Positions 1 through 64,000 of a stretch of 64,000 bases of DNA are shown here, piece after piece (positions within the stretch are counted from its first letter, which is position 1; every line of letters begins with the position of its first letter). This DNA comes from Botryllus schlosseri. Lineage: Eukaryota. The stretch lies in the NCBI GenBank assembly GCA_051294905.1, contig CM119385.1, positions 16,616,001-16,680,000 of the forward strand, written 5' to 3'. Under the pieces are notes generated by a model. It saw only the letters and a program-made list of their open reading frames with translations. It ran no database searches and was not told the origin of the DNA. The translations under genes and the position numbers were made by a program.

Positions 1-319
1 ATGGAATTCGTCTTCTGGGGTTCTGATTTCCAAGACAGGAACATTCGGTGTCAGTCATTTAGGCGCCCATGGACAATTAAACCTATATGTATTTTGAAGG
101 CTATATGTAACGAAGTTTTCGGTGTTAATTTGCTCTGAATACTCATTAAGGATATGTCCTTTCACCACATCATCTACTGCGAAGCCATTTTTCTCCAGCG
201 CCCCCCATACCGCCCCCCTGAGCCCAGCGCCCCCCATATCGCCCCCTGAGCGTTTCCGCCCCCCTTCAACATCGCCAGCGCCCCCTGGGGGGCGCTGGGG
301 GCAAGGTTAAGAACCACTG
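1..319. mobile_element. Right end of a hAT (Charlie-like) MITE, same family as 38744-41811
   Basis: Near-identical to about 39920-40090 plus 41654-41811; ends aagaaccactg; gcgccccc subterminal repeats. Confidence 0.85.
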
Positions 320-456
320 GGTTAACCTAACCATTATCCGAATAATCCAACCCTAGTTCACAGCGAACATCTTAGCACTTTACACCAATACCACCCCTTA
401 TGTCATTCCTATGCGTTGTATTTTCAACCAGTGTATAATAAGCTACATATATTCAC

Positions 457-619
457 GTTTAGCGGCTCTATCCCCGAACTGCTCTCCGCGTCGATGGCCG
501 ACTGTCTGTCGATGATCCGAAATATCTTCGCCGCCGATTTGCGGGCCAGCGTGAAGTCGGGCATGTGCTTGATGTTGCGTCCGATCGACAGGCCGGCGAA
601 CACAATAACGAAATACACT
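457..619 (-). CDS. ABCB1: ABCB1-like exon 22 (TM12, [19 protein letters not shown])
   Basis: cag| acceptor at 620-621. The donor gtgaat at 456 is the best candidate, so the exon end is less certain. Confidence 0.85.
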
Positions 620-3600
620 CTGTAAAGCAGGAGAGGCGGGAAATGAATCAGGGCGAATGTGCGTCGTGCATTTTTAAAGTGCTGAGATTATAAGCCCATT
701 TTCACTTGGAGTGTCAACCGTTTCCGTACTTTTTCGCCGTGGAATCCTAGAAACTACGATTGGTTTTATCATAGTATCCAAAACATATAGTACAAAGCTC
801 AGTGGCGGCTCGTCCTATAGGGCAACTGGGGCATTGCCCCACCTAAAATTCTCTTCAATAACAATTCTTTACCATTTATAGACGCACACCAATCTATATA
901 TACCGAAACCACAGCGAAAATCGTATTCTTCTTGTCCTTTCGCTTGTAAATGCCCATATATAGCGAAGTCTCTACGAAAATCGAATTCTCTTCTGTGTTT
1001 TTGCTTTGCGAATGCCTAGCCGGGGCATGCCCCGGTAGCGCTCATAACAAGCTTTCACTGTCTATTCTCTCAAAGCCGCGCACAATAAAGAAACGGTAAT
1101 TTACTCTCTCCTATTCATAAAATGACCGAGCAACCGGGGCAAATTAGCTCTGTGCCCTTAAGGTGTGATGTAACAATCGTATCTATAGCTGAACTCTGTT
1201 ACCGTCATATGCGTTTAGTCGACCTTTGGTGGTATAGGTCGATTTTGATGGTGTTTCACACCATGAAAACTCTTGAAACTTGGTATGTCATGTCGTGATG
1301 GTGGTATTTAACACTGCCCCAAGTTTCAGGGTTTTTACTTAAAGTTTAGGGTAGTAATTCCGTTTCCGAAGTTGAGTGTGTGCTGATCCTTCATGTATCG
1401 CAAACAGATTTTACTCAAAAGCTGGTATTGGTATCCAATCCATTGATTTTGACGATGTTCAATACTGAGATCGGTTATGACATTTGGCACGGTAAGTCTT
1501 AACGTTAGTATCGAACGCTGTACCAAGTGTAAAGTTTGTCACTGAACTGTGTTAGTGGTAATTTCGTTTCCTAATTCGAGTGAGAGCTGACTCTCATTTA
1601 TCGCTAACAGATTATACGCAAAGCCGGTATTGGTCTCTATTGATTTTAACGATGCTCCTTACCTAGATCCGTCATAAGCTTTTGAACAGTATGTCTTGAT
1701 TTTTATATCGAACGCTGTGCCAAGTCTCAAGGTTGACACTCAATGATTAGGGCAGTAATTTCGTTATCAAGGTCGAGCATGGTAGAGATGCGCTCCGATC
1801 TGACACTTTAGCCTTCAACGCATTGCGGATATCACGCAAAAGCCGTTGTATCTGCGGTAACGTTAACTGAGATGATGATATCATTCTCAGATTCCATTCA
1901 AATATTTACTTTGATATTATATCCTCCAATGTCAATTTCACCGTGAAATTGTGGCCGTCAAGCCATTTGCCTACAACCCCCTCAAGCGCGATAGCTATTT
2001 AGTTTTCGATGCGGGTAACAGCTGATCACTTGATCAGCCTATTCCTCAGTAAATTTTACGCAAAATTCGGTGTTGGTCTGTTCGCATTAATTTTGACAGT
2101 GTGCCATACCGAAAAGGGCCATGAGGACACTTCTCGATGATGTCATGTAACAGTGTACTAAGTTTAAGGCTTTCATCCACGTATTTATTCGGTAATATAT
2201 ATATTCCAAAGGCGATTTCGCAGCAGACCTATAGACAGTAATAAAGCCGTATGTGTCGTGTTACAGTCTCCAGTTTCAAGGCCAAAATCTTCTATGCTGT
2301 ACCGAGACCGAATTTCCGAGGCTGCTATTCTTAGTTCTTCAGAATGATGTTTTGGATTCAATATGACAGGCCCAATCTATGAGATAACAATTGCGTATCT
2401 GTCCGAACTCGTTGACCTTTCCAATTAGGCTTACGCTATCTCTGGAGTTATAGTCATTTCCATTTCTGCAGATAATTAGTCAGGCCTAGTGCGAACATGA
2501 ACCGTGTTGAATCTTTTTTCCGTACGCCGTTTACGCAATTCCCAAACTTCAAGTCACAGCTCACCGGCGGACCTCTCGAGTCTCGTGGCACATACGTTAA
2601 AATCACTGTTGCCGGGAAATTCATGTTACCGTACCATCATTAAGTTACTTGTTTACGTTGGAAAACGCGATTGTGACGTCATCTTGATAAAAAGTCGCTT
2701 GCAGCCCTTGCCCCACCACCCGATATTGTCACGAGCCGCCACTGACAAAGCTACTGAGTTTAGTGAATCGCATCTAAAACTACAATATTGATCTGGTTCG
2801 TACCAGCCCGAGCCACAGAAACGTTCAACGTGAGAAACGATAGTATCCTGGTAACGGCGGCGATCTGGGTGTCGAATTTCAAGTCTATCTCGTTCTTGGC
2901 GGATTAGACAAAGCGCGCCACTAATCTAAGTTATTATATTTAAAAACAAGTTGAGTGACGCATATCACACTAATGGTTTTTGCGTCATTACCGTTCGGCC
3001 AGAAATCTAATCCAAGTGTGAATTTCACTAAAGTTATGTACGTCATCACGGGTAAGATGGCAGGCGAGGCAGGCAAGGCAGATTTAAAAGCTTGAGAGAT
3101 GCGAAAGACTACTACAATAAAGTCACGTCACTGATATATTATGACGTAAACAACGGAAAATTGGCATTAAGGCATGGGAGCTTTTTCCCCTGTCATCACC
3201 CACAGACGCATTGATACTTGGTGGGCAATAACATCCTTGGCGATAATAAATGTACGCTCACCTGAATAGATTTTCGAACGTAATGTCGTTCTGCTCGATT
3301 AAATACGCGCCGAGCCTGAATGTGGCGGCGTACGTTAAATACGTCACGGCGTGCGCAAATCCGTGGGAAATCCCTTGGAGTATCGATCTTTTCCTCTTGT
3401 TTCTGGAGCGGTTTTTAACGTGAATCACTATGGATCGATGGAAGGCTAGTTGATAAAAAAAACAAAAATACCAACCTTGCTATCGCGGACAGGACAGCTG
3501 AAAACTTCGACAAGAAGTAATCTTCCTTGCCTAAATGTACGACCGTCTCGTGCGAATTCAGCGCTTCAAGCACGATCTAAAATTTCAAAAAATTACGAAC

Positions 3601-6600
3601 ATATCAGGATTAAGTATACCATATCGTATGGAGAGATATCAAATTACGCGCGCATAATGCATATATTGCGGGTCTCCTCTGTATACCGCTGGGCTCATTT
3701 GTCAAGGACTGTGGACATATCATATCAATATCGAAGATTTCGGCGAACACGATGAGTCTATCATTTTGTGCAAAGGTCACATAGCCGACGATCATTCTGC
3801 GAGTGCAGACGCGAAGTCGCATGTTGGATTACACGTTCTATTATAATTGCGAATATAGTTGGACTCAATTCTGTAAATTGTGCGTATTTCAAATATTCAG
3901 GATGGGGTACCAATACTAAAACAAGAAATCGAGTGACAATAAATCGCACGAAGTAATAAGAAAAATATCAAGTCAAATAAATTTGTCACGAAATATTTTA
4001 CTCAATGGTCATTGGTCATCTACGAAGATCTACGGATATTGTGGCTGGACCTTGGCTACGTCAATGCGTCGGAAACTTCCCGTTATCTTTCGCGGTCAGG
4101 CTGATAAAATTGGTTGGCCTTGCAATTTCACAACCTGGGTAATTTATTGTTTGATATTATAACTAATTTCGAGAATTAGTAATAAAAATATTAATTAAAA
4201 TAAATATAAAACAAATATATTTTTTCTGCAATAACTATCTCACCTCGCCCCCTTCCTCAATGTGCCTTTGGTCTCTGACTGTATTCCCGTGCATTTTCGA
4301 ATCCAATGCGTGCGAAGCGACTATAATCGGAAAGCAGGCCAATTGCAGCAAGGCCAGTTGCCAACCGCTGTATAACGTTATCGCTAACGCCAGCAGCACA
4401 GTTGTTGTCGTGCACACTACAATCCCGATCAATGTGCCAGAAAGCTGGAGAAGTAATAAATACCAATTGTAAGTAGCAATTAAGTATAGGCCTAGACTTG
4501 TTCACAGTTACATTATAAGTAAGTATAGAATCGATGCGTGGCATTATACATACCATGAGTGCATGGTCTGCATATGGCGCTGGACAAGGAATTTGCAAAA
4601 TTAGCCTTGCAAGGCTTTTTAAATCTTGCACAACCCCTTCATGGCATCCCGGTAGAGCTGACAAACGCCAAGCGGGGAAGCAATGGATACCAGTGTTCGG
4701 TCTGACCCAGTCGGGGATTGAACCCACGGCTTACCTATCTAGAAGCCGGACGCTACACGCTGTTTTGTCGGTTCTAGCAGGTGCTGTATGTCGCGATGAA
4801 GGGCCCTCTTGGTTGGCGCTAGATATCATTAGATCTCTATGTAAGAACTATTAGATAGATTTAAACTCTTTGATTGACGCTCAAGCAAATGAGGCTTTCC
4901 AAAACAAATTAGGTATCGGATTTGGATACCGCACGCAGACAGGTGACGAAAATATACATGGCAAGAAAATATGTATATTGTAGTAGTGTTAAGACTCGAG
5001 CCATTATCCAAGCATCAGTGTCGTAATATAAGAAAATGTATCGAGCATGACTTAACTCGAGACTGAACAGTGAGAACTTTGACTTGCATTCGGACTCGAG
5101 TCTCAACATTAAAAGTCAGACTCGGTGGGGAATTGTAAATGACTCGACTTGACTCAAGTCAAGACTATAACAGTCAGATTGAGTTGTGACTCGGAGCCTT
5201 GTTACATGATTACACCCTGGATGTGACCCACATATTCAACTTCACAAGCTTCTAACTACTAGTTTGTTTCAGGCCAAGGTATGTTTGCCTAATATATTAT
5301 GTAAGCAAGAAGAATTATTTCCGTCTACGTGCGAAGGAACCGCAAGGTGATCGAGTTCAACCACCATATTTTCCAATCCACGCTATGCCGTACGCCTAGG
5401 GACATAGAAGCAATCGCTACAAGTTTTACAAGAAAGCTTTGGTTTGATCCTGCAAGGTTACGAGCCAGCAGGTTGCCGATCGACAGACAAGATGCTATAC
5501 ATCAAAAGTACACGACAAAAAGGACAATTTGCCTCAGAAACAGCCTCTATATATAATCAGTAATCATACAGTTAAGATGAATCATCACTGGCCAGTGGCC
5601 ACCATAGTCGTTACGGTGGAGAAAACGTGCGTCGGCCGGGAATCGAACCCGGATCTATTGCTTGGAAGGCAACAATGCTAACCTTTACACCACCGACGCT
5701 CACGTGTGGACGAGTTTATCTCCTATTCATGAACGACTGTTCCGAGCGCTACGAGACACGAACGCTAAGAACCAATCCACTGCATTTACATACGGCAGTG
5801 TCGGCAGGACACGCTTCACAGATTACAGCAAATTCAATGCGGCTCTCGCACATCAAGTGCCATCGCATCATCGAATTTATTACCGAACCCGACAAGCGAC
5901 ACAATTTGCCATTCCGCGAAAGATGCATTTCCACATCAACACGACACCGGATCTACATGCAGCTCACAAGACGTTACAAAAATGCATTGAAATGCGAATA
6001 CCGTGGTACGATTACTGTCCTAGTTTTTCAAAAATTACATGCCATGCAATGGTATTATAACGATGATGATCACTTGAGCAACGACGATTATTGAAAGCGT
6101 GTAAGCAATGAAAGATAAGAAAAAAATGTGTGTAGCATTTAACAGTGGGTACAATGGATAATAAATATCGAAATTGGTTCACGTATCTCACCCCTTGCAC
6201 TTGCGGAACGTGGTAAGCCAGCAAATAAGGCAGTGAGCACGATTTCTTCGTGTGCTCGTCGAAGAAACTCATTTCCTGGCGCAGAATTGCCCCGAACGCC
6301 ATTTTTCGCAATCGCCTTGTCAACGCCTCGCCGGAAAACGCGAAAACGCCATGCTGAAAAACGTTACACTGTAATTAATCTTTTAAAATAGCCGCGCGGC
6401 CTTCGTAAGTACGGGCTAGGTAAATGTTTCTCAGGCATTCTCAATAATATACAGATTCTTACAGACGCAGATGTGTGAATGTTTGGAAATAGATCGTAAC
6501 CGGTTGGGAGAGAAATTTCATTTACCTAACGCCGCTAACGGTTGCTAAGGTAGTTAGCGTATAGTTGCTCAAGGATGGGGCCGTTCACACTTTCATTTTT

Positions 6601-9600
6601 GTGTCTTGGAGTCGACTTTTATCACAATACACCATAGCCAAGGCTGTGTCAACAAAAAGAGTTCGTGTACCATCTAAAAATAGTACATTGAACGCTCTCG
6701 TATGCGACATTTCATGCTGGTGACGTCACATTTTGTGCTACGATTATTGATATACGATGTTCTTTCCAATTCTCTACTAGTTTCTGACGATTACCCCTGA
6801 CGAGTATCAGCCGAAAATATTCGGGTTCATTTCAACATGATTATATTATTCAATTGAATATATTGAAGTTCTGTACCTCCAAGATGATGCAAACTCATTA
6901 CAAAACTACTATTTAGGGGAGACCGGGGACAAATGTAACTATATAAGGACAAATGTAACAATCGACCTCACCGATAGTAGGGTGGAAAAATCGCCATGAT
7001 ATTTTGAGTGCGTATGCGGTAGTTATGTCTAACATACCTGAAGTTACATTGAGCTGCTATGCGAAACCCCAGAATAATTTGGAAAAAATCGAAATTTTGG
7101 ACACTTGAGTAAATATTTTCTGGTCTGGAATAATTTGTTCCGAAAAATAATACCTGGAGTGGTTACAACGTAATATATGTAGCTGGAACAATGTGACCAT
7201 AGTCTACCGCGATGATAGGTAAACTAGGACTGGCATAGCAGGGAAAGCACCATGCTTGGACAGTTATCAGGGTCGAGAGTGTCAGGGGCAATTGTAACAC
7301 CCTGTTACTTTCGCCCCATTACAGTATCTTTACAATGCTGAATATCTTTGTTCATATGTTGGTATAGCCCATTTATCTATACTGCAGATAAACGTTGCAA
7401 CAGCCAGAAGTTCAATACCAGAACAGATACCCTTGGCATACCAATTCTAACATGATCATCTGTCGGTAACGGCCATGTACAGAAGTGGTTATGTGAATCT
7501 TAGGGTTCGGATATTTCCGTGATTCTACCACCCTTTCTCATGTTGATTGACTTTTGGTGTGTTGGCTTCAATGATCGTTAAGAACTCGCCCATCACTGAA
7601 TCCTGATCCCCTGGCTTTGAGCATGACTCCATTTCATTTGGTGTGAACAATTTATTTTAACTTTGCACAGAACAGAAGAATGCCATTAGCTTTGACGCCA
7701 CAGGATGCTGCGTCCTCGTTTTTCTACACCATCATCGGCCCATCCAACCAAGATATTTTAGTCAGTTGACCGAATGCCAAACCCGTTATATACACGCTGA
7801 ACAGCAGCACCTTGGTAGAAGAAGCCGAATATGTGTAGGGAGATGATGGAATGAATGTGTTTCTTATACACGTTCGGCTCATGAAGAAGGCACGAAGGGT
7901 GATACCGTATTCAGATGCCAAAATGCGATGGGACGTATAGCCTGGAAGCGTTTAAACTTCTCTTTCTTTAGTTTTATACAATACAATTCGTGCTCCCGTT
8001 TTCGTTGATAATTTCTTTCGTTTTTAGTTATAAATAACACAGTTATACTTGCCCCACATGGGCGGTACAAATACCGGATGTGCAGCAAAAGTGCTCATAT
8101 GCACGCGGGAATGTTTGCTTAGCGTGGTGCACCGAACCGTCAGCACATGCGATACGCACCAACAAGTATTTTTCCTAATAAACCATCAACACACACCTGC
8201 ACCAGATATACAAAGAACGTCACAGCTCCGAGCCCCGCCATCAGAATGCAGTCTAAATTGATCGACTGTCTTTTTTCCGAGTCGTCCGGTAGCACGTGAG
8301 CCTGCGACAAATGTTAATGATAAATAATGAAATATATGACTCAAGGACTCTCGATAATTTTATATATTGTCACATCTTTAATCCCCCGTCAACTGGTGAA
8401 TATAAATAGGGTTGCATTTAAAACAAAAATCAATTTAAAACAAACATGTTTAAAAAGGGCCTTTGTCTAATACACTGTTTAAAAATGTTTTGAACAAAGT
8501 GTTTTGAAAGACCACCATTTGTTGTAAATGCAACCCTAAATATAAACAGAATCCTATATGGGGTGAACAAACCGAGCATGTCCCCTAAGTAAAATGCGAA
8601 GAATAAAACCAGTTCCGACGCCAACTACATTCACGGACAGACTTCATTTGCAGTGGCGCGATGGCGTTGTATAGTACGTTCCACAACCGCAACATCGAGG
8701 GGTTGCGAGTCCAACTGCAGAACTCCTATCGAAGTGTTGCAGGTAATCGAGGCTCCTCCTTGCAATGTGATCCGCGTAAGCGGTGTCTTACAAAAGCCCA
8801 GAAGGAAGATGAGTCGTGATACAAGTCAGCCGGTCAGGAATCATAATAAGAAATATCGGCCAGGTGTAAATGACCATAGTATAGTCGAATACCATGAATA
8901 GGCCTACTAAACTAACAACTTGACTTAAGACTACGAAAGTAACAGGACAGATTGAAATTTTCAGCATCGAGCTGAAGATTGGAATGACCTCACGTGATCA
9001 TTATGCAGATCATAGCCAGTATGCTACACACCTCAAAATTGAGCCAGCAACAGGCGAATCTTACCCCAATCACAGCAGACAGGATGACGGCGAACAGCGG
9101 CTGTGTGGCGCCGTTCAGCAACGCCGCGAATGACCCGATAGCAAATAGCGGCCATTCGGGTCGATTCAAGCTTAAGATACGCCGCGTCGTGACGCCGGTC
9201 TGTCTTTTTCGGTTGTTCACGTCATTACTTCCGTCATCGCTTTCTCCCGTCTCGGTTTCGCAAGCGGATACCTGCAGCAAAAAGCGTTATCGCTATGGTT
9301 ATCGCGGAGTACTATACACGCAGAGTTCAGATTTTCTTGTTTTACATCATGGATGCCTAATTCAGAAACTAGTTCGGAATTCACCCGTCTCTGGTCCGGA
9401 TAGGCGTGAACAGGCGCACAAACATTAAGCATTGTGTATTACCCATGACGGGTCCTCTAATGATGTCTCGGAGTCGAAGGAATCCTTCCTGTTGCCGTTG
9501 TGCTGCGCCAGAAATTCGATCATCCTGCACGCGTCGACGCTCTTTACGCGCGAGCCTGCCATAAAAACGGGGTTGCGAATCAAGCCCGTAAAGTCGTAAT

Positions 9601-12600
9601 ATCCATCATACTTCGCACGCTCCTGTGGCGATCTTTGAGCGATTTTCCTAAGCACCCATCATGCTTCGTTTCCAGTACGTGATCAGCGATGCGTATCGTC
9701 GAAGGCTTGTGCGTCACAATGATTGTTGTTCTCGCGAGTCGGCCCTGTCGAGAGTACGATAATGATCATGATCACGGTCGCTGATGAGAATATATTGTTA
9801 TCTTGTTGAGATCTGTCTATGAAGTAAACGGCTTAATGATCAAATGAAGAAAATTGCGTGATGAACGGCAAACATCGCAATAAATATAGTTACAGGTCAA
9901 GGTGGGTGTCTTACTGCAAGGATGCTCCAAGTCGTTTCGACACCTTCTTATCGTTTCATTTTATCGCAATCTTGTGGCGCTTTTAAATGATGAAGATATT
10001 AATAAAACGAACCAGAAACTGGTAGACAGGCATCACAATATAAATGCAATAAAATCGAGTTCCCAATTGGTAAATCGTTTACTTCCAAGCGCCACAATAT
10101 TACGACAAAGACGTATCGAAAAACGGCTTACGAAAAACTATCATCCAAATACCGTCTCATTATACAATAGCGTTGAGCACAGTCGATTTTATTCCTAAAA
10201 AAAGGTGCATAAGAACTAAGCGTGAAAATGCGGACGGACAAACATTCGAAAATCTCACTCAATGTGTGGAATAGCCGAAAAAGACTCCAACTATTTATGA
10301 ATCAAGTGAATTATTAGCAATACGTATTCGTGTTTAAGGCTTAAAACTAAAATAGAAGTCAGAAGAATCGGTAAAATCAGTAGAATCGATGCAAAGTATA
10401 ATTACAATGTGACATTTATATATATTGTATCTGTATACGGCGGCACATTTCATCGTTACACCATGATAAAATATGGTGTTTCAGGTACGTCTGAAGAGAG
10501 AATCGTGTTTTTACACGTGTTTTTTTTTATTATCTGAGATGGATTATCAGCGAGAGCGCTTGGATATAGACATTGCCAATGAAATTACATTGTAACGCGG
10601 ATTAGCTGGAAAGTAGTCAGTTTCATTGAGGTGGCCCGATGAAAACGATGATGATATAGTTCACAAATGAAATACTCTCAACACTGAAATCAGCGACTAC
10701 GAAGAAGGATAAAGAAACAAGCAACTGAAATACAGGAAATATGTTTCCCCACTGATACTGGATGTACCGAAGTATCACTTGTCGACCGCACACATTCACG
10801 CACGCCACGAATATGAATAAAGTAAACACGCGGGGCAAGGTTGGGTAACGTTTTTTCTTCCTTTCTCGTGATCATAAAAATTCACCAACCTCCCGGAGAG
10901 CATCCAGGACGCGCGATTCGCTGTGCGTGTCCAGCGCAGAGCAGGGCTGGTCCAGAAGAAGAATCTTAGGCTTGCGTACCAGCGCCCTCGCGATCGCTAT
11001 CCTTTGTTTTTGACCGCCGCTCAGTTGACAACCTTGATTTCCAACGAGCGTCTCGAATTGCTGTCGAGACAAAAAAGAAATAGATGAATCACGCCAAGGC
11101 CAATGGTATATTTGTCATCAACGCGACCTAAAAACAGTCCGGTTTCTGAATACTTGTTGAAATAACAATTAACAACACGTCAGTACAGTCATTATTGTTT
11201 ACTGTCTACGCCGTGCAGATTCCAGCACTTTGTATCATTAGCCATTCTTGATTATCTATCAAGAATCAAATTCGATCAAATTCTATCAAATTATATATTC
11301 ATGCACATTGCACATGTACATCTCAATCTGTCAGGCGCGTGGATACTTGAGGACTTGCTAAATTTCAACGACATACCACACAATACTCGCACAAACGCAA
11401 TTGAATCGGTTGTCAGGTGTTATCTGATACCAAAGTAACACTGACGACATTGCAGAAAAAGTTTAAAGTGTCGCATGGTTCGTTGCAAGTGAGAAATGAT
11501 TCTCGGGAAATGCAAGAAGAACCCGTGTGAGTGATGTGTGTGGACTGTGTGAACATGTCGACAAGTCGATAAATCGACATGGTATTGACTGAGCTATCGC
11601 CGACCCGTGCCAGGAATTTCCATAATATTTAGAATTTCGTAATGAATCCTTTCAAGTGCAACATGTGGAAAGCGCACCGCACACTCCACGCATACAATGA
11701 GGCCGTAAGTACCGCAGCTGGTAATAACCGAATTTAAACGATATTAAAATACCAAGGATTTAAGTTGACGAAGGCCATTTCTCTCAACTCCTACACCAAT
11801 GTCAAGATTGATATGAATCTTCGTTTCTATAGCAATGTGCAAGAGGTCTGTGAAATATTGTTAAAGTCATACTTGATTATTCAATTGGAACACGAGAGTC
11901 ATTGCAATATAATTTCAAACATGCTAATTACTGGCAGAGAAAAGAATACATGGATATTAATTGGCATATTTAGTTAAACTTTCACCTGAAAGAATTTTAT
12001 TCTGCGTATAAAATAGACTGATATAGTCAGCATACTGTATGCGGTACATGTAGTCCAGAGTATACCTTACGTCACTATACCTGTGGCAGCGCCATTACAA
12101 AATCGTAAGCGTTGGCGGCTTTTGCGGCTTCTATCGCGTCATTGTCCGTAGCCCTGTCGCAGCCAAGTTTTATATTGTCCATAATAGTAGTGGCAAACAA
12201 CATTGGTTCTTGTGTCACAACGCCCATTAGACTTCTCAGCCAGTTAACATTCAAATTATTTATGTCGTGCCCGTCCAAAATGATCTGAAATGTAAGCACG
12301 ACTTTCGAACGCATTGTGTCATTTCTGTAGCTCTATACGGGGAAAGCGTAGAAATTATTGATATATTGCAAATAATATGAGAAAATGCAAATATCGTACA
12401 CGCATGTTACTTTTTGTAATTTGTCGATCAGTATCGCACGGGCCTGTATTCGTAGTTTAGGATCTGATAGTATTGGTGACTCACCTTTCCTCTTTTGGGG
12501 TCATACATTCTTTGAATAAGTTTCAAAATAGTTGATTTCCCAGATCCACTCGGTCCTTTGATTGCATATATTTTCCCCGGTGATAAATTCGCGTAATATT

Positions 12601-15600
12601 GACTGAGCACCTAAATGCCGATCATTTAGTTCAGGACTTCTCAAACTTTTTGTTCTGACACCTATAGAGGTGGGATTTATACGCCACCACAAATTTACAC
12701 GTGCACGTGAATGGTTAACCAAAAAAGTCTTTAAAAAATATATCTCCCGTGTGTAAATAGCAATTGTATCCAGTTAACAACGATTGTATTCAGTGAAAAG
12801 AAACAGAATAACAAAATACTATAAAGGCCGGGCCTATCCCGATTGTGGTTTAAACTAGGGATGGTGTGAACGCGAGGTTCACGTTCGCGTTCTGTGTGTG
12901 AACCTCGAGAATTTGGAGGTTCGCGTTCACAACAGAACCTTGGTAGGTTCTGCACTGTGAACCTTTTTCATATATTACAATTTTCACTTCATAATGACAC
13001 CTTTGGTTCGGATTTACTGCATTTCAACTGCGGGCCACTCTATGAATGACGCCGGCAGCATAAAAAACCAACTCAAAACGCCGAGCATGCACTTTGACAA
13101 TCTCAAAGATTTTACTTGCTTTGTTACAAAAATTTTGCTCGAAATATCCAAGTTTCCGTTTGTGAATATTTAGTGACTCTCCGCTGTGAGCTGACCCGCA
13201 ATCACACAACATCACGAGCGACATACATAACATGTAGAGAACGAATGATGCTTATTTAACCAATCAATGAGATTGATATCGTTCTTGATGTAACAAATCT
13301 AGCTAGCGTACGGGGTCTATCTTCACTTCATATGTTTACTGTATCATTAAAACCAAATCCGTGCGATTGAGGTGTTGGCTACAGCTGTATAACTTTTGGG
13401 GTAGCCTAATATCGGTAGCAAGTATAAAAACCCGTTTTACACTCTGCCCAATATCAATGAAGCAATACTCATACACCGAATACATTGCCTGGTCTGGTCA
13501 ATTCCCCGGCAACTCCTCTTCGAAATTATTGGCAAGGCGACGGATGATATTGATTTTATGGGAGTATTATATATCATTTGATTGCCTCAGTTGATACATT
13601 TAGCGACGTTTAAAACGCCAAAATGTACTTCAGCATTGTGGCATTATGTGGCCCGAGTCGTCGCTAGGTATCGTGTACATTAATATAGGCTATCACTTCA
13701 TTGAAAGATAGGGTTGCAATTAGCAATATGACGTCACGTGACGTCACGAGGTTCACGTTCGCGTTCACACAGAACCTTTCAAAAAGGTTCGCGTTCACAC
13801 GAACCTGAACCTTTCAGAGGTTCACACCATCCCTAGTTTAAACCAATATGACTATAGCGAGGAGGAAATATTGCTGCCATAGATAGTTATAATGCGACAT
13901 AAGAACATGTTGGACATTTGCATTCTCGCGGATCACTAATACATGAAACTATTTCTTATTCTAAATCCTTTTGAAAGAAATGTCATAACAAAATTGGCAT
14001 TATCAACGGTATGGCGGCGAGTAATTGCCAAGCTTTCCGAAAATAAGTCGCAACTTAACGATAACATTACCGGTCTATACTCTATACAAATCGATTAACA
14101 ACGCCCGCATGCAGTTGTTTTCTTTGTAAGAATGTACTTACAGCGTGTTTTTCCCTGTTAGGATAGCAGAAGGACACATTCTCTAAAGATAGATGTCCCC
14201 TTGTCTCGTAATCTTCCTCAGCTACCAAGGATGAGTCGATGTTACTTTTCTGCAAAATTATCTTTAAGAATGTCGCGCTAAGATTCTATTGCACCACAAC
14301 ACACCTTGTCAATAATATCGAAGATGGAGCGGGCTGTACTTTTCGCTGAGAAAATCGAATCCGCGATAGATGCAGCGTGGCCCAAGCTGCTGACAGCATA
14401 CATAATAGACAGAAACACCTGTGTGCGTATAGGATCATTAAATCGAAAGTTTGATAAGGTTGAATATCTCAATACATCCATCGCATGGGTTGTATACCAC
14501 GTTAATTACGACATCAAATAATATTACCGTTAACAACTTTCCGAGAGTGAATCCATTTTGATTGTTGAGGACGAGAATGGAGCCATACCAGAACGCCAAC
14601 GCGAATGTCAGAATCAAAGCACACCAGATGACTCCTTGAAAACCGCCACGCATCACGCCTTTCTTAATCCCTATCTTCTTCGCCTCGGCAAGTCTTTCGT
14701 CATATCTAAATGGAATTTTGAAGATGTGACTGTTTTGCTGCATGATTTCGGATCGAATTTCGAAGCGAGTTTGGGTGATATGAAGTTGATGCATGACATG
14801 GCATACCCGTTTTGTCACGCAACCCCTACTGGCCGGTTTTCTGCATATCACGCGGACGGGAAACTTATTAACGTACAGAATTTACAGGAATCGAAATGAA
14901 GTATAACTTTGCGCAATAGTGGGTTCAAGTTACATAAATACTTCGTGAATTATATTAGATTGATGACGAACGCAAACGAGCTTAGTACTATCATCAGGTG
15001 TCTTGTCCGTATCCTATAAAAGTAAATATGGATTTAAAGTTATAGTATTGACTGGAACCTATCAAGCTCCCATCATGACACCAATCACGAACAGTTTTCT
15101 TCGGTTGTTTTCGCTAATTACAGTATTCCCAACCAAAATTGAATTTGCTATGGAAACAACCCGCTTAAGACTTCAATATGCCAGTAATTACCATTCCTTA
15201 TTAGTGTGATTCATCAATCACGCTTAAGCGGGTACTATTGTCGAATTCCTGCATCTCGTAAGCAATCCAGTGGTCATTTATCACAAAAGGCGGTTAAATA
15301 AGTCCAATCGGCGCGATTACGCGGCGACCAAGACCACATTACATACTAATATGAAGATAGAATATTTTCAATCCGACATTTATCAATCATATTTCATGTT
15401 GTACACAGCTGGCGGAGCTCCGCCGATCGTGGTTCGCATGTGGTTGGTCATATCGGAAAAGACTTGTACGTGGAAGATAATCTCTGGTGAACATATTCAA
15501 CGCTTCATAATATTCTATTCATAATAATTAAAGTGACATGTTTATCTATTTCACCACTTATTTTTTATAAACTGTAGTTACTTGGCTATATGTATACTGT

Positions 15601-18600
15601 GACAAAATCTAAAAATTGAGCCATGAGTTTATCGGTTGGTGTGACGGGGCATATACGAGAGTGCACTGTATAGTGCTCTGACATTAAATTTATTCCAGTG
15701 ACATTACTAATTTAGTTAGCTATCCCGCTGCAATCATACAGGGACAATGTGAAAATTTTGCACTAGCTTAAATAACCCCGGAATTTCTAACCACATCACG
15801 TGCGACGAACTAGATCATAATATAACAGAACTTTAATACTTTTTCAAGTATTCCGTACAGAGACTAGGAATGTACGATGCGGTGTGGTATATGTTAATCC
15901 GCACGATAATACCGGGAATTTAAACACAAAATAACGTAAGTCATGTAGATATCGGACCTTGAAATCAGATATCTTCCACGGCTCTGCCATTAAATATGAA
16001 TTAATTGACTAAAAACACCAGTTCTGTAAGATCAAATAGCCCAACGTCACTTCGCCGGACTTTGAAATGACCAAGCATTGGCACTACGGAGTATTTTGGT
16101 TTGGCGCTTCAATGTGACATTAGTTTGCGACTGATTAAGTAAAAGATCTGAATCCCTTTCAAACTTAATTCTTTCTTATAAATTATAGACGTGCCGTCTA
16201 TTGTTAAGATTTATTTTTACAGTACAAGCATCACCACAGAAAATGTCGAATTGAGTGGATAACTGAGCGTTGCTGCATTATTGAGCTTGTAACAAAGTGG
16301 CCCTTTGAGTAATCCCCATCGAAACGGCAAACGAACGATTGCATCTGAAGTACTCAGAACTGGAAACAGCGAATAGATATTAGCTTTTAGGCGTGTAGCC
16401 AATAAATCCGCCTACGCAGTTGAAATGTATTCAATTCACCTGTTCACTTCCAATTCCTCGGCTCCGTACGCGACAACCGTGCGTATGTTTTTCAGCACGC
16501 TCTCCACGATAGATCCGGCCTTAGAGTATGCTTTCGCCTCCTTCTCGCACCAAATGTTGTGGAACTGAAACAATTGACGTATTAAGGGTTTGTTATCATT
16601 GCGATCACATTCACTTGCGAGTGTCTTTCACGGGGTTATTGAAAGCACGATGCATGCAATAGCAAGGTAATTCCGACATGATACTTTAATGAATAGGGAA
16701 TTACTCAATAGGACGTTTGTTTTCAGGTACACAGTAAACGACAAAAAGTCAGATTTCCAGATTTTCGCGTTAGCGCAGGCCGCGAGTCAAGTCAACTGAA
16801 CTTTCTGGAACAACGTTCAGTTCTCACTAGGGTTGCATTTAAAACAAAAATCAATTTTAAACAAACACATGTTTGAAAAATTACCCTTGTTTAAAACATG
16901 TTTTTCATATTTTTTGTTTATTAGCCATGGCGTCATGAATCTGTAATTGTGACATGACAGTGGATTGAAATTGAAAATATAGTGCAAATATGGCTCCTTC
17001 GACGAGAAGGGCTTTCGTCCTCTGTCGTAAACAGACCAAAAATATCTTTAACCATAGGACTGCATCGTTATGCAGCATTTTACGGTCAGCGGTCATCATC
17101 ATCAGAACACCCATTCCGTACCAATTTATCTATGTCTACTTGTTATAACTCTCGAACTAACGACGATTTTGAGGGTTCAGCCACTCCATATCGTACATGT
17201 TTTTCAAAAGTGTTTACACAATTATGGCATGATTATACAACGTTTGAATAAAAACCACATTTTTCTAAAGGCATTTGTTTAAAACACTATTTCAAATATG
17301 TTTTGAACTAAATGTTTTAAATCCAACCCTAGTTCTCACACTCAACGGAAGCCGGTTCGAACAGATGAAATACGCCCCTGGTCTGTCTCTAATTATACTT
17401 CTACTTGGGTAGAAAGGCTGAGGACTTTGATCACCTCATGGTTGATACGCGTCCATTTCGTCAACAAATATATTTCATGGCCGCGTATTCATAACTGTCA
17501 GAAGTATAAGCAAATTTCCTGAATACTAATAGGAAATTCCCACACATTTACCACATCGTAAAAATGGCGTCGTTTGTTTTAATACGCCTTAAACTGCATT
17601 ATTCAAGCGTCAATCACGAGATGTCTTGAAACGAAACCCTTCTCACCTTCCCCATCAGCACAGTTGCCCCGGCCAGAACAGGTGCCGCGGCCAGAATTAC
17701 GAACGTGAGTCGCCACTCGTAATAAAAACCGATGCCAAGTCCGAAGGCGGACGCCGACAGGCATTGTACAAAACAACCTGTTTTGTCGCCGATCACTTCG
17801 CTAATCTTCGCCACATCCCTGAACAAGCAAAATTGAAATCAGTGTGATTTAGCAAAACACGCGAGCCTAACTGGTATGAGTAAAAGAAGCGTGAATCTTT
17901 TTGTATATCCATCAGCCATACTTGGTGACAATAGATCGGTGGTTCTAATACTATTTAGATCGCGACCCAAATCTGACTTTTAGTGGTATCTCGCGACCCA
18001 AGCAACACACGCCAAAATGAATGCATTTGGGTGCCGACCAATTATATCAATAACGAAGGGTTTGGCCACCCAACGACGGTCAATTATCGCCACCGAACTT
18101 TTTGGTACCGCACTTTGCCCAGCCGTATGTTGGCCCAACGCCATATATTCATGTGTCCAAGCGTGGACGGGGTTTGGCCTCATAAACCGGCAACCGCTCG
18201 TTGTACAACTCTACACTAAAGAGTCCCAGGTCTCCGACGGTGTTTTCCAGAGAAACCAATGTTGAAAAAATCTTATCATGAATTCAAACCAATTCGTTTA
18301 ATACAAAGGTCGGCACATTTTCATGATCAAGTCATGCTGTGGTGGCGACTTCTCCGCGTGTCTCGCTTATTGGCCGTGGTACCAAACTCAGTGACCCCTG
18401 ATATGCTCAAACCAACTACAGTAAATCGCGCGAAAAGCGAAGATATTTTTGTTGTTGCAATGACCTCAAATAATATTACATACATATTAAAAGACCGCTC
18501 TGGTACCGTCGCGACCCAAAATTATACCCTTCGCGACCTATGTTTGGGTCGCGACCCATACTTTAAGAACCACTGCAATAGATAGTTAATTGCGGCGTAA

Positions 18601-21600
18601 GAAAACTGTCTCAGATGAATCTGTGCCAATTGGACTTCTTTGTCTCATTTTACCGTAAATGCAGACAGTATAGTCTGGATTATAGCGGATCGTAAAATGT
18701 ATTTCAGATATGCAACGAAAACACAAAAGGCATGACATAATAGTCGACATTATAGACGAACTAAAACAGGTCAGAAAAAAGATCCAAAGGCGGTCAAAGC
18801 TCAAATCCATAGATATTATAGAATGAGGATCGCAGCAACCTTTTGCAGCGTTCAGTGTCAAGGTACCAAAGGAAACCAATCGCACACGAATTGCTAATCA
18901 AACGGCACAAGGGTCGGCGTGATCAAAGTATAGGCAAAATGTTGACTCATATTTGTCGAAGAGCGTATATGCACGATCTTCGTTCGACCCGTGTCATGAT
19001 GATGTGCCACTGGCACACCTTTGACCGTTGAGTAAAAGAGTTGAGTAAAAGAGTTGTGCACCAGAGAAAGATTTGTAATCAGCGTGATAGAGAAGTTTAT
19101 TTAATCTACGAAATGGGTTTGGTAAATATATCTACCAAAATCGACAGCGGATACTAGGGATGTCAAAAACATTTTGACTCGGGATGTAAAGATAACCGGC
19201 AACACTTTCAAGCTCTGACGCATAGATCAGGACTCGTTCAAATTGTTACAATATCTGACTGACGAGGACAATAATAACAGCTATAAAAGTTGCTTGTGAG
19301 TTAACAATCATGAAATCAATTCTATAACCTCATTCCAATTAAGAAAACGCGTTACGCTGTTACGCGATATATATTGGCCTCCAACCGCGGGTATTGGACG
19401 ATATTGTACCTGGAATTTCGTTGCCACCCAATAATGGCTTTCGCCATTTTGCCATACCCGTACTAGTTTGTAGATAGTTTTTTCCGTTTTTCGTCGCTTA
19501 TGCCTTATGATGCGACCTGAAATTCTCATTTGACCACGGTAAATAGCAACGATCGACGATTATCGGCCTAGATTTTGATATCGCGGGATCGCTGACAACC
19601 CGCAAGGCTTGCCTTATCCCTTCTTGGTAAAGAGAAATTCGTGAATACATAACTGAAAACGGCTGGTACATGACTATATACTCTCTTCAACAAAATTCTT
19701 CAAACTTTCAACATTAGATTATGGCAGTAACGCAGTAAGTGAAAAGTCATTCTACGCAATACTTAAATGTTGTAAATCATGACATATTTCCGATTTACCG
19801 GAGATATTTGCCAAATGAGATCAAATCCAGCCAATGGAGATGAATTTAAATTTTTTAAATTTAAATATGAAATTTAGAATTTTTAAATATAATGGGTCGT
19901 CTTATTTCCATGACACAACAAAAATCACCAGCCAGCGTACGCTTTTCAGGGCCCAGGCAAATTTGAAGGCTGAAATCCAGTTCCCTTTCGTGAATTCAGT
20001 AAGCTGTGGTTTTACTTATGGTATCAGAAATGACAGAACACCCATACATAGCCTATAGTAACTGGAATAGTCTATGGATGTGGGCGAAAGGGGCTTTGTC
20101 TCTTCCGCCACAATTCTACACCTGCTGCGTGTGACGTCATATGATTGTTGAGTTATAATTCTCCCGCGCTCCAAAATTTTCACCCTCGTTACACTTATGC
20201 GTATAGCCGTACAGAAATTATGTGTCATTATGTCACCTTGAAGCCTTGGCTTCGGCGTATTTTTGCGTATTTGGCCCGCATCAAAAATGTTTGGACGCCC
20301 ATGTTACGTTATATTTTTGCATAAACTCTAATTTCTACTAGATTTCTGCGTGAGTTTATTTTGTGATATATTTGGCTTGTCGTGGAATATATCATTTAGG
20401 TAGGACTGCGAACGGATTCTGTTACGTTTTAAATTTCGCATGTGCAATAATGGCCGTCATACCTATCGAGTTTCGTGTTGACTTCGTGCGCCTCCCTGCT
20501 ATCTATCCATTCTCTCTCTTGGTATATGATGGACCGGAAGAGAAGATATCGTATTCTTCTGGATTGACGGTTCGCCGACATTGACAGTGAAAACACCTGC
20601 CGAAATGATCCATGTGCTGTACTTATGACGAGGCGCTATATGATTGGATTGTTGTTGTTTGGAGTTTGACTCAGTAAAAATTTTCGCACTCCATTGTTTC
20701 CGTATGTTACTCGACTCAGACTAATCATTGTAATCAGTAGATTTATTGCCACGACCAAAATTCGCAAGTGAGGTCAGGCTTATAAAAGGGACCGAAGGGT
20801 CATAATCATTGAAAGTTATACTTTTTGCATAGCGATTTTTGAGTAGCTTCCTATATTCGATCTAATAATCGTAACTTGAAACTATTTATTCGCTTATGGT
20901 GCGATTCAATATCATTACAAATCTTCAGTTTCAGTGAAATCACAAAAGAAAAGGTGTGTATTCGAATTCGAAATAGAAATATAATTCGTATGCGTATCTT
21001 GTTTTCAAACGGGTGCCCGGCGAATTTGACCTGAGCCACGAATCAAAGTTATAGTAAATATAGTCACTAGCGTAATCGAGAGGGTGGCAAGTGCTGTCCC
21101 CTCGATCTTGTAAGCCTTATCTAGATTCTGTACACTACATGTGCCAAAGTGCAATATAGTCTCTTGACTTAAGATTGTCTACTAAAAAGTTGTTCATTTA
21201 ATGAATCCATGGTCGGTAATGAAACGTACTGCATGATATGGCACCAGTTCTGAAATTTTATAATTTCTAACGGTAGCACAAAGATTAATATACAATGTTA
21301 GGAATATCAACAACTCAAGTAATGGTGTGATCCTCGGAAGCTTACGAAAGGCGCAAGGTGAAAAAGTTTTGGCACCCCTTTTTTAATGACAGCGTACTTA
21401 CATCTAATCGCCGAGTGCTCGAAACTTTCGAATTTTGTATGTTTCACTAAGAGCACTCAATTATCGATACGAACGTTATGGAATCTTCTAAATCTCCTTG
21501 AATGGAAGTTGTAAATTTATAGTCCATGACAGTGGGCGCCTAATTAGATAATGTCACAAGAAATTTCACGTAAGTGCTTGGAAGTAGTAGCCCTCCAGCC

Positions 21601-24600
21601 AAAGGCATCAGGAAATTTGAAAGCGTGTCACTTGTCTTGTCTTACCTGCAGAAAGCCGCAGACTAAAACAACAGCTGAGCATATGAGATAGTATACGGCA
21701 AAGTATGCCATCTGCGTGGTCAAGTCTTCAGATCTACAAAAATATGCACAAGTTTATATATCAAGCACTCTCTGTACTTAACGCGAATACTCTACATAAT
21801 TTTGATCACTTGCTAATTGCAGGACTTCAGTACGGTGAACACCGCTTATTGGTTAAGCAACATAATTGCCATTAATATAGTACATGGAATTTGTTGGATG
21901 AAAACGCACCATCAACATCAAACAGCCATAATGACCAAACCCATTATTTGAGCACAACGTAGAATGTTGTGTTTCTGTAGTGCAATTGCATCATCGAAAG
22001 GAACATTATTACATGGCGTGAGATCTAAAACCAAAACTGATGTCTAGAAATAACATGTTTACTGAATGTATTGTGAAGTTGTTCATTCGGCGTTTACACA
22101 CATATTCGTGCATCCTATAGTTATGCAAATAATACACAACAAGCGTCTACAAGCTCCGCGCGAAAAGCAAAATGAACTCAATTCACTTCATTTTTCCACC
22201 TAATTTCACGCCGGCCTTGCAAGCTTACCGTTCGATAAATAGAGTTTCAAGAGACGGAATGCACGTAATATCTAGGCCTAGGTTAATTCCTATTTGCGAA
22301 ACCTACACGGTATTCCTCCGGGCAGTAATCATACATTTTCATACATCACGTGTCAGACCATGATCGACTGATCAGTGATCAATTATCGTGTTAAGGTTTT
22401 CAGTATTGTGAGCAACTACGCGTTGTTCACATTAACCAACCGCATCGAATTTTCCTATGCGCATGAAATACAGAAAATGATATATTTTGCTGTTGACAAA
22501 TGACACGGTAATCGACTTCTTCGAGACGCAAACACAATATTTGGCATAATTCAACGTCGGGCAGTGTGACGTAATACAGAAACAATGCCATACCCTCCGG
22601 TTTCGTTGGTTTCGAGGTTAGCGTACTGGCTACAATTCGTAGTTGAGATGTTACGAATTCGTGGTTCACCCGCTACGCCGATGCAAGAGGAATATCTCAC
22701 AAATGAATCGGCAAGCTCTCCAAACACTAAAACGAAATCGATGTCGGATTTAAAATAACGCAGAATGAACTTTTGATCGCAAGCGAGAATCATTACGGAA
22801 TTCCCACCAACTTGACTACGGAGATTTTCCTGTCGCTAACACCAAAGTGCGTTATAATTCCATGACAGGTCACGATCCTACAAGACATTAAATCGTAATC
22901 CAGTCCAATTCATTGTAGGGTAGGGTAGGATATATGTCACCTACAATAAAACTACACAGTGTCTGAGTGTATTGATAATAACTACTGATTGAAACAATGC
23001 GTGTTCTCTGCCACACTGTCATTTTATGTCATTTTATGTCATGTCATTTTATGAATATCTTGTTATCTCCAATATACAACAGGAGATTCCACAATTTATC
23101 GCAGATGCCGAACTGGCCCTCTGATGGCTACTATTGATCTTATATTCTAAAATGTATTCGCCGCGGTCCGCATTAGTATTATAAATTACCACGATAATCA
23201 ATTTCATGAACAGTAACTAATAACCATTGACAAACATGAATAGGGGACATGTTTCACAGAAATACGGCCCGGCAAATCCCGCGCGGTTGAGCAAGTTCGT
23301 GGGCTGTGCCAGATTAAGCTTTAACCATTTTGTCGGAGTACAGTACGTTCGATGAGTGTCTGTTAATTAAAAGCGATGATTTTGTTTGATTTCAGAAGTT
23401 GCCGACTTTTCAGGCTCAAGGGAAATTTTATTGTTGATATTTTTCGAGGCACCGTCAGTGTGAGGTACCAATAGCACGCCCCTCTATGCCCGGGCCACGG
23501 ATTTTCAAAGATTCGGAACCGGACTATATATGATGATGTACTCGATCCGGACAATTTTCTAGCACAGTGGTTCTCAACCGCCGGTCCGTGGCAAGTTTCC
23601 TGCTGGTCCGCGAAATATATTAAAATTTTATATCTAAATTTAAAAAAGGAAAGTTAGACGGTTCTCCATTATTAATGAAATAAAACATATAATTTTAAAT
23701 CGATTTAGACGTTTGGAGATTAATTTTCTGCATGGTGTCGTAATAGAGAGTTCATGGTCTACCTCGCGTAGCTACGTAACGATGGTGCAAGTGCGGTACG
23801 AAATTGTTTTAATTCAAAACTATACTACAACTTGTTTTTAAACAAACCTCCTTAAATTCCGTAAGTGCCATTAAGCGACACCTGACAGTATAATAGAGGC
23901 TTCAGCAAACAGCAAAGTCACATTTCTTTTAAAAAATACAGATCAATCACAATTAGGTTAGAGATCTTTGACATGATTTTGCGAGCTTCGAACAGAAACT
24001 TCAATATACAATGCATCAATGCCCGGGTAACTAACGTAGTTCACGCGATGTGAACTATTATTACGATTAGGACGTTTTATATTTTTATCCTGGTCCTTGT
24101 CCTTCAACAGAACCACGTGTGAATATCCAACATTGAAAAGGCAGCAGAAATGTAGTTTCCCACATTACATTTGAGATGCATACACTTCTCGTAAATAAAC
24201 TTTGGGTTAATTCGATTTTTGACAGTTCACCGGTCCGCAGGATTTGTTTGGGCGTTTTACCGGTCCGTGAAGTCAAAAAGGTTGAGATCCACTGGTCTAG
24301 CATAAAAAATGGTCATAACACTTGGTTAGCCTGATTAGCACGACCTTCTTTTGGGAGACAGAAAGTAACTGTGCGGGTCTTCAGTTCACCTACACAACGA
24401 GTCTGAAATATTATTAACAGTCATGATTAATTGAGTTGCGTCAAAAGCATCTGATGTAACACATAAATATATCGTATATCAGTGCATGCACCAAGGGCAC
24501 ACAGCGCAAAAAAGCGCTCCAAAATTCGAAAACGCGTTTGCGTATACCACACTATCAAATTAATGCTGGCATATACAACAAACAAATCCTCCAATGATTC

Positions 24601-27600
24601 ATCGCGTGGCCTCGTTGACATTTGATCGTATGACGAAGCAGTTTTATTTTCCAGCGCAATAATTATAAGGAAGTCGACGCTTTGCAAGTGAATAGAAACT
24701 GGCGTCCAGCCAAGTTAATAAGATATTGTATTAAAGGTAATTCTCCTTCGGTCACGCCGTGTCGCGCAAAACTATACAAATACGAAAGTGCAGGATGTAC
24801 CGCAATAACGCAGGCGTCAAAATCTCGTACAGATAAGCATGTAGCCAGCATGTAGACTTGGGAGACACAATAATCATAAACAGGATTCTGATACCATTCA
24901 ACTGTCATTCCATCATCATTAAAGGATAATGGATATGTTTATCAGGATTACGCAAATGTGCTTTTGCATTAAGGAACCAATCTGATATAATTGAAGTCGT
25001 CTGTTATATTTATACGCTAATTTCACTTCCGTTTATCCAAATCTAGAGTCACGTGTAACATTTCCCCTACTCTTCTATAATGTAGCATATTATGTCGTTT
25101 AACCTGTTTTTCGGTTACCCAGTTGGGATCGGAAGAGGACGAAATCAAGACAATAAGGAATTCTTCCAATGTTCGGGTATTAGGCTTCGAGTCCTGTCGA
25201 GTATTCGAGCATATCTCTTATTATGACGTCAAAACGGTATGAAAGATATGGAAAGTTCAAAGACGTACCTTATATGCTACCTCAAAGAATATAACGCCCG
25301 CTGTACACCACAAAGATATAGCTTTGCAATACATGTTTTCTTCGCTACGATATGACAACCACAATGGAAAATGATATCGAAACTACAATTTTCGTTGATA
25401 AGTTATGACTATAGGGCAAGTTTTTGGAAAGGTGCACTTATTTTTCACAAAAGTTGCAGTATAAAGTTACATTTATGGACAAGTTCCTCGCAGTTATTAG
25501 AGTATGAGATACTCGAATCGATCCGTATCCAACGCACTGTAGCAAAACTCGGTGTTGGCGACTTAAACAAAACAAATAGCCTGAAAAAATTGACCTAGTA
25601 AAAATATAATTTTCGGCGGTCTAGCCTGAATATATACGTACAATCAGAAAGGACCTCAAATTGAAACGACAGTGAAATAACCAAGCGATCTATTTACATA
25701 TAGTGAAAAATATTTCCAGTAAAAAGTTGGTTGCATGAAAAATCGAAAAAGTCGCAAAAATTGGAGAAAAGTTGCAAAAGGTTGCAATATAAGATTCTCA
25801 CCAATAGCTTAAAACACCATATCACATAACCTCTGAGTATTTAGAAAGCTGCCGAAAGCTGTAAAAAAGTTGTCAAAACTTGCCCTATATGACGGATAAC
25901 CGTTAATTTAATTTTCCGACATTGAATCGCTTCATGCATGATCTTATGGCTTCTGAGTGTGCTTGATACAATTTTTATTGTGGAAGAAAGAATAGCAAGT
26001 AGTTCAAAACATATGAAATAACTATGGGAAAAGATGTTGGACTTGTAATTCTAAATATTCCTGCAATTTCGACAGCAGTGACAATAAGATGATTTGTATC
26101 TCTTCCGATGCGCGCGAGCGCTGCGGAAAGCTAGCAACTGAAACTAGCGGTAATCGAAAACGTGGTATCTGAAGACGTAAAGAAAGTGTGAATTCTTCCA
26201 GAGTAGTGATATCAAGACGCAGTGCTTAGCGAAACAGAAGTCCCTAAACTCACGCTATTCGAAGATCCCAGAACGCGATGACATTACGCGGGATTTTTCT
26301 AGCGCGATATCAACTCCGCAATCGCCGATACAACAAACAAAGACACCTACAGTGACGCAGTATATATGAAATGATGCCGCGGTTCGAGACCAACATTCCC
26401 GTCGCAGTAAACGGATGAACCCGGCAGTACAAAAATGTGGCGGAAATCCGATACATTTTATAGCTCACCCTAAGGCCCGTAATAATCGAGACGAACGGTG
26501 ATACCCGAGAAATATGGCAACAAATATATAAATAATCGTAGATAAGATCTCTATCACGAAAAGAATTTTATATCCCATCGGTAACGATGCGGTTTCAAAG
26601 TAATGATACGAGGCAATTTGTTGCAACCTAAAACAGGTAAATCCCGCTCACACAGCCGAGGTCGCATACCACGAAACAATACCGTCAAAAATAATATCGC
26701 GCAGTCGGAGACTGATTAGTAATTCGAAACGGCTCGCATTAGCAGGCAAGTTCCCACGACATGCAGATGATTTGTGCAATGTGCAGGCGAATGCGAATTC
26801 ACTCTAACCCGGATTGCGCCGAAAGTCCATGAGTACGTTCATTCTGAGCTCAATTTCGCAGAGGTTTGTTTGTGTGCGGAAGGCGTTTGGGTGCCTAGGG
26901 CATTTTGATGTCTTGGCAAAAATAAGTCAACGCCGATCTATATACACTGTATATTATACAGATACACGACGAAGCGCAGTTAGATTCACCGCACGAATTA
27001 TGTAATGACAATTAAAGCGGCCGAGTTTAATCCCGAATTGGATATGAAGGCAGGAAAATATACTCTTTCGAATCATCATAGCGGGTTAAGTGCTAACCCC
27101 GATTAAAGGGTGTGATGACGCATTGCGGCTTAAGCCGAGATTTCATAAGACTCTCATGAGGCACGCTGAAGAACAAATTTAACCACGAAACTAGTCATAA
27201 GTCAACCTCTCCATTCTCCAATCTCCGCATGTATAAACCAGACAAGCTGAAGTAAGCGTGGTGGTGTTATGACGAACAACCAAAGCAGATTTCTATGTTA
27301 GTCCGATATAATTGGTCACGACTTGATGATATACAGGCTATTACATCGGAGTTGACCGCAACCTATCGCCTACACTGCGCCTTTACATGCATTCTCGTTC
27401 TCGAAAAGACAACTCAAAATCGAACGGATCTCGTAACTCTGGCATCTGACGTTTAGAAATTGAATGAGCGTTAGTGCATATGCAATACAATATTTTAGCT
27501 ACTTGACGGTGAAAACCCCCAAATGGCAACCCTGACTTGCGGTGTATGGAGACTATGTAGATTGTAGAATGTGACTCGCAGAGTTGTTGTCAGAATTACA

Positions 27601-28399
27601 TTTACAGTTATTACGCGTTTGTTATGGTACGATTCGTAGGCAATAAATCCAAGGTCTGAGTACGGAATGGGCAACAATCCTTGTGGTCAGGAAATTAGAT
27701 TACGATACGATGTGTTCATAATTTTATCGAAATTACGCATGATAAATGTTGTTCATTAAATCACCGATCAAGCGGAAAGTCTCGACAACGGCCCCAATAC
27801 CTCGCTATACCTTCAGATATTTTGATGTTGCAAAATATGGAAATTTTTCTCGCGAACACGACGTCTTAAAGCATCAAGTATGAGCAAGGAATCTCAGAAC
27901 ATATCACAAGTTCAACGGCACCTCAACAATACAATAGTGTACTTACCAATAACCATAAACGGCGAAGATACCCCATGAACGATAGCGCCAATGATGCCTA
28001 ATAATATGAGGAGCTTGTCTGACACATCCGAGTGCCTGAACTATTGAATGGAATTTCAATATTAGAGATTACATGTGTTTGGACATCACGAAAGCGCGTT
28101 AACGTACTAAGGATATAAATGAGGTAGGTGCAGGGTTTTCTTCTGTCGTTCGGTGGATTTTCGGTAGTTTCACTGAATATTCCATCGCGCTTTTGTCGTA
28201 TTCATCACCATTTTCGAAACCAGACTTTTCCGTCCCATTTCTGTGAGACGAAATCTTTAATTTGAATCGTGGATATAACTATATGTGTCTAAATCGAAGA
28301 AATGAATTACCCAAATTCTGATATCATAGCTTTGTTGTCGTAGCAATGAAGTTCATTATTCCCACCCTTCCCGGGTAATTTCCGTTTTTTGTTGAGCAT
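457..28399 (-). CDS. ABCB1: ABCB1/MDR1 (P-glycoprotein)-like full ABC transporter, 22 exons visible, 3' end (NBD2) outside the window; possible frameshift in exon 15
   Basis: Exons 28311-28399, 28108-28240, 27947-28040, 22594-22726, 21646-21733, 20463-20596, 17647-17818, 16440-16564, 14528-14705, 14305-14418, 14142-14249, 12485-12610, 12081-12284, 10890-11060, 9443-9744, 9065-9271, 8197-8301, 6192-6353, 4244-4444, 3476-3576, 3262-3402, 457-619. All introns are GT-AG with compatible phases. Motifs: Walker [11 protein letters not shown]-loop [25 protein letters not shown]-loop THK, two TMDs. Exact orthology among ABCB1/4/5/11 is not resolvable by eye. Confidence 0.93.
800..2744. mobile_element. 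1.95-kb non-autonomous hAT-type element, copy A
   Basis: TIRs cagtggcggctcgt / acgagccgccactg; perfect 8-bp TSD acaaagct. Confidence 0.9.
3262..3402 (-). CDS. ABCB1: ABCB1-like exon 21 (TM11, [12 protein letters not shown])
   Basis: 141 bp; cag| and |gtgagc. Confidence 0.92.
3476..3576 (-). CDS. ABCB1: ABCB1-like exon 20 ([18 protein letters not shown])
   Basis: 101 bp; tag| and |gttggt. Confidence 0.88.
3710..4190 (+). repeat. Dispersed repeat, diverged copy at about 32505-32970
   Basis: Colinear similarity, e.g. atatcaatatc..ttcggcgaac, gtgcagacgcgaag, tacgaagatctacg. Confidence 0.75.
4244..4444 (-). CDS. ABCB1: ABCB1-like exon 19 (TM9-10, [16 protein letters not shown])
   Basis: 201 bp; cag| and |gtgaga. 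Confidence 0.93.
4560..4760 (-). mobile_element. tRNA-derived SINE fragment
   Basis: B-box-like gggttcaatcccc then gggtcagaccg...tggtatccattgcttccccgcttggcg; shares its head with 47688-47825. Confidence 0.6.
5628..5699 (-). tRNA. tRNA-Gly (anticodon TCC), intronic in the ABCB gene
   Basis: GCGTCGG/CCGACGC acceptor stem, anticodon loop CTTCCAA, T-arm GGTTCGATTCC, 72 nt, TTTT Pol III terminator a few nt downstream. Confidence 0.95.
6192..6353 (-). CDS. ABCB1: ABCB1-like exon 18 ([27 protein letters not shown])
   Basis: 162 bp; cag| and |gtgaga. Confidence 0.93.
6913..7320. mobile_element. One arm of a probable Tc1/pogo-type DNA transposon
   Basis: taggggagaccggggacaaatgtaac terminus with repeated aaatgtaac / ttgtaacac / gttac motifs; no partner end found. 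Confidence 0.4.
8197..8301 (-). CDS. ABCB1: ABCB1-like exon 17 (TM8, ...[13 protein letters not shown])
   Basis: Translated by hand; cag| and |gtgtgt. Confidence 0.88.
8407..8538. mobile_element. 132-bp hAT-type MITE
   Basis: TIRs tagggttgcattta / taaatgcaacccta; perfect TSD aatataaa. Confidence 0.9.
9065..9271 (-). CDS. ABCB1: ABCB1-like exon 16 ([16 protein letters not shown]...[10 protein letters not shown]7)
   Basis: LNxPEW motif; cag| and |gtaaga. Confidence 0.93.
9443..9744 (-). CDS. ABCB1: ABCB1-like exon 15 ([14 protein letters not shown] + linker), 302 bp with a frame break
   Basis: Starts in one frame and ends in another; length is 1 nt short of a multiple of 3. Confidence 0.8.
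10890..11060 (-). CDS. ABCB1: ABCB1-like exon 14 (LSGGQ signature, Walker B ILLLDQ, SALD)
   Basis: 171 bp; cag| and |gttggt. Confidence 0.95.
12081..12284 (-). CDS. ABCB1: ABCB1-like exon 13 (LDGHDI...[13 protein letters not shown]-loop)
   Basis: 204 bp; cag| and |gtatag. Confidence 0.95.
12485..12610 (-). CDS. ABCB1: ABCB1-like exon 12 (Walker [10 protein letters not shown])
   Basis: 126 bp; tag| and |gtgagt. Confidence 0.95.
12856..13835. mobile_element. 980-bp hAT-type MITE with GTGAAC/GTTCAC subterminal repeats
   Basis: TIR tagggatggtgtgaac; perfect TSD gtttaaac. Confidence 0.92.
14142..14249 (-). CDS. ABCB1: ABCB1-like exon 11 ([16 protein letters not shown]-loop)
   Basis: Follows a 55-nt intron; cag| and |gtaagt. 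Confidence 0.92.
14305..14418 (-). CDS. ABCB1: ABCB1-like exon 10 ([15 protein letters not shown]...IFDIIDK, TM6)
   Basis: 114 bp; cag| and |gtgtgt. Confidence 0.93.
14528..14705 (-). CDS. ABCB1: ABCB1-like exon 9 ([17 protein letters not shown]...[10 protein letters not shown]5)
   Basis: Strong motif match; tag| and |gtaata. Confidence 0.93.
16440..16564 (-). CDS. ABCB1: ABCB1-like exon 8 ([23 protein letters not shown])
   Basis: 125 bp; coupling-helix motif; cag| and |gtgaat. Confidence 0.93.
16828..17331. mobile_element. 504-bp member of the same MITE family with extra internal sequence
   Basis: Same ends as 8407-8538; perfect TSD gttctcac. Confidence 0.88.
17647..17818 (-). CDS. ABCB1: ABCB1-like exon 7 ([12 protein letters not shown]...[11 protein letters not shown]3-4)
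   Basis: 172 bp; cag| and |gtgaga. Confidence 0.93.
17937..18575. mobile_element. hAT-Charlie-like MITE
   Basis: cggtggttct / aagaaccactg ends; gcgaccc repeats; perfect TSD caatagat. Confidence 0.88.
20463..20596 (-). CDS. ABCB1: ABCB1-like exon 6 ([25 protein letters not shown])
   Basis: Matches the RQxxxIRxxFFxxIxxQExxWFD motif; cag| and |gtatga. Confidence 0.9.
21646..21733 (-). CDS. ABCB1: ABCB1-like exon 5 ([31 protein letters not shown]2)
   Basis: Translated by hand; tag| and |gtaaga. Confidence 0.88.
22594..22726 (-). CDS. ABCB1: ABCB1-like exon 4 (VFGELADSF, extracellular loop 1)
   Basis: VFGExxDxF motif; phase 1 in, phase 2 out. Confidence 0.88.
23565..24294. mobile_element. hAT-Charlie-like MITE
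   Basis: cagtggttctcaacc / ggttgagatccactg; TSD ttctagca/gtctagca. Confidence 0.85.
27947..28040 (-). CDS. ABCB1: ABCB1-like exon 3 ([25 protein letters not shown]1)
   Basis: Elbow helix/TM1 motif; tag| and |gtaagt. Confidence 0.9.
28108..28240 (-). CDS. ABCB1: ABCB1-like exon 2 (NGTEKS...PTSFISL)
   Basis: cag| acceptor and |gtacgt donor; joins FRHSD like the human SM|FRYS junction. Confidence 0.8.
28311..28399 (-). CDS. ABCB1: ABCB1-like exon 1 (putative start [10 protein letters not shown]...YDNKAM)
   Basis: ATG at 28399 with an in-frame upstream stop; GG|gtaatt phase-2 donor fits the next exon. Confidence 0.6.
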
Positions 28400-29643
28400 A
28401 ACTCTTCTCGTAGCGGCGTGCACTCAAACAGATAATAACGCTTTGTATCACGCCGGTGGTTTATATATGCCTATATAACGAGAAATATTACATTCTGCGT
28501 TGGAGCAAAGTAAACTCCGTGTAAATTCGATGTCGGAAGAAGAACGCACGTTTGACTCCTGACTCATCGGGCCGATCGGCAAGAAAACAATAAGAAACAA
28601 AGAAATAACGGAAAATTATGCAATTTTGAAGACCATCTGTGATAGAATTGAAGTCAATTATCACAACACTTGACAAATCTTGTACCGTAACAGAATTAAA
28701 GAAACGTATGTATTGTATATTATTATACATGGTAGATATTTCAAGTCGACGTTTTTGGTTTATCGGCAAATATACGCTATTAAGTAATAAACTTATCTTA
28801 GACACGAGTGAGGCACAATGGAATAAAGTCAAGAATCGCACGTGCCAAAGAGCGTGAAGAATTAATAAATCGGTTACATCGAGAGTGCCGAATACCGATT
28901 CAACTTACATGCATGATATTCAATGCGCGTAAGTTTGAAAGCAGTACAATTTGCCGGTCGAATTCAACCAGCTATGGCAGAGGCCTCCTGGTCAGCAATC
29001 TTAGTCGGCAATCACAGGCTGCCTTGGCCTTACTACAGTATCTCAATACATTCGATCAGCTGTTGTAAACGAGCGCAGTATATCGATTGAGACCTAAAAA
29101 ACAATAAGTGCAGCCCTGGTCCTAGTTGACGTCTCTTTCGCTAAACTTGATTCCAGAATAGGTTTGGCCAACTCTTACAACTGATATGCGGTAACATTCA
29201 AACGACAGAACAGCTACGATCCGTTGGTCATCGACTCATGATGAACAAGGGATTTACGGCTACGCTGCATGACTGTGAGTCACTGCGAGTTACCGATCGT
29301 GAATAGTCAATAGTCTACAGATCCTTCTGCTCGCCTTCGGCAAAATCTGAATCTACAGGAAGTCACGGAGATCTGTGAACAGGCGACCGGTCAATTTTTC
29401 GCTTCAATTTACAGAATCAGTCAAGAGGCCCTGGGAACAGTCTCGAAACCGCCAACGCGAGCCGTGAACGTCTCATGAATGTAATTTTCACATGCCTGCT
29501 CAAAACCTGCTTCGTTTTGATCGCACAATTTGACCAGGAGCAATGAGCATATACCGCTACCTTACGGATGACGAAAATCGGGAGTAATGATTTTGATCAT
29601 AATCTAAAAAGTCTACTATAGGATATTTACTATCAATACTAAA

Positions 29644-31876
29644 CAGTGGCGGCTCGTGACAATATCGGGTGGTGGGGCAAGGGCTGCAAGCGACTTTTTA
29701 TCAAGATGACGTCACAATGGCGTTTTCCAACGTAAACAAGTAACTTAATGATGGTACGGTCAGTGGTGGCCCTACGAACGGGGGGGGGGTCTGGGCGAGA
29801 CTTACCGGGGGGCCCCTTATAAGTATCTATGCGAAACTTACGGATACGGATACGGGACTTTTCTAACAAATGCAGGGATTTGATGATGATGATTGACACA
29901 TCTGTACGGAATCATATTCTTGCTTGGTGCACGGATTTCCATGTTTATTCGTCATTCTCCTTGAAAAAAGCGCAAAATCCAAATAGGGGGGGGGGGGGCT
30001 TCGACCAGGGGGGGGCGGGCGACCGCCCACCTCGCCCACCCCGAAAGCCACCACTGGGCACGGTAACATGAATTTCCCGCCAACAGTGATTTTAACGATG
30101 TGCCACGAGAGACCCGCCGGTGAGCTGTGACTTGAAGTGTGGTAACTGCGTAAACGGCGTACGGAACAAAGATTCAACATGGTTCATGTTCGCACTAGAC
30201 CTGACTAATTATCTGCAGAAATGGAAATGACTATTCCTCGAGAGATAGCGTAAGCCTAATTGGAAAGGTCAACGAGTTCGGACAGATACGCAATTGTTAT
30301 CTCATAGATTGGGCCTGTCATATTGAATCCAAAACATCATTCTGAAGAGAATAGCAGTCTCGGAAACTCGGTCTCGGTACAGCATAGGAGATTTTGGCCT
30401 TGAAACTGGAGACTGTAACACGACACATATGGTTTTATTACTGTCTATAGGTCTGCTGCGAAATCGCCTTTGGAAAATATATTACCGAATAAATACGTGG
30501 ATGAAAGCCGTAAACTTAGTACACTGTTACACGACATGATCAAGAAGTAGCCTCATGGCCCTTTTCGGTATGGCACACTGTCAAAATTAATGCGAACAGA
30601 CCGAATTTTGCGTAAAATTTACTGAGGAATAGGCTGATCAAGTGATCAGCTGTTAGACGCCATCGAAAACGAAGTAGCTATCGCGCTTGACAGGGGGTTG
30701 TAAGCAAAGGCTTGAAGGCCACAATTTCACGGTGAAATTGACATTGGAGAATATAATATCAAAGTAAATATTTGAATGCAAACTGAGAATGATATCATCA
30801 TCTCAGTTAACGTTACCGCAGATACACTGGCTTTTGCGTGAAATCCGCAATGCGTTGTAGGCTTAAGTGTCAGATCGGAGCACATCTCTACCATACTCGA
30901 CCTTGAAAACGAAATTACTGCCCTAATCATTGAGTGTCAACCATGAGACTTGGCACAGCGTTCGATACTAAAATCAAGACATACCGTACAAAAGCTTATG
31001 ACGGATCTAGGTAAGGAGCAACGTTAAAATCAATAGAGACTAATACCGGCTTTGCGTATAATCTGTTAGCGATAAATGACGAGTCAGCTCTCACTCGAAT
31101 TAGGAAACGAAATTACCACTAACACAGTCCAGTGACAAACTTAAAACTTGGTACAGCGTTCGATACTAACATTAAGACTTACCGTGCCAAATGTCATAAC
31201 CGATCTCAGTATTGAACATCGTCAAAATCAATAGATACCAATACCGGCTTTTGAGTAAAATCTGTTTGCGATACATGACGGATCAGCACACACTCAACTT
31301 CGGAAACGGAATTACTACCCTAAACTTTAAGCAGAAACCCTGAAACTTGGGGCAGTGTTAAATACCACCATCACGACATGACATACCAAGTTTCAAGAGT
31401 TTTCGTGGTGTGAAACACCATCAAAATCAACCCATACCAGCAAAGGTCGACCAAACGCATATGACGGTAACTGAGTTCAGCTATAGATACGATTGTTACA
31501 TCACACCTTAGGGGCACAGAGCTATTGTGCCCCGGTTGCTCGGTAATTTTATGAATAGAAGAGAGTAAATCACCGTTTCTTTATTGTGCGCGGCTTTGAG
31601 AGAATAGACAGTGAAAGCTTGTTATGAGCGCTACCGGGGCATGCCCCGGCTAGGCAAGGCATTCGCAAAGCGAAAACACAGAAGAGAATTCGATTTTCGC
31701 AGAGACTTCGCTATATATATGGGCATTTACAAGCGAAAGGACAAGAAGAATACCATTTTCGCTGTGATTTCGGTATATATAGATTGGTGTGCGTCTATAA
31801 ATGGTAAAGAATTGTTATTTAACAGAATTTTAGGTGGGGCAATGCCCCAGTTGCCCTATAGGACGAGCCGCCACTG
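29644..31876. mobile_element. Same family, copy B in inverted orientation, with a nested MITE
   Basis: Reverse-complement match to 800-2744 along its length; same TIRs; no matching TSD. Confidence 0.88.
29761..30056. mobile_element. 296-bp hAT MITE nested in copy B
   Basis: TIRs cagtggtggc / gccaccactg; TSD ggtacggt/ggcacggt; copy A has the empty site at about 2626-2636. Confidence 0.85.
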
Positions 31877-31959
31877 CTTAACTACCAACAGCCTTCACGA
31901 GGCAACGGACGTTTAGATATTTGCACGACGTAGGAAATTTATGAATAGTTAAGCGAAAC

Positions 31960-33170
31960 GTCGGCTATCCTACGGTCGACGGATGTCCACATTCAAGCCG
32001 AAATACAACATACAAGCAATTTCTACTAAATGAATACTAGTCCGTCCTCAAGATCACCAGACCACGACCTGACCTATCGATCTCGCCTTCCGTGACATGC
32101 CACCTCATTTTTGTCGCTTGCTTTTCTATATTATGTTCTTTTACTTTTCATTCAGTGTGCATGCCTCCTTTACATCGCCTAGGGCAGGGGTGGTCAACCT
32201 TTTCAGCCAGAGGGCCGCATGCGATTTACGAACCATTGCGCAGGCCACTTGAATTTTGATGACCTTTTTAGTCGTCCGATAGGAGTAAACCGGATTAAGT
32301 AACGGTGGAAACAAGATCTATATCTTACTGCATCAAAATCGATAACTATTATTATTCCATAAAAACTCGTAGCCGCGCGAAGGGAAAAAATTCATAGCTA
32401 ATGAATGAATTCGGTCAATTATATTGTTACTCGCATATATCACGGGTCGCCTCTGTTAACCGCTAGGCTCGTTGGGAAAGTGCACGATCAATCAGCGCTT
32501 GGACAATGAACATATCAATATCAAAGGTTTCGGCGAACATGCATCTATCATATTGTGCAAAGGTTTTATCGCCGACGAACTTTCTGCCAGTGCAGACGCG
32601 AAGGCGCCTGTTGGACGACAGGTTCTCTCAAATTGCGGATATAGTTAGGCCTACTAGGTAGTATCGATTCTGTATTCTGGACGTATTTGGGGTTACCCAT
32701 GCTAAAAGCAAGAAATCGAGTGGAAACAAATGGCGCGAAGTGCTGAGAAAAATTTCAAGTCAAATAAATCTGCCTCGATATATTCTACTCTATGGTCATA
32801 CGAAGATCTACGAAAATTGTGGCTCGTGGCTATGCATCGTCCTAACTGATATCTTAGTCATCAACCTCCCAAATTTCGCGATCAGGCTAATCAAATTTTG
32901 GTTTGTCTTTGCAAGTTCGTAATAAATTACACGGGCAATATTTGTTATAATAAAACTGATTTTGATAATTACCTCACGGGCCACTCAAAACCTTCTTGCG
33001 CGCCACATGTGGCCCGCAGGCCATGGGTTGGTCACCCCTGGCCTAGGGCCTAGGCCAACGTGGGTGTCTGATTTCAAAGAATGCTCCAAGTCGTTTCGAC
33101 ACCTTCCAATCTTTTCATCGTATCGCAATTTTTGTGGTGCAGTGAACTGATAAAAATTGCTAATAAACCC
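31960..33170 (+). repeat. Dispersed repeat family (about 350 bp), copy interrupted by the 32185-33040 MITE
   Basis: atgtccacattcaag...gaccacgacc...gcctagg...gtgggtgtctgatt; other copies at about 48420-48760 and 49260-49850, partial at about 9900-9990 and 48935-49030. Confidence 0.8.
32185..33040. mobile_element. hAT-Charlie-like MITE
   Basis: caggggtggtcaacc / ggttggtcacccctg; perfect TSD gcctaggg. Confidence 0.88.
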
Positions 33171-34649
33171 AAATGAACGGAACGGCAATTCTGCATGCGT
33201 TTGGCAAGTATTTCATACTGGATATTATAGGAATAATAGCGCTGTTCAGGGTTGATCAAATTTCAAAAAATCCACGTTTTCAGGGGTTTCTTTATTTTGC
33301 ACAAGGAAAATAGTGAAAATAAGGACCACAAAGAAAGTTGTCGGATTAGGAGCATATATAATTTATTGCAACATTGTCGCTACCCAAAAGATATATTGAA
33401 ATCACTCACACGAATCGGACCAACTAGTGAAAATTTTTCCTCCGCGGGTTTGGGTCGCGGAATTCAGATTGCAAGGATGAGGACTATACGGCCAAGCCCA
33501 TCTCTGCATCTGGTTATATAAGTATCGAAGACCAATATGCCTTGGTCCTCTTGGACCAAGGTTCTTTCGCCGTCGAACTTTCTTGTAACTTTTTATGTCT
33601 TGGTGCGTCCTCTTGCGGAAATGGCAGGCGCCAAAATGCATCCGTAAAATATTACCGCACCCGCAATAAGTAATTACTTTAAAGTGCACACCCCTAGACT
33701 AAAGAATCCCAACGGCCTTGAGCGATACTGATTACACTGGACAGCAACAAAAAATTCATCACTGAAGGTGAGAACGATATTTAGCATAAATCGGGGCGCT
33801 AAGTTGGAAATTGGCATTGGTTTATACAGATTTTGGCTCTATTTTTCAAGATATCCCGGATTTGGACATTTTTTATCTTATTAAAACTAGGTTATTCTTT
33901 TTATCTTAAAAGCCTATATTAAATGTTTTAGTAGGTCCGTCTTTATTGAAACCACGAGAATGTGAGAAAGGTAAAACACAATTAGATTAGCGAAACGAAA
34001 CTATGCTGCATAAATCTATTCTTTTCGACATATCGAACACAAAAATACTCCATTTATTCGTAATCCATAGGATGCTCCTAATATATTGTAATTTGTGACA
34101 ATAAGCTTCCTATACCGATCAATGTGCTTGAAGTGAACAACAAATAGCAGTAATTCGGTAATAACAAACCAAGTATGCCTGGACCTACACAACGACGACA
34201 ATTTGTAAACACGGACGAAATAAACAAGCAAGCAATATTTTTTGTTTACCAATGAGTATTCAAATCTTCTCGTAGAAACGAATCAATATCGGGATGTGCA
34301 TTAGTGAAGTTCTTAGATGCAACTCCTGTTATAAGTTATTAACTCAAATTAGCTTAAAGTCATCTGCAGAAAACTCCTCTTGTACGATTTTGATGGGGAC
34401 AGATTCGCAATAGGCAGCTGGCAGTAATCAATCATAATGTGAGCATTCCAACTATCTTGATATTTCTCTTCCATTTATTTGATTTATAGAAGAAACCTTC
34501 CACCTCGTTTCTCACTCATATTTTCCGGGTTTTCGGGGAAGCGATGATGCTGAAGTTTTATCCTCATGCTTATCCTTGATCCAAGAACGTTCGTGAACAG
34601 CATCACCTCCACGTTATCCCCATAGTTTCATATTTTTTCGCCTCGACAC

Positions 34650-36016
34650 CAGAGTTGGATCAATTACATTATTTCAGTTCTATTACAATTACAATTACAA
34701 TTACTTTCATGCATGTTTCAATTACATTACAATTACAATTACTCCATGCTAAAAATATCAAATTACAATTACAATTACAATTACTTCTTGCATGCTTCAA
34801 TTACATTACAATTACAATTACAATTGCTGCTGTTGAACATGTAATTGAATAATGATAAATTCAACCGTGCTCCTTGACAACCGTTGCGTCGTAATCAACA
34901 ACAATTCAAGTATTCATGTTTCATTCATGATACGCAAATACCCGGTAATTAATAAAAGAAAAACGTTTTCGAACTATTCCAGTATGCAGTATGTCGTTGA
35001 AAAAAGTATTATAATCATGCACGGGTTGGATTTGCGTATATAGTATATAATTAAAGAAATAATATTATTTTTATCGAGGGACGTAGGAATTAAGATGAGG
35101 GGTGAAAACAAAACCGTGTTTTGTCAGATAAGACGTTATATAATATCCAGTGGTCTGGTTAGTTAGACAGACGAAGTATAACGATGCAGCATCGTGATCT
35201 GAAATCGTATTGTAGATTGCCAACCCACGGAAAGATGCGCAAGATGTGAGTAACGGATGAATGCACCGACAAACGTACTGCAGAGCCGGCTAAAAGCAGC
35301 AAACTTTATAGTCCTAGAGCTGGCGATTCAGGCGTCCAAATTTGATGCATCTGGTCTTTATCGTAAGCTAATGATGCACTAATTCCGAAAATACAAATTA
35401 AAATCTCGTCAGGACAATGTAACTGCTCCAAAATAGCCGTTTAAGGCCGACTGTTCTGAAAAGTGAGAGCGCCGCAGCAGCATGACCACAACAATGACCA
35501 ATTACTCCCAGCGATTGTTCCGAACAATGCCGATTCCCAGACTTTCACGACTATTTTGGGATGGTACCATTGCCTGGAAATATACTTTTATTGCGGAATC
35601 AGTGCGACACTAGCTTTCGTTTAGGACCATACATATCAAATTTCGACGCTTGGATCGTTAGCTATGGGACTATCAATTCTGCTGCCTTTAGCCGGCTCAG
35701 CAGTTCGCTTCTCGGCGTATTCAATCGTGAGTCACGTGTTGCGAATCCATCCGTTGGTTAGTAATCTAATAATTGTATACAATGGCAGCCGAGGCCAGCA
35801 TAGCGGTAAAAAAAATATTTTATGTTGTGCTTGTCAGGTCTCAATAGCAATTTAATGTAATTGAAATTGTAATTGAGCAAAATTTTTATCAAATTACAAT
35901 TACAATTACAATAACACAAAATAAAAATGCTTCAATTACAATTACATTACAATTACATTGAAATATGTAATTAATTACATTCAATTACATTACAAATTAC
36001 AATTGATCCAACTCTG
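34650..36016. mobile_element. hAT-type element with (AATTAC)n subterminal arrays, copy 1
   Basis: TIRs cagagttggatcaatt / aattgatccaactctg; perfect TSD ctcgacac. Confidence 0.92.
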
Positions 36017-38743
36017 CTCGACACAAGTCAAGACCTTCGTTGTTTAGCCGATCTCTAGTAGGCGTTGGTTCACTCGGTATTCGTAATAATGTTGAGGAGT
36101 CGGTGTTAATGGATTTTCTACAGCATATACTATTGCAATCTACATCTTCCACTACATCCTATATCGTAGCATCATTCGAAATCATATCTGCCAGAGACGT
36201 AATAAGCTGCAACTGGAATTTCAGGGGAGTGGGTAATTTGTGGAGCAGAGTCAATGTCGAGGAAGTGCTATGACTTCTTGTTTTTGTTCCAACCTTACAT
36301 CTCATTCATGTAAAAATATCAATCATCATGGTGGCTCTTTGGCTCGCACAAAACTGCGGGTATTACAAATTGCATCATTTAGACTTGACGTTGAGTCCAT
36401 AAGTGCGAAGCTTCAGCCTAATGCTGGCGGACCTTTGCGGTGGCCGGCGTTTATCTTGATTTCTCAACGTCGTCATACCAAAGTAGGCTACTCCTTGCAA
36501 GTGCACTTGGTGACATTTGATATTTTGAATCGCTTCATGTTCAACCTTCAACGTGTTCTTGTAACATATATGTTGCAATACAAATCTAGGTCATTACGAC
36601 ACTGTCTCTCTCCAACTATCACTCAATTTTCAACATACATATTAAAACACCCACGAATCGAAATTTCTGAAAATGATACCAAGGGACAGTATTTAATATT
36701 AAAAAGCTTCGGGAAGCGTGTTGAATTATAGCCCACTAATCATCGGTGATGAGATGAGTGTCATTTGACTCTTTCTGTAGCTAAAATGAGGGGGGTGTTA
36801 ATTGACTTAATCTGTCGGAAAAATAGTCTCTATAACTGATAATTTTCAGGATAAAACTAACTATTGCTATATCAGTGCACTACAACACACATGGTAGTAC
36901 TACATGGGAAATTATATAAACTAATCTAAGCCTATATTCACCTCCTCAAGCGCGAGTTTACCTGTATATTACCCACAAAATATTACTTTTCATGGAATAT
37001 GTAGGAAGAGGCAATGAGTCAAAAATAGAGCTAATTCGGCAAAAGTAATGCAATTTTCGGAATCAGCGCCCCTCATATGCCCCTAAATCGATCTCACATA
37101 TCATGATTTTTGAAAAAAATACTTTTCGTTGCCCTGTGCTGTATAGTTCTATCATGATTTCGGATACAGACTGAATTATGTACAATCAATTTATGTCTAT
37201 TTTTATTCGTTTATTCCATTTTTATGTTTGGGGTAGAGGTACACTAAAAAATCTAATCTGATTGCGTAAAATATGTTAGTTTCAATATTATTGACCAGAG
37301 TTCGCGCGAAAATAAACCGAAACTATCAGACTCTTTCTTCTTAGCTTCACTCTCGTTTTGCCAGACAGAATTGTTAAGAGTTAAGATACTTTGGAGGTGA
37401 GGAAATTCCCCAGAAATTGACTAATATATTCGTAATGATACAAAGTTTTATTTTATGTGAATCGGATTTTATTTTCATCAAACACAAACGGATCCGGATC
37501 CCGATTCTGCACATTTTAACTAAACAGCAGACCTACACGAAATATCTGCTCTGACCAGTGTTGCCAATTTAGCGATTTTGTCGCTAGATCTAGCGATTTT
37601 TCATTCGGTTTAGCGACAAAAATATCGATCTAGCGACTAGCGATAAATCTAGCGACTTTTGAAAAAATATTTAGCGATTTTCTAGCGATTTTTTTCGAAA
37701 ATATCTGATAATAATCAGGTTTGAGCAGCAAACATCATGCACGTTCGCCATATCTTATGCGCGCCACTGCGTCAGCACGTATCACCCATCAGCAGTCAGC
37801 AGGTAGCACGCATGGATAGGAACGTGTTATACTGACTTTTCTGGTCAATGAACACTGAACAATGGCCATGGAAGCGAAGTTAGTCATAACTTTTCCCGCC
37901 GTAAAAATCTACAATATCTTGTTCGCCAAACTCGTTGTCAAGATCCCGAACAATTGACTCCCAACACGATACTGGTAATCATAATCATGTATGCTCGTCC
38001 AATGCAATGTGCTATACAAGGTCCGATATATGAATTCTTTGCGACCACGCCTGACGAATATAGGGTCGACCCTCCAAAACTGAAATTGCGACTTTCTATA
38101 GGGGTAGCTGGATTCAATATGACTAAGAAAACTGTATTACATCGGACTTTTCTCACCAAAACGAGACGTAACAATGGCAGCAGTACCATACCAGTATTCG
38201 TATCCAATTCTATCGATATCCAATGGGAGCACGCGGTTCAAATCGTCCATCCCCACATTACTCGAATGTCGAATAACGAGTTTGATATTGGATTCGCGAA
38301 AGATACGCCACGCCAAGTATACGCCACGGACATTTGACACCACACAAGATGTAACAGCATTCGAACAAGATTTAAATACCCACCCCTCCTAAAAATGATA
38401 TAAATATTCGTTATTCGTAACAAGTTTCATTGAGATTTAACATCCTACTTATACTCGGACAAATGTCATACATAATAATTGACATTATACCATTGATCAG
38501 GTGGATGGATAGGGAAATGGAAATATATAATTGGATAGCCAGCCGCTCTAGGTAGTGGTATGTACTACTCAGTGGTATGTACTACTCAGCGGTTCGGCCC
38601 TCCTTTATTTTCTAGAATGGACGTCGTCACTACTTATAGTTGTCGGCACACCCGTTGCAAGTCATGTCGCGTTCAAGTATTCCCACCCAGTTAGGGGCGG
38701 CAAGAGGCTTTCCGCAATCACCTGTATATCGCATCACGTAGAC

Positions 38744-41700
38744 CAGTGGTTCTTAACCTTTTTTCCTCCAGCGCCCCCTTTCAAAAATTATCGTGCTCCA
38801 GCGCCCCCCCCAAACTTCATAATGTAAGGAATGTAATAAAGACAATGAGTAAGAGGGAGGGCCGTAACAGCACTTCGTCAACCCCCTAAAAACGATTGCC
38901 TTGCGCACCCATAGCGTGATAAACCGAACTTCTGAGGGCTTCGCCCCCACGAACCCCCTATCGTGATTTCGATGGTCAGCAAAGTTTGTGTGGCCTGGTC
39001 ACCCTAGGTACCAAAATTTTCTATAATGCATGAATGAATAGGTGGCAATTACATATATACGTCGCGATAAACTGAGTGAGCTGTTGTATGGGAAGATAAA
39101 GGGCACGTAATTAATAATTAAACATATTCGGGCGTGCCCGCAGGCACAATTATTCGTCACCCGGGCCGTAACAGCACTTCGCCAGCCCCCCCCAAACAAA
39201 AAACGTTGTCCTGGGCGCCCATTGGGTGATAAACCGAGCTTCCGGGGGACTTCACTCCCAGACCCCCATTAGGCTGTCCTCTATTTGCTGAAAGCCTGTT
39301 AGGTATCTACATTCGGTGTCCATTTACTGAGGCAGCTATTGTCACCTAGTCGCGCGAAGCGCGAAAAATTTCACTAATTAATGATTGAATTGGTCAATAT
39401 CATCGGAAATTGCATGTAAATTGAGATTAATTTTTATCCTCTCTCTGCTCACGTAAACACATTTACCGGTAGAGCTGAGGGAGGTGCAATGTTCCCTCTA
39501 AGCTGCGCCCGTGCGCAGTGCTGACACGGTCTCTGCGCACAGAAAATCTACGTTGCGCACAACAAATCCGAAGTTATTAACTTTTTTTTAGTCGATACGC
39601 ACTGTTGTCCAGGGGTCAGCGCAGTGAGTTGTTGAGTGTGCGCAGACTCATCAAAACTTGATGCGAACATTGTGAGGTTTCTTGGAAACTGTAGGGCCCG
39701 TTACTAATAATTAAACATATTCGGGCGGGCGAACCCGTTGGTATGACTTCGTTGCATGATGTTATTTCGTGACCCCCTGTCTGCAATATCAAAAAATATA
39801 GAATCACTCAATGGGGATATCGCCCAACAGGAATATCCCTGTCGCCCCATCGTACTAAACTGAAAGACGCACACGATTTCAGATTGGTATTTCTTCACTG
39901 ACATATAATTTTTCCCTGCCAGATGGAATTCGTCTTCTGGGGTTCAGATTGCCAAGACATGAACATTCGGTGTCAGTTTTTAGGCGCCCATGGACAATTA
40001 ACCATATATGTATTTTGAAGGCTATATGTAACGAAGTTTTCGGTGATAATTTGCTCTGAATACTCATTAAGGATATGTCCTGTCACCACCAGAGTTGGAT
40101 CAATTACATTATTTCAGTTCAATTACAATTACAATTACAATTACTTTCATGCATGTTTCAATTACATTACAATTACAATTACTCAATGCTAAAAATATCA
40201 AATTACAATTACAATTACAATTACTCCTTGCATGCTTCAATTACATTACAATTACAATTACAATTGCTGCTGTTAAACATGTAATTGAATAATCATAAAT
40301 TCAACCATGCTCCTTGACAACTGTAGCGTCGTATTTAACAACAATTCAAGTCTAGTTCAGATTGTGTAGTAATAAATGCGTTTATGTGAGTACATAGTAT
40401 GCTATGTAAGATGTCATTGTGACGTAGTATAAGCGTGTTTTGTATGCTCGGTAATTATGGCTCACGTAATTGGAAATGTAAAATGTTATTTAGCTAATTT
40501 CCTATGGGTTAGGATTAAGGATAGGGTGCAGTATGTCGTTGAAAAAGTATTATAATATATGCACGTGTTGGATTTGCGTATATAGTATATAATTAAAGAA
40601 ATAATATTATTTTTATCGAGGGACGTAGGAATTAGGATGAGGAGTAAAAACAAAACCGTGCTTTGTCAGATAAGAAGTTATATAATATCCAGTGGTCTGG
40701 TTAGTTAGCCAGACGAAGTAACGATGCAGCATCGTGATCTGAAATCGTATTGTAGATTGCCAACCCACGGATAGATGCGCAAGATGTGAGTCACGGATGA
40801 ATGCACCGACAAACGTACTGCAGAGCCGGCTAAAAGCAGCAAACTTTGTAGTCCTAGAGCTGGCGATCCAAGCGTCCAAATTTGATGCATCTGGTCTTTA
40901 TCGTAAGCTATTGATGTACTAATTCCGAAAATACAAAATAAAATCTCGTCAAGACAATGTAACTGCTCCAAAATAGCCGTTTAAGGCCGACTGTTCTGAA
41001 AAGTGAGAGCGCTGCAGCAGCATGACCACAACAATTACCAATTACGCCCAGCGATTGTTCAGAACAATGCCGATTCCCAGACTTTCACGACTATTTTGGG
41101 ATGGTACCATTGCCTGGAAAGATACTTTTATTGCGGAATCAGTGCGACACTAGCTTTCGATTAGGACCATACATATCAAATTTCGACGCTTGGATCGCCA
41201 GCTATGGGACTATCAATTCTGCTGCTTTTAGCCGGCTCAGCAGTTCGCTTCTCGGCGTATTCAATCGTGAGTCACGTGTTGCGAATCCATCCGTTGGTTA
41301 GTAATCTAAAAATTGTATACAATGGCAGCCGATGCCAGCATAGCGGTAAAAATAAAAAAAACTTCGCCCGCAAGGGCGCAGTCAAGGGCTTCCGCGAATG
41401 GATCCACCAAATTCCTTGTCGACATTTAAAGAGAATGCATTATAAGTCAATTATTTTATGTTGTGCTTGTCAGGTCTCAATAGCAATTTAATGTAATTGA
41501 AATTGTAATTGAGCAAAATTTTTGTCAAATTACAATTACAATTACAATTACACAAAATAAAAATGCTTCAATTACAATTACATTACAATTACATTGAAAA
41601 ATGTAATTAAATACATTCAATTACAATTACAAATTACAATTGATCCAACTCTGGTCACCACATCATTTACTGCGAAGCCTTTTTCTCCAGCGCCCCCCAT

Positions 41701-41811
41701 ACCGCCCCCCTGAGCCCAGCGCCCCCCATATCGACCCCTGAGCGTTTCTGCCCCCCTTCAACATCGCCAGCGCCCCCTGGGGGGCGCTGGGGGCAAGGTT
41801 AAGAACCACTG
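38744..41811. mobile_element. hAT-Charlie-like element hosting the copy-2 insertion
   Basis: cagtggttcttaacc / ggttaagaaccactg; perfect TSD acgtagac. Confidence 0.9.
40090..41653. mobile_element. (AATTAC)n element, copy 2 in direct orientation; innermost element of a nest
   Basis: Same TIRs; perfect TSD gtcaccac; empty-site sequence at about 160-170. Confidence 0.92.
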
Positions 41812-42370
41812 ACGTAGACGCATCGAGCAAAGCACTTGTATATCCAGGATGATTTTCACATCCACTTCCCTTTCAGCGGCAGTTTGTGTCACGCCTATAT
41901 AGTGAGTATTCAGGACTGCAAACCTGGTCATGCAGGGCGATCATTGCGGGGAGCGATCTAGTTTGTTGAAATGCACCGCGCATTTTGTCCTGTTTTGAGA
42001 TGACTGACATGACTCTTGCGTATTACGAACTAGAAATAGGATAAGTGTAATGTGACATAAACGATTAAAATAGAGCTGACAAGAATGTATGGATATTACT
42101 GGTTCAATTTAACATCTTTAGGAATTAATGCGGATTTAGCGACATTTTTTAGCGATTTTGTTTCAAGATTTAGCGACATCTAGCGATTTTTTACATGAGT
42201 TTTAGCGATTTTTGTCCGTCCGGAGTTGGCAACACTGGCTCTGACCAGCGCGTTTGTTATGATTTGGCGAAGGCGACATTGGTTATCGGTATTGCAACGT
42301 CCTGATCGGCTTTGATGGTACCGTAGCCTCGTATAGATGGTATCGATGTATATTTATATCATTAGAAGGC

Positions 42371-44515
42371 ATGGACTCGAAAGTTATTACAAATCGTCGC
42401 AACCGCGACAAAATCCTGCGCTCTACCAAAGAACAGCACCGGGCATTACCATCGGTTCCTACTCGATTGAGGTACCGTGAGATCAATGGGTTCTGTAGCA
42501 AGACATTGTCATCTGGTGGGAGTAAGAAACGATTTCTTCCGAAAAGATTCGCATTCCCCATAAAGTCACTTATCGACGACCACTATCTGCATGAAGAAGG
42601 TCATGTGTTTCTTGGCTTCAGTAGCTGCAATAACTTCCTGATTTCATACACTGAAGCTCTTGCGGAGTCGAGGCATTCCGGATTTTTATCACATGTTTAT
42701 ACCCTGTATTGGTGGTTATGGGAGCCTCAACGCAAAGCAAAGCAGGTGGGAAGAGTCGGACTTTTCGGAAATGAAGAAATTGAGTATTCCCTCTTCTTAT
42801 GTTACGCTGAATGGCCAACATCAAAATCTCATATCGTTTTGTATGGATTCAGAACATATGGTGACAGTGCCTACATTACAATAGCTACTGTCCCATCACT
42901 TTCACCTTGCAAAGAATGTGACTTGACTCCCTATGTAACTGAACATGGAATTGAAGAAGCTCCTACTTCAAAACCACTATGCATAAAACACGGATACACT
43001 GTTCACTTCAAGCAGGCTTCGGGGACTTCAGATACTGGCGTGCTGAATCGTAGCAGCTTCAAAATTGATGATGTTCTTGTCTTGAACATTGGACATTCAA
43101 TTGCCGTTCTCAGCACTGGAAGTCTCTTTGATGATACCGATTTAGAGAACCTGCCTTTAAGTCAGATAAAACGAAGTGCCTGTGAGGAACCAATGGTTGA
43201 CATGGAGGGAGATATCCTAGTGCCTGAAGAATCGTGCAATCCAGCTGCGGATATGAATCTTACTTATAAAAGTGGACTCGATACATCAGCCGGAGTGTCA
43301 CTTAAAAAATCGTGTATGAGCAATGCTGACGAGTCCTATTCCGTCAAGGAGGAATGCTCTAATCCTAGTGTATATGACATTGACGATAACGAAAACTGTG
43401 AGAGGATCAACTTGAGCCGGCAAGGTCCAAAACGGAAAGCCGACAAAGAAAACATGTATTCAAACCACTGTGAAATATTTGAAACCCAGATATCCCTCGA
43501 AGTTGATCCATACTATGATCCTGAACCTAAAAGCATTGTCTTGAATTGGTCCAATACTAGAAATGGTTCTACCGTCTCCAATAATTGTAACCATGGTTCT
43601 CTGTCACAGAGTACTTCGATTGAAGGTGGGTGCTCTTGTCAAACTTCTAGCAAAATAAAGAGCTTGACATGGTTCGCGCACCCGTCTGTCTTAAATGAAA
43701 GACATATTTCAGGAATGAACTCTCGCTCTGAGCTTAGTTTCATGACGCCAAGTCCGACAGCAAGTGACGGAAGCAGTAGCTTACCATTTTCTGACTCGGG
43801 CATTCCGATATACAATGGAAAAGCCAATGGTCCACCCAATTCAGATGGCCTAGTCTCATTCAGCGAAACCTTTTACGGACCAGTTAACAGTAGCGAGGTT
43901 GATGAAGACCATCCGTTGCCAGCCGGAGATACAAGCGTCCAGTTCTGTGCGATGTCTTGTACTGGAGGGTTTGGAGAAACACTCCACCCTTTGGACAAGG
44001 GGCACTCTCGCATTCAGGCTTACAGTCAAAATATGGTATTAGATTTGGAGCACGTCATATTTGATATCTTGCGTACACGGTGTTACACTGCCTACAAGTA
44101 TGGATACTTGGTTGATTACGAAGCAAATATACTGGATGTTTGCACTGCTACAAGGTCCGTTGTTGTCCACATTGCTGCAATTTTAAACATCAGACACTCC
44201 AAAACCAAGCTACTCCTCTCTGTTGCACAGGAGAGACCGCTATGCCAACAAGCCGAGTTCATATTATCATGGAGTCTCTCTACTGGCCGATACGAAGTCG
44301 TGGTGGCCAGACCATTTGTCCCATACGATGAACGGAAATCTGGTCAGTGGAAGGGGTCGTGGATTCTAGGAGAAGACTCCGTCATCAAGAGAAATTGTTC
44401 TGTCCCAATCGACCCTCTTAGAAGTGTATACATACTGGATAATCTGGCTGTGTTGAATGGACAATCGCTCAGCGTCTTGTGGAGCTGCGATAGGACCCTT
44501 GCTATAACCAAGTAG
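42371..44515 (+). CDS. DCAF15: DDB1- and CUL4-associated factor 15, single exon, 714 aa
   Basis: Recognisable DCAF15 motifs: GHVFLGFSSCNNFLISYT, YTLYWW, LFGNEEI, EWP, CKEC...CIKHG, VLVLNIGHS, and C-terminal DYE...DVC. Confidence 0.9.
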   Translation: MDSKVITNRRNRDKILRSTKEQHRALPSVPTRLRYREINGFCSKTLSSGGSKKRFLPKRFAFPIKSLIDDHYLHEEGHVFLGFSSCNNFLISYTEALAESRHSGFLSHVYTLYWWLWEPQRKAKQVGRVGLFGNEEIEYSLFLCYAEWPTSKSHIVLYGFRTYGDSAYITIATVPSLSPCKECDLTPYVTEHGIEEAPTSKPLCIKHGYTVHFKQASGTSDTGVLNRSSFKIDDVLVLNIGHSIAVLSTGSLFDDTDLENLPLSQIKRSACEEPMVDMEGDILVPEESCNPAADMNLTYKSGLDTSAGVSLKKSCMSNADESYSVKEECSNPSVYDIDDNENCERINLSRQGPKRKADKENMYSNHCEIFETQISLEVDPYYDPEPKSIVLNWSNTRNGSTVSNNCNHGSLSQSTSIEGGCSCQTSSKIKSLTWFAHPSVLNERHISGMNSRSELSFMTPSPTASDGSSSLPFSDSGIPIYNGKANGPPNSDGLVSFSETFYGPVNSSEVDEDHPLPAGDTSVQFCAMSCTGGFGETLHPLDKGHSRIQAYSQNMVLDLEHVIFDILRTRCYTAYKYGYLVDYEANILDVCTATRSVVVHIAAILNIRHSKTKLLLSVAQERPLCQQAEFILSWSLSTGRYEVVVARPFVPYDERKSGQWKGSWILGEDSVIKRNCSVPIDPLRSVYILDNLAVLNGQSLSVLWSCDRTLAITK

Positions 44516-45345
44516 CTAGTTATTATTGATTTATTATTTCTCAAGTTCATTTGTTTTATAATATATTAAGCATTGAATTTTGGGTTTAATTAGCGATCAG
44601 TCGTCCGGATATAGTGACACCAACACGGATCTACAATTGGATTTTGCATCCACCATTCCGATTACATTTACAAATCCCACCTTAGTGAAATGAGAATTCA
44701 TGGACCGTTCATTACACAACATACTCATATTCCATTTATCAAACAACTTGCCTGTCAACTCAACGATTAGACCAGTGGTTCTCAAAGCGATGCCCCATCT
44801 TATCTCCTTGTCATTGTTCTGTGTATATACTATGTAGGCCTAGTTTCATATCTTACAACTATCGCATCAGCAGCCATAACCATCCAAGCCATCATACTAT
44901 ATATTTCGTGATATAACTAATATGCGCTTGAATTATTACCACCATAAAGGGGGCATTTAAAAAAGTTCCACTGAGTTAGACCATTTTACTCTGCAAAGGA
45001 TTTCTGAAGCTCACATCTGCGCAAAGTGGCCACTTCCTCAATACTAATCCGTTCGTTCACTGGTTATCGTTCCACCCTTCTGAGATGTTACAACTACTAT
45101 TTGTACTAATTACCTGGAGCTCAGCCCAGCCTACTCAGTACTTGATTATATGCAGTTCAACTAGAACTCAAACCTACACTCAACCGCACAAGGATTTCGA
45201 TCCGGAAATTGGGTAGTTTGCACAGCACTGCAATTATATGACCCAAATCTCAGGTCGATCCCAACACACCATAGCAACAGACAAATACATATATCATTTT
45301 CATTTATTGCATCCCCAAGAATTGAAATTCAACGTTCGAACAGGT

Positions 45346-45351
45346 TCATTC
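45346..45351 (-). CDS. RPL12: RPL12 exon 6 coding part (GAA TGA)
   Basis: tttcag| acceptor after a 60-nt intron; gives the canonical 165-aa length. Confidence 0.7.
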
Positions 45352-47152
45352 CTGAAACAGAAAACACATTTGAGGCAACGCTACCAGGGCTTGATTTTTT
45401 AATACCAGTACCTGCGGGATTTCCATTAACCCCTCGTTGATTTCATCAATGACGTCGTGCGGGGGTTTTCCGGCTACAGTGCATCCAACGCTTTGTGCTG
45501 TGCCGAGAATTTCCTATGAAAAACAACAACACTTTTTACCACAAGTAAAAACCAGAATTTCGATTGTCAGCAGTTTGCTCTTCATAGAAACCTGTCATTG
45601 CCTATTTTTCCGATCAGAATCCTCTACCAGACATGAGCAAATGACAGATTAAGAGTTTAAATATGTACAATTCAGGGGTTTAGATGGTGATGACGAAGTA
45701 GAGAATGTCAATTATACGCCATGATCCAGATTCAAAGCCCAGCAAATAAAAATATATCTAATCGACAACTCTTCTTCATGAAATATCCATCAGTGGTAAG
45801 GGTTTGAGGTGCGTATAATTTTATTTCAGTACTCTAATAATCAAATTTGATACCCAACATTGATTTCAACAGTTGAAGCGATATGCCCACACCTGATCAA
45901 TAACTTCTGTTGAATACAGCAAATTCTCACCTTGACGGTTCCACTAAGTTCACGAGCCAGTGATCTCTCCCTCATCACTCTGGCGATGTCGATGATCTCA
46001 TCGATGGTGACATTTCCGCTGTGCTTGACTAGAAAGCAAAATAACCTTCAAAGAACGGGGGAATAGCAGAGTTCTATCTGTATGCTTTGATGTCGGTGTG
46101 CGCTCACCGAAGGCGAAACTAGACCTCGTCATGAGGCGTGGATGGGATGCCAACCCCTACCACCTCTGTAGTAGCGAAACTAAAGCTAGCGAGAAGCCTG
46201 CAAGCCAGCTTACTGTTCTTCACTTTCTTTCTATCACGCGGAGGCTCTTTGAGAGCGCGAATGATGAGAGAGGAGGCGGATGGGACGACCGAAACTGTAG
46301 CTTGCCTGTAGAGAGAGCGAGCATGTAAGACTTGTGGTGTTTGAAGTAGTTACCGTTGGTTGGTTACTTCTAGTAGAAAAAGTATACAACATAGGAAATT
46401 ATATTCGAGACAGAATAAAGAAGTAGATTAGGCCAAGTGGTCGAACCAGATAATGCAAACTGACCTGTTTTGAACAGTGAGCTTGACAGTGATTCGTAGA
46501 CCCTTCCACTCCTGTGTCGCTTTTGCGATGTCGTCTCCGACCTTTTTAGGGCTGAGACCAAGTGGACCAATCTTTGGAGCAAGGGCTGCCGTGGCTCCTA
46601 CTTCGCCCCCAGTAGCTCTGAGGTAGACTGTGAAATAAATGACTCTAATATTACGTTGAGATATAGCCGAAGCTTGCTTCTTTGCCATATTTATTTGGAC
46701 ATAATCCAAAGCGAGTTGAGACACTGAATAGCTCTACTGGTTATTTACTGGGTTGGGATATGACTATATACTAATGCAGGAATTCCTGCATGAGTGGAAT
46801 TAGTGGCAATGTCACATGCAATATTGTATTTAATGAATTCATTATTTTATGCAAGAACCCTCCTGTCACTGTCACACGCAATTTGTTGGTTATATAAATA
46901 GTAAGTTATTGTCCCCCAAATTTGGGCAGAGAGACCAGTTTCTGCCAGGAAATCTATATGAATATCATTTGAAATATCAAATCATTGTCAAGCACTGCTT
47001 CAACTCTTCGTAAATGTAGCAAAATCGAACAGGATTTGACGTGGTGGTATAAAACGAGCGTTCGGTTTCGAAATCAGACTGAATCATCAGCAATATTTAC
47101 GAAATAGCAACTTACCAACGGTAATAGCAGTTGGATCGAACTTGGGTGGCAT
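45346..47152 (-). CDS. RPL12: 60S ribosomal protein L12 (uL11), 6 exons, 165 aa
   Basis: Exons 47116-47152, 46465-46627, 46214-46305, 45931-46028, 45412-45513, 45346-45351 total 498 nt. MPPKFDP...[38 protein letters not shown]...[28 protein letters not shown] at 45303-45308 (-). Confidence 0.97.
45412..45513 (-). CDS. RPL12: RPL12 exon 5
   Basis: [28 protein letters not shown]. Confidence 0.95.
45931..46028 (-). CDS. RPL12: RPL12 exon 4
   Basis: [32 protein letters not shown]. Confidence 0.97.
46076..46175 (-). ncRNA. Candidate intronic snoRNA-like structured RNA in RPL12 intron 3
   Basis: GC-richer than the flanks; two hairpins and an ACA about 47 nt before the acceptor; no canonical H box. 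Confidence 0.25.
46214..46305 (-). CDS. RPL12: RPL12 exon 3
   Basis: [30 protein letters not shown]. Confidence 0.97.
46465..46627 (-). CDS. RPL12: RPL12 exon 2
   Basis: [10 protein letters not shown]...LTVQNR; cag| and |gtcagt. Confidence 0.97.
47116..47152 (-). CDS. RPL12: RPL12 exon 1 ([12 protein letters not shown])
   Basis: ATG at 47152; |gtaagt donor. Confidence 0.95.
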
Positions 47153-47231
47153 TTTGTCGCGACTCAAATCCGATTCTTCTAGATTCTAAAAGACTATTGG
47201 CAGGACAGCAACAGACACACGTAGCCACTTC

Positions 47232-47251
47232 GGCGAGAAGTAGAAAAGGAC
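47232..47251 (-). promoter_or_regulatory. Candidate TCT initiator / 5'TOP pyrimidine tract of RPL12
   Basis: Minus strand reads TCCTTTTCTACTTCTC about 90 nt upstream of the ATG, as is typical of ribosomal protein genes. Confidence 0.5.
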
Positions 47252-47687
47252 CGACGATGGACGAAATCGCTGAAACGACAATCCGTTACGCATGGAGCAC
47301 TTTCAGAAAACGATGGACAACGCTCCAATTTCCCCCAAGCAAGCCCTGCCGCAGTTTATAGGCTACGACTGATTTTGATTAACTAGTAGTAAAAACTGAT
47401 CAGTTACTCATATAATCCCGTCCATTCTTCAGAAATATGTACGGTAGTTACACAAGTCATGTATTCATGAACGGCAATTCTAGCATGAATAGTTGAATAC
47501 GATCACGATGGAATCTAATTTTCACTCACACTGCAGAAATCATGAACTTACCGATTGTGATTTAATGAACGTAGCTCCACCCCCCGCCCCCTCCAGGAGT
47601 GCTTCAGTATGACCCATTTTACGAAAGATATTGGGGATTACAATGGGAGATCTTGCAACCATATCAAGTAATTTTGTTTGTATAAAA

Positions 47688-47825
47688 TCAGCGAGATGGT
47701 GTAATGGTGATGCGTCCGGCTTCTTGGTCGGTAGGTGGGTTCGATCCCCGGCAGGGTCAGACCATAGCAATTTACAACGTAGCTACGTTGTAAATTGCTA
47801 TGGTCAGACCGAAATCTGGTATCCG
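47688..47825 (+). mobile_element. tRNA-derived SINE head (A and B boxes)
   Basis: gatggtgtaatggt (A box) and ggttcgatccc (B box); no closable acceptor stem; similar to 4690-4760. Confidence 0.65.
47764..47801. mobile_element. Palindromic mini-insertion in a SINE (38-46 bp depending on the TSD assigned)
   Basis: atagcaatttacaacgtag|ctacgttgtaaattgctat flanked by duplicated ggtcagacc. Confidence 0.7.
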
Positions 47826-47856
47826 CAGGACCGCGGCTATTTCGGGAGGTGAGCCG

Positions 47857-48020
47857 GAAAGTTGACCTTTTTTTTAGTCAGCCACCTGATAATGTGAAAC
47901 AAAAACTGTATTTTGGTGACTGAGAGAGAAAGTCGACATTTTTTTGGTCAACCACCTGATTGTGAAAGAAAAACTGTATTTTGGGCACTGAGCGAGAAAG
48001 TTGTCCTATTTTTAGTCGAC
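47857..48020 (+). repeat. Tandem repeat, about 70-bp unit, 2.3 copies
   Basis: gaaagt(t/c)gac...ccacctgat...aaaaactgtatttt units start at 47857, 47928 and 47996. Confidence 0.75.
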
Positions 48021-48419
48021 ACACCACGAAGTGGGAAAAAGTTACTATTTTTCCTCCGGTATTCCAAATTCTTAAAATTTTGAAAAAGTATCCTCCTTCA
48101 CCGATTCCAGTATATGGTAACGCTACCTTACGGTGGTATCGCATCTCCGTCGTCAAAGCATCACGTTGGTGCAGGCGAAGAAGAATATCACCTCTCTCTC
48201 TCAATGACGTAACATTAAACCTATACACATCTCCCAACAAGATTCGGCATTAACAATCGGTAGGCCTACACTTTCTTGTATCTTCGAAATTAATCGAGGA
48301 ATCTCACATATATAAATGCGGGCTAAACTATCTGGCCTACAGTCGTCCATTAAATAAACAATAAACGGTCTATCATTTCTGGTTAAGATTCAGTAGAAGT
48401 ATCCCGTCGGCTACCTGAC

Positions 48420-48760
48420 AGTCGACGAGCATGTCCACATTCAAGTCGAAATACAAGCAATTATACTACTAAATAAATATACTAATCCATCCTCAAGATT
48501 ACCGGACCACGACCACGACCTGACATATATCGATCCCGCCTTCCGTGACATGCCACCCTAGTTTTTGTCGCTCGCTTATTTCTATACTATCTTCTTCTAC
48601 TTTTCATTCAGTGTGCAGTGCTTGCCTCCTCATTACGTCGCCTAGAGGCCAAGGTGGGTGTCTGATTCCATAGACTATACGCCGAGTCGCATCGACACCT
48701 TCCTATCTTTTCATTGTATCGCATTCTGTGGTATATTGGACAGATTAAAATTGCTAATAT
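48420..48760 (+). repeat. Uninterrupted copy of the same repeat family
   Basis: Colinear with 31960-33170 and 49260-49850, with no insertion at the cctag site. Confidence 0.8.
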
Positions 48761-49484
48761 ACGAATGATGATGATGTGATAGAGAAGCCATTTTCCACAC
48801 ATTTTCCGCATATTTTCTGTATCACATTCACTGCCGTTTGTTATGTATTTTGGTTCGATGAAAATAAAGACTCTCTCTCTCTCTCTCTCCACAGTTGCGC
48901 CGCTTTCAATCGCGCATCGCCTATAGAGAGACCCAGGTGGGTGTCTGATCTCAAAGGCGACTCCTATAGTCGTTCATCGGCATCTTCCCATCATTCATTG
49001 TATTGCAGTCTTGTGATGTTTTGAAGTGATGAAATTTTATGAATAAACTTGAACTTGCATAGAACTATTATCCATTACTGGCATCTATACAGTTCTTCGC
49101 AGTCTTACCGAGGGTAAGGAATGCTTAAATTCACTCGATCAACACGACTGATCAATTAGCACGAAAGACCTGCCATCCCAGCTTCTTCATTCGAAGAACT
49201 TCCTCACAGTTCATATGCCGGACCTGATGTGTGGAACAGTATCCCGCCGGCCATACGACAGTCGGCGAGCATGTCCATTGTCCACATTCAAGTCGAAATA
49301 CAAGCAATTACTACTAAATAAATACAGTCCATCCTCAAGATTACCGGACCACGACTGACCTATCGATCTCGCTTCCCATGAAATGCCGCCATGTTTTCTT
49401 GTCGTTTTTCTTTCTATACTATCTTCTTTACTTTCATTCAGTGTGCATGTGTAGGCCTATGCCTCCTCTTTACATCGCCTAGGC

Positions 49485-49730
49485 CAGTGGTTCCCAACGT
49501 GGGCGATTTGGCGGTCTAGGGGGCGATGACGCGTCAAATCGGCTGACCTTTTTTTTTAGTCAACCCACGGAAATTTGTTACAAAAGTGTGTCAAATTAGA
49601 CATCGATCCAAAAATTTGACCTTTTTTTACAGTTTGTATGCCCAATTTTCGGTACACAAAATTTGGGGGGCGATGATCGGAGTTGACCCTGAAAAGGGGG
49701 CGATAGGTCGAAAAAGGTTGGGAACCACTG
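49485..49730. mobile_element. 246-bp hAT-Charlie-like MITE
   Basis: cagtggttcccaac / gttgggaaccactg; perfect TSD gcctaggc. Confidence 0.9.
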
Positions 49731-50154
49731 GCCTAGGCCAAGGTGGGTGTCTGATTCCATAGACTACCCCAAGTCGCTTCGACATCTTCCTGTCTTTTCA
49801 TTGTATCGCATTGTTTGTGGTGTATTGAACTGATAAAATTGCAAATAAACTAATGATGGTGATGATGTTGAGTTCACCTTCGCCGTTATACTGGTAAAGA
49901 TACAAATAGTCGATCAACTTGACACATTATAAATGCTTTCGGTGTTGTATGGTTAGGCTTACCATATTTTTGTGACTTCAAAGCGGGACGCCTCCAAAGA
50001 CCAAGACCACTTAGCTGTGATTTTTTAACTTTACATTTTCCGATATTATTACATGGGCCCATATTTGTCATCGAGAGTTCATGCGCATATTCTCTGTCTA
50101 AATATCGGTTTCAGTTCGAAAAATAGAAAGGAATTGACGTTAACGATACAAAAT

Positions 50155-51058
50155 TTACTTATTCGCCCAATCATACTTTTCTGTAGATAACACTTTACTC
50201 AAAAAGACATTGTTCAATTTTACATTCTCGTAAAAGTCAGAGCAGGACCAATCAGTATTGATTTTACATGTGTTAACGGCTTCCACGTTCTGCTCCAGCA
50301 TCAGGGATATCTAGATATCTAGATATCCCTGTCCAGCATCCTGCTTCTGCTCTCAGACCACATGCTCTTCATAATGGAAAAAATTCTTTCAACGGGTGCG
50401 GATGTTCCGGGTAAACAAAATATGAACTCTACCAGCTTTTGAAAGTCTGAAACGTGTATGCCTTTTTTTCAAATTCTTTGAACATCTCGGCCCACTTTTG
50501 TTCCAAAGACGGATTTTGCCAGCTCTCTCCCTTACAACGTTCAGACATGTGCCTTTTCACTAGTACATGTTCGTCGAAAAGAGAGTCGCTGTTGATCATC
50601 TGCTTCCCAAACATTATGTTGATCTTTTCCGCAGACTCACACACTCGCACCCAGGATATTTCTTTGTTTAGGTCGATCCAAAGATGAGGAAGCACATCTT
50701 TATAAGAACCATCATAAAGATCCAGATACGATAAGCAATTATCGTAAAAATCTCTTGCTTCTTTGCAAAACAAATTTACGTTTACTTCGCCTGCTTCTTC
50801 TAGCTTGCCCAAGAGAGTCAATGCTGCAGATGGGATGAAGTCGTTTTCTTTCTTTTCAAGTATGTTTAGCTTTAGCTCTGACAGAACATGTGCCACATCT
50901 ACGGCACTAGCGTTTTCCTTTTCTAAGTTTAGAATAGTCTCGTTGAAGTATTTCAACTGCCCATGAACAAATTTCAAATAGAGCTCTTGTGGTGGTTCTT
51001 CGAAGCATTTTTTGATGAGAGTAGGACAAACTTCTTGGGAGTTGAAGTAACTTTTCAA
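50155..51058 (-). pseudogene. hAT transposase C-terminal fragment including the dimerisation region
   Basis: LKSYFNSQEVCP...; after a frameshift in the T7 run at 50463-50469 it reads LPGTSAPVERIFSIMKSMWSESRS. Removing the 38-bp insertion restores ...CKIN...CSDFY...EKY to a stop at 50155-50157. Confidence 0.85.
50302..50331. mobile_element. 30-bp perfect-palindrome insertion (TIR-only hAT-like micro-element)
   Basis: cagggatatctagat|atctagatatccctg flanked by direct tccagcat at 50294-50301 and 50332-50339. Confidence 0.8.
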
Positions 51059-51541
51059 TCCCTCAAAATGGCTGATTTCAAATCGTATTTTAACATACTT
51101 CTAATTCGAAATCAGACAAAAGCAATACATTTTTGAAAAAAAAAACTAGTTTCATACTTCGGGATTCTGCAATAAAAAAAATTTGGAAATTTTTGTTAGT
51201 TCAGCAGTAGGCCTACCTTACGGCCTTAAAAAGCGGGACGTTTGGCTGACTGGTCGGGACGCCGGGACAAGACGTTAAAAAGCGGGACTATCCCGCCTAA
51301 AACGGGACGTATGGTAAGCCTATGTATAGTAGTCACTTTGTGTTCTGCAGCAGCCACGGAGCTACAGTGACAGACGAGGTGTATTTCGAGCAGTGTACCT
51401 GTACTATATTCCCTCCAGATTCCTTTCCATCCAAGAAGACCAGATAATTCATATACAATAGCAAAATCCAATAGCATAACGACAGCTATAAGAGTAAAAA
51501 TATAGTAAAGAAAGGTATTGAATATTTAAATAAAATGTAGC

Positions 51542-51776
51542 TCATCTCCGAGAATCCTTATTCAAAGATTTGGACATATACTCTTGCTGGGCGTGTTGCA
51601 GTTCGATATCGGCGAGCAGTTTTTTGTGGGCATCCTTCTGCGACTGGAGTCTCAGCTTTAAGGCGGCAATTTCATTGTCTTTCAAATCCAGTTCATCTTG
51701 CTTGGCCTGGAGCAGGTCTTTGTGCTGGGCACACTTTTGATGCAGCAAGTCACTTCGCTTGGATTCTCTTGACAGT
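51542..51776 (-). CDS. SPATA24: SPATA24 exon 3 (terminal)
   Basis: gtag| acceptor in phase 2; TGA at 51542-51544. Confidence 0.88.
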
Positions 51777-54700
51777 CTACAAATAAATTCCCAATTGCGT
51801 TTCAAATTGGTTGATTACGTATAGGGACAGTTTGTACGATTGCTAACGTTAGAAAGGTAAAATACACGATCTGAGGCACTGAATCTTTCGTTGTACTACA
51901 ACAAATTTCAATTATTTCTACCATAATACGTAATGTAGCAGATTTCGTTTCAAATAAATGTTTTTCATGTAAAAATTTGTCAGTTTTTGAGTCAAAAAAT
52001 TTTCTTTCCGGGTCAAACTACTTGGAAAGGACAGACAGTTCCAACGGGAAATGAAGATAAGTAGTACAATTCTAACATCAACAACACCTAATTTGCATAC
52101 GGTCATGTCAAAATTTGGTGAAAATAAAGTTTGTTTAGGTCAATAACATGTCAAAATTTTGATTTTTCAGGTCAAAATCTTTCGTTTTTAGGTAAAAAAA
52201 AAACGCCCTAGTGATCAGTAATGAAGTACTTCTACTTTTTGAAGTACTCACAATAAATTTTTGCATACTTGAACTAATATCCCTAGTGGTTATGATTAGA
52301 GCCCGACCGATATTGGATTTTTTGGCCGATACCGATAAAACCGAAATCTAACACCTTCACCGATAACACCGATATATTTAGCCGATATTCAAATAGGTGG
52401 AATCTACCCCAAAAGCCTGTTTCAAAGCTTCAGAACATTTATTTCAACAGATTTACAGCCACTGTCACTTGAACATGAAATAAACTAGAAAGGCTGCATC
52501 TTGACATCTTGAAAGTGTAAGCTATATGAAATAACGCAATATTCCCACTCTAACGGCCAAGGGTTATAGCTTTCTGACTTCCTACAACCATGTTGTGACG
52601 TCACGAAAAATGCCAATATTTTTTAACCTCTAATGACCGATACCGATAATTCTTTCAAAGTGTGATATCGATTCGATATTATCGGCGAACCGATAATCGG
52701 TCGGGCTCTAGTTTTGATTATAGACTACTTCTACTATTTTCAGGCCTAGAATACTTTTCAACTTGGAAATCACTACTTGTACTAGTAGAAATTTACCATG
52801 TTGCTATTACTAGTACTTAGGTTCCGGTACCGAAGATGCCAACTACTGCTGGCTATTACCACAAAAATATGAAATGTTTGATGTAGATAATGCAACAAGT
52901 GAAGGAGATAAGAAATCAAATTCAAGTACCTTTGACCTGAGGATTTTATCAGTTCATCATGCTCGCGCTTTTCCCGTTGCAAATGCTGTTTGAGGATGTC
53001 TACTTCTCCTAGCGTGAAGTTTAGTTTTTCCCTCTCCTTTTCGAGAAGAATTTTCGTTTTTGAATGTTCCAATCTTTCTTCGTTGCATTGTTTTACCATC
53101 TAGAACAGGGGTGGGCAATTATTTTCCTCCGTGGGCCAAATGGGAAGTACAAATATGTTGGCGGGCCGAGTGACATTTTTCAGCTATATTCTCCAACGTA
53201 TTTTAATTTTATTTCTAAATTACATTGTTAATAAATGCCGCTCTGTGAATAATGTGTTGATGTTAGGTGATTAGAAAGTGACAATTAATTAAAAAATATC
53301 TATTAGCCGTCAGGATTCGAAACAATGTTAAATACGATACATTTTCAACTCTCTTTAAACCCCTATCGCCCTATCAACGTTCTTCCATTAAGACTCTAAA
53401 ACAGTGGTTCTCAAACTTTTTTAGGCACCTCTCCCTTAATGATAGTGAAAATTTTCGCGCCCCCCTTATGATGATATCACAAAATATTAAAAAGTGCAAC
53501 CAGAATGCTAGCAATCCCATGGTGGCATGGAAAGTTATGGCTATTGATGAGAGAATTCTGAAATATCAAAGTCGGACAATACACAGAGCAATAAGTATAA
53601 GCTTGGGATAAATCGCGAGGAGCGCAAAAAATTTTTTCATTTTTTCATGAAGCATCTTTTTTAAACTTTTTTTAACCTCCCTTGACCGAGTGTTTCCTGT
53701 TTTTGTCAGAAGACGGACTTTAAATATAATCTTTAATCTCGATGACATGCTCGGCCAAAACTAAAAGGAGAGCTTTACACCTGACTCCAGTATACAAATA
53801 CTTAGTGCTCTTAAGTCTTAACCTTCTTTGAATTTCAGTTTTCTGCTTTCTTGTTTTTGCCATGCCCGGTAATGGGTGATCGATATGGTCAGTCATATAG
53901 TAATCGCCAGCACTGATCGACTTGTTTTGCGAATTAGGGATTTCAAAACGTATAACGTAACAATTTGCAACACATACCGTAAAATGCGTAATGTGAGAAC
54001 GGCAACAAAGAAGGTTTCAACTAAACTATGTGGACAGAGTGATTTCTTGTGATTTAATTGCTATTCATACTTTGTCACATTGCCTTTATTTGGAATATGG
54101 ATTACGCATGAGAGTTACGTCGGCAGCGTAATCGTGGCATATTAATGTACAGACTTCAAAGTAAATGAATTTCCTGTTCACTTGATACAGCCTACAGTCA
54201 TTCAAAACGCAAGTTTTATTTTTTGAATTCCAAGCAACCTTTCGCGGGCCGCACAAAATAGCTTCGCGGGCAGCACTTTGCCCAGGCCTGATCTAGAAGC
54301 AACCATCATAATACCAAGTAGTGAATCTGGATTAATGCTGCAGTTGACTTAATGATTCTCTATCCATTCCCTGCAGCCGTATCAGGCCTATCTCTTTTCC
54401 TTCGTTATTCTGATTTATGACATATTTATTGTGATAACAAAATAAATAAGCTCAATTGATGAATTGATTCGAAGATCTGCAAATATTTTACCTAGAGAGT
54501 TTACGAATGGGGGAACAGGTTCATATTATGTTATTTTACCAAATTGATTCATCACAGGATTATAATACTGTGATAAACTGATCTTTTTCGGGCTATTAAG
54601 TTTGAATATGATTTAGATTTTTTTATCACAGTTTGGCAGAAATAAAACTACAACAGCTGAGATATGTGATTATGGTTCTAAAGCTTATGAGAAGTCAATA

Positions 54701-56565
54701 TAGCAACAAGTTGTCTTAATAAATTACGACCTATGCATATCTGATATTGATTTATTCATGTACTGTACATGCCTACCAAATGATAGATCACTAATCAGTA
54801 TTGCCAGTGTTCCAAATACATGAGCTGAAATTATTTACGCATCTTTCATGTTTTGATTCGAAGTTGGTATGGTGTAGCAGTATGATTAATAATGCTATTG
54901 CTAGAAGAGTACATGGACGTTGGGGTGGTCCTTAAAAAATGAAATTTGGAAAGTTGTTGGTCTGACCCTGCCAAAATGTTCCTTTTGGTTGAAAAACACA
55001 CTGTGTGAAATTTTATTGATTTTCATTATGTTTAGAGATGGTTCAATCCAGTGGCTCAGTCCAACGCAATGCTTCAGGATGTTTATGCCCATCTCACAAA
55101 AAAACGAGGAGCAACTGCAGTTTGCATTTGGGGTTGTTGCTGACCTCCACAAAATGTGCCCCAACACCATCAAACAGAGCTTACTTGGCAAAATAAAATG
55201 ATGTTGGTCATCATGGTACCCCCACCAATGATCAGCTATTAACCAGACGAGGTAATCCAGGCTTTCCAGTGTTGACCCAATAGCACCTATGTATTTACTA
55301 TAGGCCTATATGCTCCATGGCATAGCTGATATCTAGGTAAAATTTCGGATCCGATGAGCCACCTCTAAACATCAATGAATATCAATAAAATTTTACACAG
55401 TGTGTTTTCTAGTCAAAAGGAACATTTTGACAGGGTCAGACCAACAACTTTCCGAAATTCGTTTTTTAAGGATCACTATAATGGACAAAAATTGAAAACA
55501 TTTTCTTGGAAATATTAGTTCGAATATTCTGAGTACAAATATGTTGAAGTGGGAACATTGCAGTGGACAAGACTCTCTGTTCTTGACATCTATGATGAGA
55601 AAAAAATTAAAATCTGCTTTCATTTCAAGCACATATCCGATCAAAACTGAATTTTGCTGTCAATGATATGATTTTCGAAAATAATAATAATGATTGCTTC
55701 TCAGTCAGAGAAGTATACAAATAGCAGCTACTGGACAAAACGAACAGTGAGAATTAAGATGAGATGAGTATAGTACAGTCTGTGTGTGTACACGTAACAG
55801 GAAAACTACAAGATTATAGTTTTTAGCAAGACTGGAATCAGTGGGTCATGTTGTGCGTGACAGACGGATTTCTCGCGTGATTGGAAAATTTCAGTCGCGT
55901 GACGGAGATATTTTTCGCTCTGATTCAATACTTAATTAGGCTACTTATTAAACGACACAATGTGCTAAAATAGACCTGGAAGACGCGGGACTAGGGCTAC
56001 GCCGTATATTCACTGTTACGCAAATGCCACGCTTGTTTGAGTTCATTGTAAAGCGCAAGTGCCTTATTCAGGATCTGGACTATGGTATCGCTTTGTGACG
56101 TCAGCATAATTCATTAATCGGCGTGATCAGATATAAATGCTCGCGCAACGTTGCGCATGCCGTTGCCACCGATTCCACTCTGGGTTTTCAGGACTCTTGA
56201 CCCAATTGAAATCGTAATTCATGGATATCCATCGATTTCTGCCACAGCAACACATTTTTTATGGATACCATACATAAATGAGAATCACTTACGTCGTCGT
56301 ATGTTACTTTCAAAACGTAGTCAAGCTTTTGCTTTTCGGCGTCATCACGAATCCGACTCATTGCAGAATGCTGTAGGTTAATTACATCTCTCAAAGTTTC
56401 CGTGACGACATCGTGAGTTAAGGATGAAGTGCTGCTTGTGGTAGTACATGAGGAACTGCTGCGTGTATTGTCCTTGAGCCCCGCACCGGAAGACAGGCTG
56501 TCCTCTTCTCGTGAAATAATGGGAGAGAGCCTATTTTGATAACTTCTAGCTCTACATTCTTCCAT
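51542..56565 (-). CDS. SPATA24: Spermatogenesis-associated protein 24-like, 3 exons, 225 aa
   Basis: Exons 56293-56565, 52930-53099, 51542-51776. LRDVINLQ, EERLEHSKTKILLEKEREKLNFTLGEVDIL and KDNEI...QQEYMSKSL align by eye with SPATA24 LRDVIESQ, EEKAAHAKTKVLLAKEEEKLQFALGEVEVL and KENEI...QESYMAQVL. Confidence 0.88.
52297..52710. mobile_element. 414-bp hAT-type MITE with CCGATA repeats in SPATA24 intron 2
   Basis: TIRs tagagcccgaccgat / atcggtcgggctcta; TSD gttatgat/gttttgat. Confidence 0.88.
52930..53099 (-). CDS. SPATA24: SPATA24 exon 2
   Basis: ctag|ATG acceptor; AG|gtactt donor. Confidence 0.9.
53106..54290. mobile_element. hAT-Charlie-like element inserted in the SPATA24 exon-2 splice acceptor
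   Basis: caggggtgggcaa / ttgcccaggcctg; perfect TSD atctagaa at 53098-53105 and 54291-54298; contains a truncated second hAT end from 53402. Confidence 0.88.
54925..55476. repeat. Fold-back element with about 130-bp inverted arms
   Basis: 54925-55060 is the reverse complement of about 55345-55476; no clear TSD. Confidence 0.65.
56293..56565 (-). CDS. SPATA24: SPATA24 exon 1
   Basis: ATG at 56565; GAC|gtaagt donor. Confidence 0.8.
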
Positions 56566-56928
56566 GTCGTTGAATCAACTTTTTTATAAAACGAATCAAC
56601 TTTTGAGTGGCGGAATCCAAATTTAGATCGTCAACAGCGGCGAAATGCGTATTACAGCATGACCGACCAAATCTCAACATTCAGCAACGAAATCCGATAC
56701 CAACGATACCGATAACGAACTGATGAAAACAAACTGACCGCTTGAAACGCTTGAATACCCCCGACTTATGGACCGTATCAACATACAACGTCGTAAATTG
56801 CTATGGTATCAAAGTACTTCAATTTGGAAAGATTGTGCTAAGGAAGGATTTGCGCGAGCAGAAGTCTTTATCTAGGACAATGGTTCTCAACCTATCGTCA
56901 TATCGCAAAATCTAACCGGGATGCTGGC

Positions 56929-58662
56929 AGGGTTGCCATACGTCCGGAATTTCCCGGACATGTCCGGAATTTCACTGGTAAAACTGCGTCCGGGATGAAT
57001 TTCTGAAATATGCCTAAATGTACGGAATTTTAAAGTAAGCTAATAATTTTTCCTAAATCAATAAATCAACATTATTTTTTGGCATATTTAGGCTACATGA
57101 AATTTTTAGTACCATGTACATTGGTTTTAATATGGGGACAAGTTGCTCAGTGGGACTACCACCTTCCAAAACTGCGATCAAAAATATATAAAAATAACAG
57201 TCAGTTACAGAAATGAATCTAATTTTTATCGCAATTACAAGATAACGGTATGTTCATAGAGCCGGTTTAGGTCGTTTGGACATGACTTAACGATGTACAA
57301 TTACGCTTCATGCATTTTCGAAGTCATCATCCTCCACCAGCTCTACCGCAAACTCTGATCATGTGGGCGGAGAGCGGATCAAATTATATAGTAATATATG
57401 AAAAAAACAATATTATTGATATAATTCATTTAAATCATTTAACGACCAGATGCATATAGAAACCAGATGCACATAGTAAGCCCCAGAAATTGCATCGATT
57501 GGGCTCAAGATCAGTGTTTATTTGGGCGGGAGGAGGCTGAAAAATGTGGCTTCGGCCCTAGTTACAACCTACAACACACAACCACATACTCCTGAACCGG
57601 ATCGTGACCACTAGGGATGGTGTGAACCTCTGAAAGGTTCAGGTTCGTGTGAACACGAACCTTTTTGAAAGGTTCTGTGTGAACGCGAACGTGAACCTCA
57701 TGACGTCACGTGACGTCATATTGCTAATTCCGACCCTACATTTCAGTGAAGGGATATATAGTAATGTACAAGATACCAAGCGCCGAGTCGGGTCACATAC
57801 TGTCACATACTGACTTTTTAATCGTCGCCAAATGTATCAACTGCGAAGCAATCAAATGATATAATTATCCTATAAAATCAATATCTTCCGTCACTTAGTC
57901 AACAATTCGACGAGGACTTGCATGGGAATATAATCATACGCCTTAACCGTCTAGGCCAAACCGGACAATGTATTCGGCGTTTGAGTGTTCCCACGTTGAT
58001 ATTAAGCAGAGTGTAAACGGGTTTTACCCCATTAACAAGTTAGACAGCAGTGGCCAGCACTTCAATCGCACGTATTTGGTTTTAATGATACAATAAACAT
58101 ATGAAATCGAGATGAACCCCGTACTCTTCCTAGATTTATTACATCTGACACCGATATCAATTTCATTAATTGGTTGAATAAGCATCAATCGCTTTTCGGT
58201 CTTGATATTTTGTGATTGCGGGTCAAGCTCATAGCAGAGAGTCACTAAATATTGTAACAAAGCAAGTTGAAAATTTGAAATTGTCAGGGTGCATGCTCGT
58301 TTAGTGTTGATTTTTTATGCTACCAGTGCCATGCCTATAGTGGCCCGCCGTTATAATGCAATAAATTTCAACCAAAGATGTTATAATGAAGTGAAAATTG
58401 TAATAAATGAAAAAGGTTCACAGTGCAGAACCTATCGAGGTTCGTTTGTGAACGTGAACCTCTAAATTTCCAAGGTTCACACACAGAACGCGAACGTGAA
58501 CCTCGCGTTCACACCATCCCTAGTGCCCACCTCTAGTCGATAAACATAGCTTAGCTGGTGTGACGTCATATTGATCCACAATGTGCCCATACCTCCATTT
58601 GAAATCCGCTAGTGGGTGCTCAAGAGCGTCCGAAATTTGGATTTCAAAAATATGGTAACCCT
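56929..58662. mobile_element. Blackjack-type MITE, middle element of the nest
   Basis: agggttgccata / tatggtaaccct; gtccgga repeats; TSD atgctggc/atgctagc; related empty site at about 53500-53520. Confidence 0.82.
57612..58522. mobile_element. Second copy (inverted) of the 12856-13835 family; innermost element of a nest
   Basis: Same TIRs; TSD gtgaccac/gtgcccac. Confidence 0.9.
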
Positions 58663-59413
58663 ATGCTAGCAACCCCAACAGATTGTTTGATGGCATGGAA
58701 GGTTATGACTGTTGATGAGAGAATTCAAAAATATGAAATTCGGTCTATATATAAAGAAACACGCGTGAATTGGAGGTAGGCCTAAATCCCACAGAGCGCG
58801 AAAAAATGGTCAGTTGACCGCTTCTTCGAGCCCCCTTCAGATGCTTTCGCGCCCCCAGGTTGAGAACCCCTGATCTAGGAGTTAAATAACCATCCGAAAT
58901 CGATGACAACTGTGTCATGAAAAGTCAGTGTGTATTCATGTCATAATTAACCCAGCGAAGTGTGAACAAAAACATCATCAACCACATTCCGACGGAGCCA
59001 TGGCGCTGAGGTGGCTGGAATAGAACCACATGGCGCTCAACAATAGAGACCGAGCTAGCGCAACGCGGGCTATCGCTCGAAGACGCCCACGACCGCCCAC
59101 GATGGAGGCGCTTAATAAGGGCCCAAAACTCATTATCTTGATGTTCATTTGTTTCCTGTTTTCTTTTGCCCTTTTATTTAATTGAAAGCCGATATATATA
59201 TATAACAAAAACAGCACTGCAGTTGCTATCAATGTAGTATGACTGATGCTGATGCTTGTAATCATTTGATACTCCGAGCCCCGATGTTGGCTATCGTATC
59301 TTTCAAAGTTGAGCGACTGTCGCATCGATACCCTCAACTATAACCGTATCTTCATAATACATGAATTCTGGATATGCTCGTCATCGCGAACTATAGATGG
59401 TTACATGAAGTGA

Positions 59414-59659
59414 TTAGCCTCTGCTCAGTCGGAGTCGATGGTCGAGCAACCTTGCATCATCAGGTTTTACATTGGGTTTGGATACGTGACCTATGACCGG
59501 AGTTCTCTTACTCCTTGGTACCGTATCGTGATACGTCGACCCATATCTCGGTGGATTTTGGACAGGCGAATTGACGATTCTTTTTACCACTTGCTCCCGA
59601 TAGTCCTTCGAAAATTCTTCCGGATTCATGACCATGGGATTTTCTTTGAGTATATCAAT
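59414..59659 (-). CDS. Coiled-coil gene terminal exon (IDILKENPMVMNPEEF...)
   Basis: ttacag| acceptor in phase 0; TAA stop. Confidence 0.78.
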   Translation of the reverse strand: MDILKENPMVMNPEEFSKDYREQVVKRIVNSPVQNPPRYGSTYHDTVPRSKRTPVIGHVSKPNVKPDDARLLDHRLRLSRG

Positions 59660-62600
59660 CTGTAAAAAATGATATAGGAATCGTTACGGTATTGAATTTG
59701 TCGAAATCATATAATAGTGTATATGGCGAATTTACTCATAGTTATGAACGATACAGCGACAAAGTACCAGGTGTTGCGAGAAGAGCATAGGATATTTGAA
59801 TAGATCAGAGGCATTCTCAATCTATTTCCGGTAGCTTTAAATTTAGTTTTATGAGTACAAAAATTGTAGGTACTGTAAATGCTTTGACTGGGCCTGCGTC
59901 ATATATGCCCAATGCCCATGTGACTAATGGAACATCGAATTAAACGTATACGGCCGCTCGCCCAAACGAGTTGGCCATGCGAACTCCGAAACTGTAATTG
60001 TGTTGATCTTGATATAGGCCTACACAGTGGTGGCCCTACGAACGGGGGGCCCTGGGCGAGACTTACCGGGGGCACCCTATAAGTATCTAACCGTAACTTC
60101 TGACCCCCCTTTCGCATCTGTTATTATTATCTATATTTCACCACGGCTAGGTTTGGCCAGGTTCTGGATTCGGCCATGTCTATTATTGCACGTGTGCAGG
60201 GATAGACTACATCAAAATTCTACCTCATGCAAAGACGTGATGATTATCGGGATACGGGACTTTTCTAACAAATGCAGCGATTTGATGATGATTGACACAT
60301 CCGTACGGAATCTTATTCTTGCTTGGTACACGGATTTCCATGTATATTCGTTATTATCCCTGAAAAAAAGCGCATAATCCAAATAGGGGGAGGGGCCTTC
60401 GACCAGGGGGGCCCGGGCGACGCCCACCTCGCCCACCCCAAAAGCCACCACTGCCTACGTATTGTAGTATCAAGCACGCAAGTACTCCATATGTAGTTAT
60501 TAGACTCAGGTAATATATCTCGTGTTTCATTTTTGGGCGTCACAATGCATATTGTTACTGTTTGCTGTATTGGCTCTGCTTCTATAATACCGATGAATCG
60601 CGAGCTATGTAGTCCTCTGATTAGATTCCAGGTAATTACTGCTCCGATTCAAATTAGCGACCGACACAGCTATAGACTCCCCGAATGCGCCAAATGGAAC
60701 ACCCAGACCCAAACGCCAAATGGAACACCCAGCGGTGACGCAACAATGCTGTCTTCTTAGCTTCACTCTCGTTTTGTCGGACAGAATTGTTGCGTCACAA
60801 ATGCCAAACTTAATCGCAATGCAAAATTCGAGTCTGATTTTGGGGTTTCCAGGACCATGAGCAGAATAAAACTTATATTTTCGTAATCAGTAAAGCAGCA
60901 GCTTTTCATTAATACCCGTTTTATCAAATTCAGCGCTCGGCAAGCCGGTCAAAAATGGCTGTAAAGTTGCCTTTGGTCAAATGGAAAGTATGACGTAACC
61001 CAAATGCTGTGAGCCGTTCAATCTCGCTGCGTCCTCACCATATAGGACATTATGATTCCACACACGGCCGTGACCGAGACGCTTAGAAAATGACTCGGGG
61101 CTTCCCCACAAGACCAAGCCTTACTTACGAGGAGATAGTTATCCTGTGAATATACGGCGTCTATAGCTAACCGCGACATCGATTCGGCAAGTATTGTCAG
61201 CTCAGTTCAAAATGGAATGAAAGCGATGACCATGGTGTTTTTGTTGTATTTGTAATTCTTTAATAAGATTTTATTTCTTTTGTGGTAACTTTATGCCCGT
61301 GGTCCATGTTTAAACGTGGTTGTTGACTATTGAATGCATATTGAATGCATGCGGCCAGCGGCCTCTGCGAAATTTGAAAAGTGGCCCGGCCGCGACCCGT
61401 TTTGAGTTGGCGACCCCTAGCATATATAATGGCTTATTATTGGACTAATGCCAGAATTGCTCTTATGCCGAAATCTAATGATAAATAATATAATTATATA
61501 TTATGTACCCTTTCGGTTATGTTTATACCGACACCAATCGTATATATCAGGCTTTGCGTGAAAAGACTTTGACTGCTTTGCATCCTCGATGAAATAACGC
61601 CATTGACGTATAGCTATAATTCGGACTATAATGGTGTATGACACAGTTTGTGTTGTGTCCATTGTACATAGCTCAAATTATATAGCCTCAACGCTACCTG
61701 TTGTTTCAGGGCATTCATTTTCGCATCCATTCTCTTGTATTGTCTTCCCCCGCGCTTCAATTTTTCTTGATCTTCGTAGAATGTTTTCTTAAGCGCCAGA
61801 ACTTCGTCGATAAGTTGAAGATGTTGCGTTGTCAATTTGACATTCTTTTCACTCGTCTGATGCTCTCTGCTAACAGATTTATTCTTTTCTTTCTCGACGG
61901 TGGCGCCTCTCTTCTTCGTTTCGTCAAAGCTATATGGATTGGATAAATAAATAGAACTCACATACAAAGTCTTACTTTTCAAATATCCATTAGGTATATG
62001 GTAAATATTTCATAACAGCGATAATCCCGGAACGTGCTGAATTAAACCGGAGTTTTAATATATGCCGATAAAATATTAATGAGATGAAACCTCCAGAGCG
62101 AATAATGCTAATATCAATACGTCCTAGCTTATTGAGGTAGCCCAAGTGTAGGTCCTGGTACTTATTAAGTCATCTTGTAGCATTCAATAATAGCCTATCA
62201 AATATGTGCATATGCCTATATGTAAGGGTACAGTCATATAGATGGTGACATGAACACACCGCTGAAATCCAACCAAATCAGTACTGGTAGGAAAATGTCA
62301 CAGTATACACTATACAGTTTCACATACAGTCGAAACCATTTAATTCTGACACCCGAAAACCAGGGCAACTAACGGCTTTATTCTGGCCAAAATGCTCGGA
62401 AACGGAACAAAAGTAAATATTGCACATAAACTCCCGTTAATTCGGACAATTCTCCGCCTAATTCTGGATACAGATTCCTAATTTCTATCGTTACGTATGA
62501 CACAATAAACAGCATTTACTTCGTCCGTTTTAACACAAGATGCAATTGCATTATGAGTGATAACGGCGAAACGATGACATTCCGTACAGTAACAATCGAC

Positions 62601-63476
62601 AATGAACTCATATTGGGCCGTGCCAGCTTTGTAGTCGCTTTTACTTCAGTATAATTGCGTCTATCTCTTGTAGAACAGGCTGATACACAAAAAGTTTAAC
62701 AGAAAAAGTGAATTTGGTCACTAAACACAACGAAAACAAAAGTAAAGACGCTTGCTTGTTAGTTTTTCCATACATTATTTTCTTCCCGCTAAAAGCTTGC
62801 TTTAATTCACACGGTTTTCATATACTTTTATCAAGAGAAAATACCGTTTCAGCCCTTACTGCATATGGCTTAGTACTGTATTTGAAGAAAACTGTACTAT
62901 TTTTACCCTATACGTGTGTTTAACACAACAATATACAGTATTTGTTTAGTCGTTTGGTATCGAAATACTATACAATACCATACAACTAACCTGATGGTAT
63001 AGCTGCATCATGTTATGCTTTTATGTGATCAGTCCTGCAATTCATTTATTACGCAACAGTTAGTATTTTATTGCGGTGGTCTGCGTTTACGCAGGACCGT
63101 GAAACGAGCAATTGATTTTCCGCCCAAGTAAGCAGAAACAAAGTATCCGAATTAAGCGTAATTAAGCGTAATCGACTTTTACGCCATAAATTGCTTTGAG
63201 AGTTTATGACCACCTCGAAAATACCATTCAATGAAAGCAGGAATTAATGATTGCATTGCACGAAACGTTGCTTACCGCTTTCTCATTTGCCCCAACTGCT
63301 TCAAAAGTTTGATATTGCTATCTCGCAGATTTCGTTTCTGACACTCAGTATCGTTAAGACACTTTTGGAGTTCTCGCACTTCTTCCTCGTGTCTCTTTTT
63401 ATCTAAATCCCGCTCCTCTTCTTCGGCAGCGAGCTCTTCCGTTTTGCCTTCCAGCAACTGGTTGAGTTGGGAGCAC
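59414..63476 (-). CDS. Unidentified coiled-coil protein, last three exons (gene continues beyond the window)
   Basis: Exons 63276-63476, 61698-61929, 59414-59659 join in frame with GT-AG sites. E/K/Q/L-rich heptads and a P/S/R-rich tail. TAA at 59414; AATAAA at 59173-59178 (-). Confidence 0.8.
60025..60453. mobile_element. Longer copy of the 29761-30056 MITE family
   Basis: Same termini and internal sequence; TSD degraded. Confidence 0.8.
61698..61929 (-). CDS. Coiled-coil gene exon (FDETKKRG...NALKQQ)
   Basis: atag| acceptor; CAG|gtagcg donor. Confidence 0.8.
63276..63476 (-). CDS. Coiled-coil gene exon (QLLEGKTEELAAEEEERDLDKK)
   Basis: gtag| acceptor; CG|gtaagc donor. Confidence 0.8.
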
Positions 63477-64000
63477 CTACATTGAATACAGACAATATAT
63501 GAACAATGAGATCACACGCTTCAGCCTCCGATGAAAATTACATTAGCATGCTATTATTTCCATACTCGAGAAAGGGGCCCATAATAGTCAGTGGACAGCT
63601 ATGTAGCAGCTCTACACCACAGAGAAGGTAAAAGTAGTCATTCTTGGTACCCTACCCATGCACCGGTAAAAGCAGCGATTTCCGAACATACCAAAACTAA
63701 TTCAAGTAGAATCGAACAGATATGAGAAGCACTCGCGTATATGTATGTACTATTTGAAAAATTAGATTAGGACGCGACATTCCAAACTTTTGTGTGTCCC
63801 ACACTGACGCCAGTTTTCAATCGCCAAAGCGTCTTCCTGGCCGACGAAAAATAGCTAATAGGGGACCAGTTATCCATACCAACTCCTCCCGTGCAAATCC
63901 ATCCATATACTGTTTTCTACGTTGACTAAATATCAAAAGTAGAAAGTGAGCATGACTTCAAAAGCTGTTGAAACAGAAGTTGAATTATAGTCTGAAAACG

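What the first reader, a model, noticed from the sequence alone, without database searches (positions are those of the whole stretch)
10890..11060. NBD1 carries a natural catalytic E->Q substitution ([12 protein letters not shown]) plus altered X-loop and H-loop
Seen: codon CAG at 10947-10949 gives DQ where ABCB proteins have DEATSALD. The X-loop is TLVGNQG (consensus TLVGERG) and the H-loop is THKPST (AHRLST). Walker A, Q-loop, LSGGQ and SALD are intact. Established: E->Q here is the standard laboratory mutation that permits ATP binding but blocks hydrolysis, and ABCB11/BSEP has a naturally degenerate site 1 (E->M). Inference: an asymmetric P-glycoprotein with one dead ATPase site, evolved independently of or shared with ABCB11, or a non-transporting regulator, or relaxed selection. 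This is the best protein-level candidate for new biology in the window.
Basis: partly seen in the sequence, partly recalled or inferred. Interest (0 to 1): 0.72.

Follow-up and report, generated by a model that had tools for sequence, protein, structure and literature searches.

The report
Sea-squirt bile-salt-pump relative, one dead ATPase site

Summary
Exon 10890-11060 (minus strand) encodes [11 protein letters not shown], and the CAG codon is unchanged in spliced transcript contigs from three independent studies.

The gene is intact: 27 exons and 1257 aa. It runs from window 28185 to 5.6 kb left of the window. Polymorphisms give pN/pS of about 0.11.

NBD2, left of the window, keeps the catalytic DE but has the signature LSRGE. 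The lesion is therefore confined to composite ATP site 1, and site 2 is canonical.

Trees from the full length and from the membrane domains alone place the gene with Styela clava "bile salt export pump-like". That pair sits inside a tunicate clade that is sister to vertebrate ABCB11 (100/100). An AU test rejects grouping it with ABCB1/4 (p 0.006).

All sampled tunicates, the hagfish and the lampreys have Gln at this position. Jawed vertebrates have Met. All 18 paralogous NBD exons checked in this genome have DE.

So this is the ABCB11-type degenerate site, shared and not independent, with Gln as the older state.

A further point: this gene and Styela's have both lost the canonical C-terminal segment of NBD1.

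It is a new variant of a known kind, of moderate interest.

The parts
10890..11060 (-). Exon 13 of the gene: NBD1 X-loop (TLVGNQG), signature LSGGQ, Walker B LLLDQ, D-loop SALD
   Evidence: Translation. Exon borders come from spliced RNA contigs and GT-AG sites. Pfam ABC_tran E 1.5e-11. The Styela orthologue has an exon with the same borders.
10947..10949 (-). CAG codon = Gln545, in place of the Walker B catalytic Glu
   Evidence: Unchanged in RNA contigs of three studies.
14142..14249 (-). Exon 10: start of NBD1 with the A-loop Tyr390 (FCYPNR)
   Evidence: RNA joints, gene model, motif table.
12485..12610 (-). Exon 11: NBD1 Walker [10 protein letters not shown]
   Evidence: RNA joints.
12081..12284 (-). 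Exon 12: NBD1 Q-loop GVVTQEP. Thr463 stands where vertebrate ABCB11 has Glu.
   Evidence: RNA joints.
9612..9744 (-). Exon 14: NBD1 H-loop (IIVTHKPST, His576), the following strand (ADHVLETK), then a non-canonical sequence
   Evidence: RNA joints. An HMM of the canonical NBD1 tail matches only up to ADHVLETK.
9556..9611 (-). Real 56-nt GT-AG mini-intron
   Evidence: Spliced out in contigs of X1 and X4. It keeps the frame open.
9443..9555 (-). Exon 15: non-conserved stretch replacing the canonical NBD1 C-terminal segment, then the linker
9065..9271 (-). Exon 16: linker and start of TMD2 ([11 protein letters not shown]...)
1..28185 (-). The part of the gene that lies in the window. The ATG is at 28185, and 22 of the 27 coding exons lie here: 28185-28108, 28040-27947, 22726-22627, 21733-21646, 20596-20463, 17818-17647, 16564-16440, 14705-14528, 14418-14305, 14249-14142, 12610-12485, 12284-12081, 11060-10890, 9744-9612, 9555-9443, 9271-9065, 8301-8197, 6353-6192, 4444-4244, 3576-3476, 3402-3262, 619-457. 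The five NBD2 exons lie left of the window in L002 (= G000:C15:16606001-16616000): 6611-6411 (Walker A), 5522-5316 (Q-loop), 5236-5101 (LSRGE + LLLDE), 4741-4622 (H-loop), 4442-4351 (end and stop).
   Evidence: Homology-guided and RNA-guided model. The ORF is 1257 aa with no internal stop. It is 47% identical to Styela clava BSEP-like over 1284 aligned positions.

Best explanation
The exon belongs to the single ABCB11/BSEP-clade gene of a tunicate genome, an intact and expressed 1257-aa (TMD-NBD)2 exporter. Its two composite ATP sites are unequal by descent.

Site 1 is built from the Walker A, Walker B and H-loop of NBD1 and the signature of NBD2. It has Gln545 in place of the catalytic Glu, and LSRGE in place of LSGGQ.

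Site 2 is built from the Walker A, Walker B (Glu1180) and H-loop (His1211) of NBD2 and the LSGGQ of NBD1. It is canonical.

The most likely mechanism is the one worked out for ABCB11 and other asymmetric type-I exporters. Site 1 binds ATP, because all its binding residues are kept, but does not hydrolyse it at a useful rate. The Arg in the NBD2 signature reshapes site 1 so that ATP is not locked in. Hydrolysis at site 2 alone drives the transport cycle.

Shown here: the sequence, the gene structure, transcription, conservation and clade membership. Inferred: ATP binding without hydrolysis at site 1, and transport activity. The substrate is unknown.

Gln is the older state of this lesion: tunicates, hagfish and lampreys have it, and the Met of jawed vertebrates is derived.
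For: Sequence and RNA confirmation.

NBD2 with LSRGE, LLLDEATSCLD and VAHKL.

Intact 27-exon ORF. All introns are GT-AG except one GC-AG, whose position is conserved in Styela.

Purifying selection: 16 synonymous against 6 non-synonymous differences in 417 codons, pN/pS about 0.11. The NBD1 core is 59% and the NBD2 core 61% identical to Styela.

Clade: the gene pairs with Styela at 100/100. The tunicate clade has 100/99. With vertebrate BSEP the support is 100/100 in full-length trees and in a tree from the TMDs only. An AU test rejects a union with ABCB1/4, p 0.0055.

Residue distribution: Q in 7 tunicate rows, Myxine and lampreys; M in gnathostome BSEP; E elsewhere. That needs 2 changes on the tree.

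All 18 paralogous NBD exons in the same genome have DEATSALD.

Mechanism by analogy: PMC7544095 reports that ABCB1 carrying only E556M is arrested, and that adding S474E, G1178R and Q1180E restores activity. PMC7756269 reviews degenerate sites.
Against: No biochemical data exist for any tunicate member.

One of the four ABCB11-type site-1 residues is absent. The residue before the Q-loop Gln is Thr, not Glu.

The lineage leading to this gene and Styela's is long-branched (stem 0.62-0.74, tip 1.0-1.2). It has also lost the canonical C-terminal strand and helix of NBD1. The function may therefore have shifted.

Expression is low. Contig depth is about 5-11, and a 6% sample of one 2026 RNA run placed no reads on the exons.

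The polymorphism list from the read tool was truncated, so pN/pS is approximate.
Confidence: 0.78

Rival explanations
1. The protein has been rebuilt for a function other than transport, such as a regulator or channel like CFTR or SUR. In this reading NBD1 is reduced to a structural or regulatory ATP-binding module.
For: NBD1 has lost its canonical C-terminal segment in this gene and in Styela. AlphaFold2 on the Styela NBD1 gives a confident core, then pLDDT below 50 from just after the post-H-loop strand. The branches are long. The X-loop and the H-loop flank are altered. Tunicates are not known to make bile salts (my own knowledge, not tested here).
Against: Both TMDs align end to end with ABCB11 relatives. 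Site 2 is fully canonical, as expected for a working engine. No extra regulatory domain was found. The linker is short and unconserved.
Confidence: 0.12
2. The copy is under relaxed selection, or is an expressed pseudogene on its way to decay.
For: It is the most divergent member of its clade. Its NBD1 tail is unrecognisable.
Against: The ORF is 1257 aa with no stop and 26 spliceable introns. The supposed frameshift is a genuine 56-nt intron removed in transcripts of two studies. No frame of that region contains a hidden canonical tail. pN/pS is about 0.11. The NBD1 core is as conserved as the NBD2 core. The tail loss is shared with Styela at the same position, so it is old and has been tolerated.
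Confidence: 0.05
3. The E->Q change arose independently (by convergence) in a P-glycoprotein (ABCB1-like) paralogue, unrelated to the ABCB11 lesion.
For: The replacing residue (Gln) differs from the Met of jawed-vertebrate ABCB11. This genome has many ABCB paralogues.
Against: The trees, with and without the NBDs, place the gene inside the ABCB11 clade at 100/100. The AU test rejects the ABCB1/4 grouping. Gln is shared by all sampled tunicates and cyclostomes and is always coupled with LSRG/LSKG in NBD2. Ciona paralogues with DE fall outside the clade.
Confidence: 0.03
4. The Gln codon is a sequencing or assembly error.
For: None.
Against: The codon is identical in transcript contigs from three studies spanning 2015-2022.
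Confidence: 0.01

Closest known systems
Vertebrate bile salt export pump ABCB11 (human structures 6LR0, 7DV5, 8PMD and others; degenerate NBS1 with M584, R1221, E1223, E502)
   Same: It belongs to the same clade and has the same architecture. The lesion is confined to the same site 1. The NBD2 signature is the same, LSRGE. The NBD1 Walker A lacks Cys and the NBD1 X-loop lacks Arg, as in ABCB11. Site 2 is canonical. PDB BSEP chains match the exon at E about 1e-35.
   Different: The Walker B residue is Gln, not Met. The residue before the Q-loop Gln is Thr, not Glu. The canonical NBD1 C-terminal strand and helix are missing. The N-terminus is short. The substrate is unknown, and overall identity is about 40%.
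Styela clava 'bile salt export pump-like isoform X1' (P0013)
   Same: It is the nearest relative: 47% identity over the full length and sister at 100/100. It shares [22 protein letters not shown], a degraded X-loop, an altered H-loop flank, GVVFQDP in the NBD2 Q-loop, conserved exon borders, and loss of the NBD1 tail at the same point.
   Different: The NBD2 signature is LSRGQ, against LSRGE here. The replacement tails are unrelated in sequence (16% identity). This gene has an extra 56-nt intron where Styela has one 195-nt exon.
Cyclostome ABCB11 (Petromyzon marinus XP_032821425.1 / AKC42142.1, Lampetra, Lethenteron, Myxine glutinosa)
   Same: The combination is the same: LLLDQ in NBD1 and LSRGE in NBD2.
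   Different: They keep Glu before the Q-loop Gln, the canonical NBD1 tail and AHRLST/SHRLST. They belong to the vertebrate side of the clade.
Laboratory Walker B E->Q mutants of ABCB1 and ABCB4 (e.g. PDB 6C0V, 6S7P, 5KO2)
   Same: The residue change at the same position is identical. These engineered chains are the top PDB matches of the exon.
   Different: They are engineered, usually in both NBDs, and they arrest the cycle with ATP occluded (PMC7544095, PMC7756269). Here the change is natural, sits in one site only, and is accompanied by the compensating LSRGE.
Other asymmetric type-I ABC exporters (CFTR, TAP1/2, ABCC1, TM287/288, TmrAB)
   Same: One degenerate site and one consensus site. 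The degenerate site combines the Walker B of NBD1 with the signature of NBD2.
   Different: They belong to different subfamilies. The natural replacements listed for them are Asp or Ser (PMC7756269), not Gln.

Membership tests
ABCB11/BSEP-type ABCB full transporter with degenerate site 1 | (TMD-NBD)2 full-transporter architecture of about 1250-1350 aa | tested here: met
   27-exon, 1257-aa model. It aligns end to end with BSEP-like proteins. Pfam ABC_membrane and ABC_tran hit exons of both halves.
ABCB11/BSEP-type ABCB full transporter with degenerate site 1 | Phylogenetic placement inside the ABCB11 clade, apart from ABCB1/4/5 | tested here: met
   100/100 in the full-length trees and in the TMD-only tree. 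AU p 0.0055 against an ABCB1/4 grouping.
ABCB11/BSEP-type ABCB full transporter with degenerate site 1 | NBD1 Walker B catalytic Glu replaced by a non-acidic residue (human M584) | tested here: met
   Gln545. The residue is Gln, as in tunicates and cyclostomes, not the Met of jawed vertebrates.
ABCB11/BSEP-type ABCB full transporter with degenerate site 1 | NBD2 signature LSRG(E/Q) (human R1221, E1223) | tested here: met
   LSRGE at residues 1155-1159, L002 5236-5101.
ABCB11/BSEP-type ABCB full transporter with degenerate site 1 | Glu preceding the Q-loop Gln of NBD1 (human E502) | tested here: not met
   Thr463 (GVVTQEP). Styela has Ser, Ciona and Clavelina have Gln, and vertebrates have Glu.
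ABCB11/BSEP-type ABCB full transporter with degenerate site 1 | Canonical consensus site 2 (NBD2 Walker A, Walker B Glu and H-loop His, plus NBD1 LSGGQ) | tested here: met
   GKSGCGKST, LLLDE, VAHKL and LSGGQ.
ABCB11/BSEP-type ABCB full transporter with degenerate site 1 | Canonical NBD1 C-terminal strand and helix (G.xVE.G.H.EL...GVYF.LV) | tested here: not met
   0-18% identity in this segment, against 67% between Ciona and Myxine. The HMM match stops after ADHVLETK in every frame. The same holds in Styela.
ABCB11/BSEP-type ABCB full transporter with degenerate site 1 | ATP-dependent bile-salt export | not testable with these tools
Symmetric P-glycoprotein (ABCB1/4/5 type) | Catalytic Glu in both Walker B motifs and LSGGQ in both NBDs | tested here: not met
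   Gln545 and LSRGE. The 18 paralogous NBD exons checked in this genome all keep DE, and all but one keep the glycine pair of the signature.
Pseudogene | Disabling lesions and neutral evolution | tested here: not met
   No stop or frameshift. Spliced transcripts in three studies. pN/pS about 0.11.

The most novel reading that the evidence does not exclude
In the tunicate lineage that holds this gene and Styela's, the ABCB11-type exporter has gone a step beyond the known degenerate site. NBD1 keeps its ATP-binding core but has lost the catalytic Glu, the X-loop Arg, the Glu before the Q-loop and its whole C-terminal strand and helix. It would then be a natural 'one-engine' ABCB protein with a structurally reduced NBD1, working on a non-bile-salt substrate. 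The series E (ABCB1) -> Q + LSRG (tunicates, cyclostomes) -> M + E502 (jawed vertebrates) would record the order in which the degenerate site was assembled, before bile salts existed.
Probability: 0.3. Interest if true: 0.55.

Novelty: new variant of a known kind. Interest (0 to 1): 0.4.

Why it matters
ABCB11's dead site 1 is a textbook example of ABC asymmetry. Published work treats Met584 as fully conserved and shows that ABCB1 tolerates loss of the catalytic Glu only together with three companion changes (PMC7544095).

The gene here, with its tunicate and cyclostome relatives, shows that the natural lesion began as the same E->Q change that laboratories use to stall ABC transporters. It is always paired with Arg or Lys in the NBD2 signature. 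The Glu before the Q-loop is absent in this gene and Styela.

These proteins are ready-made evolutionary intermediates. They can be used to test which companion residues are needed to keep an E->Q transporter cycling.

The finding also places the asymmetric design before the origin of vertebrate bile salts, which raises the question of what the pump carried first. For the scan itself, the result is mostly an explanation: the odd residue is inherited family biology, not a new system.

Tried and rejected
1. Hidden frameshift. I built an HMM of the canonical NBD1 tail from 184 ABCB proteins and searched all three frames of window 9380-9800, and the equivalent Styela region. It matches only up to the strand after the H-loop. 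There is no buried ancestral tail. The 56-nt gap is a true intron.

2. A search with the Styela NBD1-plus-tail region found no other protein sharing the aberrant tail. It gave no closer relative and no annotated protein of this genome.

3. The 58-aa exon search of 1.84 billion representatives gave no near-identical hit. The gene's own protein is apparently not in that library as a full-length entry. Styela P0013 was the only DQ hit among the top 150.

4. Raw RNA reads of run X22 (6% sampled) fell only on intronic repeats, not on exons. They give no information on level or strand.

5. The spliced 1257-aa protein has no reference form. I therefore did not submit it to the database, Atlas or structure tools. 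The Styela orthologue served as a proxy for the fold, and that model says nothing direct about this protein.

6. Multi-word look-ups of earlier findings returned nothing.

7. I considered and dropped independent convergence, sequencing error and pseudogene status (see the rival explanations).

Full report
**Observation**

The finding lies on the minus strand. Window 11060-10887 translates without a stop to a 58-residue piece. It holds the X-loop TLVGNQG, the signature LSGGQ, the Walker B ILLLDQ and the D-loop SALD. The codon at 10947-10949 is CAG on the coding strand.

Reads from public runs were laid on window 8800-14600. Single transcript contigs from three studies (X1 2015, X4 2021, X6 2022) join the exons by skips that all end CT..AC on the + strand, which is GT..AG for the gene. 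The exon of the finding is bounded by these joints, at 10890-11060 once the ambiguous cut is placed on GT-AG. In that exon the contigs differ from the window only at 10905 and 10953. Both are third-position synonymous Leu changes. The Gln codon is therefore real in DNA and RNA.

**Gene**

The window is G000:C15:16616001-16680000, and the gene continues to the left. I fetched the next 20 kb.

I built a model from three sources: tblastn with tunicate and cyclostome guide proteins, the RNA joints, and a junction search that kept the frame and the GT-AG rule.

- The model has 27 exons and encodes 1257 aa.
- The ATG is at window 28185. The stop ends 5649 bases left of the window, at L002 4351.
- There is no internal stop.
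- Every intron is GT-AG except one GC-AG in NBD2. The position of that intron is conserved in the Styela gene.

Pfam finds ABC_membrane and ABC_tran on exons of both halves.

The RNA contigs of two studies do remove 9556-9611, so it is an ordinary mini-intron and the frame is intact.

**The second half of the protein**

NBD2 has:

- Walker A GKSGCGKST
- Q-loop GVVFQDP
- signature LSRGE
- Walker B ILLLDEATSCLD
- H-loop VAHKL

In an ABC dimer each ATP site is made of the Walker A, Walker B and H-loop of one NBD and the signature of the other. Both deviations, Gln545 and LSRGE, therefore fall in the same composite site (site 1). Site 2 is canonical: the motifs of NBD2 plus the LSGGQ of NBD1. All ATP-binding residues of NBD1 are kept: A-loop Tyr390, Walker A Lys, Q-loop Gln464, Walker B Asp544 and H-loop His576.

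**Relatives**

A search of 1.84 billion representative proteins with the exon gave one hit with the same motif among the top 150. This was P0013, which a second search names as Styela clava "bile salt export pump-like".

Motif tables show the following:

| Group | NBD1 Walker B | NBD2 signature |
|---|---|---|
| Every sampled tunicate member (Styela, Ciona intestinalis, C. savignyi, Clavelina, two unnamed) | LDQACSALD | LSRGQ (one LSKGQ) |
| Hagfish and lamprey ABCB11 | LLLDQATSALD | LSRGE |
| 95 gnathostome ABCB11 proteins | LLLDMATSALD | LSRGQ |
| 180 other ABCB full transporters | DE | Gly at that signature position (Ala in one) |

The coupling is complete: 109 of 109 against 0 of 180.

In the same genome, all 18 paralogous NBD exons that I extracted have DEATSALD. 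This is the only such gene there.

**Phylogeny**

A careful maximum-likelihood tree of 37-39 full-length proteins gave these supports:

- this gene with Styela: 100/100
- that pair inside a tunicate clade: 100/99
- the tunicate clade as sister to vertebrate ABCB11: 100/100 for the union

Cyclostomes are sister to gnathostomes. ABCB1/4/5, and Ciona paralogues that keep DE, fall outside.

I repeated the tree with the two membrane domains only, to avoid circularity with the NBD motifs. The union again has 100/100. An AU test rejects holding this gene and Styela's with ABCB1/4, p 0.0055.

On the tree the three states need two changes. With the outgroups in state E, these read as E to Q at the base of the clade and Q to M on the gnathostome stem.

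Other agents' notes on this genome call it a tunicate, which agrees with the tree.

**Selection**

Of the differences between the RNA contigs and the window that the read tool listed, 16 are synonymous and 6 non-synonymous in 417 covered codons. That gives pN/pS of about 0.11. The list was truncated, so the value is approximate.

The NBD1 core is as conserved as the NBD2 core: 59% and 61% identity to Styela, and 55% and 58% to Ciona. These results do not fit decay.

**An extra feature**

After the strand that follows the H-loop (ADHVLETK), the protein no longer resembles any ABCB. Identity in this segment is 0-18% for this gene and for Styela, against 67% between Ciona and hagfish.

An HMM of the canonical tail stops matching at the same point in both genes and finds nothing in other frames. 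AlphaFold2 on the Styela NBD1, run with a 30-sequence alignment, gives pLDDT above 90 for the core and below 50 from just after that strand.

So the common ancestor of the two lineages lost the canonical C-terminal strand and helix of NBD1. Both lineages also sit on long branches.

**Mechanism and comparison**

Published work defines the ABCB11 degenerate site by M584, R1221, E1223 and E502. It shows that ABCB1 with only the Glu replaced is arrested with ATP occluded, and that adding the three companion changes restores ATPase and transport by weakening ATP binding at site 1 (PMC7544095). A review lists Asp, Met and Ser as the natural replacements (PMC7756269). ABCB11 was already reported as present "from sea squirt to human" (PMC4458048), without comment on the Walker B.

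The gene here meets the clade, architecture, Walker B, signature and site-2 criteria. It fails two: Thr in place of the Glu before the Q-loop, and the missing NBD1 tail.

I therefore read it as an ABCB11-type asymmetric exporter driven by site 2. Its site 1 binds ATP but does not hydrolyse it. That mechanism is inferred, not shown, and the substrate is unknown.

**Verdict**

The feature is inherited family biology, not a new system.

Three points seem new relative to the papers I could search:

- Gln, not Met, is the older and still widespread state.
- The Arg in the NBD2 signature always accompanies it, while the Glu before the Q-loop does not.
- One tunicate lineage has further reduced NBD1.

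Noticed in passing
window 9556-9611: A 56-nt GT-AG mini-intron is removed in transcript contigs of two studies. Styela has a single 195-nt exon here.
   Followed up: yes
window 9443-9690 and L021 8540-9140: The canonical C-terminal strand and helix of NBD1 is missing in this gene and in the Styela clava orthologue, from the same position. The replacement sequences are unrelated to each other.
   Followed up: yes
L002 5099-5100 (about 4900 bases left of the window start): The intron after the NBD2 Walker B exon appears to use a GC donor. Its position matches a Styela intron.
   Followed up: partly
window 8800-8990, 9770-9960, 12680-13840: Intronic stretches have summed contig depth in the hundreds to tens of thousands in all runs, with many loose ends. 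These are abundant, transcribed repeats (transposable elements) inside the gene's introns.
   Followed up: no
L003, L004, L005 (G000:C13:9164395-9297383): Three ABCB paralogue copies have identical NBD1 exon translations. A second cluster of at least five copies lies at C2:14.69-14.90 Mb. All keep DE.
   Followed up: partly
window 9705: A G>A difference in run X1 changes Pro578 to Ser in the already unusual H-loop flank (THKPST to THKSST).
   Followed up: no
P0280, P0285 and related UniRef entries: Several Ciona proteins automatically named 'Bile salt export pump' keep DE and fall outside the ABCB11 clade in the tree. The true Ciona clade members are listed as 'Uncharacterized protein'.
   Followed up: partly
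window 14417-14525: One X1 contig retains this 109-nt intron, while an X6 contig splices it. Other X1 contigs lie wholly within introns (10404-10792, 11560-11920). This suggests pre-mRNA or some DNA in that library.
   Followed up: no
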